A stretch of 64,000 bases of DNA, taken from an uncultured Nitrososphaerales archaeon. GTDB lineage: Archaea; Thermoproteota; Nitrososphaeria; Nitrososphaerales; Nitrososphaeraceae. The notes below the pieces were generated by a model. That model saw only the letters and a program-made list of their open reading frames with translations, ran no database searches and had not been told where the DNA came from. Positions within the stretch are counted from its first letter, which is position 1. The number at the start of each line of letters is the position of its first letter. Location: NCBI GenBank assembly GCA_963713605.1, contig CAVQMO010000010.1:576001-640000 (forward strand), written 5' to 3'. The position numbers were made by a program, and so were the translations under genes. Shown here in pieces: positions 1-64,000 of this stretch.

Positions 1-86
1 TCAACTTTATTAGATATCTCTGATTTCTAGAAAAAGTATGGATAAAAACCGTTGGAGCTTTTTTTCCGAGTGGAGCCTGTGATACT

Positions 87-1017
87 GTGGTGCCGTCTGA
101 AAGTAAGCTAAATGACAATATGGATGCGGCTTTTTGCAATCAATGTCAAAGTTACACAGTCATTTTTGATATGGTATCGAATGAGTTTGTTTGTAGCTCC
201 TGTGGATGTGTCGTTGCAGACGAGTTAATGAGTTCTGAGCACGCGGGAAGTTTTCCGTCTAGATCGGGCTACAGCGACCGAGCAAGGACGGGCATGCCTG
301 AGTCTCTGGCAGTGCATCATAAAGGCTTATCGACTTTAATAGGGATAGGTGATACTGATGCACGAGGTAAAGCACTAGAACCTTCACAAAAGGTGAAGAT
401 GCAAAGGCTAAGGACATGGAACAATAGATCTCAACTAAATGATTCCATTTCTAGAAATCTCGAAAAAGCTCTTAAATTCTTGAATAACTTTGGTGATAAA
501 CTCTATTTAAGCCAAGCCGTTATCGAAAGTGCAGCTTACATATATAGAAAAGCAGCTGTGAAAAAGCTCGCAAAAGGAAGATCTACTCTTGGGCTTGTAG
601 GGGCAGCACTCTACGCGAGCATGCCGAGAAACAGCTACGCCCAAGACTATATCGGATATTGCAACAGTTTGTAATCTTCCTACGAAGGACGTTATGACGC
701 ATTACAAACTCATTTTAAAGGAATTATCGCTACAAGTCCCCGTTCTACATGGTCCTGATTATGTCACCCTTATTGCAAATAGACTAAGTCTCTCCGAAAG
801 AACAAAGAGAGAAGCCTTGCGAATCTACTCAGACGTTCAGGAGAATCGGATATCCATTGGTAAGAATCCTAGAGCTCTTGCAGGGGCAGTTATTTATCTC
901 GCTTCACAGAATTGCAATGAATTTCTACGTCAGGTTGAAATATGCCAAGTCGCCGATATTTCGACAGTGTCTCTTAGGAAGCGCTGCAAGGAAATTAAAG
1001 TCACCCTCGGTATTTAG
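87..1017 (+). CDS. tfb: Transcription initiation factor IIB (one frameshift at ~618)
   Basis: N-terminal Zn ribbon (CNQC...CSSCG), RTG...GLST motif, two cyclin repeats (GRS, GKNP). Removing one A in GCG[A]GC at 618 restores ALYAACRET and joins ORFs 87-674 and 694-1017. Confidence 0.93.
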
Positions 1018-1026
1018 CGATTTAAC

Positions 1027-1980
1027 TCATACGTATTTCATATGTGGCCGGAGATCATACCCATTTTTTAAATGAATCATTTCGTCAAAAACAATGTCCA
1101 AATAGGCTGCCTTTGACATCGGATATGACTCTTTGCAGGTGAAAATTGTAAAGACTAGCCCTTGATGATCGATTTTGTAACCTTCACAAGGTTCATGTCC
1201 TCTCAAGATCACTTTAGCGTCAAGTCTTTTCAACCACGTATTGCTTACCGACCGACCAAAATGCTTACCAATTCCTCTTCTCGACCGTTCAAATTCCCCG
1301 TTATCCATGATGGAATCTCGTGGATCATTCCAGAGTATCTCTTCCATTGTTTCGCTAGTCATATGTTCGGCCTGAGCGTTAGACAAAGTCTTTATTGCTT
1401 CTGGGCCATTGTGGGGAAGATGGGCTGGTAAACCACCATGCACAATAACAAAACAATTTTTGATCACTACAGATAAGTAAAGTGCATGAAAAAAGGGCAA
1501 AATCTTATGATAATACAAAGCCATCGATTGGTCTTGCCCGAATAAATCCATAATTCTATATGGGAAATCATGAGAAGGAAATGGGAATTCGTCTGGTGCT
1601 TCATGATTTCCACGCATTAGGATTACCGACTGGGGAAATCTGGCTTGAAGAAAACATACAGTATATAAGACTTCTGGAGATCTTCGACCTCTATCAATGT
1701 AATCGCCCAAGAAAACGAGCTTGTTATGTTCGTCTGATAAGTATCGCTCGTAGTCAATCTTGGTCAAGATAGAATTTAGGGCACCATAATCACCATGGAT
1801 GTCGCCAATCACAACTAACCTTTCAGGGATCTCTAATTTGACCAACGATCCAAGTACTCTGCCTCCTGAAATTTGTCCACTTTCATTTTGATTTTTCAGA
1901 ACCCTGATGCTGGCATCCAGTACGTTACAGAAATCTGTTAGAGGGAGATCCTCATTTAGTTCTTCTAGACCTCTTACCAA
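1027..1980 (-). CDS. PPP-family Ser/Thr protein phosphatase (calcineurin-like metallophosphoesterase)
   Basis: GDIHG, GDYIDRG, RGNHE, HGG, LWNDP and RGHE motifs in the canonical order. Confidence 0.92.
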   Translation of the reverse strand: MVRGLEELNEDLPLTDFCNVLDASIRVLKNQNESGQISGGRVLGSLVKLEIPERLVVIGDIHGDYGALNSILTKIDYERYLSDEHNKLVFLGDYIDRGRRSPEVLYTVCFLQARFPQSVILMRGNHEAPDEFPFPSHDFPYRIMDLFGQDQSMALYYHKILPFFHALYLSVVIKNCFVIVHGGLPAHLPHNGPEAIKTLSNAQAEHMTSETMEEILWNDPRDSIMDNGEFERSRRGIGKHFGRSVSNTWLKRLDAKVILRGHEPCEGYKIDHQGLVFTIFTCKESYPMSKAAYLDIVFDEMIHLKNGYDLRPHMKYV

Positions 1981-2361
1981 TTAGCGTATTGAAGCGTCTG
2001 GCCAGCTGACCAATAAATATATTGCTGGGAAGACTAGCAATAAATTTGAAAGTAAAGCTAACCGTCGGAATTCAAACTTTTGACTTACGATTAAATTGGC
2101 TTATGTTCCTAATTTACAATTGTTTTTAGTGACTGGACAAGAAAAGCAGAAGGCACCATCCCAACCCCTAGGCCCCGCATAACCTCCTCAATTTTCATTT
2201 CAGTTCCCGGCCATTAGGCTTACTCGTTAATACATTGAAAAGAATAAAAAGCTCATGAGAACGACAACACAATTAACGTAACAACAGGAGAGTTGCTCAA
2301 AATGAATGTTAACAACACATTACACTACTGCAGCTAGCAGATGTGCCGTTCAAAATGACTT

Positions 2362-3835
2362 CTAAACCAAAACTTGAAGATTTACACGTGGAATTCCATC
2401 TATCTTGTATGGAGTCAGTCCAAAAATAGGTCCTACCGGTGAAACAGGCCTTAAGAACAAGGTACCGTTAATTAGATTGACCTCTAGTTTCAGATATGCA
2501 TGAGCTTCTACAGGAGGATAGACCGCTTCTCCAATAGTCCCAACAAAAAACGAAAGATCTGTCTTCTCACTAAGAAACGAAAGCACGCTTGTCTGATTTT
2601 GCCTGAGTTCGCCTTCAAGCGATTTCAAATGTTCACAATTGAAGATACTTAACATCAAGGATTCCGGATAATTCTTTCGTGCCATTTCCACACTCCTCTC
2701 AATCATGGCAAATTGAGAGTTATTTAGTTGAGAATTCTGAGTAGGATCGATATGCTGCTTGAAATCTGAGTCTTCGAAGTCAGACCATAATCCTGTGAAA
2801 ATGTTATTGTTAGGGAAAAATCCCAAATAGGATCTTAGAATCGCCATGATCGTCTGTGGATCGGCTTGGCCAATGGGTTGGAGAAGGACTGGATTATTTC
2901 GTTTTATGAAATTAGATATTATTTTTGCAAGAAAAGTTGTTATCGCAACTATATGGATACTGGGATCAAATCTGAAGATTACAATTCCCTTTCTGGGGAA
3001 TCCACCTTCCAATACTGCGTCCAACTCGGGATATCCTGTCCGAATCCGTCCAACCCCTCTAACGGAGTAAGGCTTCAATGGATGATCCTTTCGCCTAGGT
3101 GAGCTCATTTTGTGAAACCATCTTGTTAAGAACATATTCAGAAGGTTTGTAATTTTGAAAACTGGCAAAGATACTATTATTTAGTGAAAAATTATAAATC
3201 TGGTTTAGAATTCTCACTCCTCTTAACTTAATCATTTTTATTTGTCGCAATCTGTATGTATCGTGCACATTTTGATCCAATTCCACGATGCCGTCAACTA
3301 AAAAGTCAAGTGTACTATACGAAGTATCCTCACTAATGAAGATTAGCTTAGCGCCTGCCCTCTCACGCCATGTTTGTAGGACTCGTTCATTGTTTAACCT
3401 GGCCTCCTTATCCATAAATGAAGCTATAGCATCCCAACTATCGATAATTATAATTGGAGCCTTGACATCCATCAACTCGTTAGTTATGCGCTCAAACAAC
3501 GATTCAGGTTCATCAAGGCGTGCATCTTCGAACATAGACATCTTGTATATCTGTTCTTCATTGTCCGAGGTGGGTTGAGGTTTTATTGTTTGAACAAAAT
3601 GTTCCAACCATGGATAGTAAGTGAAGAGCTGTCTAGGAGATACTCTAGTAGAAATATAGAAAAAATTGCTTGCTTGACCTAAGGTTTTGAGAATAGTCAA
3701 TGAAAGAGTCGTTTTGCCTGTACCAGCCTTTCCCTTAATAAGAAGAGCATAGGTATCGCGCCTAACAAAGCGCTCTAATTCATCAGGAATTCGGTCTGAT
3801 TTGGTGGCAGAACTATGTCTTGGAGGTTCATTCAT
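2362..3835 (-). CDS. Two-domain KaiC/RecA-superfamily ATPase, GvpD-like (frameshift at ~3101)
   Basis: N-half has GKAGTGKT Walker A and IIIDSWD Walker B. C-half starts RIRTGYPELDAVLEGGFP with a degenerate P-loop. One extra base next to AGCT joins the two ORFs. Confidence 0.8.
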
Positions 3836-3968
3836 CGGCTACTAGGGGATAAGTAAGTCGTGCTACTACTAAAACCATTTCAGCTGCAACGGCCCCATTA
3901 TTTGTATTAATGTAGGTACCTTGAAAATTTTCCTTTTCAGATAAGCATGGCTTCGGAGTCACCTTTGG

Positions 3969-5036
3969 CTACCATGGATCCAATCCTCTTTGGAAGGAAA
4001 TCGCATCAATTAGACCTTCAGCATAGCCTACACTCAACACAGCTAATTCATTTTTTCCCTGATTTAGAAATTTCTCAGCATCTTGAACATAGCATTCTGC
4101 GTTGTCAAGCACGGCGCTAATTCCTTTGTATTGTGTTGAATCTATGGGCAGTCGTTTTCTTAGCTCATTCACTGTCTTCTTAACAGACGGAACATACTTT
4201 TCAACCATTCTCGTAGAGATTCTCGTAACATGCGAAGAGTTTTCAATTGGCTCATTTAATACTGAAGTCATATAGGAGATTGCTTCCATTTCTACGAAAT
4301 GAAGCCGTCCAGGCACTATTAGAGAGTGAGGGCCAATCCCATAATTTATTTCCAGAAGTGATCGAATTTGACCTGAAATTATCTTTTTATCAGTTCTTCC
4401 AATCCTCGACGCAACAGGTACAAAGGTCTCTTCAGTTAATGCTCGACTTCTTTGATCCTTTTCGACGTCCAATAACATCTTCATGGCAATATTAGGATCC
4501 AAAAAGAAAGGGGATATGTTTTCCTTTGTCTCGCTATATTCGGTCAATATAAGGGTATGATTTCCCAGCAATAAGTTATCCATCAGCGTGTTGTAAACAC
4601 TGATAGCTGACTGAGGTTCAGACATTATAGTTGAAGTCCTGCCAAACTTGTAAATTTGTAACCCGCTCTCGGCGATTAGAGATGTAATGCCGGACGCGGA
4701 ATGAATCACCTCCACCTTAATGCCTCTCTTTGTGGCTCGTATGAATAATTCAATGTAAGTAGTAGCGATTAGAGGGTCGCCATACACTATTAGAGCCACC
4801 TCATTGTTACCAGCTTGTTCAAGTATGTCACGGCCATCTTCTACGAATGATCTTCCCACAACGTTTACAACATTGTCATCATGCTTACAGTAGAGTGCCA
4901 ATTCACTTAGATCGATATCTGACAAATAACCTGTGAATCTCTCTATGTGGACGAGGTTGCATGTTTTTAGGACTTCTCGCCCTTTCATATTCATCCCCCC
5001 AAGGCCTTCTATTCCGAGTCCGATTAACCATAACAT
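3969..5036 (-). CDS. dph5: Diphthine synthase with C-terminal DUF357-like helical domain
   Basis: MLWLIGLG, GDPLIATT, SGLQIYKFG, HTLIL and GPHSLIVPG motifs; C-terminal YVQDAEKFL...LSVGYAEGLIDA. Confidence 0.92.
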   Translation of the reverse strand: MLWLIGLGIEGLGGMNMKGREVLKTCNLVHIERFTGYLSDIDLSELALYCKHDDNVVNVVGRSFVEDGRDILEQAGNNEVALIVYGDPLIATTYIELFIRATKRGIKVEVIHSASGITSLIAESGLQIYKFGRTSTIMSEPQSAISVYNTLMDNLLLGNHTLILTEYSETKENISPFFLDPNIAMKMLLDVEKDQRSRALTEETFVPVASRIGRTDKKIISGQIRSLLEINYGIGPHSLIVPGRLHFVEMEAISYMTSVLNEPIENSSHVTRISTRMVEKYVPSVKKTVNELRKRLPIDSTQYKGISAVLDNAECYVQDAEKFLNQGKNELAVLSVGYAEGLIDAISFQRGLDPW

Positions 5037-5060
5037 TGTAGTCTATCCTTTCTCCACCAA

Positions 5061-6195
5061 TTATCTGGTTCCTAAATGCAAATCTTTCTTTAGGTGATGT
5101 ATCCTTGAGATGTGGAATAACGCCCTTGTATAAATTTCGATGCTTGATATGTATTCTTGAATCTTTATTCTTTCGTTGGTAGTATGGGAAGAATGAGGGT
5201 CGCCCGGTCCATACGTCACCGCAGGCATTTTAAGAGCGTTTCCCAAAATGTTCATATCTCCAGTTCCGGTCTTGCGAATTAGTAAAGGTCTTACATTGCA
5301 TATGTCCATGATCGATAAGGAAAGTCCCCGAACCAGCACCGACGTAAAATCAGCTTCAAAAGGTTCTGTCTTATCTTCAGTCCTGTATTTTATAACACTC
5401 CCGTTAGATTTGGATACTTTGTTTACTATAGAATCTACTCTTGCCAGAATTTCATCGCAAGTAGTTTTCACTGGTATCCTGATATCTATTGTTGCTTTGC
5501 ATCGCTGGGGAGTGACATTGTGACTAGATCCTCCTTCTATTTCGGTGATCGCGCAGGTCACCGAATCGGATCCACCTAATAGAGACTCTCTTCCGCATAA
5601 CTCAGCCCTTAATTCATTCCACAAAGCAGACATCTCTTCAATAGAGTTCCTTGCCAGCCAGGGTGCGCTAGCATGAGCACTGTTCATTACGTCGCATACA
5701 AGTCTTATTGCTAGCCTTCCTTTATATGCGATAGTGATCTTGTCAATACCGCTAGGCTCACCGAAAATTGCATAATTCACATCTAGGTTCTTTGAAACTA
5801 GATGCTTTATCCCCGTCGCATTTCCTTCTTCATCGACAACTGCAGCAAAGATAATCGTTCCGCGCTGTTTAGGAAACTCCGAAGCCGCAAGCAACATTGA
5901 GATTAGTGGAGCCTTTGCGTCAGAGGCTCCTCTACCGTAGATATATCCATCTTGTATTCTAACTGGAATACTTCCAGGAACAGTATCCATGTGACCACAA
6001 AGAAGGATCCTCGGTGCTCCATTGCCCTTGGTGGCGATCATGTTTCCGACACTGTCTATGTATGCCTCCTCAAATCCTAAGCTCATCAATGCATTTTTCC
6101 TTAAGGAAAATCGCAAGTGACGACTCCGACCTAGAGGGTGTATACTTTTCAAGAGAACCCTTTAGAAATTCTACTGCATAGCCGTATGACACCAA
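5061..6195 (-). CDS. lysK: [LysW]-lysine/ornithine hydrolase, M20 family (frameshift at ~6078)
   Basis: GHMDTV, GRGASDAK, DEEG, GEPS motifs. The true N-terminus MVSYGYAVEFLKGSLEKYTPSRSE starts at TTG 6195 in another frame, right after lysX. Confidence 0.9.
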
Positions 6196-6197
6196 TT

Positions 6198-7088
6198 CTA
6201 TCTATTTCTTGGTCCTGTTGAGTATTCAACAGCAAGCGTGGGGATATCAACGCCAGTTACACGTACTGTATTCTTGAATTCTGTGGTGCTATTAACTTCA
6301 TGTACCAATAATCCAACCTCGTCGCTCTCCATTAGATCCACTCCAACAATTTCTCCTCCAACTGCATCTGATGCCTTTAGGCATAGGTCTTCTAATTCAT
6401 TGGTAACTGCGCATGGTTCAGCCCTGCCTCCAAGAGCCATGTTTGTTTTCCATTCTTCATGTCCAGAATATCGATAGATAGCCGCTGCGACTTGGGTGCC
6501 AATTACTATCGCTCGGATATCTCTAGGTGGCCGTTTCACAAACTCTTCAAAAAAATAAATGCGGTATAATGGAAACATGTACTCTCTGCTTTCAATAACG
6601 GCTTCTGCAGCGTTCCTGTCACGTAGTAATCCAATCAATCTTCCCCAACTTCCGACAGTAGGTTTTATGACAACAGGATATCCTATTTTCTCTATAGCTG
6701 ACAAAGCAGACTCAGCTGAGAAAGCTGTAATAGCCTTAGGTGTTTTGACACCGTTCTTCCTCAAAGTGACGTGTGCAAATAGTTTGTTGCCACAAATGTT
6801 TGATGTTTCAAATGAATTTATGACTCTATACCCTAGGCCTTCCAGCATTGATGTGGAATGGATACTCCTGAAATAGCTAACACAGCGCTGGATAATAGTA
6901 CCGTTCGATAAGATATCATCATCTCTTCTGCCTTCTAGTTCTAGAGATAAAGCTTTACAATCTAACATCGTGACGTTCGTACCCCTTTTCTTTGCTGCTT
7001 CGAATAGAGCCTTTTCTTCCCATCTAATGTTGTCGTAAAGAATTGTGAGAGAAGGTGTAGGCGTAGAATTAATTTTCTCTTTGTTCAC
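6198..7088 (-). CDS. lysX: LysW-dependent alpha-aminoadipate/glutamate ligase (RimK-type ATP-grasp)
   Basis: IRWEEKAL, QRCVSY, KPTVGSWGRL, WKTNMALGG, HEVNSTTEFKN; lies directly downstream of lysW. Confidence 0.93.
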   Translation of the reverse strand: MNKEKINSTPTPSLTILYDNIRWEEKALFEAAKKRGTNVTMLDCKALSLELEGRRDDDILSNGTIIQRCVSYFRSIHSTSMLEGLGYRVINSFETSNICGNKLFAHVTLRKNGVKTPKAITAFSAESALSAIEKIGYPVVIKPTVGSWGRLIGLLRDRNAAEAVIESREYMFPLYRIYFFEEFVKRPPRDIRAIVIGTQVAAAIYRYSGHEEWKTNMALGGRAEPCAVTNELEDLCLKASDAVGGEIVGVDLMESDEVGLLVHEVNSTTEFKNTVRVTGVDIPTLAVEYSTGPRNR

Positions 7089-7252
7089 TGACCCCAGTCC
7101 TCACCGACAACTTGGGCCGGCTTGATGTCAAACCCTTCCTCACGTTTTACCAGTTCGTAACTTGCACCACAGTCTGCACAAGTCACTATCTCTCCTTGCA
7201 TCGAATCTTCTGGTATCTTTACTTCAGCATCACATTCTGGACATTTTACCAA
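7085..7252 (-). CDS. lysW: Amino-group carrier protein LysW/ArgW, 55 aa (absent from the ORF track)
   Basis: My translation: MVKCPECDAEVKIPEDSMQGEIVTCADCGASYELVKREEGFDIKPAQVVGEDWGQ*. Two CxxC knuckles, EDWG terminus, 4-nt GTGA overlap with lysX. Confidence 0.93.
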   Translation of the reverse strand: MVKCPECDAEVKIPEDSMQGEIVTCADCGASYELVKREEGFDIKPAQVVGEDWGQ

Positions 7253-8476
7253 TTTTCTTTTCTTTCCTCAGTCTTAACTTTTGCAACAGCATCATTAAGT
7301 ATCTTTCTCTCCAGCCTGTCGTCTAAGTATAACTCGAGTACATCTCCCATTCTAAGTTCCTTTAGACCTAGAGGCTAGTGTTTCAGCTTCTCCCCTGTCT
7401 GTATTCAATCCCAAGAGTGACAGCAAGTAGCCGGCACCATTCTTCCCTGCCAATTCCCCAAAAACTATCTTACGTCTATTTCCAACTAATTTGGGCTCGA
7501 TTATCTCATAGGCAGAAGGGTTTCTTAGGATTGCGGCAAGATGTGTTCCAGCTTTATGTTTGTATGCGCTGTCGCCGACGATAGGTTTCGATTCAGGTGT
7601 TTCCAGATGTGTATATTGGGATATCGTTCTGGAAAGGTCTTTTAACATGTGAAGTCTCAAGTCAGTTCTGCATTCATATATGAAAGTTAATGCTACTGCA
7701 GTTTCAGCCAACGATGGGATACCAGTTCTCTCCCCAAATCCGTCAATAGTAGTATGAATTTGATCAGCCCCTGCGTCACACCCAGACAATGCATTAGCCA
7801 GAGCTAGTCCGACATCATTGTGACAATGAACGTCAAGAGAAGTCTTGGTTGCATCTATATGATCAAGAATCAATGTTACCATTTTGTGCATCCCTACCGG
7901 CCTCATTATGCCTACGGTGTCAGGCAGGCTTATCCTTTCAATTCCTCTCTTATTCATCTCGACACACATTTCCACCAAAAAGTCTGGGTCAGTTCTACTT
8001 GCATCCTCCATTGTGAACCGCGATTTCAGACCATGCGATTTAATGTAATCTGCAACTTCTAAAGCTCGAACCTTGGCTTCCTCTCTTGAAATTTTTAACT
8101 TGGAAGCAAGGTGAATGTCTGAAATACCTAAATAAGTGGCTACCCACGTCGCACCAGAATCTATTGCACGATCTACATCAGATTTAATCGCACGGACATG
8201 GGCTAGGATGTCTGCCTTAAGTCCTTGTCTGATAATGGTCCTGGTAGCCTCGAAGTGATCGTTGGAAACAATTGGGCTTATCTCTATCTGATCAACGCCA
8301 AAAGAATCAAGCATCCATGCAATCTGTATTCTCTGTTTTATTGTGAAGGATACACCGGGATGCTGTTCACCTTCTCTTAGGGTTGAATCTAGAATTCGAA
8401 TTCTTCGCTTTCCAAGCTTTTTAGATTCATTATAAAGATTCGCGAAATGATTTGGATCCTCTGATTTTAGCGACAA
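7246..8476 (-). CDS. Homocitrate synthase / LeuA-family DRE-TIM metallolyase (frameshift at ~7373)
   Basis: DSTLREGEQ, LPDTVG, HCHNDVG, GFGERTG, HKAGTH. The repaired C-terminus GLKELRMGDV...KENW* overlaps the lysW start. Confidence 0.88.
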
Positions 8477-8629
8477 CTAATAACAATAAGTTCATCTTTC
8501 GCACATGTTATAAACCTTTTCGCAACTGAATCGACTAATTACGTTGGAAACAATGACAATTCTCGATAACCTATCACTGAAAATTGACTATAACCGCAAA
8601 AGAAATAATACTTGATATCGATTTCAGGT

Positions 8630-9056
8630 TCACCTAATTGTCTTTAAAATAATCACTGTGTTCGTATCAGATACTCCTTCAGTTTTTCGAACTTCGTCGA
8701 TACACTTGTTAATCTCAGATATAGATGGTGCGGAAATAACAGCGGCTATGTCTGTACTGTCCTGTGATTTCATAAATGACTTCTACGCCTGCTAGACCCA
8801 TCAGTTTTCCAGAAACAAATGAGGTATCCGAAGTTGAACTGACAGAAATCAATGTGATGGCACTTGTTTTATCGCCACTATTTATTTCAACAGTAAATTT
8901 CTTGATGATTTCCCGTCTGGTTAAGTTCTTGACCCGTCTCCTAACCGCAGATTCTGATAAGCCTATTTCATCTGCTATTTCGACAAAGGCTTTTCTAGAA
9001 TCCGACTGAAGGATCTTGATTATCTTGGCATCCGTAGGATCGATGGACTCAAACAG
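8630..9056 (-). CDS. lysM: Lrp/AsnC-family regulator, LysM-like (frameshift at ~8753; missed by the ORF track)
   Basis: Translation IDPTDAKIIKILQSDSRKAFVEIADEIGLSESAVRRRVKNL...YEITGQYDIAAVI...GVSDTNTVIILK, embedded in the lys/arg operon. The apparent start codon is CTG. Confidence 0.88.
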
Positions 9057-10227
9057 ATCTTTTTACTTCCTCCAATGATAACAACCTATCCAGGGTTGTA
9101 ACGAATTTCAAGACCAATTCTCTATCAATTAACAAAGGCGGTAGCAGTCTGATAATATTTCGGCCCGAATACAACATTAAGATACCATTTGAAATGCCGT
9201 CCATAAGTATATTTCTCACATCAAATCGCAGTTCTAGTGCCAGCATCAACCCTAATCCCCTTACTTCTCTTACTATTTTGTGTTTTTCTTTAAGCTTAAC
9301 CAACAAATCCTTGAAATAGCGTCCAGTTTCCGCCGAGTTGTCGATCAATCCGTCAAGAACCAGGGCGTCTATAGACGCACTCGCAGCAGCACAAGCTAGT
9401 GGATTACCTGCAAAAGTAGAAGAATGTTCACCAATTTTCATACTCTCAATAATTTCGGTTTTTGTTATAGTCAATCCCATAGGAAACCCTCCTGCTATAC
9501 CTTTTGCGACGCAGACGACGTCAGGAATGGTATTCCAATTCTCAGCCGCCCACATCTTTCCGGTTCTACCAAATCCGGATTGTATCTCATCGAAAATCAG
9601 AACGAGAGAATGCCTCGAACAAATCTCCCGAACTTCTTGAATAAACCCTGGTGGTGGCATTATGATTCCGCTTTCGCCTTGAACCGGTTCCAAAATAACA
9701 GTTCCAGTCTTATCGTCTATCGAGTCTACTAGTTTGCGACTATTTCCGTAAGGGACAAAACTAATGTGGTCCAATAATGGCTCAAAAGGCCTCCTATATT
9801 TTTCGCTAGAGGTTATGGATAGAGCGCCTAGAGTTTTTCCATGGTAGCCTCCATTCATTGAAATTATGCCAGGTTTGCCACTAAATTTTCGTGAAAACTT
9901 GAGCGCTGTTTCCACCGCCTCTGCGCCGGAATTTGAGAAAAAAACCTTGTCTAGCCCAGTAGGGACTACTTTTGATAGTTTCTTAAGCATAATTGACCTG
10001 GCAGTATTATAAGTTGACATGTGGCACACCATCAGCTTTTCTACCTGATCTTTGATAGCAGCGACAACCCTGTCATTGCAATGCCCCACCAAGGCTACTC
10101 CATACCCTGCCATACAATCAATATACTCCCTTCCTGCATCATCCCATACCTTCGCACCCTTTCCACGGTCGATGACAATAGGAAAACGTTGGTACAGGTG
10201 GCCCACGAAGTCATCCTCACTATACAT
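9049..10227 (-). CDS. lysJ: [LysW]-aminoadipate/glutamate semialdehyde transaminase
   Basis: Class III PLP aminotransferase motifs SGAEAVE, FDEIQSGFGRTG, AKGIAGG, HSSTFAGNP; operon context (argD/lysJ). Confidence 0.92.
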   Translation of the reverse strand: MYSEDDFVGHLYQRFPIVIDRGKGAKVWDDAGREYIDCMAGYGVALVGHCNDRVVAAIKDQVEKLMVCHMSTYNTARSIMLKKLSKVVPTGLDKVFFSNSGAEAVETALKFSRKFSGKPGIISMNGGYHGKTLGALSITSSEKYRRPFEPLLDHISFVPYGNSRKLVDSIDDKTGTVILEPVQGESGIIMPPPGFIQEVREICSRHSLVLIFDEIQSGFGRTGKMWAAENWNTIPDVVCVAKGIAGGFPMGLTITKTEIIESMKIGEHSSTFAGNPLACAAASASIDALVLDGLIDNSAETGRYFKDLLVKLKEKHKIVREVRGLGLMLALELRFDVRNILMDGISNGILMLYSGRNIIRLLPPLLIDRELVLKFVTTLDRLLSLEEVKRSV

Positions 10228-11029
10228 GCGCTGTGATCACCGTACAATTTTCATGATTCAATAATTTGGATATGGGATTTTCTCTTGAACCATTGCCGAC
10301 TATGGCCTCTCCGACGCCTAGCTCCAAAGCCTCTATGCACGCTAAAATTTTCTTTTCCATTCCAAAACCGATCTTGGGGTGCATCATTTTCGCTTCACCT
10401 AGAGTCAGGTTTTCAATCAGTCTCCCATCAATTAGTAGACCTGCTACATCAGTGAGAAATATAACTTTGTCTGCCCGCATATTCCCTGCTATGTGAGCAG
10501 CCGCTCTGTCCCCGTCAACATTAAGATATTCAAATTCATCTCCTAATGCAATTGGTGAGATTACGGGTACAAAATCCTTGTCAAGTAGGACATCAATAAG
10601 AGAATTGTTTACGTGGCTGATTTTACCAGTATAACCTCCATCGATAGACATTTTCCTACCTTTGTCATTTAGGATCAAGAGTTTCTTCTTACGCTCGGCT
10701 CTTAGAAGGCAACCATCTACCCCTGCAATGCCGACTGCATTTATGCCCTGTTTAAGCAACTTTGTCACAATGGATTTGTTCACTTGGCCCGACATGACCA
10801 TTGTATATACTTCCACTGTGTCTCGATCCGTGTATCTACTCTTGATGCCTCCAGGGGACACTATGAATTGTTGCTTTACGCCTAGCTTGTTAGCAACACT
10901 TGTAACCTGTTTCCCTCCCCCGTGAACAATCACTATCTTTTCATTTTGCAATAATGTTGCGAGGTCATCAAAAATAGAAGCATGCATACTATCTGACACG
11001 ATACTACCGCCAATTTTAACTACTATCAT
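10220..11029 (-). CDS. lysZ: [LysW]-aminoadipate/glutamate kinase
   Basis: VVKIGGS, VHGGG, SRYTD, NVDGDRAA, GMEKK (argB/lysZ). Confidence 0.93.
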   Translation of the reverse strand: MIVVKIGGSIVSDSMHASIFDDLATLLQNEKIVIVHGGGKQVTSVANKLGVKQQFIVSPGGIKSRYTDRDTVEVYTMVMSGQVNKSIVTKLLKQGINAVGIAGVDGCLLRAERKKKLLILNDKGRKMSIDGGYTGKISHVNNSLIDVLLDKDFVPVISPIALGDEFEYLNVDGDRAAAHIAGNMRADKVIFLTDVAGLLIDGRLIENLTLGEAKMMHPKIGFGMEKKILACIEALELGVGEAIVGNGSRENPISKLLNHENCTVITAHV

Positions 11030-12078
11030 ACCGGAGTAATCGGTGTGAATCTTAATCCATCTGCTTCGTTGAACCCGAACATCACGTTCATATTTTGAAT
11101 TGCAGACCCAGCAGCGCCTTTCATCAAATTATCTGATGCTGATAATGCTACAATTCTCTTGTTGTCCTCATCGATGTCAAAACCGATATCGCAAAAGTTT
11201 GAGCCAATAAGAAACTTGGGATCCGGGAATTTGTACAGTCCCTTTTTATCTCTTATTAGTCGTACGAACTGTTCAGTATTATATGATGCACGATAAATTT
11301 TCCATAGCTCCAATTCCGTGACCACTTTTTTCATAAAAACGTGGTTAGTTGTAAGTATTCCTCTTACAATGTTAACGGCGTGAGGGCTCATGCTTACTTT
11401 TATAGGGCTCTTTGTGACTGCTTCCAATTCCTGTTTTATCTCTGCCGTGTGTCTATGTTTGGCTGGTTTGTATGGTCGTATTACTCCGTAACGCATGGCA
11501 TGATGCGTACCTGCGTTTTCAGTTGCACCGGCTCCCGATGAGCCAATCTTACTATCAACTATGATGTGGTCCGTGTCAATTAGATCTTTTTCAACAAGGG
11601 GTCTTATCGATAGAAGTGACGTTACAGCCATGCATCCTGGGCAAGAAACTAATCTTGACTCCTTTATTTTTTCCCTATTGTATTCCGGAACTCCATATGT
11701 AGATAGAGAGAGCATTTCGGGGAAAGGATGCTCCCATCCGTACCATTTGACGTAATCCCTAGGATCCTTTAGACGAAAATCAGCCGAAAGGTCAATAATT
11801 CTCATACCGCGATCATAGAGATCCTTAACAATACTACTTGATTTGCCATGCGGGAGTGAGGTAAAAACTAGATCGCATTTATCAGATAGCTTTTTTGTAT
11901 CTAGGTTTGAAAAAGTTAGATCTATGAACCCCTTAAGACTTGGATGAACGCGATGAACAAGCTCACCAGCTCTCTGTCTAGAAGTTATCATATTCACCTC
12001 AACTTTTGGGTGAGTAGATAACAGCCGCAGAAGCTCACCACCTACGTAACCTGATGCTCCGATAACACCTACCTTCAT
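11026..12078 (-). CDS. lysY: [LysW]-aminoadipyl/glutamyl-phosphate reductase
   Basis: GASGYVGGEL, DLSADFR, PGC, GSSGAG, HRH, DNLMKGAAG (argC/lysY). Confidence 0.94.
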   Translation of the reverse strand: MKVGVIGASGYVGGELLRLLSTHPKVEVNMITSRQRAGELVHRVHPSLKGFIDLTFSNLDTKKLSDKCDLVFTSLPHGKSSSIVKDLYDRGMRIIDLSADFRLKDPRDYVKWYGWEHPFPEMLSLSTYGVPEYNREKIKESRLVSCPGCMAVTSLLSIRPLVEKDLIDTDHIIVDSKIGSSGAGATENAGTHHAMRYGVIRPYKPAKHRHTAEIKQELEAVTKSPIKVSMSPHAVNIVRGILTTNHVFMKKVVTELELWKIYRASYNTEQFVRLIRDKKGLYKFPDPKFLIGSNFCDIGFDIDEDNKRIVALSASDNLMKGAAGSAIQNMNVMFGFNEADGLRFTPITPV

Positions 12079-12398
12079 ATACTATTTTCATCAGTATAAT
12101 CTTTTTAATCGGTTTATGAATTTTTATATCTTGATCCTGTGTAGAAGGGGTATAATTAACACCCAACTATCTCATTTATTCGAGCAAATCATAGACCGAT
12201 ACATCGTTTGCCTCTTTTTGTGGCTATGAATGTCTATATTAAGTCCTCAACATCATATTCGCGGGTCATTCTTTTCAGTGCCTGACTTTATGCAATGAAA
12301 CCATTAGAGTAAATCATGATGAAAATCTTCACTTTTCCATGACGTAACATTTTATTGGAATTCGAGATACATCTGCAGAATCTGATGATTGGTCTAGC

Positions 12399-12418
12399 AA
12401 GAATTTGCACAAATTCTT
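12399..12418. other. Inverted repeat in the argG-lysY spacer
   Basis: AAGAATTTG-CA-CAAATTCTT, perfect 9-bp arms about 60 bp downstream of the argG stop. Confidence 0.45.
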
Positions 12419-12475
12419 ATTTCATTAAGTATCATTCACCAAATTTGTCAGAATGCACATCGCTACAATCTTCGC

Positions 12476-13675
12476 TTACGATTCGGAGCTTGACATTATT
12501 TGGTTAGAAACGACTGATTGTTTTCCCCATAATTCTATGAAACCCTTTGCAAGCCTTTGATCAAAAACTGATCGGCTGGAATAGGTAGCTACCGCTGGAT
12601 CGTAAATGGCATTTTTTGAGCTCCTTCCTACGACTCGACAAGAGCCATTTTGAAGTTTTAGTTTCACTTTTCCATTTACCCTTGATTGAACTGTATTTAT
12701 GAATTCATCCAAATCTCTTCTCAAAGGTTCAAGCCAAAGACCTGCGTAAACTAGCCAGCTCCATTTTTCTTCTATTATTCGCTTAAAATTGATCTCATGA
12801 TCAGTAAGAACTAAATTTTCAAGATCTTTGTGACATTCAATAAGTGAAATAGCAGCAGGTGCTTCGTAGACCTCGCGAGACTTTATACCTACAATCCGAT
12901 TCTCAATTAAATCAACTATACCTATCCCATGAGAGCCCGCTATCTTGTTCATTTCTACAATTAAATCTTGTAGCTTAAGCAGATTACCATCCAGTGCTAT
13001 TGGTACGCCTGATTTAAACTCAATCTCCACGTATCTTGCTTCACTGGAACGGTTTTTGACAAAGTGAAATATGTTTTCAGGGGGTTCTATGCTTGCGTCC
13101 TCCAATTCTCCGCCCTCAATGGCCCTCCCCCACAAGTTAACATCAATACTGTACTTTTTCGCTTCCAACGAGATGGGTATTTTTTCCTCCATGGCAAATT
13201 TGAGCTCTTCGTCACGAGTCAAATTCATGTCTCTTATGGGAGCTAGGATATAGAGCTCTGGATTAAGTGATTTTATAGTTATATCAAATCTAACCTGGTC
13301 GTTCCCTTTACCAGTACATCCGTGTGCTACTACGTTTGCACCTTCATTTGACGCCACTTCGACCAATTTTGAAGCTATTAGTGGACGAGCCAAAGCAGTT
13401 GCTAGTGGATACTTTCCCTGGTAGAGCGCATTCGCTCTAATGGATCTGCTAACATAGTCGTTTGCAAATTCTTCAGTTGAATCAATGTGAATATGCTTAG
13501 AAGCTCCAACCGCAATAGCCCTATTCTCGATTTCATTAAAGTCTTCATCTTGGCCACAATCCACTGTTACGGTCGTAACTAGAGCATCATGAAACTTCTG
13601 CAAATACCTTATGCATACAGATGTATCTAGACCTCCTGAGTATGCTAGAACAACTTTTTTCTTGACCATTACCAA
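12476..13675 (-). CDS. argG: Argininosuccinate synthase
   Basis: LAYSGGLDTS, HGCTGKGNDQVRF, GIKSREVYEAPAA. Confidence 0.96.
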   Translation of the reverse strand: MVMVKKKVVLAYSGGLDTSVCIRYLQKFHDALVTTVTVDCGQDEDFNEIENRAIAVGASKHIHIDSTEEFANDYVSRSIRANALYQGKYPLATALARPLIASKLVEVASNEGANVVAHGCTGKGNDQVRFDITIKSLNPELYILAPIRDMNLTRDEELKFAMEEKIPISLEAKKYSIDVNLWGRAIEGGELEDASIEPPENIFHFVKNRSSEARYVEIEFKSGVPIALDGNLLKLQDLIVEMNKIAGSHGIGIVDLIENRIVGIKSREVYEAPAAISLIECHKDLENLVLTDHEINFKRIIEEKWSWLVYAGLWLEPLRRDLDEFINTVQSRVNGKVKLKLQNGSCRVVGRSSKNAIYDPAVATYSSRSVFDQRLAKGFIELWGKQSVVSNQIMSSSES

Positions 13676-13902
13676 CGCATGCGATTTATGACTCTAGATT
13701 TATGTTTTTTGGTCTTAAACCATCTCTTAGATAGGCAAGTCATAGTCTATTCGGCCCGACCGTCAACCAATCATAAGGTATTTTCTCCCCTGAGTATCCT
13801 TTTACTAGTTCGGTTTTGGGAAATACTATCGCGCAATTGAAACCTTTTTGTGTACCAGTTAAGCTCAGAACAGATTTATCATCCGCAGGTCGTTAGGTTA
13901 TC

Positions 13903-14806
13903 GTGTATAGAAGATATACATTTGAACAGGTCAAAAGGAAAATCTTCACAATTCTCGAGTATCAAGCGACAGGAATGTCTGGCGTAGAACTGGCGAACAA
14001 GACTGGTATTAATAGAATGACGATTACCAAGTATCTGCATCTATTGTATTCAATTGGATTAATTAGAAAGAAGAAAATCGGCACAGTCAATATATGGTTT
14101 CTTGAATCCGGATTGAACTATCCTGGATCTTCTATCAATTACAACGATTTGGCAGCAGAGATTTATGAATGCACTTTTGGCCGGCAGTGATGAATTATCG
14201 TCGAAATTGATCATTAACGCAATGAACTCGGGCGCAGAAAAACTGAAGCTTCTTACAGATGTTTTCCTGCCTACAGTCAATACTGTTGGCGAACTTTACA
14301 GTAGAGGTAGACTTAACAGGACAGAGCGAATTAACCTTCAAAGTGTCTTAATAGAAATATTGGATTTCGTCAAGTATAGTATTTACAATGGGGAGAAGAG
14401 ACCTGATATTTCTGCGCTAATTATCTGTGGTTCTGAAGATGCGATTATACATTCAAAAATGATCGATTTGTCACTTCGCTTGGAGAATTGTGATACACGA
14501 TATATTGGCAATGTACAAGGTGCGCTTGATCCATTCTTCGATATCGATTTTCAACGCTACGTAACTAGATTATGGGGAAATAAAACCGGGCTCGTCATCT
14601 TGTGTATTTGCTCATCTGTAGAGAGTTCCCTTCGCTTTTTATATTCAGCGGCTCATGTGCTTCGGAGCAAGCTCGCGGCACGCCTCATCTTATGTTTGAT
14701 GACCAATAGTGAAATAAGGAATGCATATGATTTTGAAAACGCAGATCACGTTGCCGCTAGCCCGCTTGATCTACTCTTGTGGTTACGAGACTTGATTCAA
14801 AAATAA
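13903..14806 (+). CDS. wHTH regulator fused to B12-binding-like cap and Rossmann domains (frameshift at ~14151)
   Basis: N-terminal HTH (GMSGVELANKTGINRMTITKYL), then a helical cap (VFLPTVNTVGELYSRGRL) and an alpha/beta domain. An extra G before GCAGC splits the ORF. Confidence 0.7.
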
Positions 14807-15064
14807 TACTACCTGCCCCCCCATTTCACTCCTCAAAGACGTAATCGTCATACCACCCAGACACACAAATATTTCAAGTGTATTAGCTTATGAACATAAT
14901 ATTGGTATGATTATCAGGTTCTCTAGAGCTATCAATACTCGAAATAATTGTGCATGATCCGAAACTATGGGCAGTACAAAATTAAATTGATTCGGCGACT
15001 TGATCAATTACGATGTATTATCAATTTAATACTAATTGGAGCAAAAATAATACTACGCTTTAAT

Positions 15065-15883
15065 TTAAAAGCCTAGCTTTACCAATTGTTTAAGACCTTT
15101 CTTTTTGAAGCGTATAAAGGTTATATCCACTGGATATCGAGATATCAAAATATTCTGATTTGAATGAATCGGATATATTTCCTGTCCATCTATAATTAGG
15201 TTCGTGTCATGGTTGCTTTTAATAACGATATTCTCAACAGGAACGACAATACTAGGCATTCGATTAACTGAACCTACTGGAACAATTACTAAAGATTCCA
15301 GATTCCCTTGCAATAAGGGACCACCGAAAGAATAACAATGACCGGTAGAGCCGGTCGGAGTTGATACTGCGACACCATCCATTCTTTGATTAATTTCATC
15401 GTCTAAAGTTCTTATGGAGAAATATGGGGTTCTCATTACGTTCGATCTCGTGCAGAAGATCTCGTTTAATGCAGGAAAGGTTTGTTGTCCATTAGTGGCA
15501 GCAAAAATTCTGAGTCTTCTCTCCAAGAGGTAGTCGCCGCTGAGAATGTTGTGTATCGACTTTTCTATCATGTCTGCGCCTATCTCAGATAGAATGCCTC
15601 TATTTCCGCCAATATTCATGGGTAGGATCGGCGTGTTAGGTGGCATTCCTCTACACGCTCTCAGTGTAGTCCCATCACCGCCGATTGCAATCGCGATATC
15701 TATACTAGTTTTTGCTAACTCTGCATATGCTACTGGAATGGATCCATCAATGGTTAAAGGCAAGATTGAATATGAGCTGACGTCATGCGAACCTAAGATC
15801 TTGACGATAACTTGAGCAGTCTCCTGAGCTTCCTTGCTATTCAATTTTGTTGCAATGGCCACTCCGTGGATGTCATTAGGCAT
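15065..15883 (-). CDS. nadK: NAD kinase
   Basis: GGDGT, ALNE, DGVAVSTPTGSTG motifs. Confidence 0.9.
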   Translation of the reverse strand: MPNDIHGVAIATKLNSKEAQETAQVIVKILGSHDVSSYSILPLTIDGSIPVAYAELAKTSIDIAIAIGGDGTTLRACRGMPPNTPILPMNIGGNRGILSEIGADMIEKSIHNILSGDYLLERRLRIFAATNGQQTFPALNEIFCTRSNVMRTPYFSIRTLDDEINQRMDGVAVSTPTGSTGHCYSFGGPLLQGNLESLVIVPVGSVNRMPSIVVPVENIVIKSNHDTNLIIDGQEIYPIHSNQNILISRYPVDITFIRFKKKGLKQLVKLGF

Positions 15884-16016
15884 TCGCTAATGGAAAATAT
15901 CAGAGTATACACTTAAATGCATTTACATCTGCCACTTAAAAAATTGTTTCAATCTGTTTTCTTAGGGAACCCACACGAATAAATAACGCAGGATTTGAAC
16001 ATCAATACCACATAAT

Positions 16017-16090
16017 GGGCCGATAGCTCAGCTTGGTGGAGCGTTCGACTGATAATCGAAAGGTCGAGGGTTCAACTCCCTTTCGGCCCA
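16017..16090 (+). tRNA. tRNA-Ile(GAT), intronless
   Basis: Acceptor stem GGGCCGA/TCGGCCC+A, D-arm GCTC-AGCTTGGTG-GAGC, anticodon arm TTCGA-CTGATAA-TCGAA, T-loop GGTTCAACTCC. Confidence 0.96.
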
Positions 16091-16349
16091 TTGTATGTAT
16101 GACTTCATATATTTTTGAAGGCACTATTGTATCAATGTCTGTAGATAGAGGAACGAAGAGGGTATTGATAAATTTAATGCCAACTACTTTGACTATTACA
16201 GTTCGTCATATTACCGATTCGGTACCCATCAACAAAGCGCATTGGTCCGTATTCGAAGCAGATTGTACACCACAGACATCAGCAAAGTGCCGCTTATACT
16301 GTCTACATAAGGACTTTTTTCAAGTTAAATAGTTTGATGACTGCTAAAC

Positions 16350-16377
16350 ATTTAGAGGAGTTACCATTCCTCTAAAT
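16350..16377. other. Hairpin/inverted repeat downstream of tRNA-Ile
   Basis: ATTTAGAGGA-8 nt-TCCTCTAAAT, perfect 10-bp arms. Confidence 0.4.
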
Positions 16378-17129
16378 ATCTTTTTGACTATACCTCTTGC
16401 GATTATGGGTAAAGGACTTTCTCCAGCCGCTACTATGTCTGCATCACTAATTAAACTTTAACAACAATTATGTAGTTCGTTCGTCACCTATATTTAAAAG
16501 TTTCTGCTAATATCAGTATATACCATTCGTAGTGACTGGTGTTCAATTGTTAGACCCTCTCAGGATGTTTTGATCAAGATATTGCCAGATATACAATATG
16601 CAGTAGATTCCATGCATCTACTAGTTCATTTTTAGTATCTCTTAGTATAAGGCCTATCAATGATAAAAGACGGATTCTATTGAAGTGTTCCTGAATTTGT
16701 ACTTGGGTGCACTCGAGATAGGATATATGAGAGAACAGAAGATGGGATTATGTTAGATTTATACAAAGCTCACAATCACTTGTTCGTACGTCTCTGATTA
16801 ATTTAACACGATACAAACAAATTTGTATGAGTGATGAGCTGGGTAAAACCGGCTAACTCAGTGGTAAATCCTACTTACCCACTAAGTCTTTTAGTAATGA
16901 TACTATATAACTAATTATAAATTGGAAAATGGGTATTTTGATAGCAGATACTTTGTAAGAACTTACCAATCCAATGGCCGGCGCTTTACAAAAAAAAATA
17001 GGTTCGAAAGAAGGCAGAGAACAAAACCGGCTTTATGCGTTATTCCTCTAGTCAGAGATCTATGCGTACATACCTCCCTGAGAACATTCAATACTATTAT
17101 CGATACCTGCCAAAACATCTACACAATGC

Positions 17130-17567
17130 AGACATTGTTTACCAAGTGGATATACTCCCACGCAAACATGGCTAGCATTCTGAAAGAGCTGGAGTGGCTT
17201 TATTTTAGGTAAATTAAATGGTGAAGTTCAAGATATGAAGGAATATGTAGGACAATTTAGAAAGCTTTCTAAGGATTTAGGATATGAACCAAATGACTTT
17301 GCAGATACTTTTGCATCTGAATAAATAGATGAGATCGACAGAAAGTACTATTATGAGAATAATGAGGACGCCCTAATGATACGTTATGGAACCACCATAG
17401 GAGCTAAATTCTTGATTTTCAATTCAAGATCCTCTGATCCCTATCCTTGGCAGATTCGAGGAATCTGTCTACGCTGTCCAATTCAATCTTTGATTTGTTG
17501 TTTTCCTTCGTATCGGGGTTGGATTCCGATTATCTATTATACTAATAATTCATTTTTCGATAAATGA
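17130..17567 (+). pseudogene. Decayed hypothetical gene with in-frame stops
   Basis: One frame reads GYTPTQTWLAF*KSWSGFILGKLNGEVQDMKEYVGQFRKLSKDLGYEPNDF...*IDEIDRKYYY, with stops at 17181 and 17322; protein-like composition. Confidence 0.35.
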
Positions 17568-17773
17568 TATACAGAGGGGATCGCCAGAAAAGATTATCCA
17601 AAACAAGCTGACGCTGTAACTCTTACTAGATAAGTTTTGAAAAATTTTGCCTTGTATTGTATCTCAAGACTCTGAACTAGAATCAGGTCCAAATAATTTA
17701 GTTTATTACACAATATCAATTTACACCTAAATAATTCAAAGTGGCACACTAATTCCAAACGATTATAGTTATT

Positions 17774-19034
17774 ATGAGTCTTGCCCCACAGGAACTAGAA
17801 AATACTGCTAGCAAATTCGCTGCTGAAGCTATTAGCTTTGACACGCAGGGTTCTAGAGGAATGGCTATTCAATCCTATCAGAGAGCCATAGACGCATTGG
17901 TGAAATTAGTCCAAATATATCCAGAATATAGGCTAAATAGAGTATACAGAGAGCGAGCAAATGCATACCAGAATCGAATACGTACACTCCAGCTTTCGTC
18001 AGACCTTAATTCGAAAACCCCGGCTAGAATCATTTCCCCATTAACAAAGGATTCTACGGGTCAGGATTCTAACGAATTCCGTAATGAGAGAAAATCTAAG
18101 AATCAGTCTGTGAACTTCACACATCAAGGCTCCGCATCAGATTCAGCCACATCTTCAGATCCGAATTTCGACGATCTTGTGCTGAAAGAGAAGCCGCATG
18201 TGAGGTGGGATGAAGTGATTGGTCTAGACGACGCAAAACGAGCAATACGTGAGTCAATTGTCTATCCTACCAAACGTTCTGACCTGTTTCCCCTGGGATG
18301 GCCGCGAGGGATACTATTATTTGGCCCACCTGGTTGGCAAAACCCTGCTGGCGGCAGCCGCTGCTGCTGAAATTGATGGGTATTTCCTGAATGTCGATGC
18401 AGCCAGTATGATGAGCAAATGGCTAGGAGAAGCAGAGAAAAACGTATCTAAACTATTTATGCTGGCGAGGCGGCTCCAGGAGAATGAAGGTGTTCCCGTT
18501 CTTTTGTTTATTGATGAGATTGATTCATTACTCGGAACCAGAACTAGCGAAAACGGTGGAGAGGTACGAGTAAAGAATCAATTCCTTACTGAGATGGATG
18601 GTATAAATGTCAAGTTGAAAGATTCTCAGTTATATGTAATTGGAGCAACAAACAAGCCTTGGACATTAGAGTCAGGATTTCTTCGAAGGTTCCAGAAGCG
18701 CATCAACGTTTCACTTCCTTCTCTTCCATCTAGAGTAGACTTATTTCGTCAATATACTCGTCCTCTCAATCGTGAAAAAACGTTAAAACCAGACGATTTG
18801 GCCAAACTATGTGAGGGTTATAGTGCCAGCGACATAAAGGACATTTGTCAAGCTGCTCAGCTTAGGGTTGTTAACGAACTATTTGAAAGTGGCATGGCTA
18901 TGGATACCAATTCAAATCCGAGGACTATAAGTGTAGTCGATTTCAAAGAAATTTTTAAGGTTCGAAAACCTAGTGTTAGCGCAGAAATGCTAAAGGCTTA
19001 CGTTAAATGGAGTGACCAATTCAAAGCGCTTTAA
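17774..19034 (+). CDS. cdvC: Vps4-like AAA ATPase CdvC with MIT domain (frameshift at ~18336)
   Basis: MIT domain (MSLAPQELE...YQRAIDALVKL), GILLFGPPG/GKT, MSKWLGEAEKN, LFIDEID, GATNKPW, FLRRF. Confidence 0.92.
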
Positions 19035-19595
19035 GGATTCCTTGCTCGCATATCTGTCAGTCGCCTCCTTTATTTTTTGCCTTGCAATCTGATCATTGGC
19101 ATAGCCAACTACATTTACAAACTTTCCTGGTTCTAATTCTTTGTAATGTTCAAAAAAGTGTTTAACCCTATCCAATGTGCTGGCTGGAATATCTGATAAT
19201 TGTTTTGTATTCGAATAGGTTGGATCTACCTTCGGACTAGGCACAGAAATTATCTTGGAATCCTTTCCTTCCTCGTCCTCAGTTAACAATACTCCTAGAG
19301 GAGTCGCACGTACAACTGACAAAGGAAATAGGCTTTCCTCACCTAACAATAATACATCTACTGGGTCTCCATCTTCTTCCAATGTTCCAGGCAAAAACCC
19401 ATAGTTGAATGGATATACCATGGAAGTGTACAGTTTTCTATCCACAAACAAAACTCCTGTTTCGTGATCTAACTCGTACTTGATCCTGCTATCCTTAGGA
19501 ATCTCGACAACTACGTTAATTTCTCCTAAAGGTTCAGTCATTGCCGATATTTTATTTACAATAGACAATTTTGGTAACAAATCATTGTGAGACAT
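18990..19595 (-). CDS. ppa: Family I inorganic pyrophosphatase (true stop probably at 19031)
   Basis: KYELD, YPFNYGF, DGDPVD, HFFEHYKELEPGK. Confidence 0.95.
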   Translation of the reverse strand: MSHNDLLPKLSIVNKISAMTEPLGEINVVVEIPKDSRIKYELDHETGVLFVDRKLYTSMVYPFNYGFLPGTLEEDGDPVDVLLLGEESLFPLSVVRATPLGVLLTEDEEGKDSKIISVPSPKVDPTYSNTKQLSDIPASTLDRVKHFFEHYKELEPGKFVNVVGYANDQIARQKIKEATDRYASKESLKRFELVTPFNVSL

Positions 19596-19662
19596 TATTA
19601 TGTTTCTATTGAAGGCATGCCAAAAATATAAAGAGGGTTAAAGAAAGATTGCTGCCATAGAA

Positions 19663-22600
19663 TTGGATTTGCTTCCTACTTTCGACGCCAAAGCTATAGA
19701 AAAATTTGTAAAAGAACATTGGGAAAAAGTAAATCTAAAGCAACTTATCCAAAAAGAATTGGAAGCCCAAAACTCTCCTCTACTAGGCTTTATCGAAGGT
19801 CCTCCTACCATGAACGGAGACCCGCATCTCGGCCATTTACGGGGACGTGTTATAAAGGATGCATGGTTCAGGATTAAGACACTTCAGAAGAACAGGGTGG
19901 TGTTCCGGGCCGGTTGGGATACCCAAGGATTGCCAGTGGAGTTACAGGCAGAGAAGGAACTGGGTCTAACCGGTAGCAAGATCGAGAACATACAAAAAGT
20001 GGGTGCGGAGAGGTTAGTGCAGGCGTGTATAGATCTTATTCACAGATATAATGCCAAGTGGATCCAATCTGATAATTTACTTGGAATGTCATTTGACTAT
20101 TCAGGAGCATACTGGACCTACAAGGATGAATATATAGAACGGGAGTGGAGATATCTCCAAAGGGCTTGGGAACAAGGCATATTGAAGGAAGGTTTCCGCG
20201 TAGTACCCTTATTGTCCATCATGTCAAACTTCACTTAGTAACGCAGAAGTTAACCAGGGCTATGAAAATGTGGAAGATCCATCTCTCTATTACAAGGTCA
20301 GGTTAATAGACCAGAATGTATTTTTAGTAGTGTGGACAACAATGCCCTTCACGCTTGTTACCGACGAGTTAGTTGCCGTGAATCCTGATGCAAAATATGC
20401 ATATGTCAAAGTAGGTCAAGAGATTTGGGTCTTGGCGAGAGAAAGACTAGAAGAGCTATTTGACTATTTGGATATTCGGGAATTTGAAATAATGAAAATT
20501 GCATTAGGAAAGGAACTTGAAGGGCAAAGGTACATGCATCCTTTCCTGGCGATGATACCTGGACTAGAAACGTTAGCAAAAACAGGAAAAATACATTTAG
20601 TTGTCGCTGAAAGCTTTGTTGATACCAACACAGGGAGCGGGATAGTCCATTTGTCTCCAGCCAATGGAGAGATGGACTTTCAAATTGCTACGAAGCGGGG
20701 TATTCCTCTATTTTCTCCAATTGACGATAGAGTAATGCTTACAGAGGATGCAGGTATATTCAATCAGTTATTTGTTAGGGATGCTGATCCGCTTGTCATC
20801 GAGAAATTAAAATCTACCGGTCATTACGTTAAAGCAGGACGAATCAAGCATCAATACCCTACGTGTTGGCGTTCTCATCATAAATTGGTATGGTTAGCCA
20901 GACGGGAATATTTCTATATGACTGAATTTTTGGGCTCGAAACCCCTGGACGCAGCTCAAAGTGTTAGATATTTTTTCAACTCTTCTAGGAATAGATTCAT
21001 TGAGATAATCAAGGAAAAAGTACCGTGGTGCATTACCAGAGAACGATTGTGGGGAACTCCTCTTCCTATATGGTCGTGTGTAAATTGTAAAAAGAAGGAT
21101 TTGTTATATTCAAGAAAGCAAGTTGTAGAAAGGGCAATTAGTCTGCCAGACGGAGAACAATTTCCATTACACAGGCCCCAGTTGGATAGAATTAATCTTA
21201 AATGTGACTCGTGTGGGTCGATAATGCAGAGGGAGCAATTTGTTCTGGATACCTGGCACAATAGTGGAGCTGCTCCCTATGCTTCATTAACTGATTCTGA
21301 ATATTACGAACTTGTTCCAGTCCAGTTCCTTACTGAAGGAATTGATCAGACCAGAGGATGGGCCTATACGATGCTGCTAGAAAACATAATTCTATCTGGG
21401 CCGTCTATTCCCCCTTATCAATCATTCCTTTTTCAAGGTCACGTGTTAGATGAAAAGGGTAACAAAATGAGCAAGAGTTTGGGGAACGTAATCGACTCTA
21501 TACAGTTCCTAACCAATAATCCGGTGGACGTCATTAGATACTACTTCTTGTGGAAGTCTTCCCCCGCTGAATCCTTGAACTTCGATGTAAAAGAAATGTT
21601 GAGCCGACCCCATCAAATCATTAGCACCCTTTACTATCTACACATATATTTTTCTCAAAACAGTACTTATGACAAATACAATCCAAAAAGCCATAGTCTT
21701 GATTGGACAAAAAGTAGAAATCATTTATCAATTTCTGAAGTATGGATCCTGTCAAAGTTTCAAGATCTAATTTCCGATTTTACAGCGAGCTTTGGATGAA
21801 TGTAGATTTCATGAAGCAGCAAAATTGCTTGCGGAATTCATAATTAACTTTCTCAGTCAAACCTATATTCCTATTGTCCGGAATGATTTATGGGACGACA
21901 GTCAAGAATCGTGGGAAAGGCGAACATCTGTATACTCTGTGTTAAATTATATACTAAAAACCCTTGATATCATGCTTCATCCAATTTCTCCTTTCGTGAC
22001 GGAGTACCTATACCTGATGTGCTTTAAGGATAATGAAAGTGTAATGTTAGAGAAATGGCCACTGCCCAACAATGACTACGTGGATCGTGATGTGGAATCA
22101 GGATTTGATCTCCTGAAGAACGTTATTTCCCTTTCGAATGCAGCTAGAATGAAAGCCAAACTCAAACGAAGATGGCCCATCAATGAAGTTCTAATATTCT
22201 CCACCGATATTCGTTTTCTTAATAATCCTGACCTAATGGAAATCTTGAGAAACCAAATAAACGCCCAGAACTGTCGACTCATTGAGATTCCATCCTTCAA
22301 GTCTCAAACCTCAAAACTGAATTCGTTAATAGCAAAAGGGGCCCCAATCAATGTGGAGATGCATATACTTACAAAAAGCGTAGCACCAAGAGTTAAGAGC
22401 AAGATAACTCCTCTAGTACGAGATTTTGAGGAGATTGATAAGATCAAGGTCCTTCGTTCCTTGGATGCAGAAGGCAAGCTAACTGTTAATGTCTTGGATG
22501 AGAAGATCGAACTAGAGGAAAATGATCTTATTATGGAGTATTCCCCGTTAGATGGCTATTCAAGTGTAGAACTTGATGGTCTTGTAGTCTTTATTTCGAC

Positions 22601-22880
22601 CTCCCGATCGAATCACTTGATAAAGATGGGTTTTCTAAGAGATTTAGCTAGGAACTTGCAACAACTGAGAAAGGAACAAGGACGCAACCCTACTGACATT
22701 TTACCCGTTGCTCATGTAGCGGGACTTAGCGAATCAGAAATGAATGATCTTTCTCCGTTAAAAGATGAACTGAAATTCCTGGTAAGAGTCAACGATATTA
22801 TATTCTCATTGAACGCCTTAGATGGTGCTAACTATAAGACGATTGATTTAGATGGACGGCAATTCCTGATCTCTATATGA
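19663..22880 (+). CDS. ileS: Isoleucyl-tRNA synthetase (frameshifts at ~20207 and ~21788)
   Basis: EGPPTMNGDPHLGH, GWDTQGLPVE, WTTMP, EGIDQTRGW, KMSKS; three ORFs colinear with archaeal IleRS. Confidence 0.95.
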
Positions 22881-22977
22881 AAATTAACTGAGGGAAAGCA
22901 TGACAATCATGAACAATTTTAGCTTTCGGTCAAGTATTGTAAGCGTGGTAAATTAAATACAAAAAGCTGGAAAATGG

Positions 22978-23347
22978 ATGCCATTGATTAATAATAAGCA
23001 GATTGCTCTTGATAGCGGGCAGGTCACCTTAGATGAATGGCTCGTAGAGAGACTTCGAGTTAAACTAGCAAAAACTTCGCTTCTTGCCGGAAGACTACGC
23101 CGTCCAATTCTATTGTACAGAAAAACTATGGAAGAATCTGAGCAATCAGTCTGAGGAAGAAATCGCTACAGTCTCTAAAGATTTTATCATCGTGCAGGTA
23201 ATTGTATACGGTGGTTTTATTCCGCCAAATTTTCATCAGCAATATATTTTTACTCCAGACAAATTTGCATCATGGGTCATGCATCGCAGCCGTGAGCTAG
23301 TGATGCAATGCCTAGAAAATATTGAAGAGCTTTCTCAAAAGTCTTAG
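22978..23347 (+). CDS. Hypothetical protein (frameshift at ~23150)
   Basis: ATG at 22978 reads MPLINNKQIALDSGQVTLDEWLVERLRVKLAK...EESEQS and joins EEEIATVSKDF...YGGFIPPNFHQQY after removing the T in AG[T]CT. Confidence 0.6.
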
Positions 23348-23437
23348 GTCATTAAGTAAATATTCGGAAATGAGAACTTACTATTAGAGATCTTACGTTC
23401 CTGGGAGATTTGGATTGTACGTTTGCCTAACTAGCGA

Positions 23438-23632
23438 CTATTGCCACGGCTCATTTCCAAGTACGCCCATTGGGGTATTCAATACAGATGTGATACGCCT
23501 CGTCATTTGATAATTGCTGGAGTGACAAGGACACATACAAAGTCCTATGTTGTAAGTTGGTTTAGATCCTCTAGTAATTCCATCACATGATGGATGTTGC
23601 TGTCTTTTACAATCAGACGATCTATTCTCCAA
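23438..23632 (-). CDS. Small Cys/His-rich putative metal-binding protein
   Basis: C-x4-H-x2-C followed by CMCPCH in 64 aa; fills an otherwise empty gap. Confidence 0.45.
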   Translation of the reverse strand: MENRSSDCKRQQHPSCDGITRGSKPTYNIGLCMCPCHSSNYQMTRRITSVLNTPMGVLGNEPWQ

Positions 23633-23721
23633 TACTTTGCTTTTTGTTGAAAATTCCTTTAATTAAAGTATTATGATCATACGAGCTAACCACTTTTAAA
23701 CATGACCTCCCTTTCAATATT

Positions 23722-24087
23722 ATGAAGATATATTCAGAAGATAGACCGTGGGGCAGGTTCGAAAAATTTCATGAAAATAAGATGAGCACGGTTAAATTAA
23801 TTTATATCACTCCTAACCATCGATTGAGTCTCCAATACCATAGACACCGAAATGAATTCTGGAGGATAGTAAGTGGAACTGCAGAAGTTGAGATTGATGG
23901 TCGGGCCTTTAGTGTAAAGGAAGGAGATGATATCTCTATTGGTTCAAAAAGTCACCACCGAATCAAAGCATTGTCAAATGGCTGTACTGTGCTTGAGATT
24001 TCCTACGGCCACTTTGATGAAGCAGACATCGTGCGCATTGAAGACGACTTTAACAGAGTCGATCCTAACACCCCACGATCACCGTAA
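23722..24087 (+). CDS. Cupin, mannose-6-phosphate isomerase type II C-terminal-like
   Basis: RPWG, LSLQYHRHRNEFW, HHRI, EADIVRIEDDFNR. Confidence 0.9.
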   Translation: MKIYSEDRPWGRFEKFHENKMSTVKLIYITPNHRLSLQYHRHRNEFWRIVSGTAEVEIDGRAFSVKEGDDISIGSKSHHRIKALSNGCTVLEISYGHFDEADIVRIEDDFNRVDPNTPRSP

Positions 24088-24140
24088 CTTTACTAACGAT
24101 CAACGAAATACAAATAAAGCCCTCTTAATGTTCTACCGTT

Positions 24141-25456
24141 ATGAGCGCAAGCAAGAAACCCCACATGAACCTAGTTGTTGTAGGTCATGTTGATAATGGT
24201 AAATCTACTACTGTTGGTCATTTAATGGTGGACTTAAAAGTTATTGATCAACGGACTATTGACGCATATGCGAAGGAATCCGAAGCGACAGGAAAGGGTG
24301 ATACCTTCAAGTATGCTTGGGTCTTGGATAGCATTAAGGAAGAAAGGGATAGAGGTGTAACCATAGACCTTGCCTTCCAGAAATTTGAGACTCAAAAGTT
24401 CTTTTATACTCTTATTGATGCCCCAGGTCATAGAGATTTTATCAAGAATATGATTACCGGAGCTTCCGAAGCCGATGCTGCTGTTCTTGTTGTTTCTGTG
24501 AAACCGGGTGAGACCGAAGCTCGCCACTGATCCTGGAGGTCAAGCACGTGAGCATGCATTTTTATCCCGTACTTTAGGCGTGAGCCAAATAGCTGTAGCT
24601 TTAAACAAGATGGACGACGTTGCATATTCCGAACAGAGATATAAGGAAGTGAAGGACTTGGTAGAAAAAATGCTGAAGTTAGTAGGATATAACACCAGCA
24701 AAGTTCAATTTATCCCAGTTTCTGCTTGGAAAGGTGATAATTTGGTTAAGCTTTCTGAAAATACACCATGGTACAAAGGTCATACACTTGCAGAAGCTCT
24801 CGACATGTTTGAGGCCCCAGAGAAACCAATCGGGAAGCCTCTTAGAATTCCAATTCAAGACGTGTATACCATTACTGGGGTTGGAACGGTACCTGTAGGC
24901 CGAGTTGAGACAGGAGTCGTTCGGGCTAATGACAAGGTGATAGTGATGCCGTCTGGAGTGACTGGTGAAGTAAAGTCGATAGAGACTCATCATACTCAAA
25001 TGGATTCAGCTGAAGCGGGCGATAACATAGGGTTTAACCTACGAGGAGTTGACAGGAAATCAATAAAGCGCGGGGATATACTGGGATCTACTGATAAGCC
25101 ACCTTCTGTCGCTAAAGAATTTGAGGCACAGATAATTGTGATTCATCACCCCACCGCGATGGCTCCGGGATACACACCTGTTCTACATGCCCACACAGCT
25201 CAAGTAGCAGGCTACTCTTTCAGAGTTTGTAGCAAAGATAGACGCTAAGACGGGGGCAATAGTAGAAGAAAAGCCAAAATTCTTAAAAACTGGCGATGCT
25301 GCTATAGTGAGAGTGAAACCTACTCGACCACTTGCAATTGAGACCTTCAAAGAGTTCCCCGAAATTGGAAGATTTGCGCTTAGGGATATGGGAACTACAA
25401 TCGCGGCAGGTGTGGTGAAAGCGATTGTGGAAAAGTATGATCCTAGTAAGAAATGA
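24141..25456 (+). CDS. tuf: Elongation factor 1-alpha (frameshifts at ~24522 and ~25210)
   Basis: [32 protein letters not shown]; the third segment LKTGDAAIV...GRFALRDMG ends at TGA 25456. Confidence 0.96.
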
Positions 25457-25465
25457 GTGATTTAG

Positions 25466-25777
25466 TTGCCTCAAGAAGCAAGAATAAAACTAACCAGTAC
25501 CAATCTCTCTACCTTGGAGACTGTTTGCTCTGAAATTAAGGGACTTGGAGAGAAAAACGGAATCAGGCTAAAAGGACCCCATCCGTTACCTACAAAAAAA
25601 ATGAAGGTGGTAACAAGAAAATCGCCTTGTGGGCAAGGAACAAATACCTATGATAAGTACGAATTAAGAATCCATAGACGTGTCATTGATTTGGGAGCAG
25701 ACGATAGAGCAATTCGGCAGTTAATGCGTTTAAAAATACCGGATGATGTGTATATTGAGGTCTCTTTAACTCAATAG
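25466..25777 (+). CDS. rpsJ: 30S ribosomal protein S10 (uS10)
   Basis: ARIKL, GPHPLPTKK, TRKSPCGQG, RIHRRVID; follows tuf. Confidence 0.96.
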   Translation: MPQEARIKLTSTNLSTLETVCSEIKGLGEKNGIRLKGPHPLPTKKMKVVTRKSPCGQGTNTYDKYELRIHRRVIDLGADDRAIRQLMRLKIPDDVYIEVSLTQ

Positions 25778-25876
25778 CCCCTTCACATTCAGATTGCCGA
25801 ATTAAAGCCTCACTATTCTTCCGCCAGCATAAATCAGACTATCTATAGACATCATCAGTTCATTGCAAACCATTTT

Positions 25877-26203
25877 TTAATGAAGATTCACCAGCTTCTG
25901 CGCACTGCTAAACAATATTTTAAGTTCTGAGACAGGTCCGTGGATTTCTAGTTTCTCTGTTCCTTGTATGCAGATCTTGGCCTTTCTAAATAAAAATCCT
26001 TTCTCTGAGTATTCCAAGCCATGCAGTCTGTCTAGCCTCTCGCTGACTATATCATTTGACTTGTGGATATGGCCTCGTTTAGCAAATAGAATAATCCTGC
26101 GGTCGGTCATTAATAATTTATATTTCTTTCCAGAATATTCAACGGGACACTTGCCATAAAACTTTACATTCTCGACAGGTAAGAGAAAATCGTTTAAGGT
26201 CAT
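25877..26203 (-). CDS. Small PH-fold-like hypothetical protein
   Basis: LLPVENV...LLMTDRRIILF...GLEYSEKGFLF...ICIQG pattern resembling bacterial PH domains. Confidence 0.55.
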   Translation of the reverse strand: MTLNDFLLPVENVKFYGKCPVEYSGKKYKLLMTDRRIILFAKRGHIHKSNDIVSERLDRLHGLEYSEKGFLFRKAKICIQGTEKLEIHGPVSELKILFSSAQKLVNLH

Positions 26204-26374
26204 GATTTTACTTGTACGTATGGTGTAGATTCCAGAATATATATCAAAACAAGTCTCAATTAATTGCTGACATGATAGACAAAAATTGATAACAGATTTA
26301 TTGATTTAAGATAGCTTGCTAAGTCCATTGTCTCATATACTGAACATTTTATATCCGTCATTAAAGATTGAGAT

Positions 26375-29115
26375 ATGTTGGAAAACACGCCGCCCATGAC
26401 ACTATTTGAAAAAAAGAAAAGATTCCATGATTTGCCAGAGCTTCCAGATGGTCGGGTTGGGCTACTCCTTTCATCAGTTTATGTAGGTGATGAGCAGACG
26501 GTCTACCTTTTGTTTTATGACTTGGAGGAGAATGGACTTGCTGCCTGGAGAGATAGAACCAATCATAGACCCTATTGCTATACGAAGATGGAATACAAGG
26601 ACAGAGCAGAGGCGATATGCAATGAAGATAAGAAGTTATCACTTCAGCTGAACAAACAAGCGAGATTTGATCAATGATCAGATTATTGAAGTTTTAAAAA
26701 TCGTGGCTCCAGACCCACTATCAATTGGTGGAACTGACAATAGCGTAAGAGAAAGAGTGCGATCTTGGGAAGCAGACATCAAGTACCATGAAAACTATCT
26801 ATATGATTCTGGCCTTATTCCGGGTTCATACTATAGACGAAAAGGTGATTCCATTGTCAATGAGGATTACGGTATTTCTGAGACAGTTAAAGAGGCGTTA
26901 AAACGTCTTATTTTGAATAATAGTGACAATAATAATAAAAATGAAAATGAACATATTTCAATTAATGCTTACCAGGACCATGTTACCAATTGGGCCAATC
27001 TCCTAAACCAACCCGTACCGGAACTTAAAAGAGTTGCACTAGATATCGAGGTAGAATCGGAAGAAGGTCAAATGCCTACGCCTCGAGAGCATGAAAGAAG
27101 AATAATCGCCGTGGGGCTAGTTGGTACGGATGGTTTCAAGAAAATTCTTGTTTTGGGGGGAAGAAATTCAGATACAGTTGAGAAGGTGAATATACCTGAA
27201 GCCGAGCTGTGTCTCACTGAAAAGGAATTGATAGAAAAGACGTTTAAAGTGATAAACTCCTATCCGATAGTTATCACTTATAATGGCGATGATTTTGATC
27301 TTCCCTATCTGTACTTCCGATCTCAGGATTCCAGGATCGATCCGACTTCGCATTCTACCATCCCAAAGGAACAAGTACCAATTCTAGTAAAGAGAGATAG
27401 TTTTGTGAAACGAGGAACATTAGCGGAACCAGTTCGTTTAAAGAACGCAATCCATCTTGATCTGTTTAGGACATTTCAGAACAGATCAATACAGATTTAT
27501 GCATTTGGTAATAAATATTCTGAGTATACACTCAATGCTATCTCTTTTGCCCTGCTGGGTGAGGGTAAGCTCGATTTAGATTTGGACATTAGTGAGTCTA
27601 CCATTACAGAAGCTGGCAGAATACTGTCTTAGAGACGCGGATCTTACATTCAGACTTACTAGCTTTGGTAACAATCTCCTTATTAAACTTCTTTTAGTAA
27701 TAGCCCGAATTGCCCGATCATCACTTGACGATGTTTCTAGATTTGGTGTCAACCAATGGATCCGAGGAATGCTATACTATGAACATAGAAAAAATAATTT
27801 TCTTATTCCAAGACGAGAGGAACTCGGTGCGAAAGGATCCTCGTCAACCGTTGCTATCATTAAAGAAAAGAAGTATCGTGGAGGACTTGTGGTAGAACCT
27901 AAGTTAGGAATTCATTTCAATGTGGTAGTGGTTGACTTTGCTAGTCTTTATCCAAGTATTATTAAAGTATATAATTTATCCTATGAGACGGTCAACTGTC
28001 CCCATCAGGAATGTAAAAATGACGCGGGCCAGCTGATAGCGGGCACAACGCATTGGATTTGTAAGAAGAATAGGGGACTTACATCACAACTTATCGGATC
28101 TCTAAGAGATCTGCGTGTCAAGTATTACAAACAATTATCTAGGGAAACATCAATTGGTTTAGAAGAACGTCTGCTTTACAGCGTGGTAAGCCAGGCAATT
28201 AAGGTGATTCTCAATGCAAGCTATGGTGTGATGGGAGCCGAAATATTTCCGCTTTATTGCCTACCTGTTGCTGACGCTACTGCTGCGCTCGGGAGAACGA
28301 CTACCTATTCTACCATCGAAAAATGTAGAGAAGTCGGTATTGATGTAATTTACGGGGATACCGATTCTTTATTTCTTAAGGGTCCTTCGCCTACTAAGGT
28401 AGATGAAATTACGAAATGGGCGAGAGCTAAATATGGAGTCGATTTAGAGATTGATAAAACATATAGGTATGTTGTGTTCAGTGAATTGAAAAAAAATTAT
28501 CTTGGAGTCCTGTCTGACGGAACGGTAGATGTTAAGGGCCTCACTGGAAAAAAGTCTCATACTCCTCCTTTCATTAGAAATGCTTTTTCGCATATGTTAG
28601 ATATCTTGAGTAAAGTAGATTCTGAGAATGATTTCGAATCGGCAAGAGAGAAGATAAAAAGTATTCTTCAGGAGAATGCAAAGAATTTAGTAAGCCGTCG
28701 GATCCCGGTGCAGGATTTGAGCTTTAATGTTATGATAAACAAGTCGCCTGATAAATATGGAAAGAAAATTACCACTTCGACTGTAAAATCAGGCTCAATC
28801 GATGGCATCGATGTCATCGGAAAGGACTCTCATAAAGGTCTTCCGCAGCATATCAAGGCAGCAAGACTACTTGTCGAAAAAGGACGGGAAATAAAGGCAG
28901 GCGGCATAATTTCCTATGTGAAAACTAGAACAGTGGAAGGTGTGAAGCCAGTCGAACTCGCAAAGCCGGAAGAAATAGATACCGACAAATACCTTGAAAC
29001 TATGGAAGTTACATTCGACCAGATACTTGCATCTTTAAACTTTAATTTCAAATCATTGGTCGGACAACCGCGCCAATCCAATTTGGATGAACTTTTTTGG
29101 GGAGGATCAGTCTAG
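26375..29115 (+). CDS. polB: Family B DNA polymerase PolB1 (frameshifts at ~26651 and ~27597)
   Basis: Exonuclease motifs DIEV and YNGDDFD; polymerase motifs DFASLYPS, KVILNASYG, YGDTDS, KKNY. Confidence 0.95.
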
Positions 29116-29260
29116 GTTCTTGGAAATGATGTTTAATCAAATATGAACAAACCTTTTCGGTCACAAGACTTTATCCAAAATGTTTCACCACGAAGGATTT
29201 CTAGTTATGCTTTAGGGAAAAATAAGAAAAGAGAGAGTGTATCTCTAACTGAAGTTACTC

Positions 29261-30119
29261 TTAATCGTCTCCTATATGACTATCCACGAACCCCGACTTC
29301 AGACCTGTCCTATCAATTATTGTAGAATCCTTGCCCGATTTCTGAGTATAAACATAGACCTGGATATCATTTCCTTCTGGTCCAGGTATCATGTAACTAT
29401 CTTCGATATGATATCCCAATGTGTTGAAGTGTTGGTCAAAATAATCCTTCTCATCTGCCTGTACCACAAACAAGCCTGCTGTAGCCTGACTTGAATTTGT
29501 CGATAAATTATCTGGTGCGTTGGCAGGGGCAATGACATTGATTTTACCCTTAGGAGCTGCTGGATCTGTGTTCGTGGGATCTGAAAATGTATACGTCCCT
29601 GCGGTGTCAAAGGTATATTCAGTCCGCATCCCCAAATGGTATGCTCCCATTGGTGAGAAGAACCTGATTATCGCTGTCTTGGACAAGTGAAATACCATGG
29701 ACAACACCCTGAGGACTCTCTGTGCTATTGTCGGCGTTGGACCAGATTACTTTCGTCCCCTCTACAATGGTTGAATCAAGAGGAAGGAATCCCTGTGTTA
29801 TCAATCTCTTATCCGGTATCAAAACGACGAGATTGTGTACGTCAGAATCTAACTTCATGGAATTAGTCTGTGCGATGTCGCCAGCATTGAAACGTAGACC
29901 TGTAGCGGGAACTGTACTAGAACCCCCCCCACTTGAAGTCGTATTTGCAGGCTCATCGGAGCCGGGCATAACGTTTACCTGAGCGTAAACTGGCTCAATT
30001 GAGCTATAGGTACCCGCGCCTAACACGATCAGAATAGCAGCGGCAGAAACTGTAAGCGCTACGACACTCAAACTTATATTCATTTGGAGGCTGTAGGCAG
30101 ACTCCCATTTATAATGCAT
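29261..30119 (-). CDS. Secreted or membrane-anchored cupredoxin-fold protein (frameshift at ~29623)
   Basis: Hydrophobic N-terminus ending VYA-Q; FLPLDSTIVEGTKVIWSNAD...HGI...YTFDTAGTYTF...GKINV matches the plastocyanin strand pattern. Confidence 0.65.
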
Positions 30120-30176
30120 TGTGTTTGAAAATATTGACCTTCATATCATAGTACCTATGCAAATTGTTGGATTAGC

Positions 30177-31205
30177 ATGGTTTCGATCAAAAAAATGTCG
30201 ACGATACATCAACATTTATACCATAATTTGGTTCGACCATATCCAATGTCTACCCTGGAGGAGGTTCAATCATTTTTTATCTCTCCTGAATTAGGAGATG
30301 TTGGAGTATCTTTCGCTGATTTTCCCAGGAAAGTTTCACTTATCGACTCAAACGTGATAGTCTATGGAGTTCCATTGGATCTCACAACTTCTTTTGGGAA
30401 GGGAACGAGGGAAGGACCCAATTCAATCAGATTGACTTCTGCAAAACAAATAGAAACGTACCTATTTGAAGAAAGCACCGATTTGACTGACGAGGTCAAA
30501 ATTTATGATTTGGGGGATATGGAGATGCCGCAACTATATTCAAACTGTAGTCTGAGCTCCATCATTTCATCTATCGGATCAAACATCAGTATGACTGCTG
30601 GTCGTATAAAATCGAGTGGTAAAATTCCGATTTTATTAGGGGGCGAGCACACTATCTCATACTACCAACTTAAGGCGTTTGCTGATACAAGGCCTTTGAT
30701 TCTTCATTTCGATGCACATAGAGATCTGAAGCCTGAATACGGTGGTATGGTGATGTGTCACACAACCCCTTTCTACCACTTAATTAACGACGGACATATT
30801 CTTGGTCACGATCTAGTTCAAATTGGAATTAGACAATGTGATAGAGAGGAGAATCAAATTGCACTAAATAAAGGCGTCATTACATTCGATGCATGGACCA
30901 TTCATGACAACATTGATAAGTTGTTGTTATATCTAAAAGAAGTTACCTGCAATAGAGTTATCTATATTTCATTTGACATAGATGTTTACGACCTATCATA
31001 TGTTCCCTGCACCGGATGTCCTGAACCCTATGGTTTGGACCCCTTTCAGGTGGCTAAAATAATTAAAAGTATAAGCTCCTCTGCCTTGCTCATAGGTACG
31101 GATATGGTGGAAGTAGCAGCCAGAAATGGCGATTATAGGGAAGGTACATTGGCTGTCCAAACTCTTTATAGAATATTGGCTAATTTGCAAAAGGCTTATT
31201 CATAG
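30177..31205 (+). CDS. speB: Agmatinase / ureohydrolase
   Basis: GGEHTIS, FDAHRD, QIGIR, SFDIDVYD, PEPYG; the real start may be ATG 30246. Confidence 0.88.
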   Translation: MVSIKKMSTIHQHLYHNLVRPYPMSTLEEVQSFFISPELGDVGVSFADFPRKVSLIDSNVIVYGVPLDLTTSFGKGTREGPNSIRLTSAKQIETYLFEESTDLTDEVKIYDLGDMEMPQLYSNCSLSSIISSIGSNISMTAGRIKSSGKIPILLGGEHTISYYQLKAFADTRPLILHFDAHRDLKPEYGGMVMCHTTPFYHLINDGHILGHDLVQIGIRQCDREENQIALNKGVITFDAWTIHDNIDKLLLYLKEVTCNRVIYISFDIDVYDLSYVPCTGCPEPYGLDPFQVAKIIKSISSSALLIGTDMVEVAARNGDYREGTLAVQTLYRILANLQKAYS

Positions 31206-31248
31206 TTACAAAAATCAGACATAAATGGGGAATTTATATAGCGATGGG

Positions 31249-33188
31249 CTAGCTGGCGAATTGAGGTCTCTTCGATAGTAACAAAGGGAGGTTCAAAGGC
31301 AGATACGGCTTATCTGCGGTTTTGTTTGTTATCTCATTGACCAATCCATCCATTGTCATGGTCATTCTTTCACTAGGATTCAAACGATCCCGGATTTGAA
31401 ACCTTGCTTCTTCTACTTCGGTATCCCCTACAACAACAATGTAATTAATCCATTCCATTTCTGCATCTCGAATTTTTTTTCCTACTGATTCATCTCGATC
31501 ATCTATATCCACTCTAATGGATTTGTTCGAAATTGCATCTGCTATCTCCTTACAATAGCCGGTATGATTTGAGGTTACAGGGATCAAACGCATTTGAGTT
31601 GGCGAAAGCCATAGTGGCAAAGTGGGCTTAATTGCCAGTTTTTGAGCTTTTTCGCAGCCTTTTCTAGTAATGCAAAGATAACGCGTTCAATTGCTCCACT
31701 TGGTGAATTGTGTAAGATTACCGGATACTTTCTCGATCCATCTTCATCGACAAATGTTATGTTGTACCGTTCACTGTTTTCAATATCGATCTGGTCTGTG
31801 GAAAGTGCAGAAGCCTTTCCTTGATTGTCTATAAAGTTAAACTCCCATTTTAATATAAAATAGAAGAATCGCTCCTTCCAAACTTCTACTAAAACAGGTC
31901 GATTAAATTTCCTCAGCTAATTCGATAATCATATCCTTATTATCCCTGAGGCTTGCCTCGGTAAACCGTATTGCCATCTCGATGTCGTTAGAGGTTGAAA
32001 TTCCCAATTCGTTTAATACAGTGGTGGATAAGTCAAATCTTTTTAGAAGCTCTGACTTGGCCTCCTGCATATCTCTGCAAAAGGCATGACAATCAGGCAT
32101 GCTGAATGCTCTCAATCTTTTCAACCCAACAAGCTCCCCGGTCTTTTCTCTTCGGAAACTATATCTAGTAAGTTCATAAAGTCGAAGAGGCAGATTCTTG
32201 TAAGAGATCAATAAATCTTTTGCCATCAGAAATTGGCCAAAACAAGCTGCCAAATCTAAGGAAATAATGTTTCCCATGGTCTGTGGCGATGTTGTATTGT
32301 CTAGCAGGAAATCGGTTAAAGTAACTCTCCAGTGATGGATGTTTCGAATCATACATTATAGGAGTTTCTATTTCTATTCCACCGTAGGCCGTCACCATTT
32401 TGGTAACGTACTGTTCTATAAGTGACTTGATCAAGCGACCCTTGGGATAAAACCGCATATTTCCCGAATCTGATGCTGGTTCATAATCAGCTATACCTAA
32501 TTTCCGCATCAATTTAACGTGAGGCGGAATTTCATCGACAGTTCTCCTCTTCTCGATCTCATATCTTATCAGACTCTTAAGATTGATTTGCTTGTTCGAA
32601 TATTGATATTCGTTTAAGGGTATCATTTCCCCATCTGGTTTCATTACAAACCATTGTGATCGCAATGAATCTTCTGCGCTAAGCGCACTGGAGAAAGCAG
32701 TCCCAGCATTAATGAGCGCTGTCTTTGATAGGGAACTACCCTCTTCATCCGAATACTTGGCAATAGAGCTCTTATCATAGATTCTAAAATTTTCAGCTAA
32801 AGGATGAGCCTTCACCTTCACTGAAAATGACTTCGTCCATCCGAAAGGTGCCCTCCTGACTTCAATATCTTCTTTCCTGGTTTCTTCTTTCATTAAGTTC
32901 ATAATCTCTAAAGCTTGCTGTGGCGATGCAAGATTAGAGCTCAAATGAGAATAGGGGTAAATTAGTAGCTTATTGTTCTTGATCCTCCGCATATACTCCT
33001 TGATATCCTGCGCTGCCAGCTTTGACTATGGCTAATTCATCGCCCTCTTCTACTGCTACAAGTATAACAACTAGGTCTTGAAGTCTAACTTCCTCTCGCG
33101 ATACGTCCTGATCGGCGTATATTTCTTGTATCTCTCTTGCAACAGGTTCGTACTCGAAGAATTCAGCGTGAAGTTGAAGTACTCGCAT
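31249..33188 (-). CDS. thrS: Archaeal threonyl-tRNA synthetase (four frameshifts)
   Basis: MRVLQLH editing domain, [49 protein letters not shown] anticodon domain. Confidence 0.94.
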
Positions 33189-33308
33189 TCTATGGAAGTT
33201 AGTAGGAATAATCGGATGATTAAAGGGTTTTGAACCGTAGAGCAGTTGCTATTGGGGCAGGAGAGTCAAGAAATGAACTGCTCACACTTTTTCGACATTA
33301 AAACCATG

Positions 33309-33518
33309 CTAGTCCCATCGCGCTCGTTCATTTTCCCGATCTTCTTTGGTAGCCTTTTTCCAATCTTTATAATGTTGTCTACAAAGGTAAATCCGTTTGC
33401 TGGAAGAATCGACCAATAGATCAATGGCCATCGCGGCTTTGCTTCCACTCATGGACCTAAGGGCTATCTGGCCACATCCTTGTACACTACACGTAACTCC
33501 TTTATCCACTTTACCCAT
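33309..33518 (-). CDS. Small conserved archaeal Zn-finger protein
   Basis: MGKVDKGVTCSVQGC...YLCRQHYKDWKK; the ATG at 33518 has a TATA-like element upstream. Confidence 0.75.
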   Translation of the reverse strand: MGKVDKGVTCSVQGCGQIALRSMSGSKAAMAIDLLVDSSSKRIYLCRQHYKDWKKATKEDRENERARWD

Positions 33519-33804
33519 AATAGTGTAAAATGAAGAGGCGGTGGTATAAAACTTTGATCGGCTATTAATAGCCTCATCAGCAGTTGGTAAGCTTACCAAC
33601 ATAGTATCGTAGTACACGCTAAATATTTATCCCTGGAAATATGAATTAATTCTCGATTAGAAATTTCTAGAAGAATACTCATTTATTATTCCGGACAGTT
33701 ATATTAGATAAAATAATTGCATACTTATCTTCGATTCACACTAACTTAAGGTTTAGTATAGGTTATAGTTCTTTATAAATACTTAATGTTCCAGCGGTTT
33801 GTGA

Positions 33805-36800
33805 ATGAGATCTATTAACGCGTTGTTATCATCGTTAACGATTAAACTATCTAATCTGAATGATAGTAACAATTTTAGAAAAATGGGTGTTACTTTTACA
33901 ATATCCCTGATATTGCTATCAATGGTTTCGGCGTCCGATCTCGCCGGTGCTCAATTAATATCTTCTCAAGACCACTCGAATGTATTGATAGATACTTCAA
34001 AAATACATGACAAAACAATCAATCCAAAAACGGAGTGCAATGAACCAATAGGTATCAGAGAGGTATCGAGCAGACAGCATCGATAATAACATGAATGCTC
34101 AGTCAGCATTCGATAATGATGAGGGTACAGAATGGACTGAGGATAGAGTAGGTGCATACTTAGAATTCGACATTGGAGCAATTAGATCGATTTGTGATAT
34201 TAAGATCCTTTGGGACGAAGGCGATGAAAGATCGTACAATTTTGTAGTTTCAGTATCCGAAAATGGTACTAAATTTAAGGATCGAATAAGAGTCTATAAG
34301 TAGTGGAAATTCAGGCCTCCCAGAATCATACCCAATTCCAGATACGATGGCTAAGCAGATTCGACTTACAGTTTATGGAAACAGTGAAGATGAAACTGCA
34401 GCCATTAAAGAAATAAGTGTGAATGGAAGAGACGTAAGGAAGGTAGGGCAAGAGTACAAAATTTGTAAAATGCTTCCAATAGCTAAGTTCGTGGCCACTC
34501 CTAGCCAATCAGGAGATCCTCCAGAAAATGCAGCTGATGGAGATTATACGACAACTTGGTCAAACTTGGGGGAAGGTTCATTTATACAGGCAGATCTAGG
34601 TGCAATGAAATCTGTCTGCGGTGTAAGTATCGCCTGGTATAATGGAGAGAGTAGACAATATGAGTTTGAAATTTCAGTCTCTAAAGATGGAATCAACTTT
34701 GACCAGGTTTACGAAGGATTAAGCAGTGGCAAATCCATTCGGCCTCAATACTATGCTTTTTCAGATACAGATGCTAAACATGTAAGAATTACTGTGTTCG
34801 GTAACGACAAGAATAATTGGTCAGGTATTACTGAATTGTCTATAAAAGGGTTCACTCCCCCGGTACCACCCAATAAGCCTCCAGTTGCCGACTCAAAAAG
34901 TGTTTCAACCGACATGAATGTTCCTATACCGATCAAGTTATCTGGTTCAGATCCAGAAGGCTCTAAATTGACCTTCAGCATAGTCGATCTTCCTAAACAT
35001 GGTCAATTATCGTCCGTGTCAGGTGACACTGTAAAGTATACCCCAGATAAGGAATATTCAGGCTCTGATAGTTTTACATACACAGTCAAAGATAATAAAG
35101 GTACGACTAGTAGCAAAACGTTAGTTAGTATAAATATTAATAATAAGCCTCCAGTTGCCGACTCAAAAAGTGTTTCAACCGACATGAATGTTCCTATACC
35201 GATCAAGTTATCTGGTTCAGATCCAGAAGGCTCTAAATTGACCTTCAGCATAGTCGATCTTCCTAAACATGGTCAATTATCGTCCGTGTCAGGTGACACT
35301 GTAAAGTATACCCCAGATAAGGAATATTCAGGCTCTGATAGTTTTACATACACAGTCAAAGATAATAAAGGTACGACTAGTGCCAAATCAACTGTTACTA
35401 TTGATATTAAGGAAGTGCTTGAATGTAGGACGCTTAATCCAACAGTGGTAACAGCAATAGGAAGTGATGCTAATGTTCCATCCAATGTAATAGACAAGAA
35501 TCTCAACACAAGGTGGTCTAAGGACGGAACAGGCTCTTGGATTCAATTTGATTTAGGTTCAAAAGCTAAAATTTGTAGCGTCGATATTGCATGGTATAGA
35601 GGGGACGTGAGGCAAAATGCTTTCACGATATCTGTCTCTGATGATGGATCCATCTTTAAGGAAGTATTTGAGGGAAAAAGCATCAGTAGGGCCACAAGTT
35701 TTGAGAAATACAATTTACCTTCAAGCAGTGAAGGACAGTTTGTAAGAATTACCGTAAATGGTAATTCTGAGAATAACTGGGTTAGTATATCGGAGATAGC
35801 AATGTTTGGAGCCAGAAGTGAACCGGAACCTGCGTCAACCTCCATCACCACCTCCAAGTCAACCTCCATCACCACCTCCAAGTCAACCTCCATCACCACC
35901 TCCAAGTCAACCTCCATCACCACCTCCAAGTCAACCTCCATCACCACCTCCAAGTCAACCTCCATCACCACCTCCAAGTCAACCTCCATCACCACCTCCA
36001 AGTCAACCTCCATCACCACCTCCAAGTCAACCTCCATCACCACCTCCAAGTCAACCTCCTCCAACCGGCGGAGACGCGGGTGGCCTTGACAAATTTGGAA
36101 TAAAGAAGATCTATTCCTCTAAGCCGAACGGTGAGCAATGGATCATGAATATGCAAGACCCACAAAATGATCCTAGGTCAAAACCTCCCGAAATGACCAA
36201 GAATGCTGATGGTTCGTGGAGAATCACTAGTGGCCAAGTGAGATACGGGGTATATACTTCATCAGGATATCATCCAGATCAAGTTGTCAAAGATCATTCA
36301 GTTTTGGCAACAAGAGGATATATGCAATCTCCAAATGATTGGAAGAATATCGAGATGACAGGACAGGTCAAGTACAATTCAGGCGGTGACGATGAATGGA
36401 CATGGTACGCAAGAGGAGGAAGACACACGGGAAGCGGAAACCCGGAAGGCTGCGAGGGTGTAGCATACAAAGGTTCATTAGCATACACTGGTGGACAGGT
36501 GAGATGGGCCAAAGAACAGTGGCATGTAAGCTACGTTTACCAACCTTGGAAAGATTCACCTGCAGATGGTAACGGAAAATTTGTCGGGTTCAAAGTGGTC
36601 ATGTATAATATGCAATTGAATGGAAAAACGGTCGTAAAACTCGAAACATATGTTGACCCTAATAACAACAATCAGTGGCAGAAGGTGTATGATTTTATAG
36701 ATCAGGGAGGATGGGGAAATGAAGGAGGAGAATGTAACGGAGAGCCTGATCAGATCGTTACCTGGGGCGGTCCAGCGAGCATCATTTAGATGGGATGATG

Positions 36801-36859
36801 GGAATAGCATAGACATAAAGAACTTGAGTGTTAGGGAGATCGTTCCTCCGGTAAAGTAA
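33805..36859 (+). CDS. Large secreted modular protein: 3 discoidin (F5/8-C) domains, 2 Ig/cadherin-like repeats, Pro-rich linker, C-terminal beta-rich domain (frameshifts at ~34074, 34293, ~35830, 36778)
   Basis: Signal peptide; three A(F/A)D...TxW...W/FIQxDLG...IAWYxG...VRITVxGN...W..IxE modules; two NKPPVADS...GSDPEG...YTP...GSDSFTYTVKD repeats; (QPPSPPPS)n; DKFGIKKIY...WKNIEMTG...NLSVREI domain. Confidence 0.82.
34872..35381 (+). repeat. Perfect 240-bp direct duplication (34872-35111 and 35142-35381, period 270)
   Basis: The two copies match base for base on reading; each encodes one Ig/cadherin-like domain. Confidence 0.95.
35834..36059 (+). repeat. 24-bp perfect tandem repeat GTCAACCTCCATCACCACCTCCAA, 9 full copies plus a 10-nt partial
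   Basis: Counted directly; encodes QPPSPPPS (or STSITTSK in the adjacent frame). Confidence 0.97.
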
Positions 36860-37157
36860 CGGTAGTAGTAATCAGAATATAATAATATTCGAAATGATGA
36901 AAAAGAAGCCAAGGAGGAACAGTTTTTTATTCATTGGATCAACGGGGGTTCTTGGAAGATACGGAATACATTAAATCAGAATCGCTAACCAAACGAAATC
37001 GCTAGCGTATAAGGTTCATACGTTTAACGTTCGTTCATAAAATTCTCTCAAAGATTAGAATCCTCTTGTTCTTGGATGTTACTGTAATATGCAAGAAAAG
37101 AAAAACAACTACACTTATCAATAAAGCATATCACTATCCGCCATAATCAAATTATAT

Positions 37158-38162
37158 CTAGGTGTTTGATTTTGTTACAATATCTTGTTCGGCGGGAAGC
37201 ACCCTCTGATCTGCGGCCGCCCGAATGACTATCTCTTCATAATACCTAATTACAGTAATTTCCTTAATTTCAGGCACCTTCACCTTTTTGTGCTCAACCA
37301 TATCTATTAGCATCATTGGAAAGTTTGCACCCGCCAGTGTTGTAAAAATTGTTCCGCCACCCATTCTCGGATTAATTTCTACGAGCTTCACAATCCCATT
37401 CACATCCTCTTTCATTTGAATGCAACAAGGACCTCTGATCCCTATAAAATCGGCTATTTGCTTACATTCTTCTTCGATTTTCCTATTTTTCAAGATCCTT
37501 CCCTTTGTGGATATTCCTGCTTTAGTTTGGATTCTTATTCTAGGAACAGCCATCATTGCTCTCTTATCTAAATCAGATAAGACATCTATAGTATATTCCG
37601 TACCAGGAAGAAATTCCTGAAATATCAAATCTTTCATCTTGGAAGTGACATACCCTATATCATCACTGTTGTCTAGTCGCATAATATCTCTACTACCTTT
37701 TCCATATCTCGGTTTTGCCATGATAGGAAAAGCACCAATCTCGGTCGGATCTGTGGTAGTAAAAGGAAGGTCGAATTTGCCTTTTAGTCTCTCATACGTT
37801 AGCATCTTATCCTTACATGTTACAAGGCTATCCATGTCGCTGACCACAGGAAACGCTCCTCTTTTTATCAACTGTTCTTTAAATTCACTATATGGATAAA
37901 TATCAAATCCTGATGTAGGTAATAGTAAGTTAACTCCGTACTTCTCGACTATCTCATTTAGCCTATCTATAAAAGAATGATTGTCAGCCTCAGGTATCAC
38001 CTCGTTAACTTCACACATGAAAAAACCTGGGGACAGATAACTTGAATCAGTGGCTACTATTTTCCCCTGAAAGCCCCCCATTCTCAGCGATTTTATTGCA
38101 TTGATGCCCGCAGGAGCAGCTGCTCCAGGAACTAAAATCGTGGACACCTTTTTATTCGACAA
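37158..38162 (-). CDS. ATP-grasp ligase (CarB/PylC-like) no. 1
   Basis: ILVPGAAAPAG N-domain, CKDK, AKPRYGKGS, QEFLPGTEYTID, EINPRMGG. Confidence 0.85.
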   Translation of the reverse strand: MSNKKVSTILVPGAAAPAGINAIKSLRMGGFQGKIVATDSSYLSPGFFMCEVNEVIPEADNHSFIDRLNEIVEKYGVNLLLPTSGFDIYPYSEFKEQLIKRGAFPVVSDMDSLVTCKDKMLTYERLKGKFDLPFTTTDPTEIGAFPIMAKPRYGKGSRDIMRLDNSDDIGYVTSKMKDLIFQEFLPGTEYTIDVLSDLDKRAMMAVPRIRIQTKAGISTKGRILKNRKIEEECKQIADFIGIRGPCCIQMKEDVNGIVKLVEINPRMGGGTIFTTLAGANFPMMLIDMVEHKKVKVPEIKEITVIRYYEEIVIRAAADQRVLPAEQDIVTKSNT

Positions 38163-38261
38163 ATGGACAACCAGGGCTGTCTAAATGACATTCATTTGCT
38201 TCTTATAAAGATTTGGAGCGCTCGAAAGGCATTAATAAAAATCTAGCGAATGTAATTTGGA

Positions 38262-38891
38262 TTGTTAAATATTAAGGAAGACTTTCACGTCCATACAAGT
38301 TATAACGATCATTCTGCCCCTGATCTGAATGTTGTATCAGCTGCTAAGTATGCTGAATCAATTGGCTTAAGGACGCTGGCATTCACAGAACATGTCAGGA
38401 GAGAATCGAATTGGATCGATAGCTATGTGAATGAAATTGAAACGAACAATACTAAACCCAATCTAAAATTAATCACAGGTTTTGAAGCAAAGATTCTTAG
38501 AGACGGATCGATTGACTGTCCTCCGAAGTATAGCGCAGATTACTTTGTTATTGCTAGTTTCCATACCATTTACGGTAACAAAGAAATTTGGATGAATGCC
38601 ATTAAAAATGCAATTCAGAATCCTGACGTTGATGTGATTGGACATTTGGCTCCAGAACCGACTTTTAGTTTGGATAAAGACGAATTAATAGAAATATGCC
38701 AGCTACTCAAAGACCATGGTAAAATAGTTGAATTAAATGCGAAATATAATAGACCCCCTATGGACTGGGTCCTCAAATTCAAAAAATACAATGTAGAGTT
38801 TCATCTAGGTAGCGATGCTCATTCATTGAACGAAATTGGAGAATTTAATAGAATTCTTAAATTAGTTGAGGCTGTTGGTGCTAACTCCTAG
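38262..38891 (+). CDS. PHP-family metal-dependent phosphoesterase
   Basis: DFHVHT, FTEH, GFEA, ASFH, IGH, ELN, GSDAH. Confidence 0.88.
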   Translation: MLNIKEDFHVHTSYNDHSAPDLNVVSAAKYAESIGLRTLAFTEHVRRESNWIDSYVNEIETNNTKPNLKLITGFEAKILRDGSIDCPPKYSADYFVIASFHTIYGNKEIWMNAIKNAIQNPDVDVIGHLAPEPTFSLDKDELIEICQLLKDHGKIVELNAKYNRPPMDWVLKFKKYNVEFHLGSDAHSLNEIGEFNRILKLVEAVGANS

Positions 38892-39029
38892 ATAATCGTT
38901 ATTCAATGAGAAAAAGCTGTAGTGTTTAACTTGCAGAGGATGATGTCTATTCTCCATAAAGCGGCATACTAAATGACAAATCCTGGAAATTTATATAGTG
39001 GAGCTTAGTTGATAGTCTGTTAATACTCA

Positions 39030-40716
39030 ATGTGTGCTGAAGCATCTCTAGGTCCAACCACACAATGCATCAGATCCCTTTTTTCTCAATATGAAAGAGT
39101 TAACAACTCCATACTTTCAGATTATATTTCGTCCATTCCCGAAAGCTTGTCCGATGCAGTTAAAAGGGTACGAGAGCATTTAACAGTTACTAATACAGAG
39201 GATATTTTATCTAACCGCCGAAAGCTGGCTAAGCATATCGCTGCCTTTCATGGCCAAGCTGGTACTGATTTTCCAGCCGTAGACCAAAACAGAATGAATA
39301 TTCAAGATCCATCAGCACAGATTTTAGTATCGATACATCAACCAAATCTTTTTGCTTATGGTGGAGTATTTAAGAAGATAGTTCTTCTGCAAACTATCAA
39401 ATCGATGCTTGAAAAAGGGAATGGTGCATCGGATACCAAAACCAGATTCGTCAATTTGTTTTTGATAGTTGATCATGATTTTATGGATGACGTATGGGTA
39501 AGAGTCGCTCAGCTGCCAAGCGTAAGACATTCGGATGGTGTTCTAGAGCTAAGAATGCCTATCACAGCTTCGAACAGATGGAAATTGGTTCGAAATATGG
39601 AAGTTCCCCCTGTAGCAATCGTTGACCATTGGAGAAAACAGGTGGCCTCTTGGATTAAGAATGGATCCCTTACTTTAGGTCTTGAGAAAGATGAAAGACT
39701 AGCACTTTTTGGGAACTTGGAACAATTTTGGAAAGAAGTGGACGAATCATACAATAGGGCAAGATCGTATGCCGATCTCAATTCTTTCATTATGTCAAGA
39801 GTGGTCAATAAGTTGTGGGGATACAACACATTATTCGTCCGATTATCAGATATTTCAGAAGTTTTCGAAGGAGGGTTTAATTTTCTGCTCAATAATTTTA
39901 GAAAATATTCAGAAATATTGAGTGAGAGTGATATGATGTTTCTGCGTAGTGGTATTAATACGGGTGTTAGTCAACGAACTTATCTTAATGCCCCAGTTTG
40001 GCTGCATTGTAAATGTGGAAGTAAGGCGTCGGTTAAATTGATTGAAACTGAAAGGGGTATCTTTGACTTGTCCGGAACCTGTATGTCGTGTAAGAGACCA
40101 CTTACCGTAAGGCTCGACGGATCTGACTCCCGCCGTATACCAAGTAGTATACTAAATGAACTGTCTCCGAGAGCTATCCCGATCCTCTTATTACTTTCCA
40201 GAGATTTAGGTCTATGCTGCCTACGCGTCCGGCACAGGTGGCAGCATGGGCTACACAATGGTTGGACGAATGGTATTCAAAGAATTTTCTATAAAGATGC
40301 CCGTCACTGTCGTTTGGGCATCAGAGGACGTCTACTCAGGACTGGGCCAAACAGAAGCACTCCAATCATTAAAATTTAAAAATTCATCAGAGGTTATCAA
40401 ATATGCTGAGCAACTTAGAAATCTTCTTTCCAACTTCAACGCAAAGATAGCCCCGTTGTTGTCTAAAAGAGCAGAGTTGACTAATGATGGACAGGACATC
40501 CAAGATACCCTAAACGAACTAGCTGTCTTGAAGCAAGAACAAAGGAATACAAGGCAGTTATTGAAAATTAGTGACAAAGTAATAAAAGCCTCTACCCTCA
40601 AGCCGTGTATAGTCGACTACGCAATAAATTTCGGATTAAAAGACACCGAAAATTTATGGAGAAATAAGCTGATTCAGAACGACGACCTGGCAGCGCCCAT
40701 TACGATGCTTAGATAG
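39030..40716 (+). CDS. BshC-like putative ligase with Zn-ribbon insert and C-terminal coiled coil (frameshift at ~40220)
   Basis: VSIHQPNLFAYGGVFKK and VNLFLIVDHDF align by eye to BshC motifs (TGQQxGLFxGPLYxxxK; VPVFWxAxEDHDF). Also LHCKCG...CMSC, ASGTGGSMGY and a long heptad helix. Confidence 0.6.
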
Positions 40717-40891
40717 CTTTTAGTAGGGACAGAGATCCAACAAATTGATCATATTTTTGGTTAATTTGCTTCAATGCACATTATTTATAGCAGACTCACA
40801 AACAGTCATACTAACATTTTTCGACATAAACACCGATATCAATGAAGGAATTGACTTCTCGACCAACTCATTAACTGCTTGAGGAAGGGGA

Positions 40892-42058
40892 TTGGAGAAA
40901 TTTTCAATGAAAAGAAATGCAACTGTATTAGTTACTGCCGCCGGTGGAATTGTAGGTCAAGGGATCATGAAGTCTCTACGATTAGCAACTAGTTCATCTT
41001 TTTCTCCAAATAGTTATCGAATCCTCGCTGTTGATTCCAGTCCTCTAGCTGCCGGTCTTTACAGATCGGATATCGGTCTAGTCGTCCCAAAGGCATCCGA
41101 TCCAGAGTATATTAATTCAATCATCACGCATCTAAAGAACTATTATGTTGATGCACTGTTCGTGGGCTCGGATGAAGAATTAATGGCTATCGCTACCGCA
41201 AAGAAGAGAATCGAAAGGGAATCTCCAGCCAAGGTGCTAGTCTCCGACGTGGATGTTATAAAAATTGCACGCGACAAATGGGAAACCTACAAGTTTCTGA
41301 AGACTAATAATCTGAGCTGTGCCGAGTCGTGTCTCCCTGAGGAAAAGGATGAATTTACTGAAGAGTTCGGATTCCCTCTGGTGGTCAAACCACGAGAGGG
41401 TTTCGGTTCAGTCAAATTCTATGTCACCAAATCTACTGATGAGTTGGAATATGCACTCACTCAAATTCAGGATTATGGTTGGAAGCCGATGCTTCAAGAA
41501 TATTTGCCAGGTCCAGATGACGAATTTACATCTGGAGTAACAGTTGACAAGAACGGCACATACACCATGTCATCTATCGCGATTAGGAAGTATTTGAAAG
41601 GCGGGCAAACTTACAAGGCGTTTATTGACGACTATCCAATAGTTAGTTTGTCAGCTGAAAATGTGGCAGAAAAATTAGGAGTGACAGGGGCAGTGAATAT
41701 ACAATCTAAGTATGTTCCAAATTATGAAACAACAAGTTCTTCAAAGACTGCTGTAGAATTTGAGCCCAGAAACCTTAATGAATCCATGCAAAATGGAAGA
41801 ATGAAGATATTTGAGATTAACCCCCGCTTCTCGGCTACATGTCCACTTCGTTCATATGCCGGCATTAATGAACCTGATATTGTATTTAGGAACGCCGTGT
41901 TCGATGAGAGAATAGAGAAAGTTAGCAATAGTAGGAGACTTGTCTGTATGAGGTATTGGAATGAAGTTTATGTGGATCTTGCCGCATATGAAAAATTGAA
42001 AAATGTTGGCTCGGTCAAAGAAGGATTAGAAAATTCTAGTATCCCTGATTACTTCTAG
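40892..42058 (+). CDS. ATP-grasp ligase (CarB/PylC-like) no. 2
   Basis: VLVTAAGGIVGQG, GSDEEL, ARDKW, VKPREGFGS, QEYLPG, FEINPRFS. Confidence 0.85.
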   Translation: MEKFSMKRNATVLVTAAGGIVGQGIMKSLRLATSSSFSPNSYRILAVDSSPLAAGLYRSDIGLVVPKASDPEYINSIITHLKNYYVDALFVGSDEELMAIATAKKRIERESPAKVLVSDVDVIKIARDKWETYKFLKTNNLSCAESCLPEEKDEFTEEFGFPLVVKPREGFGSVKFYVTKSTDELEYALTQIQDYGWKPMLQEYLPGPDDEFTSGVTVDKNGTYTMSSIAIRKYLKGGQTYKAFIDDYPIVSLSAENVAEKLGVTGAVNIQSKYVPNYETTSSSKTAVEFEPRNLNESMQNGRMKIFEINPRFSATCPLRSYAGINEPDIVFRNAVFDERIEKVSNSRRLVCMRYWNEVYVDLAAYEKLKNVGSVKEGLENSSIPDYF

Positions 42059-42220
42059 CTTCAAATGCTTAGCATGATTCAAAAGCACCGGTGACCACTC
42101 AGATTGTACTAAAAAATTTGAATTATTACTGTGATAGTAGGTTCCATAAGGAATGTCTTATTCATTAAATAAGTCAGACCTACGAGACAGAAAATCTTCC
42201 CTAATCCTATCCATTTGAGA

Positions 42221-43532
42221 TCAGGTGCTACTAATGCTGTCTTTGTGACTATTAATTACGGATGAGACGTAATCGATAGAACTAGTTCTTCCTGTCCTGC
42301 GACTAGGCTGTATGTTTGCAGTTTGTGATGCTCGTGATAATCTATATCTCTTGTATTCTTCATCTACTTCCATTGATGCCTTTAATATTCTGCTCCTCGT
42401 AGCAACAGATTTTGAAGATTGTAGAAACATTTTGGTATCTTTTGGCAGACAGTGTCCTCCTATGCCATCCCTGGGCTCGAGTATTTCTACATTCCATTTG
42501 GTATTTAGGGCTTCACGCAATTCTGGGAAGTTTATGCTATTAGCTTGACAGTAGAGGTAGATATCCTCTGCAAAGGCTATTTGAAGATATCTGTGTGCAT
42601 TTTCAGCTATCTTTGTTATTTCAGCAATTTCTACATCAGAAACAGGATGTAATGGTATTCCTAGATTAAGAGGAGTGTAATTGATGTCATTATTTTTGCC
42701 AGCTGAGGAATAGGAAGAAGAGAAGAAGAAGAAGAAGTAGAAGTAGAAGTAGAAGTAGAAGAAGTATTCATAGTTGTAGGGGAAGAAGGAGTAAAGGAAG
42801 AAGTAGTAATAGCATCGTCCATAGTCGAGGGAGTGATTTCGATGCTGGTATCGCCCATGAGGATGCTGTTATTGTTATTATCAATACCATGGCCATTACC
42901 AATACCATTACCATTGCCATTTGCCATTACCATTATTACCATTGCCAATATTGATTTTGTTGTTGTTGTTGCTGTTGCTGTTGTTTATGTCGTTGTTAAC
43001 ATTAATTTGGCCGTAGAACTGTACAGCTGCTTTAAGACAACAATCACACACTCCTCCAACTACACGCAACTGGTTAACTCCGTGTTCTTTTTCTTCTAAA
43101 GCATACCATCTATGAGGTATGTGTGCAACATGTAATCTATGGCTTAGCATCTCAAATACCTTCTTAGATGTTCCTCTTGGAATAGTGCTTTCTATTGAGA
43201 CAAGTGCACCATTTTTGGCTTCCTTTGCAATTTTCTCTTGTACAATAGAGAATAAACCATCTATCTGAGGCGTAAACATATCGTCTGGCATGTGTGTAGA
43301 GATGCAAATAATGTATACATCAAATTCACTGAAACTATCCGCTTTCTTTATAGCAGACTATCTTTTCTGCACGCTGCATTGCTTTTTGACTAATATCATA
43401 TCCGTATACATCAAATCCTCTCTCCTTCACATATTTGGCTACCGGAAGGCCAAGCTGGCCCAAACCTATTATAAGAACCTTGTCGGCTAAAGCATGAGTA
43501 TTCGCTCTTAGGTCAACTTCTGCGACCACCAT
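42221..43532 (-). CDS. NDP-sugar 6-dehydrogenase (WecC/Ugd family) with low-complexity insert, lacking the C-terminal domain
   Basis: GLGQLG Rossmann motif, IESTIPRGT, AEITKIAENAHRYLQIAFAE, catalytic GGHCLPKD. Frameshift at ~43357 plus two compensating indels inside the simple repeats. Confidence 0.82.
42700..43005 (-). repeat. Low-complexity microsatellite-like tract inside the dehydrogenase
   Basis: Runs of GAA/GAAGTA, CCATTA/CCATTG and GTT on the + strand, encoding poly-Asn, (NG)n and (ST)n/poly-Ser. Confidence 0.9.
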
Positions 43533-43724
43533 ATCAGACTACTCAACTGCCTATGATTATTAAAGAATTAAGAAACATTAGAAGTAAATTTAATCAGTGT
43601 CAAAACTTACCTTTTATTCATATATTTCAACGAAGCCACACGCTAGAATCAACGCCAATTTAGGTGAGAGGACACAATCCCAGGAAAATTTATACTGTCG
43701 GCAACTCTAAGAACTAGCTGCAGT

Positions 43725-44333
43725 TTGCTCAACCGATTGAGGGGTCAGATCGAACCTCTTTTGCTCAATATTGGAGAGGCGTTCTCCAAGATAAATCCCT
43801 CTCCTAACTTTTGGACGGGATTGAGTCTGATTACTTCTGTCATTGCGGCGGCAATTTATGGGAGTGCATCTGTGCTAGACCATCAATATTCTTATTATTT
43901 TTCTCTAGGAGGCGGAATATTCCTGATTATTTCAGGATTCTTTGACATGGTGGATGGGAGTGTTGCTCGCTTAACCAAAAAGACCTCCAAGAAGGGATCT
44001 TTCCTGGATTCAATGTATGATAAGATTTCAGAATCGATTGTTTATATAGGAATTGCAGTGGGAACCCTTGCTAACCCAATAACGTGCATGATCGCAATAT
44101 CACTCTCGCTTTTAGTAAGCTATGTTCGGGCGCGTTCAGAATCGCTTGGGGTTTCACTACAAGGGATTGGTATCGGTGAGAGAGCAGAAAGGCTTTTGTT
44201 ACTCGCCATTATTGGAATGCTGCCGCTATACGGATTTTCACAGTGGGCAATCATAATCGTATCGATAGTAGCCGGCTTTACATTAGTTCAGAGAGTATTG
44301 GAGGTAAACAAGCAACTATCACCGACGGGTTGA
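43725..44333 (+). CDS. CDP-alcohol phosphatidyltransferase (archaetidylinositol phosphate synthase-like)
   Basis: DMVDGSVAR...GSFLDSMYD signature, SYVRAR, GIGERAER. Confidence 0.9.
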   Translation: MLNRLRGQIEPLLLNIGEAFSKINPSPNFWTGLSLITSVIAAAIYGSASVLDHQYSYYFSLGGGIFLIISGFFDMVDGSVARLTKKTSKKGSFLDSMYDKISESIVYIGIAVGTLANPITCMIAISLSLLVSYVRARSESLGVSLQGIGIGERAERLLLLAIIGMLPLYGFSQWAIIIVSIVAGFTLVQRVLEVNKQLSPTG

Positions 44334-44338
44334 AGTAA

Positions 44339-44626
44339 TTATCTTAATCTACCTGTACTCCTTCTTTCACTTTCAGATCTGACTTTTACAACTCCTCGAT
44401 GGACTGCGCAGGAGACACAATAGAATTTAACATCCGACGAAGGGGCGATATAAGCACCCTGGGCTTTTAACTCCTTTGCGAGAGTAGGTTCTACGAGGGT
44501 TACCCGACCAGTTACCTTCTTTGCCTTATCCCTAGGAACCATCGCCCCGCACTGACTACAATGCACCGTACCTGAACTTCCTTTTCCTCCCTTTGTTCTG
44601 CCCCTACTTGCCCTTTTCTTTGGCAT
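44339..44626 (-). CDS. rps26e: 30S ribosomal protein S26e
   Basis: MPKKRASRGR, CSQCGAMVPRDKAKK, YCVSCAVH. Confidence 0.95.
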   Translation of the reverse strand: MPKKRASRGRTKGGKGSSGTVHCSQCGAMVPRDKAKKVTGRVTLVEPTLAKELKAQGAYIAPSSDVKFYCVSCAVHRGVVKVRSESERRSTGRLR

Positions 44627-45075
44627 CCAATAGTTGCTACAAATGAGCTATCCTTTAAATCTTATCCTACCCCAAGATCTAAAGATTTGAATATCCAGGC
44701 GAGAGTGTTTATCTGGTTTATAGGATCATTCATACAATTCACTAAAAATTCAATGAATGTATATATCGCATTCGGTTACCTGCAGAAATCCGTCTAGTTA
44801 CTCTACAAAAAATGAGATGGATTGTTTGTCTATCATGTAAATGCCTATTTTGTAAAAGTTTCAACCCAGTTGATACATTTGTGCTCGTTCAGATCAAGAC
44901 GACACTCCTGTTCCCTCGATGAAATCTGATTACGCGGGTCTTAAGGCTGCTTTTCCCTCACAAAATACTTAGCTCTGAGAATTAATTTTATATTCCACAT
45001 CCGTCTGGACGCTTTGAATTCACGCACGATTCTTCATATTTAAATTGGACTTGCTTATGTGAATTATTAGTCCTC

Positions 45076-46081
45076 ATGAAGGTCGCTATTTCTGTGAATC
45101 AAGCGAGAGACTCGACACTACTTCATCAAATCAAGAAAGCCCTAGACTATGGTGGTTTCAGTGTTCAACTAATGAGAGATGGCGACTATCATGCCGCAAG
45201 GGATGTTGATCTCATCATCTCTGCTGGAGGTGATCGAGGGATTCTAGATTATTTTCATAAGATGGTTACAGATTCTGCCCCTGTCCTGGGAATATACGAA
45301 TCTGATTCGACAGGATTCCTTGCACAACTCGATGTTCGCGATCTAGAAGCATCTCTATCTCGAATAGACAAAGGAAACTTCGAGATCGACCAGGTGTTTA
45401 GAATTGCGGTGAAGGTAGATGGCAGGGAGGTAGAACCAGTACCTCAACGACGTGGCAGTATTCCCAAGTAAAAGTGCAACTCTAATGGAGCATGTTTTGA
45501 GAATAGATGATAAAACTGTCTGGCGTGACAACAGTGATGGCCTGATTCTGTCTACCCCAACTGGTTCCACTGCTTATTCAATGTCCGCTGGTGGTCCCAT
45601 GGTTTTACAGAAATCTCAGGTCTTCGTTGTGGTATCTGTTAATTCGTTGGACAACACGCGACGACCTTTGATAATCCCAAATGATACCACCGTAGAGGTG
45701 GCTGATATAGTTAGCAGGTATCATTGTGAAATTGTTCTTGATGGAGGCACTAGGATGGGAATTAAGAAATCGCTTCAATGCTCCAAACATCAGGTTCCAG
45801 CTAAATTAGTTAGACTCTCAGGAAATTCGTCAGTAATCTCCCTAATTGCCAAAAAAGTAAGACTTGCTGAGGATTTGTTGAGTATGCCACCAAGTGCAAA
45901 GTTGCTTCTGAAGACTTTAGAGTATGAAGGTGCCCTAAGTCAGAGAGATCTATCGACTCGGACTATGCTGCCAGAACGAACAGTGAGGTTAGCATTAAGG
46001 CATCTTCTCACGCGCGGCTATGTGAAAAAGAAGACTTCTCTTCGTGATGCCAGGCAGCGAATCTATGAGCTCAAGCTCTAG
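45076..46081 (+). CDS. NAD-kinase-like protein fused to a C-terminal winged HTH (frameshift at ~45443)
   Basis: GGDR (variant of GGDG), VLND, DGLILSTPTGSTAYSMSAGGP; C-terminal MPPSAKLLLKTLEYEGALSQRDL...PERTVRLAL. Confidence 0.85.
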
Positions 46082-47702
46082 CTGAGGCGGATTCTATAAA
46101 AGCCAAAAAACTCTTTTCTGGCTTTCCCAGCCTACTACTAAATTCAGAATGGTATTGTGTTGCGAAATAAAATTTGTGCTTTGGTATCTCCAATATTTCC
46201 GTGCGTTTGCCCCCATCTGAAAATCCAGATAATACCAATCCCCCTTTTTCCAAGGTTTCTAGATATCTTTGGTTAAGTTCATATCGGTGGCGGTGTCTTC
46301 CATAAATAGTGTTTGTATGGTAAATTTTCTCCGCCATAGTGCTCGTTCTGATAGTGACTTTATGACTTCCTAATCTCATAGAGCCTCCTAGTTTAACATT
46401 ATCCCGCTGCTCAGGCATAAATTCCACGATCGGATCTCTGACTTTCGGGTTTACCTCTACCGAGCTAGCCTCCCTAATTCCACAGGCATGCCTTGCAAAC
46501 GCAACCAAAGCGAGCTGAAATCCAAAACAGATTCCCAAGTAAGGTATATTTCTAGTCCTTGCGTATTCTGCGGTCCTAATAATTCCTTCACTCCCTCTTC
46601 TGCCGAAACCTCCAGGGACGACGATCCCATCAAATTTGTTTAAATATTCGATGCTGTGAAAGTTGTCAGTCTGCTCAAATCTTTCAGATTCGATCCATTC
46701 TACTTGCAGTTTCTTTCTAATCTGTGCCACTGAGTGTGATAAAGCATGATAGACGCTGACATAGCTGTCTGGAAGAGAAACATACTTGCCTACGACAGCT
46801 ATTACAACTGACCCCTTGTGATTGTAAAAACCTCTTGTAACTGATTTCCAATCACCCAAAAGAGGTTTTCTCCGTTTAAGCAATATCTTGTTACCTACGG
46901 CATTAACTATGTGCTGTTTTTGGAGCATCTCCGGAACGTTGTAGATCGAAGGAGCATCGTGACATGAAATTACATTTTGTTCTGGTACGCTTGCAAAGAG
47001 TGAAATCTTGTGTCTAACTTCTGAGGTTAAGGGTGTGGTACACCTGACTGCTAGTATGTCCGGTTGTATCCCAATTCTCCTTAGCTCTTGTACGCTGTGT
47101 TGTGTAGGTTTGGTTTTTTGTTCTCCGACTACATCTAAAACTGGTGCAAGGGTAACGTGAATTACAAGTGTATTGACATCTCCCACTTCCAATTCTAATT
47201 GCCTCAATGCTTCTAGAAATGGCAAGCTTTCAATGTCTCCGACTGTGCCACCACACTCAACAACGAGAATGTCTAGGTTATTTTCTCTTGATACCTCCCT
47301 TAATCTTTCCTTTATAGTATCCGTGATGTGAGGGATTATTTGCACACATTGGCCGAGATATTTCCCACCTCTCTCTGCTTGAATGACGTCCGAATATATC
47401 CTTCCAGTAGTTATGTTATGTTCTTTGGAAATTGAGATATCGAGAAAACGTTCATACGTTCCTAAGTCCATGTCGCATTCTCCTCCGTCTTCGGTGACAA
47501 ATACTTCACCATGAGCAGTTGGGTTCATCGTTCCAGCGTCATAGTTAATGTATGGATCTATCTTTACGCAGGAAACGTTGTAGCCACATAGCTGCAAGAG
47601 TTTGGCCACTGAGGCTGTAATTACTCCCTTACCTAAACCAGACATAACTCCGCCGGTAATGAAAATAAATTTACAATTTGTATTGTTCCTTTTAGACTGC
47701 AC
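46071..47702 (-). CDS. pyrG: CTP synthase
   Basis: GGVMSGLGKG, KIDPY, KTKPTQHSV, GICFG, RHRHRYE, QYHSE. Confidence 0.96.
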   Translation of the reverse strand: MQSKRNNTNCKFIFITGGVMSGLGKGVITASVAKLLQLCGYNVSCVKIDPYINYDAGTMNPTAHGEVFVTEDGGECDMDLGTYERFLDISISKEHNITTGRIYSDVIQAERGGKYLGQCVQIIPHITDTIKERLREVSRENNLDILVVECGGTVGDIESLPFLEALRQLELEVGDVNTLVIHVTLAPVLDVVGEQKTKPTQHSVQELRRIGIQPDILAVRCTTPLTSEVRHKISLFASVPEQNVISCHDAPSIYNVPEMLQKQHIVNAVGNKILLKRRKPLLGDWKSVTRGFYNHKGSVVIAVVGKYVSLPDSYVSVYHALSHSVAQIRKKLQVEWIESERFEQTDNFHSIEYLNKFDGIVVPGGFGRRGSEGIIRTAEYARTRNIPYLGICFGFQLALVAFARHACGIREASSVEVNPKVRDPIVEFMPEQRDNVKLGGSMRLGSHKVTIRTSTMAEKIYHTNTIYGRHRHRYELNQRYLETLEKGGLVLSGFSDGGKRTEILEIPKHKFYFATQYHSEFSSRLGKPEKSFLAFIESASARA

Positions 47703-48243
47703 ATCCAGGTTTTACAAATCTTATTAATAAACCAATATTGGTATGATAAACTTTTGATCCCAATGACAATCATGATGATCGTGAAGATATCCCGCTTTTC
47801 ATAACAGGGCTAGAGGCCAATGCTACCCAAAACGGCCAAGTCTTTCCCAGATTGGAGATGATCAAAGTGACGAAAAGCGTCACTTAGCCATACTAAAGGT
47901 GTGGTGATATTAATCTCCTTTCATCTATGGCTTAGGTCTTGGTCAGTTAACAATGATAGGATAATTACACTCAACTGACTAGATAGGCATCTATGTATTC
48001 TACTGATGATCGTCCTGTGGCTTGGCCGGCCACGATGAGTCCTACGTCTAATCCTGCCGTAAAAGGAGAATTAGTCGTGACAGATTAACGCCAACACTGC
48101 ACAGATAGTCGAAATGCATCTAAACCGTTGTCATTTTGAGCAACTTTGTCATATCGGGTAACCTCGTGATGAAGCTGTGTAGATAAATATGGATCTAGAC
48201 TGCTAACATAAAACCATTTTTTGACATTTTTGATATCCTTCTG

Positions 48244-48760
48244 TCAAAGGAGAATACTTTTGATTGCCTCGTGATCTCCAAGTAACGCGTTGATAAGTTT
48301 GTGTCTTTCTTCAGTGGGCATTCCCTCTGCAGATAGAGATGTATCCAGTGAATCAATAGCTTGAAGTTTCCATCGATTGTGGATTGCAAGTCCTATTGTA
48401 TTGTGGGTCTCATAGACCACCTTTCCAAGTGAAGTAAGAACAAATCTAGCTCCCTTCCTACGAATCAAACCTACCTCGCGGAAGCGGTTGATGCGCGAAT
48501 AATATTGCTTACGAGTCAGATTCATACGTGATATCAAAATCTCGGCGATGGGTTGCTGCTGCTCCTGTGATGGTCCATCTTCTGCTGCCTGATGCAGGAT
48601 TTGACGTGTTTGCAATGGTATTGAACAATGAGAGGGATTTGCTATCGGATACAGCAGAGAGCATTGATGAAAGTGTACTGATATCTGAGGCTGTTTGCTG
48701 ATATAAATTTTTGTTACCTTTCTTAGAAAGCGAGTCAAATACTCTCTGATTTAGGGACAT
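48244..48760 (-). CDS. wHTH protein of the LTRKQYYSR type (frameshift at ~48588)
   Basis: LSAVSDSKSLSLFNTIA...MNLTRKQYYSRINRFREVGLIRRKGARFVLTSLGK...WKLQAIDSL. Confidence 0.75.
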
Positions 48761-48802
48761 TTGTCTTTAATGTTATGAGGGTTGAAGAAGGATATTTAAG
48801 TC

Positions 48803-48819
48803 TTGCTTAACTTAAGCAA
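48803..48819. promoter_or_regulatory. Candidate operator palindrome between divergent HTH genes
   Basis: TTGCTTAA-C-TTAAGCAA, adjacent to a minus-strand TATA-like CTTAAATA (48793-48800) and upstream of a plus-strand TATAAATA (~48844). Confidence 0.5.
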
Positions 48820-48888
48820 AACCTACAAACATCACCCAACATCTATAAATACTCCTTGATAGACAACGGTTGACATAGGAAGGAGGGA

Positions 48889-49305
48889 ATGTTCACTACT
48901 ACTATGTCAATTCATTCATCATCAGTTCTTTCGATTACCAGAGTTAACTCAGCAATAAGAGATCTTATTGCCTTTCTTTTTGATCTATCCCCTTTGGATT
49001 TGGAAGTATTGCTATTCTTGATCAAGATCAATCCAGAGTCTAGTACTCTAGAAGAGTTGGCTAAGAAAGCAGATAGGGATAAAAGTACAACGTTTAGGTC
49101 TTTACAGAAACTAGTAAATCAACGCATTGTGAGTAAGGAAACTAGAACTTTGAAGGAAAGAGGGTACTACCATGTATATGCTTCAATAGATACGGAAAGT
49201 TTCAAGATAGAGACAGAAAAAAGAATAACAGAAATAAAAAGGAGTTTAGACAGAATGCTAAAGAACTTTGAAGTTGAACTAGATACGGCTTTGCAATCGT
49301 CATAA
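48889..49305 (+). CDS. TrmB/MarR-like HTH regulator
   Basis: LSPLDLEVL...TLEELAKKADRDKSTTFRSLQKL...RGYYHVY; SD-like AGGAGG upstream. Confidence 0.8.
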   Translation: MFTTTMSIHSSSVLSITRVNSAIRDLIAFLFDLSPLDLEVLLFLIKINPESSTLEELAKKADRDKSTTFRSLQKLVNQRIVSKETRTLKERGYYHVYASIDTESFKIETEKRITEIKRSLDRMLKNFEVELDTALQSS

Positions 49306-50016
49306 CAAGCTAATCTTAGTATTTCTAGAGGGAGGTACTACATATTCCAATGTGGTATCCTAGGTGAGGCTGTTTTCTGCTTTCGAAAAAGAAATCACGG
49401 CTAAATCGTCTTCTATTTCTGCGAATATCTGCGGATACCCGACCCCTTTAGCTTGTTTTCATCAGTTGGGTGGCGATCGAATATCGTCAGTAGATGGTGA
49501 CGGAGTAGGAGGAAGAGGGATAAATTTTGAACATTCTGTCGTATCCATATCAGATCGTCCTGGATCCTTAACGCATTATTCGGCAAGACTCTGAAGCATT
49601 AGTACGGAGTCAATATCCTCAAGAACTGCGCAGATATACGAGAGAAGAACAGAAGCGGCGGTAACAGCATTGGCCGAATCAGCACTTTCATTTGTCTTAT
49701 TCGGGAAAGTTTTGTTTGGGATTGCCAGGATGAGTTAAGTTGGAGTAGTGTTAGTCGGTGAATATAGGCATCTCTTCTAAGATTACAGAACATTATTACA
49801 GAATGGCTTTACCTTTGAGCATACCGCAACGTATTTCTTCCGATTATCTTGTAGCCGCTCTCACAAAATAATGCTGTTGCCTTTTTGTGCAGAGTTTACC
49901 GTAGGAGTATCCGGTTAACACGTCTGAGCCTTATCACCTAACACATGACAAATTGCTCTATAGGTTTAACTTCCTACCAGTGGTAGTTGTTGTTGATCTT
50001 GTCGTTGTTGTTATTA

Positions 50017-50514
50017 TCATAATACCTTCATCCCCATCTTCTTTGAAGAAGGTACTGCTTCTACTACAACTGCTGCTCGTGCTCCTGTTGCCATCACCTT
50101 CTCACTATATTTGTCTTGTGAAGACTGGGAAAGGATCTCCCTTATTTCCTCATTGTCTATAAGCAAGTTCATAATCTTAACAAGCTCGTCTTGTACAGGA
50201 GAAGCTGAATTCATTTCCAGGGAGTCGATTGCCTTGAGCTTCCATTGACAACTTACACCTTGTCCTATTAGTTTCTGAGCCTTGTACACAACCTTTCCGA
50301 ATGAAGTTACCCTATACGTTCCCTTCTCTCTCTTTATTAGTCCTGCGGATAGCATACCAAACATTCTAGAATAATACTGTCGTTTAGTGAATCCTAACTT
50401 TTTCAAGATGCTATGAGGATCCAGATCCTGATGAGCTATCATCTCAAATAAAATCAACGTTTTATCGTCGGAGAGTGCTTTTAGAGATCTTTCCACCGTC
50501 ACTGATCGTTCCAT
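50017..50514 (-). CDS. wHTH protein, paralogue of 48244-48760
   Basis: LKALSDDKTLILFEMIA...FTKRQYYSRM...GLIKREKGTYRVTSFGK...WKLKAIDSL. Confidence 0.78.
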   Translation of the reverse strand: MERSVTVERSLKALSDDKTLILFEMIAHQDLDPHSILKKLGFTKRQYYSRMFGMLSAGLIKREKGTYRVTSFGKVVYKAQKLIGQGVSCQWKLKAIDSLEMNSASPVQDELVKIMNLLIDNEEIREILSQSSQDKYSEKVMATGARAAVVVEAVPSSKKMGMKVL

Positions 50515-50808
50515 TATCGCATTTACATTTAAGGTTAAAAATGAGTTAATATTTACTAGACATTGTATCTTGGTTTTTACGTCAATAGGGTAAATATATC
50601 CTTTTTTAAAAAAAATGAGTGGGACTTGAGTTCTTTTTACATATTTAGGCTACTCTCCCAAATCAGCGGAATCACATAATCATGCCATGCAAGGGAAAGT
50701 AGACAGAGAAACGAAACATCCTGTTACTGTCTGGATTTAATACTAATCACTATATGATGGGCTATTAGTCGAAAGCAGTCAGACAATCTATAGATTCTTC
50801 GGAGGCTC

Positions 50809-51273
50809 TTAGTTGCAAAGCGATAGCCTAAAAGAATCAAGTATATCATCGTGTGATGTTTGCTGTTTGCTGTTTGTCCAGCTTCCATCATCTAACATAA
50901 CTGCTGATCGCAGAGATACTATCAGCTTCTGCAACGAAGGATGGATCTTGGTGAATCTCTTGGACATTAGCATATAGGTCCACTGTAGCATCTGTTTATG
51001 TTTCTTCTGAAAGTTGACTGGAATGATTTGCATGTCTCCGGTCCTCATATTCCATGAATCTTCATTTATTCTTTCAAAGAAGGGAGCAACGTTATTGCTG
51101 CGTCAATGTCTGACGTTGCCGATTAGACCTAGATACTTTAAGTTATACTCCCTCTCAAATGACGGAGATGCTTTCGCTGCTTGGATCTCCTTTGCCGTAT
51201 AGATCTTGTCTAATCCGTAAGTATAATCCAAGAACAGACGACGATATAGACATGTAGACTCTGGTTCCTTTTC
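50809..51273 (-). pseudogene. Relic of a viral terminase large subunit
   Basis: Fragments EKEPESTCLYRRLFLDYTYGLDKIYTAKEIQAAKASPSFEREYNLKYLGLIGNV / DIDAAI / IIPVNF...IHPSLQKLIVSLRSA...SHDDILDSFRLSL. FEREY linker and HDDxxD nuclease motif are present; the ATPase part is absent. Confidence 0.62.
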
Positions 51274-51620
51274 AGATGATGGGAAAATAAGTTCGCTTAG
51301 GGTGATCTTCGATCCACGACCTTACCTTCAGCGGCAAGGCGATAGTTAGTTTTGGTATGCGTTGAATGGAAGCCATCAGTAACCAAGTAAATCCTTGATC
51401 GCTCGTCGGACTTATTTCCAAAGCTATTTTCTTGAGCGTGTTTTTGACCAGAAATAACCTCAACTTGATCGTTGGGCAATGTCGAACTTATGCTTTGGTA
51501 TCATTTATTATACGTATATCCGTCTTACAAATCTTATTATTATTCCTTTTTTTTGTTACAAACGTACTCGTTAGTTAGTTTGTGAGTATAATTGTATGAC
51601 AATTGCGGGCGGGTTTAGGT

Positions 51621-51911
51621 TCAATAGAGGTGCTCCTCTACATATCCTACGTTCAGAAAAAATGTGGTTAGGTGATGAATATACTCATTATCTTTATTTA
51701 GGCTGTAGACGGAGTTAGCAAGTCTGCTTTCATTTACCCACCCTATGGATTTGAGATCATGGAGATTCCTCTTGATATCTTCTCTCTTCAGATGAGTCTT
51801 TTTTTGCAATGCATAAATCGTGAGCATCCTAGGTTCCTCTGTCAAGGCTTTCAATATCTTCACCCTTCCAATACTTCCTAACCCAATTTCCACAGTCTCT
51901 ACGGCGTTCAT
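51621..51911 (-). CDS. Small wHTH protein downstream of cdc6
   Basis: GLGSIGRVKILKAL...LTIYALQKKTHLKREDIKRNLHDL...GWV. Confidence 0.75.
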   Translation of the reverse strand: MNAVETVEIGLGSIGRVKILKALTEEPRMLTIYALQKKTHLKREDIKRNLHDLKSIGWVNESRLANSVYSLNKDNEYIHHLTTFFLNVGYVEEHLY

Positions 51912-51924
51912 TTGTGTTCGTTAA

Positions 51925-53091
51925 TTAATGTCGTCGTGTTAGCTTTACTTTTCTTTGAATCATTGACTCAAGCTCTTCCAAAGATTGAGATGGTATTCCT
52001 ATATCTCTTAATGAGTTCACTTCAATAATTTTTCTAGCGTGAAGATCATGCAAATGGTCTTCTATGTCTAGTTTTTTTAATTTGAATTCTTGCATCAGTT
52101 CCATCGAAGAAAGTCGTATCTCCTTAAGTTCTGCATAGTGTCTCTTTTTCATTCGCAAAGTTCTAACGAGGGCCAGTAACGTATACGTCTGATTCATTGA
52201 TAGATCGTTAAAGTCTTCAGGGGTCATAGAGGGCATTATTCTGCCATACACTTCCCTTATCTGGTCAAGTGTTATTCTGCCCGTAGCTCGCGCCTCGGCA
52301 AGATTTCCTGCATAGAGAAGTAAATCTAGCGCAAACCGTATGTCACTATTGTTGTGCGGCATTATCGTCATCTTTGCTATTTCATCGATCATGTCCGATC
52401 CGATAGCTGTGTCATTAAATGCTTCAGAGCATCTCTTGACCAATATATCAGTAACCTGTTCAAGAGTGTATGGAAAAAATTCCATTGGAAATCGACCAAG
52501 TGTGCTTATTTCAGCTTGGTCCAGTTTACCGTGGAATTCTTTGCTTCTGGCAATGAATATTACTCCTTTCACATCACATGAACTGTCAGGTTCGAATTCA
52601 TTGAGTCTTGTCAAATCATAGATTATTCCAGTATCTTTCGTAGTCTTAATTAAATAGTCAATTTCATCTAATACAATTAGACCATACTTCTTCTTCAGAT
52701 GAAGATGATGTAAAAGATATCGAAGCATTTCCTCCGCACTAAGGCCCTGTGAAGGTAAATCAGGTGCAAATTTTTCTAATAAAAATCTGTAAATACCATA
52801 CTTGTTGCCGCCCTGGAGCTTCAAATTTACATAGGCTACATTGAGTGAATGTCCGTGATTATCAAATTCTTCGGCCACAATCTTCGAAGCCTTGAGAACG
52901 CTAGATGTTTTTCCGAGTCCAGCAGGACCAATCAGCTGTATTATAGAAAGAGGGAATTTATCCGGGTTTGTGTATGACTCTTTAAAAACATCTCTGATCC
53001 TGTTTATCTCTCTTTCTCTATGAGGGAGCTCTGTTGGAATATACCTAGGCGATAGCTTAGATCTATCTTTGAATATTATGCTCTCTGACAT
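51925..53091 (-). CDS. cdc6: Orc1/Cdc6-family replication initiator
   Basis: LSPRYIPTELPHRERE, GPAGLGKT, IVLDEID, DLTRL, DIRFALDLL. Confidence 0.9.
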   Translation of the reverse strand: MSESIIFKDRSKLSPRYIPTELPHREREINRIRDVFKESYTNPDKFPLSIIQLIGPAGLGKTSSVLKASKIVAEEFDNHGHSLNVAYVNLKLQGGNKYGIYRFLLEKFAPDLPSQGLSAEEMLRYLLHHLHLKKKYGLIVLDEIDYLIKTTKDTGIIYDLTRLNEFEPDSSCDVKGVIFIARSKEFHGKLDQAEISTLGRFPMEFFPYTLEQVTDILVKRCSEAFNDTAIGSDMIDEIAKMTIMPHNNSDIRFALDLLLYAGNLAEARATGRITLDQIREVYGRIMPSMTPEDFNDLSMNQTYTLLALVRTLRMKKRHYAELKEIRLSSMELMQEFKLKKLDIEDHLHDLHARKIIEVNSLRDIGIPSQSLEELESMIQRKVKLTRRH

Positions 53092-53511
53092 AGTGGATTA
53101 TCCAGAATACCCATAACTGTGATATAATATTACTTGCCGTACTAATTAGACTTGATCAAAATTCAACTAATTCACAATCACTATTTATGAGAAAACATAC
53201 CTCTCTATCCACAAACATCTCATCGATTACGTGGCGGTAATCTTCATCCCTCTTAAAGGTCAGTTCGCCCGTCAGGCGCCACGTTTATCTAACTGTGTTA
53301 ATCAGTTACTCAGTATTAAATTTAACTTTGATAAAAACAAAAATCATTAATCCGTCCTCAAAATATTGAGGCAAATAAAAACGAAAGTATTCAAATATCA
53401 TGCACTTGGCCCCAAGCAGTGAAGAGATGAAGGTTCTCCCTTGAAAAAGTGCAGGTAATTCGAGAATATGAGGCACTAGTAGGTTGCTTCGTTTTTTGGA
53501 CGAAGCAGATA

Positions 53512-53757
53512 TTACTTGGTCGGCACACTCGATACCGAAGTTTCATTCAGATAATATTCTCTTGCACCTACGAAAATCTTGTAATAGCACTCGTTTACAT
53601 CTTCCAAGGTAAGATCAGCATGCTTGTTAGCAGCCCTAGCAGTACAATTGAAATATTTAGTCAAGGCGAGCGCAGGCACTACTGTGCTAAAGACTACGGC
53701 GCATACTAACGCAGCTGACACTATTGCCAGCAATGTGGATTTTCTTGTGAGGCTCAT
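53512..53757 (-). CDS. Small secreted protein with a Cys pair
   Basis: Signal peptide ending ALA; mature part LTKYFNCTARAANKHADLTLEDVNECYYKIF. Confidence 0.6.
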   Translation of the reverse strand: MSLTRKSTLLAIVSAALVCAVVFSTVVPALALTKYFNCTARAANKHADLTLEDVNECYYKIFVGAREYYLNETSVSSVPTK

Positions 53758-54021
53758 ATTGATGAGCTTATTCTATTTGTTTTATAAGAAATATGTAGAC
53801 AGGTTCTATGAGAAAGTACATTAATGAATATCGAGGTACCTTTGACAAGGACTATTTTCTGCTCCCAATTAATCATCTAATAAATTGAAACGTACTCACG
53901 CTATAATAGGAATATCAAATCGTTTTTTACACTAGACACTAAAGGTCTAAACTGATTTAAACACCCTTTAAAAAACTGAGTCACAGGTTCGTTCACGCTA
54001 CACCCGGCAAGGGCATCATCT

Positions 54022-54231
54022 TCATGTCCTTATGACCGTTGTATGGATATCAGAAGATAGTGCTCCAGTCGACACGCCTACTCCTGCCACGATAAGTCCC
54101 GCCTCGCCTCGTGAGATCATTCCAATTCCGACCCTGAATGCTATCATCTTGTCTTTCAAAAATATGATTGAGGAAAAGTCCACATCTACCGCGAATGAAA
54201 CAATATCAATATAATTCAAGAAGGATGTCAT
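54022..54231 (-). pseudogene. Fragment of a CPA2 Na+(K+)/H+ antiporter
   Basis: RVGIGMISRGEAGLIVAGVG...LSSDIHTTVI matches the last CPA2 helices; the rest of the gene is absent. Confidence 0.65.
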
Positions 54232-54306
54232 AGATGAGATTGGTTTGTACTAGTAGATATATACTGAATTTTCTAATAGTCTGTTTTTCTAATAATCTGT
54301 CAATAA

Positions 54307-54531
54307 ATGACGTATAGTCTTTATAAGAACGCTAATGAGGATGAGCAAAGAAGTGTAATAGTATTGTCTACAACGGCAGGAGCAAGGCTGTATGCTATCT
54401 GGAAGCAGAAGAAGGACCGATGGTATATTGAGTCAAGGAATGAAAGGAATACAGGTAACGTGGTGGTGGATATACTTACCCCGCGCCAATTTCAAGATGC
54501 GATCGAGAAGGGATATTACTTCTTTGAGTAA
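54307..54531 (+). CDS. Hypothetical protein
   Basis: 74-aa ORF with ATG and an AT-rich upstream region; no motif recognised. Confidence 0.45.
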   Translation: MTYSLYKNANEDEQRSVIVLSTTAGARLYAIWKQKKDRWYIESRNERNTGNVVVDILTPRQFQDAIEKGYYFFE

Positions 54532-54789
54532 GATCTATCGCCTATGTATTCACTGATGATTAGATCTCTCCCCTTCGATGTTATTATATAGGCCCCGCTT
54601 GTGTTCTGCCTAATCCATCCTGTGTCCCTAAAAAAATCCAAGACCTCTAAAACAAGTTTGTCATCGTAATCAAGCGCTTCTGTCATTCTTTCAATACCCG
54701 TCGTGATCCTTTACAAGACTTGAAAGAAGATATTTTGCCATGTCTAGGCCTATTAGTTCACGAATACTGGCGACTTGGTCACGTATCAC
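54516..54789 (-). CDS. Small wHTH-like protein (frameshift at ~54709; absent from the ORF track)
   Basis: Repaired translation ...LVKITTGIERMTEALDYDDKLVLEVLDFFRDTGWIRQNTSGAYIITSKG; the GWI...YxxTxKG wing motif. Confidence 0.55.
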
Positions 54790-55723
54790 AGATACTCACC
54801 ATCTTCGTCATATTGTTCACCTTTAAAGCTGTCGGGGAATGAGAAAGAAGACAAGTGAAAGACTCACAAGTATCACTAATACGTGTACATTGACCGGAGA
54901 AAGCGATTGGTTTGTGTACATTTGAGTTTGTTGGTTACACCCTTAGTGAAAAAAGCTTAGAGTTACCTCATCTTGTGGAAGGGCCATAGAATAGAAGGTC
55001 AGGATAGAAAAAAATACAAAAGGCATCTTCCTGGACAGCGTTAGTGAAACTCGGTAAGTCGATAAGTCTAAGTAGTTTTGTTACGCTTAATCTCTTCATC
55101 AAGACCAGTGCCAACCGCTCTGCTAAGGTTCCTTAACCTTCTTTCTCTCGCAGCTGACTCTAACAAGTCGAGAGGGTAGCTATTACTCTTCTAAGCCGTA
55201 TAAGTATTCTGTTATCATTCAACTTTTATTCTGCGAATACTAGACTTACTTAATCTCCAAATACAAGAAATAATTCGATAGTGTGCAACAGATCATCTCT
55301 TCGCTCAAGAAATGATTCCAAAACAGCATAGATGAAGGTGCATCTCAAACTGGTGGAGGATATCGATTCTCGCGAGGCCAGATTTCAATAAATAAACCAA
55401 CTGTATTTGAAAGCGGTCCTAGCTCACAGGATTCCCAAGGTCGGCTATCATGGGTGACAATCAAAGCTCGCCGGTCCATGTTACTCGGAATAACTGCAAT
55501 GTGCCAGATCACCGGTATAACTTCCTAAGTCTTATTGGTTAAGATGATAAATTATGTATATGAAAAACGCAAACCATTACCTCGTCCGTCATGCATTATT
55601 CCTAGGTGGTTCATAGTTATACAACGCTAGCCTAAATGAATCAAGAATATCATTGTGAGATGTTTGTTGCTTGTCTAGCTTAGCATAGCACAAGTTAACC
55701 AACTACTAATAGTATAGGAGCGT

Positions 55724-56146
55724 CTATGGTTTAGCTATTTCTATTTCTATTAATTTTTTTTCTGACTTTGGCGTTCTCACTTCTCTTTCTAACTTCTCTA
55801 TCCGTTTAGTGAGCTCTCCAACTTGAAGATCTATTTCCTTCTTTATCTGTGGGACACTTCCAATTAACCAATCGTTATTAAGCCTGATACGGTTCCTTTT
55901 GAAGAACTGAAGTATTGCGGACTTCGATAGGTTTTTGGAAGACGGCCTTGAGATGTTTCTTCTACTTAAGATAGATAAGGAAATCAGAGATTACCTCCTC
56001 TTCCTCCTCTGGTTCTCTCTTCAGCAAGTGCAGCAAATCTCCCTCATTGCTCATACCAATGCCAAGTTATTTCAGGAAGCCGTTGAACTGATACTTATAT
56101 TGCCTCGCCGATTGACTCGACTAGAGCCCCTCTGTCACATAATGAA
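55724..56146 (-). pseudogene. Relic of a tyrosine-integrase-like gene (N-terminal domain and tail)
   Basis: EGL*SSQSARQYKYQFNGFLK*LGI...DLLHLL...VISDFLIYLK*EKHL / KSAILQFFKRNRIRLN plus a coiled-coil tail. In-frame stops present; no catalytic RHRY domain seen. Confidence 0.45.
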
Positions 56147-56306
56147 TCTTTGGGTGGCAGTAAGAGGCCTGGTTCCAATATGCCTTCGTCGCGGTGCAAG
56201 AAGAGGCATTGTGACTATCAAATTAAAGGTCTAAGTTGTATTTAGCGCCGTCTAAAGTCCGCAAAATAAAGGTTTAAACGTCCATGTTAACAATTAAGTT
56301 CTTCGA

Positions 56307-56774
56307 TTGACCGAGCCAAATTTTTTGAATATTGTAGTAGCAATTGATGGTTCAGAACCATCATTTGATGCAGCTGGTTATGCAATTAGTCTTGCTGAAT
56401 TGTACCATTCTCAATTAACAGCATTGTATGTGGTATCTGCTCGGGTCCACAGTGATTTCGATTCAGATATGCCTGAAGAAAAAATGCCAGATCAAATTAA
56501 GAAAATCATGAATGAGGCAAAAAAAGAATCTGGACCATGGTTTAACAGAATTAGGAGCGCAATGGACAATGAAAGTTTGATCGATTTTCGTACAATGATT
56601 ATAGTGAGCTCCGTGAAAGTTTCGGGAGTTATCGTCAACTTTTCCGAAGATGCTAAAGCAGACCTCATAGTAATAGGTACACGCGGGAGGTCTGGCTTTA
56701 GAAGGCTTCTTTTAGGAAGTGTTGCCTCTGATACCGTAATGTACGCGCATTGCCCTGTATTGGTCGTAAAGTGA
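56307..56774 (+). CDS. Universal stress protein (UspA family)
   Basis: IVVAIDGSE, DLIVIGTRGRSG...LLGSVA...AHCPVLVV. Confidence 0.93.
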   Translation: MTEPNFLNIVVAIDGSEPSFDAAGYAISLAELYHSQLTALYVVSARVHSDFDSDMPEEKMPDQIKKIMNEAKKESGPWFNRIRSAMDNESLIDFRTMIIVSSVKVSGVIVNFSEDAKADLIVIGTRGRSGFRRLLLGSVASDTVMYAHCPVLVVK

Positions 56775-56797
56775 GTGCCAGACATCAGTCTCATGTT

Positions 56798-57309
56798 TTA
56801 CTCAAGAGGACGATGATTAGCACCCATCCTATCTATCTTGATTTGCACCTCTCCATCGGTACTTTGGTTTTACTGCTAATTGGGCCGGTGTATATATCAG
56901 GTGCTCCTTTGTGAAGGCTGATAACTCGTAGTCATCTGTCATGTACAAGGCATAAAATGGGCAGGCGTCAACACATAATCCACAAAAGACGCATTTTCCA
57001 TAATCGATTTGTGGCATGATGGCTTTCTTATTATGCTTCCACTGTTCATCAACTTTGACCATTCCAATAGCTTCTGCTATACCTTCGCATGCAATGGCAC
57101 ATAACTGACATCCGGTACATTTATCATGAAAAAGAATATGTCTTCCTCTATATCCTGCTATACCTACACCACGCTTTGGATCAAACTGATATCCATCGCC
57201 TACAAATTTCAATTTCTCCTCTGGATATCTAAAGGTAAACCTCTTGATCAAAAGATGTTTTGATCCAGATTCAATAGTTTTGATAAATCCACTAGCTGTA
57301 TCTACTCAA
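56798..57309 (-). CDS. nuoI: NADH-quinone oxidoreductase subunit I, 2x[4Fe-4S], stand-alone (frameshifts at ~57301 and ~56858)
   Basis: RYPEEK, GYRGRH, CTGCQLCAIAC, IDYGKCVFCGLCVDACP; repaired termini MSSTASGFIK... and KPKYDGEVQIKI. Confidence 0.9.
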
Positions 57310-57578
57310 TTCGTAGCAGTAATGATATGTATTACATTGAAGTATATAAGCGATCCCAAGATGCAGGTTCAGACCACTTTTCATGATGGTCAAGCTATAT
57401 TCCAGTTATAGCATGTCCTAACTAACAATAGTAAGAAATAATAATTTGCTACAAGCGATAGTAGGCCATTTAGAGTTCGCACATATCATTTCAGTTGGGA
57501 AACATACCTCGTTTTTAGATTTACTAGAAGATAACGTCTTAATAGCATTATAATTTAATTCTAAAGCGTCACTATAAA

Positions 57579-58791
57579 ATGCCTAAAGATTACCTTAGCA
57601 AGGGAAGATTCGGAAGATACGGGGGATGCTATATCCCTGAAACGCTGGTTCCACCAATCCAGGAACTAGAAAGGGCATACGCTAAATGTAAGAAAGATCC
57701 TCTGTTTAAAAGTCAGCTTCGCTATTATCTAAGTGAATATGCAGGAAGGCCAACACCGCTTTATTTTGCAAAAAATCTAACTCATTACATAGGCGGTGCC
57801 AGGATCTACCTAAAGAGAGAAGATCTGTTACACGGAGGAGCTCATAAAATTAACAATACCTTGGGCCAGGCATTATTGGCTAAAAGGATGGGAAAAAAAA
57901 GGATCATAGCAGAAACAGGTGCAGGGCAACATGGGGTTGCAACATCAATTGCGTGTGGCAGCACTCAATCTGAACGCAGAAGTTTACATGGGTCTCAAAG
58001 ACACCCAGAGGCAAAGCCAGAACGTACTTAGGATGCAGCTACTTGGTGCTATAGTCCATGAAGTTAGTTCTGGAAGTCAAACCTTGAAAGATGCCATAAA
58101 TGAAGCATTAAGGGATTGGATATTGAATGTTGAAGATACATATTATTTGATTGGATCTGTGGTGGGACCACATCCTTATCCAACAATAGTGCGGGATTTC
58201 CAGAGCGTGATAGGAAGTGAGATTAAAAGCCAGGCAATAGAAAAATTCGGACGACTCCCGGACGCTGTAGTTGCTTGTGTTGGAGGGGGTAGTAACGCCA
58301 TCGGAAGCTTCTACCCTCTCCTTAAGAAAGGAGAGGTTTCGCTCTATGGAGTCGAGGCCGGTGGAAAAGGGTTAAGCACGCTAAAGCACTCTGCTAGTTT
58401 AAATGCCGGAACTGTCGGGGTTTTACACGGAATGAGGAGCTACCTTTTGCAAGACAAGTTTGGTCAAGTACTCAATACCCATAGCATTTCAGCGGGCCTC
58501 GACTACCCAGGAGTCGGACCAGAACATGCGTATCTTAAAGATATTCGGAGAGCAAAGTATGTAAGTTGTACAGATCGTGATGCAATCAACGCCTTTAAGG
58601 CACTGTGTAAATATGAAGGGATCATTCCAGCTCTGGAATCATCTCACGCGTTGGCTTATGCTATGAAGCTTGCTAAGAAAATAGGACGAAGTAAGAATAT
58701 AGTTGTGACTCTATCTGGCCGAGGTGACAAAGACATCAATATTCTTTTGGAATGTAATGAAATTTCACGAAATGGAATGAAATCAAAATAA
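57579..58791 (+). CDS. trpB: Tryptophan synthase beta chain, TrpB1 (frameshift at ~57957)
   Basis: [52 protein letters not shown]. Confidence 0.95.
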
Positions 58792-59623
58792 TGGCTATAA
58801 AAAATAAGGATGATCGGATTGGTAAAAAGTTTAGTGACTTAAGAGAAAGAAAACAGGCAGCTTTGATCTGTTATATGGTAGCAGGCTTCCCCGACTTAAA
58901 AACGATGTACTTCTGTTATTGAGACATTGGTTAAAGCAGGAGCAGACATGATTGAAATAGGAATCCCTTTTTCCGATCCTATAGCTGATGGCCCAACTAT
59001 TCAGGAAGCCTCATACCATGCATTAACTCATGGAGTTAGGCCTCAACAGTGTATTGCATTAGCTAGGGCTACCAGGAAGATATTTCCCGACTTACCACTC
59101 ATTCTTATGACTTATAGCAATATCTTGTACCGTGCAGGATTTGAGCACTTTATGTGTAAAGCCAGAGATTCAGGTATTGATGGGTTTATTTTACCTGATA
59201 TGTCAATAGAGGAATCAGAGGAATACACCAGAATCTCTCACGAGCTTGGGTTGGCTTCCATTTTCATAGTTTCTCCAAACACAGAAGATAACCGTGTACG
59301 AAGAATTATGAATGCTTCTACAGGCTTCATGTACGCCGTCTCAGTTTATGGTGTCACAGGTGTCAGAAATACGCTTTATGATCGTTCCATAAAAAGGATA
59401 GTTGAACTTCGAAAGAATTCAAATCCCTATCTTCCGGTCGCTGTAGGCTTTGGAGTGCAAAAACCAGGATCATGTTTCCATGATGGTTGCAGCTGGTGCC
59501 GACGCGATAATTATGGGGAGCGCCCTGGTAAATATTATAAAAACAGCAGAGAAGAATCCAAAAATGTTAAATGACCTCTACGATTTAGTTCGTCGTATGA
59601 AGAATGCCTGTCGTCACCAGTAA
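58791..59623 (+). CDS. trpA: Tryptophan synthase alpha chain (frameshifts at ~58911 and ~59468)
   Basis: IEIGIPFSDPIADGPTIQ, MTYSN, GVTG, VGFG, repaired GADAIIMGSA; the start overlaps the trpB stop. Confidence 0.93.
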
Positions 59624-59694
59624 TCTTCTCAGGAACCATTGTCAACCGATATGCCGAACAGTGCTTAAGGAAGCCAGCCATCATCGAAATAAAA

Positions 59695-60507
59695 ATGAAT
59701 GAGCAAGACCTTCAGAAACTGTTTATTGAATCACTTCTTTCAGGTGAAATCCAAGGGATGGATGAAATAATTGACATACCATCACTTCAGAAAGCAGAAA
59801 GAATAGTAAGAATAAAGAAAGAAGCTTACTTCAGATATTTTGATCTCGTTATCGGTGTCATCAGCTTGCAAAGAAATTTGCCAACGCAAATAAAGGTTGA
59901 ATCAATTGACATGTATGATAGATACCAGAACCTGATAATGCGTACTTCAGAATTACTTGCCTTTGCTAGGGAAGAGAATTGCCGGGTTGATTTGGTTGAT
60001 TTGATTCCTGTAGAATTTAAATCTGATAATGATTCACTTGATGAAAGACTTCCTAGGCAGGTTATCAATGCGATATTGGCTTTCGGACGATCTGTTGTAG
60101 TTTTTGACAAGAGACACACTGCGAGAATTCAAAAATACGGATTATTCAGATTATTGCCTGCTTCCATAATCGGATATTCGATTGACAATAAGTTCAAGGT
60201 GATTTCGTTGAACAAACGTATCGTTGGGGATTCTTTAGTCAAGCCTCAAAAATCTGTGATTGCGAAAATACTTAGTGATAACGGCTTAATGGATAATCTT
60301 ACAGCCATTTATTCGCACATAGATATGACCCAGAGGATCTATCTAAAAATGCTCTTCAACCAAATATTTGAGGAAAAGATTGATCTTTTGCAAGAAGAGA
60401 TAGAATTTCTCTCTGGGCTCAATAAGAATCCGAAATTTTATGCAAAGGAGCAGATAAAAAAAATTGTAAGAGAAAGCATGAATCGAAAAATTACCGATTA
60501 TGCATAA
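59695..60507 (+). CDS. Hypothetical protein, possible PD-(D/E)xK-like fold
   Basis: 270-aa intact ORF; FDLVI...IPVEFKSDND...RLPRQ pattern is suggestive only. Confidence 0.55.
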   Translation: MNEQDLQKLFIESLLSGEIQGMDEIIDIPSLQKAERIVRIKKEAYFRYFDLVIGVISLQRNLPTQIKVESIDMYDRYQNLIMRTSELLAFAREENCRVDLVDLIPVEFKSDNDSLDERLPRQVINAILAFGRSVVVFDKRHTARIQKYGLFRLLPASIIGYSIDNKFKVISLNKRIVGDSLVKPQKSVIAKILSDNGLMDNLTAIYSHIDMTQRIYLKMLFNQIFEEKIDLLQEEIEFLSGLNKNPKFYAKEQIKKIVRESMNRKITDYA

Positions 60508-60623
60508 TCGCTGCTTTATGTTACTTGGTGTTGTGGTAAATGACATGAATTATCTACTTAGAAAGAGAAGAAGAGTACCGCATCTGAATTATTAAATGAT
60601 GGCAAGACAAAATATAGGTTAAT

Positions 60624-60947
60624 TTATGGCGTCACAATTCCAGAAGAATCTGTGGCAAACAAGATATTATTTATGGTAACCTGAAACTTGTGCCCGTTTC
60701 TTTCAACTATAACTTCTATATCGTCAAGGGAATCAGATATTTCTGTACCCTCAATTCGAGCAATCACTACATGAAGTGATTCATGGGCAATTAACGAATC
60801 CATGTAAGGCTCTATCTCATCGAAATCGCTTGAGCCTCTCCTAGCTGTTTCGCGGGATGTGATAACTACCATAGTGGTTCCCTCATATGTGAAGTAAGCA
60901 GGGGAATTATCGATAGCACACGCGAATGCGAAATCATTTATTGGCAA
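60624..60947 (-). CDS. Conserved hypothetical protein with HExxH motif
   Basis: LIAHESLHVVI in a 107-aa ORF. Confidence 0.6.
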   Translation of the reverse strand: MPINDFAFACAIDNSPAYFTYEGTTMVVITSRETARRGSSDFDEIEPYMDSLIAHESLHVVIARIEGTEISDSLDDIEVIVERNGHKFQVTINNILFATDSSGIVTP

Positions 60948-61050
60948 TGGTCAATAAAGTTTGCATCATATGCTATATATACAAACAGATCTATAGGTGT
61001 TTTGCGATATAATATGGAAGAATTGCTACTTGTTAACAAATTATGGAGTT

Positions 61051-63586
61051 TCAGATGACGAAATACTCAGCCTCAGGATGGTGGACTACAATTGCCGCAG
61101 TTGATTGGTCAGGAATTATTTGCCCGGCTTCCGTAAGGAATATCTCTGACATAGACGGATCCAACAGTTTCCAAACTAGGTGATGTTGGGCAACATCTGG
61201 GCAGCTTGGATAGCCCCAACTATACCTCAATCCCCTTGGCGGAGCGATATTCAAGTCATACCTAATTCTGTGATTAACCCATTCTGCCAACGCTTCAGCT
61301 GTTTCGACAGCAAGACCATGCAGATAGTAAGCGTCGGTGTATCTATTTTCCAGGTTCCACTCCTCAATAACTGAGCTAGCTCTTTTTCCTACGGTAACCA
61401 CCTGAAATGCTACTATGTCGTTTTTACCAAAGTAATCTGTAATGCACAAGTGTTTCTCCAATGATGATCTCGGAAAATCAAAACCTACCTCTCCAGTACC
61501 ATTTGGAATCTCTACCTGAAGCACGTTGTTACTACTGTGACATTTGAAATATCCATAAACGACGTTACACGCAAACAATTTCTGCTTCATAACCCTGTCT
61601 TGCCATTCTATTAGCAAGGCTTCGGGATCCGTCTCTGTCTTGTTGATGGATTTACCCCGCATTCCCCACGACAATACGAATAGAGATTTTTTGTTTAGAA
61701 ACTTCCATACCTCGTAAAGATCGATATTATTCTGACCGATTCTGATAATCTTGTTAATGTGAGGGGGCTTTGGTGGTATGACTGGGACTATCTTGCTATG
61801 AGGAAACACTTCAGCCTTTTTAGTATAAGAAATATTGTCTTTCCATTTACTCAATTTGTACTTCCAGTCAGACAAGAACGATTCCTTTTGATCTGACGTA
61901 ATACTATTCATTACTTTTAATCCATCGAACGCTGTCTTACAGTAGAACACACCGGTATCATAGATTCCTCCATCCTTTGCTATCCGATTTATGTAATTGC
62001 TATTTATTGCAGCTCCTCCACAGAGAATAGGAATCTTAATGTCATTTGTTCTTGCATACTCAACAAAATATTGCATCTGCTTCGAAGTTGAAACTAGCAA
62101 TGCAGACAATCCTATGGCGTCAGGTTTCACCTCCTTTATCTTATCTACTATAGTCTGAAGCCCTACTTGTTTACCAAGGTCATAAACGGTATACCCGTTA
62201 TTGGTCACGATGGTCTTTACCAGGTTTTTCCCGATATCATGAACATCACCGTAAACGGTACAGAGTACCAATTTACCCTTAGTAACCCCTTCCTGTTTGA
62301 TCAGATACTTCTCCAATTCTGCAACTGCTGCCTTCATACATTCTGCAGATTTGAGAACAAAAGGCAGGATGATTTCACCGGCACCAAATTTATCGCCTAC
62401 CTCTTTCATGGCAGGAAGTAGAACTTCATTCAGGGTTCTGACAGCTGAATCGTGTGCAATCTTACTAGAACAGTGTAGGGTCTTGTGAGAAACTCCAAAT
62501 TCATCAATCTTATCTTCCAATACTGCATCATAATTCTTGTCACATCTTTCGGCGATAGCAGCAACGACGTCGTTTTCAATTCCTTCCTTCAGTCTATTTA
62601 CAATGCGGAAGTAGCATCTCCGGCCGGCGTCCCACGAGGGATCTACATCTAGTCTGCTGGTTGATTTACTATAATTATCTGTATTCGATGACAGTTCGAA
62701 ATAAGAAATAAAATCACTTAGCGAATTATTATTTCGATTAAATATCAGATCTTCGGCTAGCTTTTTCTCGTGCGAACTAATAGAAGCATAAGGTATTACA
62801 TCCTTTGCATTAACAATGACGGTATCTAAACCATATTGCAATGCGTGGTAAAGGAAGACGGAATTAAGGATCTTCCTGGCATTATGAGCTAAACCAAAGC
62901 TCACATTGCTAAGTCCTAACGTTGTGAAGCTTTCTGGAAATCTCTTCTTTACTCGTCGTATCCCATCCAGCGTATCTTTTGCTGAATTTACAAATTCGCT
63001 CTCTCCTGTAGCTAAAGTGAAAGTTAAAACATCAAATAGATACTGCCAGGGCTTTAAATCATATTTCTCGCCAGTACCTAAAAAGGAGCTCAGCAGTCTT
63101 AACTTTTTCTTCTGCAGTCTTTGCCATTCCTTGAGGACCGATACACATGGCAATTGCTGGAACACCAAATCCCCTCATAAGCGGAGCTAGTTTATGAAAT
63201 CGATTTCCATCTCCTTCGAGATTTATGGAGTTTATTATGGGTTTTCCAGGTATTTGTCTTAGCGCGGATTCAACAACAAGCGGATCGGTAGAATCTATGA
63301 CTAAGGGAGCCTCAATTTCGATGCTAAGCTTCTTCACCAGTTTCGTCATGAATTCCATTTCGTCTGAGCGTTCAGTTGTAGCTACGCACACATCTAGGCA
63401 ATGAGCTCCGTCTTCAACTTGGGTTCTAGCCAATCTAAGGAGTCCGTCAAAGTCATTATTGAGAACTAAATCCTTGGCTCTCTTTGACCCTTGAGTGTTG
63501 AGTCTTTCCCCTATAATTAAAGGAGGTGGATTCTGAACGATATCTACAGCCTTCAATGCTGAACTAACTCGCGGTGTTATTGACAT
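61051..63586 (-). CDS. metH: Cobalamin-dependent methionine synthase: pterin-binding, B12-binding and reactivation domains (frameshift at ~63079)
   Basis: IIGERLN, IDST, INSINLE, GLSNVSFG, GDVHDIGKN, RYSWGYPSCPD. Confidence 0.93.
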
Positions 63587-63659
63587 TTCCTATAATCCTT
63601 CAATCAAGGTTAATTTTCATAAACAAAGAATCAGAAGATAGATAGTGTATCAAATACGT

Positions 63660-64000
63660 TTAGTCATTCGGGGTAGTAAATCCTTCTTCCTTCAACATTT
63701 CCCTTAGTTTGTTAATATGTAGAGGAGTCGTGCCGCAACAACCACCAATAATCCTGATTCTGCTAAATTGTTTGATGAATCCGCGCATTTTTAGGGACAT
63801 GTCTTCAGGAGTCATCTTGTATACTGCCTTTCCACCGACATTTTGTGGCATCCCCGCGTTGGGAACTACTAGAATAGGTAGACCGTGCTGTTCATCCAAC
63901 CATCTTATACTTGGAAGCATTTCCTCAGGGCCGGTTGAACAGTTGAGACCAAAAATGTCTATGCCCATGTCACAAACTGTCGTATATGCTGCTTTGTACG
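63660..64000 (-). CDS. metH: Methionine synthase homocysteine-binding domain (separate gene, runs off the window)
   Basis: GLNCSTGP, PNAGMP, IGGCCGTTP; has its own stop 74 bp before the next gene. Confidence 0.9.
   Translation of the reverse strand, partial: YKAAYTTVCDMGIDIFGLNCSTGPEEMLPSIRWLDEQHGLPILVVPNAGMPQNVGGKAVYKMTPEDMSLKMRGFIKQFSRIRIIGGCCGTTPLHINKLREMLKEEGFTTPND

Follow-up and report, generated by a model that had tools for sequence, protein, structure and literature searches.

A conserved, uncharacterised archaeal gene group that likely deacetylates amino sugars and attaches amino acids to a cell-surface polymer

What product might be made by five adjacent archaeal genes that encode two ATP-grasp ligases, a PHP-family metallo-phosphoesterase, a protein resembling the bacillithiol enzyme BshC and an NDP-sugar 6-dehydrogenase-like protein? 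A preliminary description of this locus had proposed a single amide-forming pathway, whose product could be a surface-glycan decoration, a low-molecular-weight thiol or a compatible solute. We find that the gene group is conserved yet uncharacterised in soil ammonia-oxidising archaea, where it likely carries out amino-sugar deacetylation and amino acid attachment on a cell-surface polymer.

The five genes and their surroundings

All five coding regions are found at positions 37158..43538 of the 64-kb window (the whole stretch of DNA that was analysed). Open reading frame positions and Pfam matches confirm that they lie between genes for a discoidin protein and a CDP-alcohol phosphatidyltransferase. 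The discoidin gene (34347..36789, + strand, frameshifted) encodes a secreted F5/8-discoidin and Big_9 surface protein with a Pro-Ser repeat and is a genus-level neighbour, with F5/8 proteins present in 8 of 20 relatives' loci. The gene on the other side (43725..44333, + strand) is a housekeeping neighbour that resembles archaetidylinositol-phosphate synthase (NF040950, 169.1 bits versus a cut-off of 180). A single five-gene operon was rejected because the genes run in three transcription directions.

Pfam agrees with the initial ATP-grasp, PHP and dehydrogenase identities, the last through its N-terminal and central domains. ATP-grasp ligase 1 (37158..38162, − strand, 334 aa) combines a PylC-like N-domain with an ATPgrasp_Ter domain (PF15632, which passes at E 1.5e-25, and PF21360). 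It is PRK12767-like, yet its NF009405 match (E 1.3e-50) is under the cut-off, and its scores fall below the NCBIfam PRK12767 cut-offs (159.5 versus 218 and 172.2 versus 390). Its translation retains an intact KPRxGxGS loop and EINPR motif. Divergent from this gene is that of the PHP enzyme (38262..38891, + strand, 209 aa; PF02811, E 2.2e-7), whose translation contains His/Asp motifs that presumably act as metal ligands. ATP-grasp ligase 2 (40892..42058, + strand, 388 aa; PRK12767.1-1) scores above the PRK12767 cut-off (NF009402, 296.7 bits versus 218), and its closest solved relative is 2PN1 (E 7.3e-16).

The remaining two genes are interrupted in this assembly. The BshC-like gene (39030..40716, + strand) occupies two overlapping frames with one frameshift near 40220, and its close homologues are 559-561 aa long; the dehydrogenase-like gene (42221..43538, − strand) is in three pieces. 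Because homologues are intact and many essential genes of the window are frameshifted as well, these frameshifts are probably assembly errors, and real pseudogenes were rejected.

The dehydrogenase had been described as a WecC/Ugd-type carboxylate maker, which holds for its NAD-binding and central domains (PF03721, PF00984) and motifs; the UDP-binding domain is absent. A low-complexity linker follows the central domain, and the UDP-binding C-domain PF03720 has no match in the window's pieces or in 4 intact homologues. Twenty-two intact homologues end 46-106 aa past the catalytic Cys, versus 131-179 aa in full-length comparators. The family keeps the GxGxxG motif, the central-domain Lys/Asn and the GGHC Cys; we take the first to bind NAD and the last to be catalytic. 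The missing UDP-binding domain makes the predicted dehydrogenase activity uncertain. The gene is also multicopy, with further copies in the window's own genome, and is found in genomes that carry no BshC-like gene. At E<=1e-40 it was not found in 5 core-holding genomes (G016, G025, G026, G029 and G031).

In Nitrososphaera viennensis (PMC11561398), dehydrogenases of the truncated type, as judged by eye, lie in EPS cassettes with an exported deacetylase and GT2, one of which is induced 13-25-fold on a solid surface. Six short motifs of the BshC-like and PIG-L families matched no row of the N. viennensis table, and the expression data thus bear on the dehydrogenase family only.

A BshC-like fold and its deacetylase partner

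The BshC-like open reading frame has no Pfam or NCBIfam match of its own, and its likeness to BshC therefore rests on homologues and fold. The structure model is that of homologue P0002, which is 91% identical to the window's protein (pLDDT 89.7). Its top Foldseek match is the BshC structure 4WBD (E 5.8e-17, TM 0.61), in keeping with the assignment first made for this gene. In VIA-align, the model superposes on BshC with an rmsd of 5.1 across 483 residues (Z 31.8) and on class I LysRS with an rmsd of 3.0 across 301 (Z 24.4); no other structure exceeds Z 12.4, MshC reaching 11.2. The close homologue is thus predicted to have the BshC fold over its whole chain. The protein also carries a four-Cys zinc knuckle.

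Sequence profiles give fainter signals. The full-length BshC model TIGR03998 (cut-off 265.8) has no match in the window's genome, and homologues score 25-32 bits; it also matched in 0 of 5 other genomes, so no true BshC was available for motif comparison. The N-domain model PF10079 is matched at E<=0.01 by 25 of 91 family members, only 2 homologues passing its cut-off (35.3 and 29.9 bits). Searching PDB sequences with the family profile returned nothing meaningful. Alignment with a LysRS profile by hhalign was weak (probability 9.5, E 0.0034), placing YGGV/YSGV at HIGH and nothing at KMSKS, and alignment with a single LysRS was uninformative (E 0.034). A sequence motif suggested a further link, to WbqC, for which the Pfam matches are weak (3 of 91 members, best E 1e-4) and serve as a lead only.

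The most constant partner of the BshC-like gene is a PIG-L de-N-acetylase. Outside the family, PIG-L is present in 59 of 77 BshC-like loci, mostly from archaeal genomes, and lies within 600 bp in 53 of 77; these counts overstate independence, as the loci share ancestry and a single genome contributes several of them. PIG-L is upstream in 12 of 76 outside loci and downstream in 41, stop and start codons of the two genes often overlap, and the PIG-L HxDD/HxDH motifs are intact. The adjacency is seen in both main tree clades. Co-folding one such pair (L082) scored 0.00 twice, which counts neither for nor against an interaction.

These adjacent pairs lie largely within surface-glycan gene clusters. 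Neighbours in the 77 outside loci include DUF354 (35), FemAB/GNAT (31), MraY/GT4-family (26), archaeo/exosortase (19), DegT (15), GT2 (14) and NDP-sugar dehydrogenase (11) genes, and a VimE-like deacetylase cluster was also detected (E 6.9e-20, below cut-off). Among the 20 relatives' loci, 11 have PIG-L, 6 GT2 and 2 a PelF-like GT4. Loci with neither PIG-L nor glycan genes also exist (L120, L132-L134). The initial statement that the window has no glycosyltransferase, BshA or BshB agrees with our PIG-L and GT2 queries, which returned no match inside it; PIG-L genes do occur elsewhere in this genome (C10:654805 and C5:295987), the gene having moved outside the window.

What the gene group may do

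Both ATP-grasp ligases, the PHP enzyme and the ~560-aa BshC-fold protein recur in 28-30 of 36 genomes of the family. The BshC-like gene occurs in 28 of 36 family genomes versus 1 of 24 outside, ATP-grasp 2 orthologues in the same 28, and PHP orthologues in 30 of 36 versus 0 of 24. The BshC-like family was found in 4 of 401 genomes of a phylum-wide sample and in 0 of 61 sampled genomes of one large family of the same order, a count that falls short of showing absence there. A plasmid collection yielded a single match at E 0.5, dismissed as noise. Among 20 relatives' loci, 9 (L031-L038, L047) keep the order ATP-grasp 1, PHP, BshC-like, ATP-grasp 2 with no other gene in between, and co-localisation therefore exceeds chance. 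The proposal of one five-gene pathway accordingly survives as a conserved, undescribed amide-forming gene set, and gives way where it joined all five genes: BshC-like with ATP-grasp 2 and ATP-grasp 1 with PHP are separable pairs, the dehydrogenase gene is mobile and exists in multiple copies, and transcription runs in three directions.

BshC and MshC acylate the amine of glucosamine with an amino acid. We consider it somewhat better than an even chance that a surface-glycan precursor is deacetylated and then aminoacylated here, and that the separable ligase-phosphatase pair may amidate a uronic acid. PIG-L would expose the amine on a HexNAc/HexNAcA that is linked to a nucleotide or a lipid, the BshC-fold protein would acylate it with an amino acid, and ATP-grasp 2 could supply the activated donor or lengthen the aminoacyl arm. 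In a second arm, the truncated dehydrogenase would produce a uronic acid, ATP-grasp 1 would join a phosphorylated amine to its C6 carboxylate, and the PHP enzyme would then take off the phosphate, as in the logic of the Campylobacter capsule. This second arm would be a family-specific addition, since just 8 of the 77 outside loci contain ATP-grasp genes and none of the 77 contains PHP. GT2/GT4 enzymes might finally use this product to assemble EPS or a glycan of the S-layer. In this window, PIG-L and a glycosyltransferase are not adjacent to the cluster, which speaks against the reading.

It is unlikely that unrelated modules (BshC-like, ATP-grasp 2 and PIG-L; ATP-grasp 1 and PHP) and a mobile dehydrogenase merely share an island and make no single product. 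Genomes G016, G022 and G029 do carry the two pairs on separate contigs, ATP-grasp 1-type and PHP genes are still adjacent in G004, G024 and G033 where no BshC-like match was found, and the three directions and multicopy dehydrogenase suit this account; however, the pairs are co-located in most genera where the contig permits the test, and all are largely restricted to one family. A little less likely still is a soluble cytoplasmic aminoacyl-sugar, a compatible solute or storage compound from which PHP would cleave the last phosphate, following the pattern of two-step solute pathways. The five translations show no obvious N-terminal hydrophobic segment by eye, the ligase and phosphatase layout would generally suit solute synthesis, and the family is soil-type, but tailoring of surface-glycan precursors is likewise cytoplasmic and neighbours across archaea include sortases, flippases, PKD proteins, MraY-family and membrane GT2 genes.

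A glycolipid head group bearing an aminoacyl residue, for which PIG-L would deacetylate GlcNAc-archaetidylinositol and the BshC-like protein would acylate it along the lines of a GPI or mycothiol route, appears improbable. The synthase-like gene adjoins the cluster here and is near it in 3 of 20 relatives' loci, MraY/GT4-family (26 of 77) and archaeosortase (19 of 77) genes occur in outside loci, and PIG-L is named after de-N-acetylation of GlcNAc-PI; yet the synthase is part of a block of housekeeping genes that also includes rps26e and NAD kinase, and the neighbour clusters conserved across the 77 outside loci do not contain it. Least probable is a bacillithiol-like thiol (Cys-GlcN-X), which the predicted BshC fold and a BshB-like PIG-L deacetylase (TIGR04001 best match, 67-112 bits) might suggest. 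No BshA reaches the cut-off in this genome, which is 87% complete (best 37 bits versus 273.7), four PIG-L proteins score 67-112 bits versus the BshB1 cut-off of 182.5, and the loci that house the family are surface-glycan loci, chiefly in anaerobic archaea. Bacillithiol had, moreover, gone undetected in archaea as of 2020 (PMC7278568). With no BshA found and no full-length BshC match, the cluster does not qualify as part of the bacillithiol pathway. Among the products first listed, surface-glycan decoration is favoured and the thiol disfavoured.

BshC is the single bacillithiol enzyme for which in vitro activity had not been shown (PMC4360819, 2015). An archaeal family of the same predicted fold, with a constant deacetylase and, in the present lineage, a co-distributed ATP-grasp ligase, offers testable partners and donors for it. 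We tentatively entertain, at clearly less than even odds, a broader origin: the BshC fold would be a widespread archaeal aminoacyl transferase family derived from LysRS-like class I synthetases, which has lost its self-activation motifs, takes its donor from aminoacyl-tRNA or a partner ligase (here ATP-grasp 2) and peptidylates deacetylated S-layer or EPS sugars, bacterial BshC being a thiol-making offshoot. If so, a missing donor would explain the failure of BshC in vitro. If the favoured surface-glycan reading holds, soil ammonia oxidisers, whose EPS is linked to surface growth (PMC11561398), should have aminoacylated or amidated sugars in their surface polymers. This reading also flags an unannotated glycan-tailoring enzyme in glycosylation clusters of methanogens, Archaeoglobi and Bathyarchaeia.

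Comparison with known systems

The dehydrogenase shares the NAD-binding and central catalytic domains and kept motifs of WecC/Ugd 6-dehydrogenases, and differs in its long linker, absent UDP-binding C-domain and several copies per genome. The Campylobacter jejuni capsule glucuronamide is made from a uronic acid by the ATP-grasp amidoligase Cj1438C and the HAD phosphatase Cj1435 in a glycan locus (PMC11800379), a combination like that proposed here. Cj1438C is, however, TupA-like and GT2-fused and the phosphatase there is HAD, whereas here a PHP phosphatase accompanies ligases of PylC/PRK12767 type; the window's cluster also has no adjacent genes for amino-alcohol-phosphate synthesis.

For the Wbp/Vim system of Porphyromonas and Tannerella, it is proposed that a uronic amino sugar loses its N-acetyl group and then receives Ser/Gly, and the system is linked to sortase and EPS loci (PMC7468200). 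Outside loci likewise contain WbpA/B/E/D-type, VimE-like and FemAB genes, but VimA belongs to GNAT/FemAB and VimE falls outside PIG-L, whereas the candidate transferase here has the BshC/class I aminoacyl-tRNA synthetase fold. FemAB neighbours occur in 0 of 20 relatives' loci versus 31 of 77 outside loci, a distribution that departs from the VimA/VimE pairing.

The predicted fold also resembles class I LysRS (1IRX) in its Rossmann catalytic core and Cys-rich insertion, over LysRS residues 3-319; unlike LysRS, it has no aligned anticodon-binding domain, and the genome encodes its own LysRS. Set against BshB1/BshC of Bacillus subtilis, identity is 11-12%, the TIGR03998 and TIGR04001 cut-offs are far from reached, and the zinc knuckle, the surface-glycan setting, the lack of a detected BshA and the accompanying two ATP-grasp ligases and PHP enzyme set the cluster apart. 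What the two systems appear to share is the predicted whole-chain fold (483 aligned residues with 4WBD), the pairing with a PIG-L-family deacetylase and a logic in which deacetylation is followed by acylation.

Five genes, one for a protein with a predicted BshC fold

All five coding regions named in the preliminary description are present in the window: ATP-grasp 1 (37158..38162) on the minus strand, the PHP (38262..38891), BshC-like (39030..40716) and ATP-grasp 2 (40892..42058) genes on the plus strand, met from the right by the convergent dehydrogenase gene (42221..43538). For four of these, Pfam and NCBIfam agree with the original calls. The two ligases are PylC-N/ATPgrasp_Ter proteins of the PRK12767 type, the PHP domain is recognized, and the dehydrogenase gene matches the N-terminal and central domains of NDP-sugar dehydrogenases. 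A TATA-like element (TTTATATA, 38990-38997), noted by eye 33-40 bp 5′ of the BshC-like start, suggests that this gene may have its own promoter. The C-terminal domain of the nearby discoidin surface protein (35806-36789) has no Pfam or NCBIfam match; several paralogues of this domain occur in the source genome, G000 (contigs C1, C4, C5 and C12), and one on C5 adjoins a gene for a PIG-L de-N-acetylase.

The window covers C10:576001-640000 of G000, an assembly of 15 contigs that is 87% complete; homologues bearing names such as ‘Nitrososphaeraceae archaeon’, at 87% identity, make that family its most likely placement. In this assembly, one frameshift splits the BshC-like ORF and the dehydrogenase gene lies in three pieces. 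Close BshC-like homologues are unbroken ORFs of 559-561 amino acids, and most dehydrogenase homologues are intact. Apparent core genes of the window, named from their translations, are also broken by frameshifts (IleRS, 19663-22880; PolB, 26667-29115; ThrRS, 31249-32992; TrpB, 57579-58791), pointing to an unpolished assembly. Because the apparent IleRS, ThrRS and PolB genes are split too, the frameshifts in the BshC-like and dehydrogenase genes are likely assembly errors.

The label ‘BshC-like’ holds for the fold and fails for family membership. The AlphaFold model of homologue P0002 (pLDDT 89.7; 91% identity to the query across 88% of its length) has B. subtilis BshC as its best Foldseek match (E 5.8e-17, TM 0.61, 11% identity) and aligns with BshC by VIA-align at Z 31.8 (rmsd 5.1, 483 residues); class I LysRS is second (Z 24.4, rmsd 3.0, 301 residues) and all others reach at most 12.4. 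TIGR03998, the BshC model, has no match in G000, and the homologues score 25-32 bits against its cut-off of 265.8. A profile search with the family found 544 representatives at E<=0.001; among 91 full-length members picked from the best 150 of these, the BshC N-terminal model matched 25, WbqC three and class I LysRS two (Pfam, E<=0.01). Conserved across the family are HQPN, the acidic site DxD, a knuckle of four Cys residues and a glycine-rich stretch, GxGG. A weak profile alignment with 31 LysRS sequences (probability 9.5, E 0.0034) places YGGV/YSGV at HIGH and has no KMSKS, a hint that amino-acid activation may not be carried out by the protein itself.

A BshC-like and PIG-L core in archaea

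A scan of genome contigs yielded 105 BshC-like relatives, the best 80 of which gave 77 loci outside the Nitrososphaeraceae-level family. These are nearly all archaeal (Methanomicrobiales, Methanoperedens, Archaeoglobi, Altiarchaeota and Bathyarchaeia), with one Asgard record and three labelled bacterial. Neighbours were counted with profiles derived from the same loci and named via Pfam matches of representatives, and with kinship among genomes inflating the counts, PIG-L occurs in 59 of the 77, lying <=600 bp from the BshC-like gene in 53. Among the 76 loci with an assigned ORF it is downstream in 41 and upstream in 12, often overlapping the BshC-like stop or start, and its metal-binding motifs are retained. 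Other neighbours are DUF354 (35), FemAB/GNAT (31), MraY/GT4-family (26), archaeo/exosortase (19), DegT (15), GT2 (14) and full-length NDP-sugar dehydrogenase (11) genes, along with flippases, PKD proteins and a VimE-like deacetylase. ATP-grasp genes are found in only eight of the 77 and PHP genes in none. Thus, the conserved archaeal core is BshC-like plus PIG-L within surface-glycan clusters, and the ATP-grasp and PHP genes are additions particular to the family.

In a FastTree phylogeny of 79 rows (excluding ORFs <440 amino acids and loci L032, L034-L036 and L117), the family's BshC-like proteins form a single clade, which shares its half of the tree with the Bathyarchaeia homologues. PIG-L adjacency occurs in both halves, with gene order reversed between them.

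PIG-L is lacking from some loci, among them L120 and L132-L134. The latter three (matches near 1481-2878 in L132 and near 10001-11500 in L133 and L134) hold a distinct BshC-like clade among methanogen-type housekeeping genes, without PIG-L or glycan genes; L132, labelled bacterial yet sharing its clade's gene order, may be misbinned. Four Archaeoglobi loci (L074, L093, L100 and L102) present a compact Wbp/Vim-like surface-anchoring cluster of DegT, NDP-sugar dehydrogenase, MraY-family, VanZ, DUF1616, BshC-like, PIG-L, archaeosortase, DUF354, PaaK-like ligase, VimE-like deacetylase and FemAB genes.

Family additions and truncated dehydrogenases

BshC-like matches occur in 28 of 36 family genomes versus 1 of 24 others of the order. 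Twenty loci around such matches (19 from the family, one from genome G042), only nine with 3 kb on both sides, carry ATP-grasp (18), PHP (14), PIG-L (11), dehydrogenase (7), GT2 (6) and PelF-like GT4 (2) genes. Several genera share the order ATP-grasp 1, PHP, BshC-like, ATP-grasp 2, followed by an oppositely oriented PIG-L and dehydrogenase (e.g. L047). In the window's genus PIG-L has moved out of the locus; G000 copies lie at C10:654805 and C5:295987. Past the window on C10 (L057), two similar LpxD-like hexapeptide acyltransferase copies 4.5 kb apart (3941-4936 and 8422-9420) are neighboured by the displaced PIG-L and by an FkbH-like gene. In a second family arrangement (L042:10314-16973; L045:10412-17318), PIG-L is immediately upstream of the BshC-like gene, beside a PelF-like GT4 (NF038011 above cut-off), an epimerase and ATP-grasp 2.

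ATP-grasp 2 orthologues (E<1e-60) occur in exactly the same 28 family genomes as BshC-like; outside the family, among 24 genomes, G039 has ATP-grasp 2 only and G042 BshC-like only. Thirty of the 36 family genomes have PHP orthologues, against none of the 24 others, and PHP adjoins an ATP-grasp 1-type gene in three genomes (G004, G024 and G033) without a BshC-like match. The locus therefore contains two separable pairs, BshC-like with ATP-grasp 2 and ATP-grasp 1 with PHP.

The dehydrogenase belongs only loosely to the cluster. At E<=1e-40, a threshold that possibly misses more distant copies, it turns up in 30 of the 36 genomes of the family, is missing from five that hold the core, and is present in several without a BshC-like gene. 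Further G000 copies (C1:330732-331935, C3:349741-350763, C14:51046-51999 and, weaker, C5:264366-265013) adjoin none of the other four cluster genes. Twenty-two homologues end 46-106 residues past the catalytic Cys; in six full-length comparators the corresponding distance is 131-179. These homologues retain the motifs for NAD binding and catalysis and lack the UDP-binding domain, and this multicopy family with a low-complexity linker is expanded in the Nitrososphaeraceae-level group. Three short N. viennensis dehydrogenases carry PF00984 alone and, compared by eye, show the same motifs. Two of them have an exported polysaccharide deacetylase and a membrane GT2 as cassette partners, and NVIE_023900-023920 show 13- to 25-fold induction on a solid surface (PMC11561398). 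These observations tie the truncated dehydrogenase family to EPS.

Candidate products and chemistry

We consider it somewhat better than an even bet that the cluster as a whole tailors a surface glycan, and we rate each single step lower. That unrelated modules merely share one island is unlikely. A soluble solute is a less likely product again, and a glycolipid head group is quite improbable. A bacillithiol-like thiol is the least probable of these: BshA is not found above cut-off in G000, PIG-L scores under the BshB1 cut-off, and a 2020 review places archaeal BshA/BshC InterPro matches mainly in Asgard, with no BSH detected (PMC7278568).

For surface-glycan tailoring, we infer the steps from gene set, folds and contexts. 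In one arm, PIG-L would free the amine of a nucleotide- or lipid-linked N-acetylhexosamine, the BshC-fold enzyme would attach an amino acid to that amine, and the acyl group would be supplied or extended by ATP-grasp 2. In the other, the dehydrogenase would provide a uronate, ATP-grasp 1 would amidate it with a phospho-amine, and PHP would take off the phosphate.

Within literature free of subscription, searches found no description of the BshC-like family; the passages covered from PMC12419801 do not mention BshC, and those from PMC7848895 offer only a general remark on WbqC. The cluster, apparently undescribed so far, is a real, conserved variant of known deacetylate-then-aminoacylate chemistry, whose putative catalyst is unusual. 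The proposed order of the first arm is that of BshB/BshC, as put forward in PMC4360819, and of VimE/VimA, for which PMC7468200 proposes the same order on a uronic amino sugar. The second arm follows the scheme of the C. jejuni capsule, where Cj1438C amidates a uronate with a phospho-amine and Cj1435 removes the phosphate (PMC11800379).
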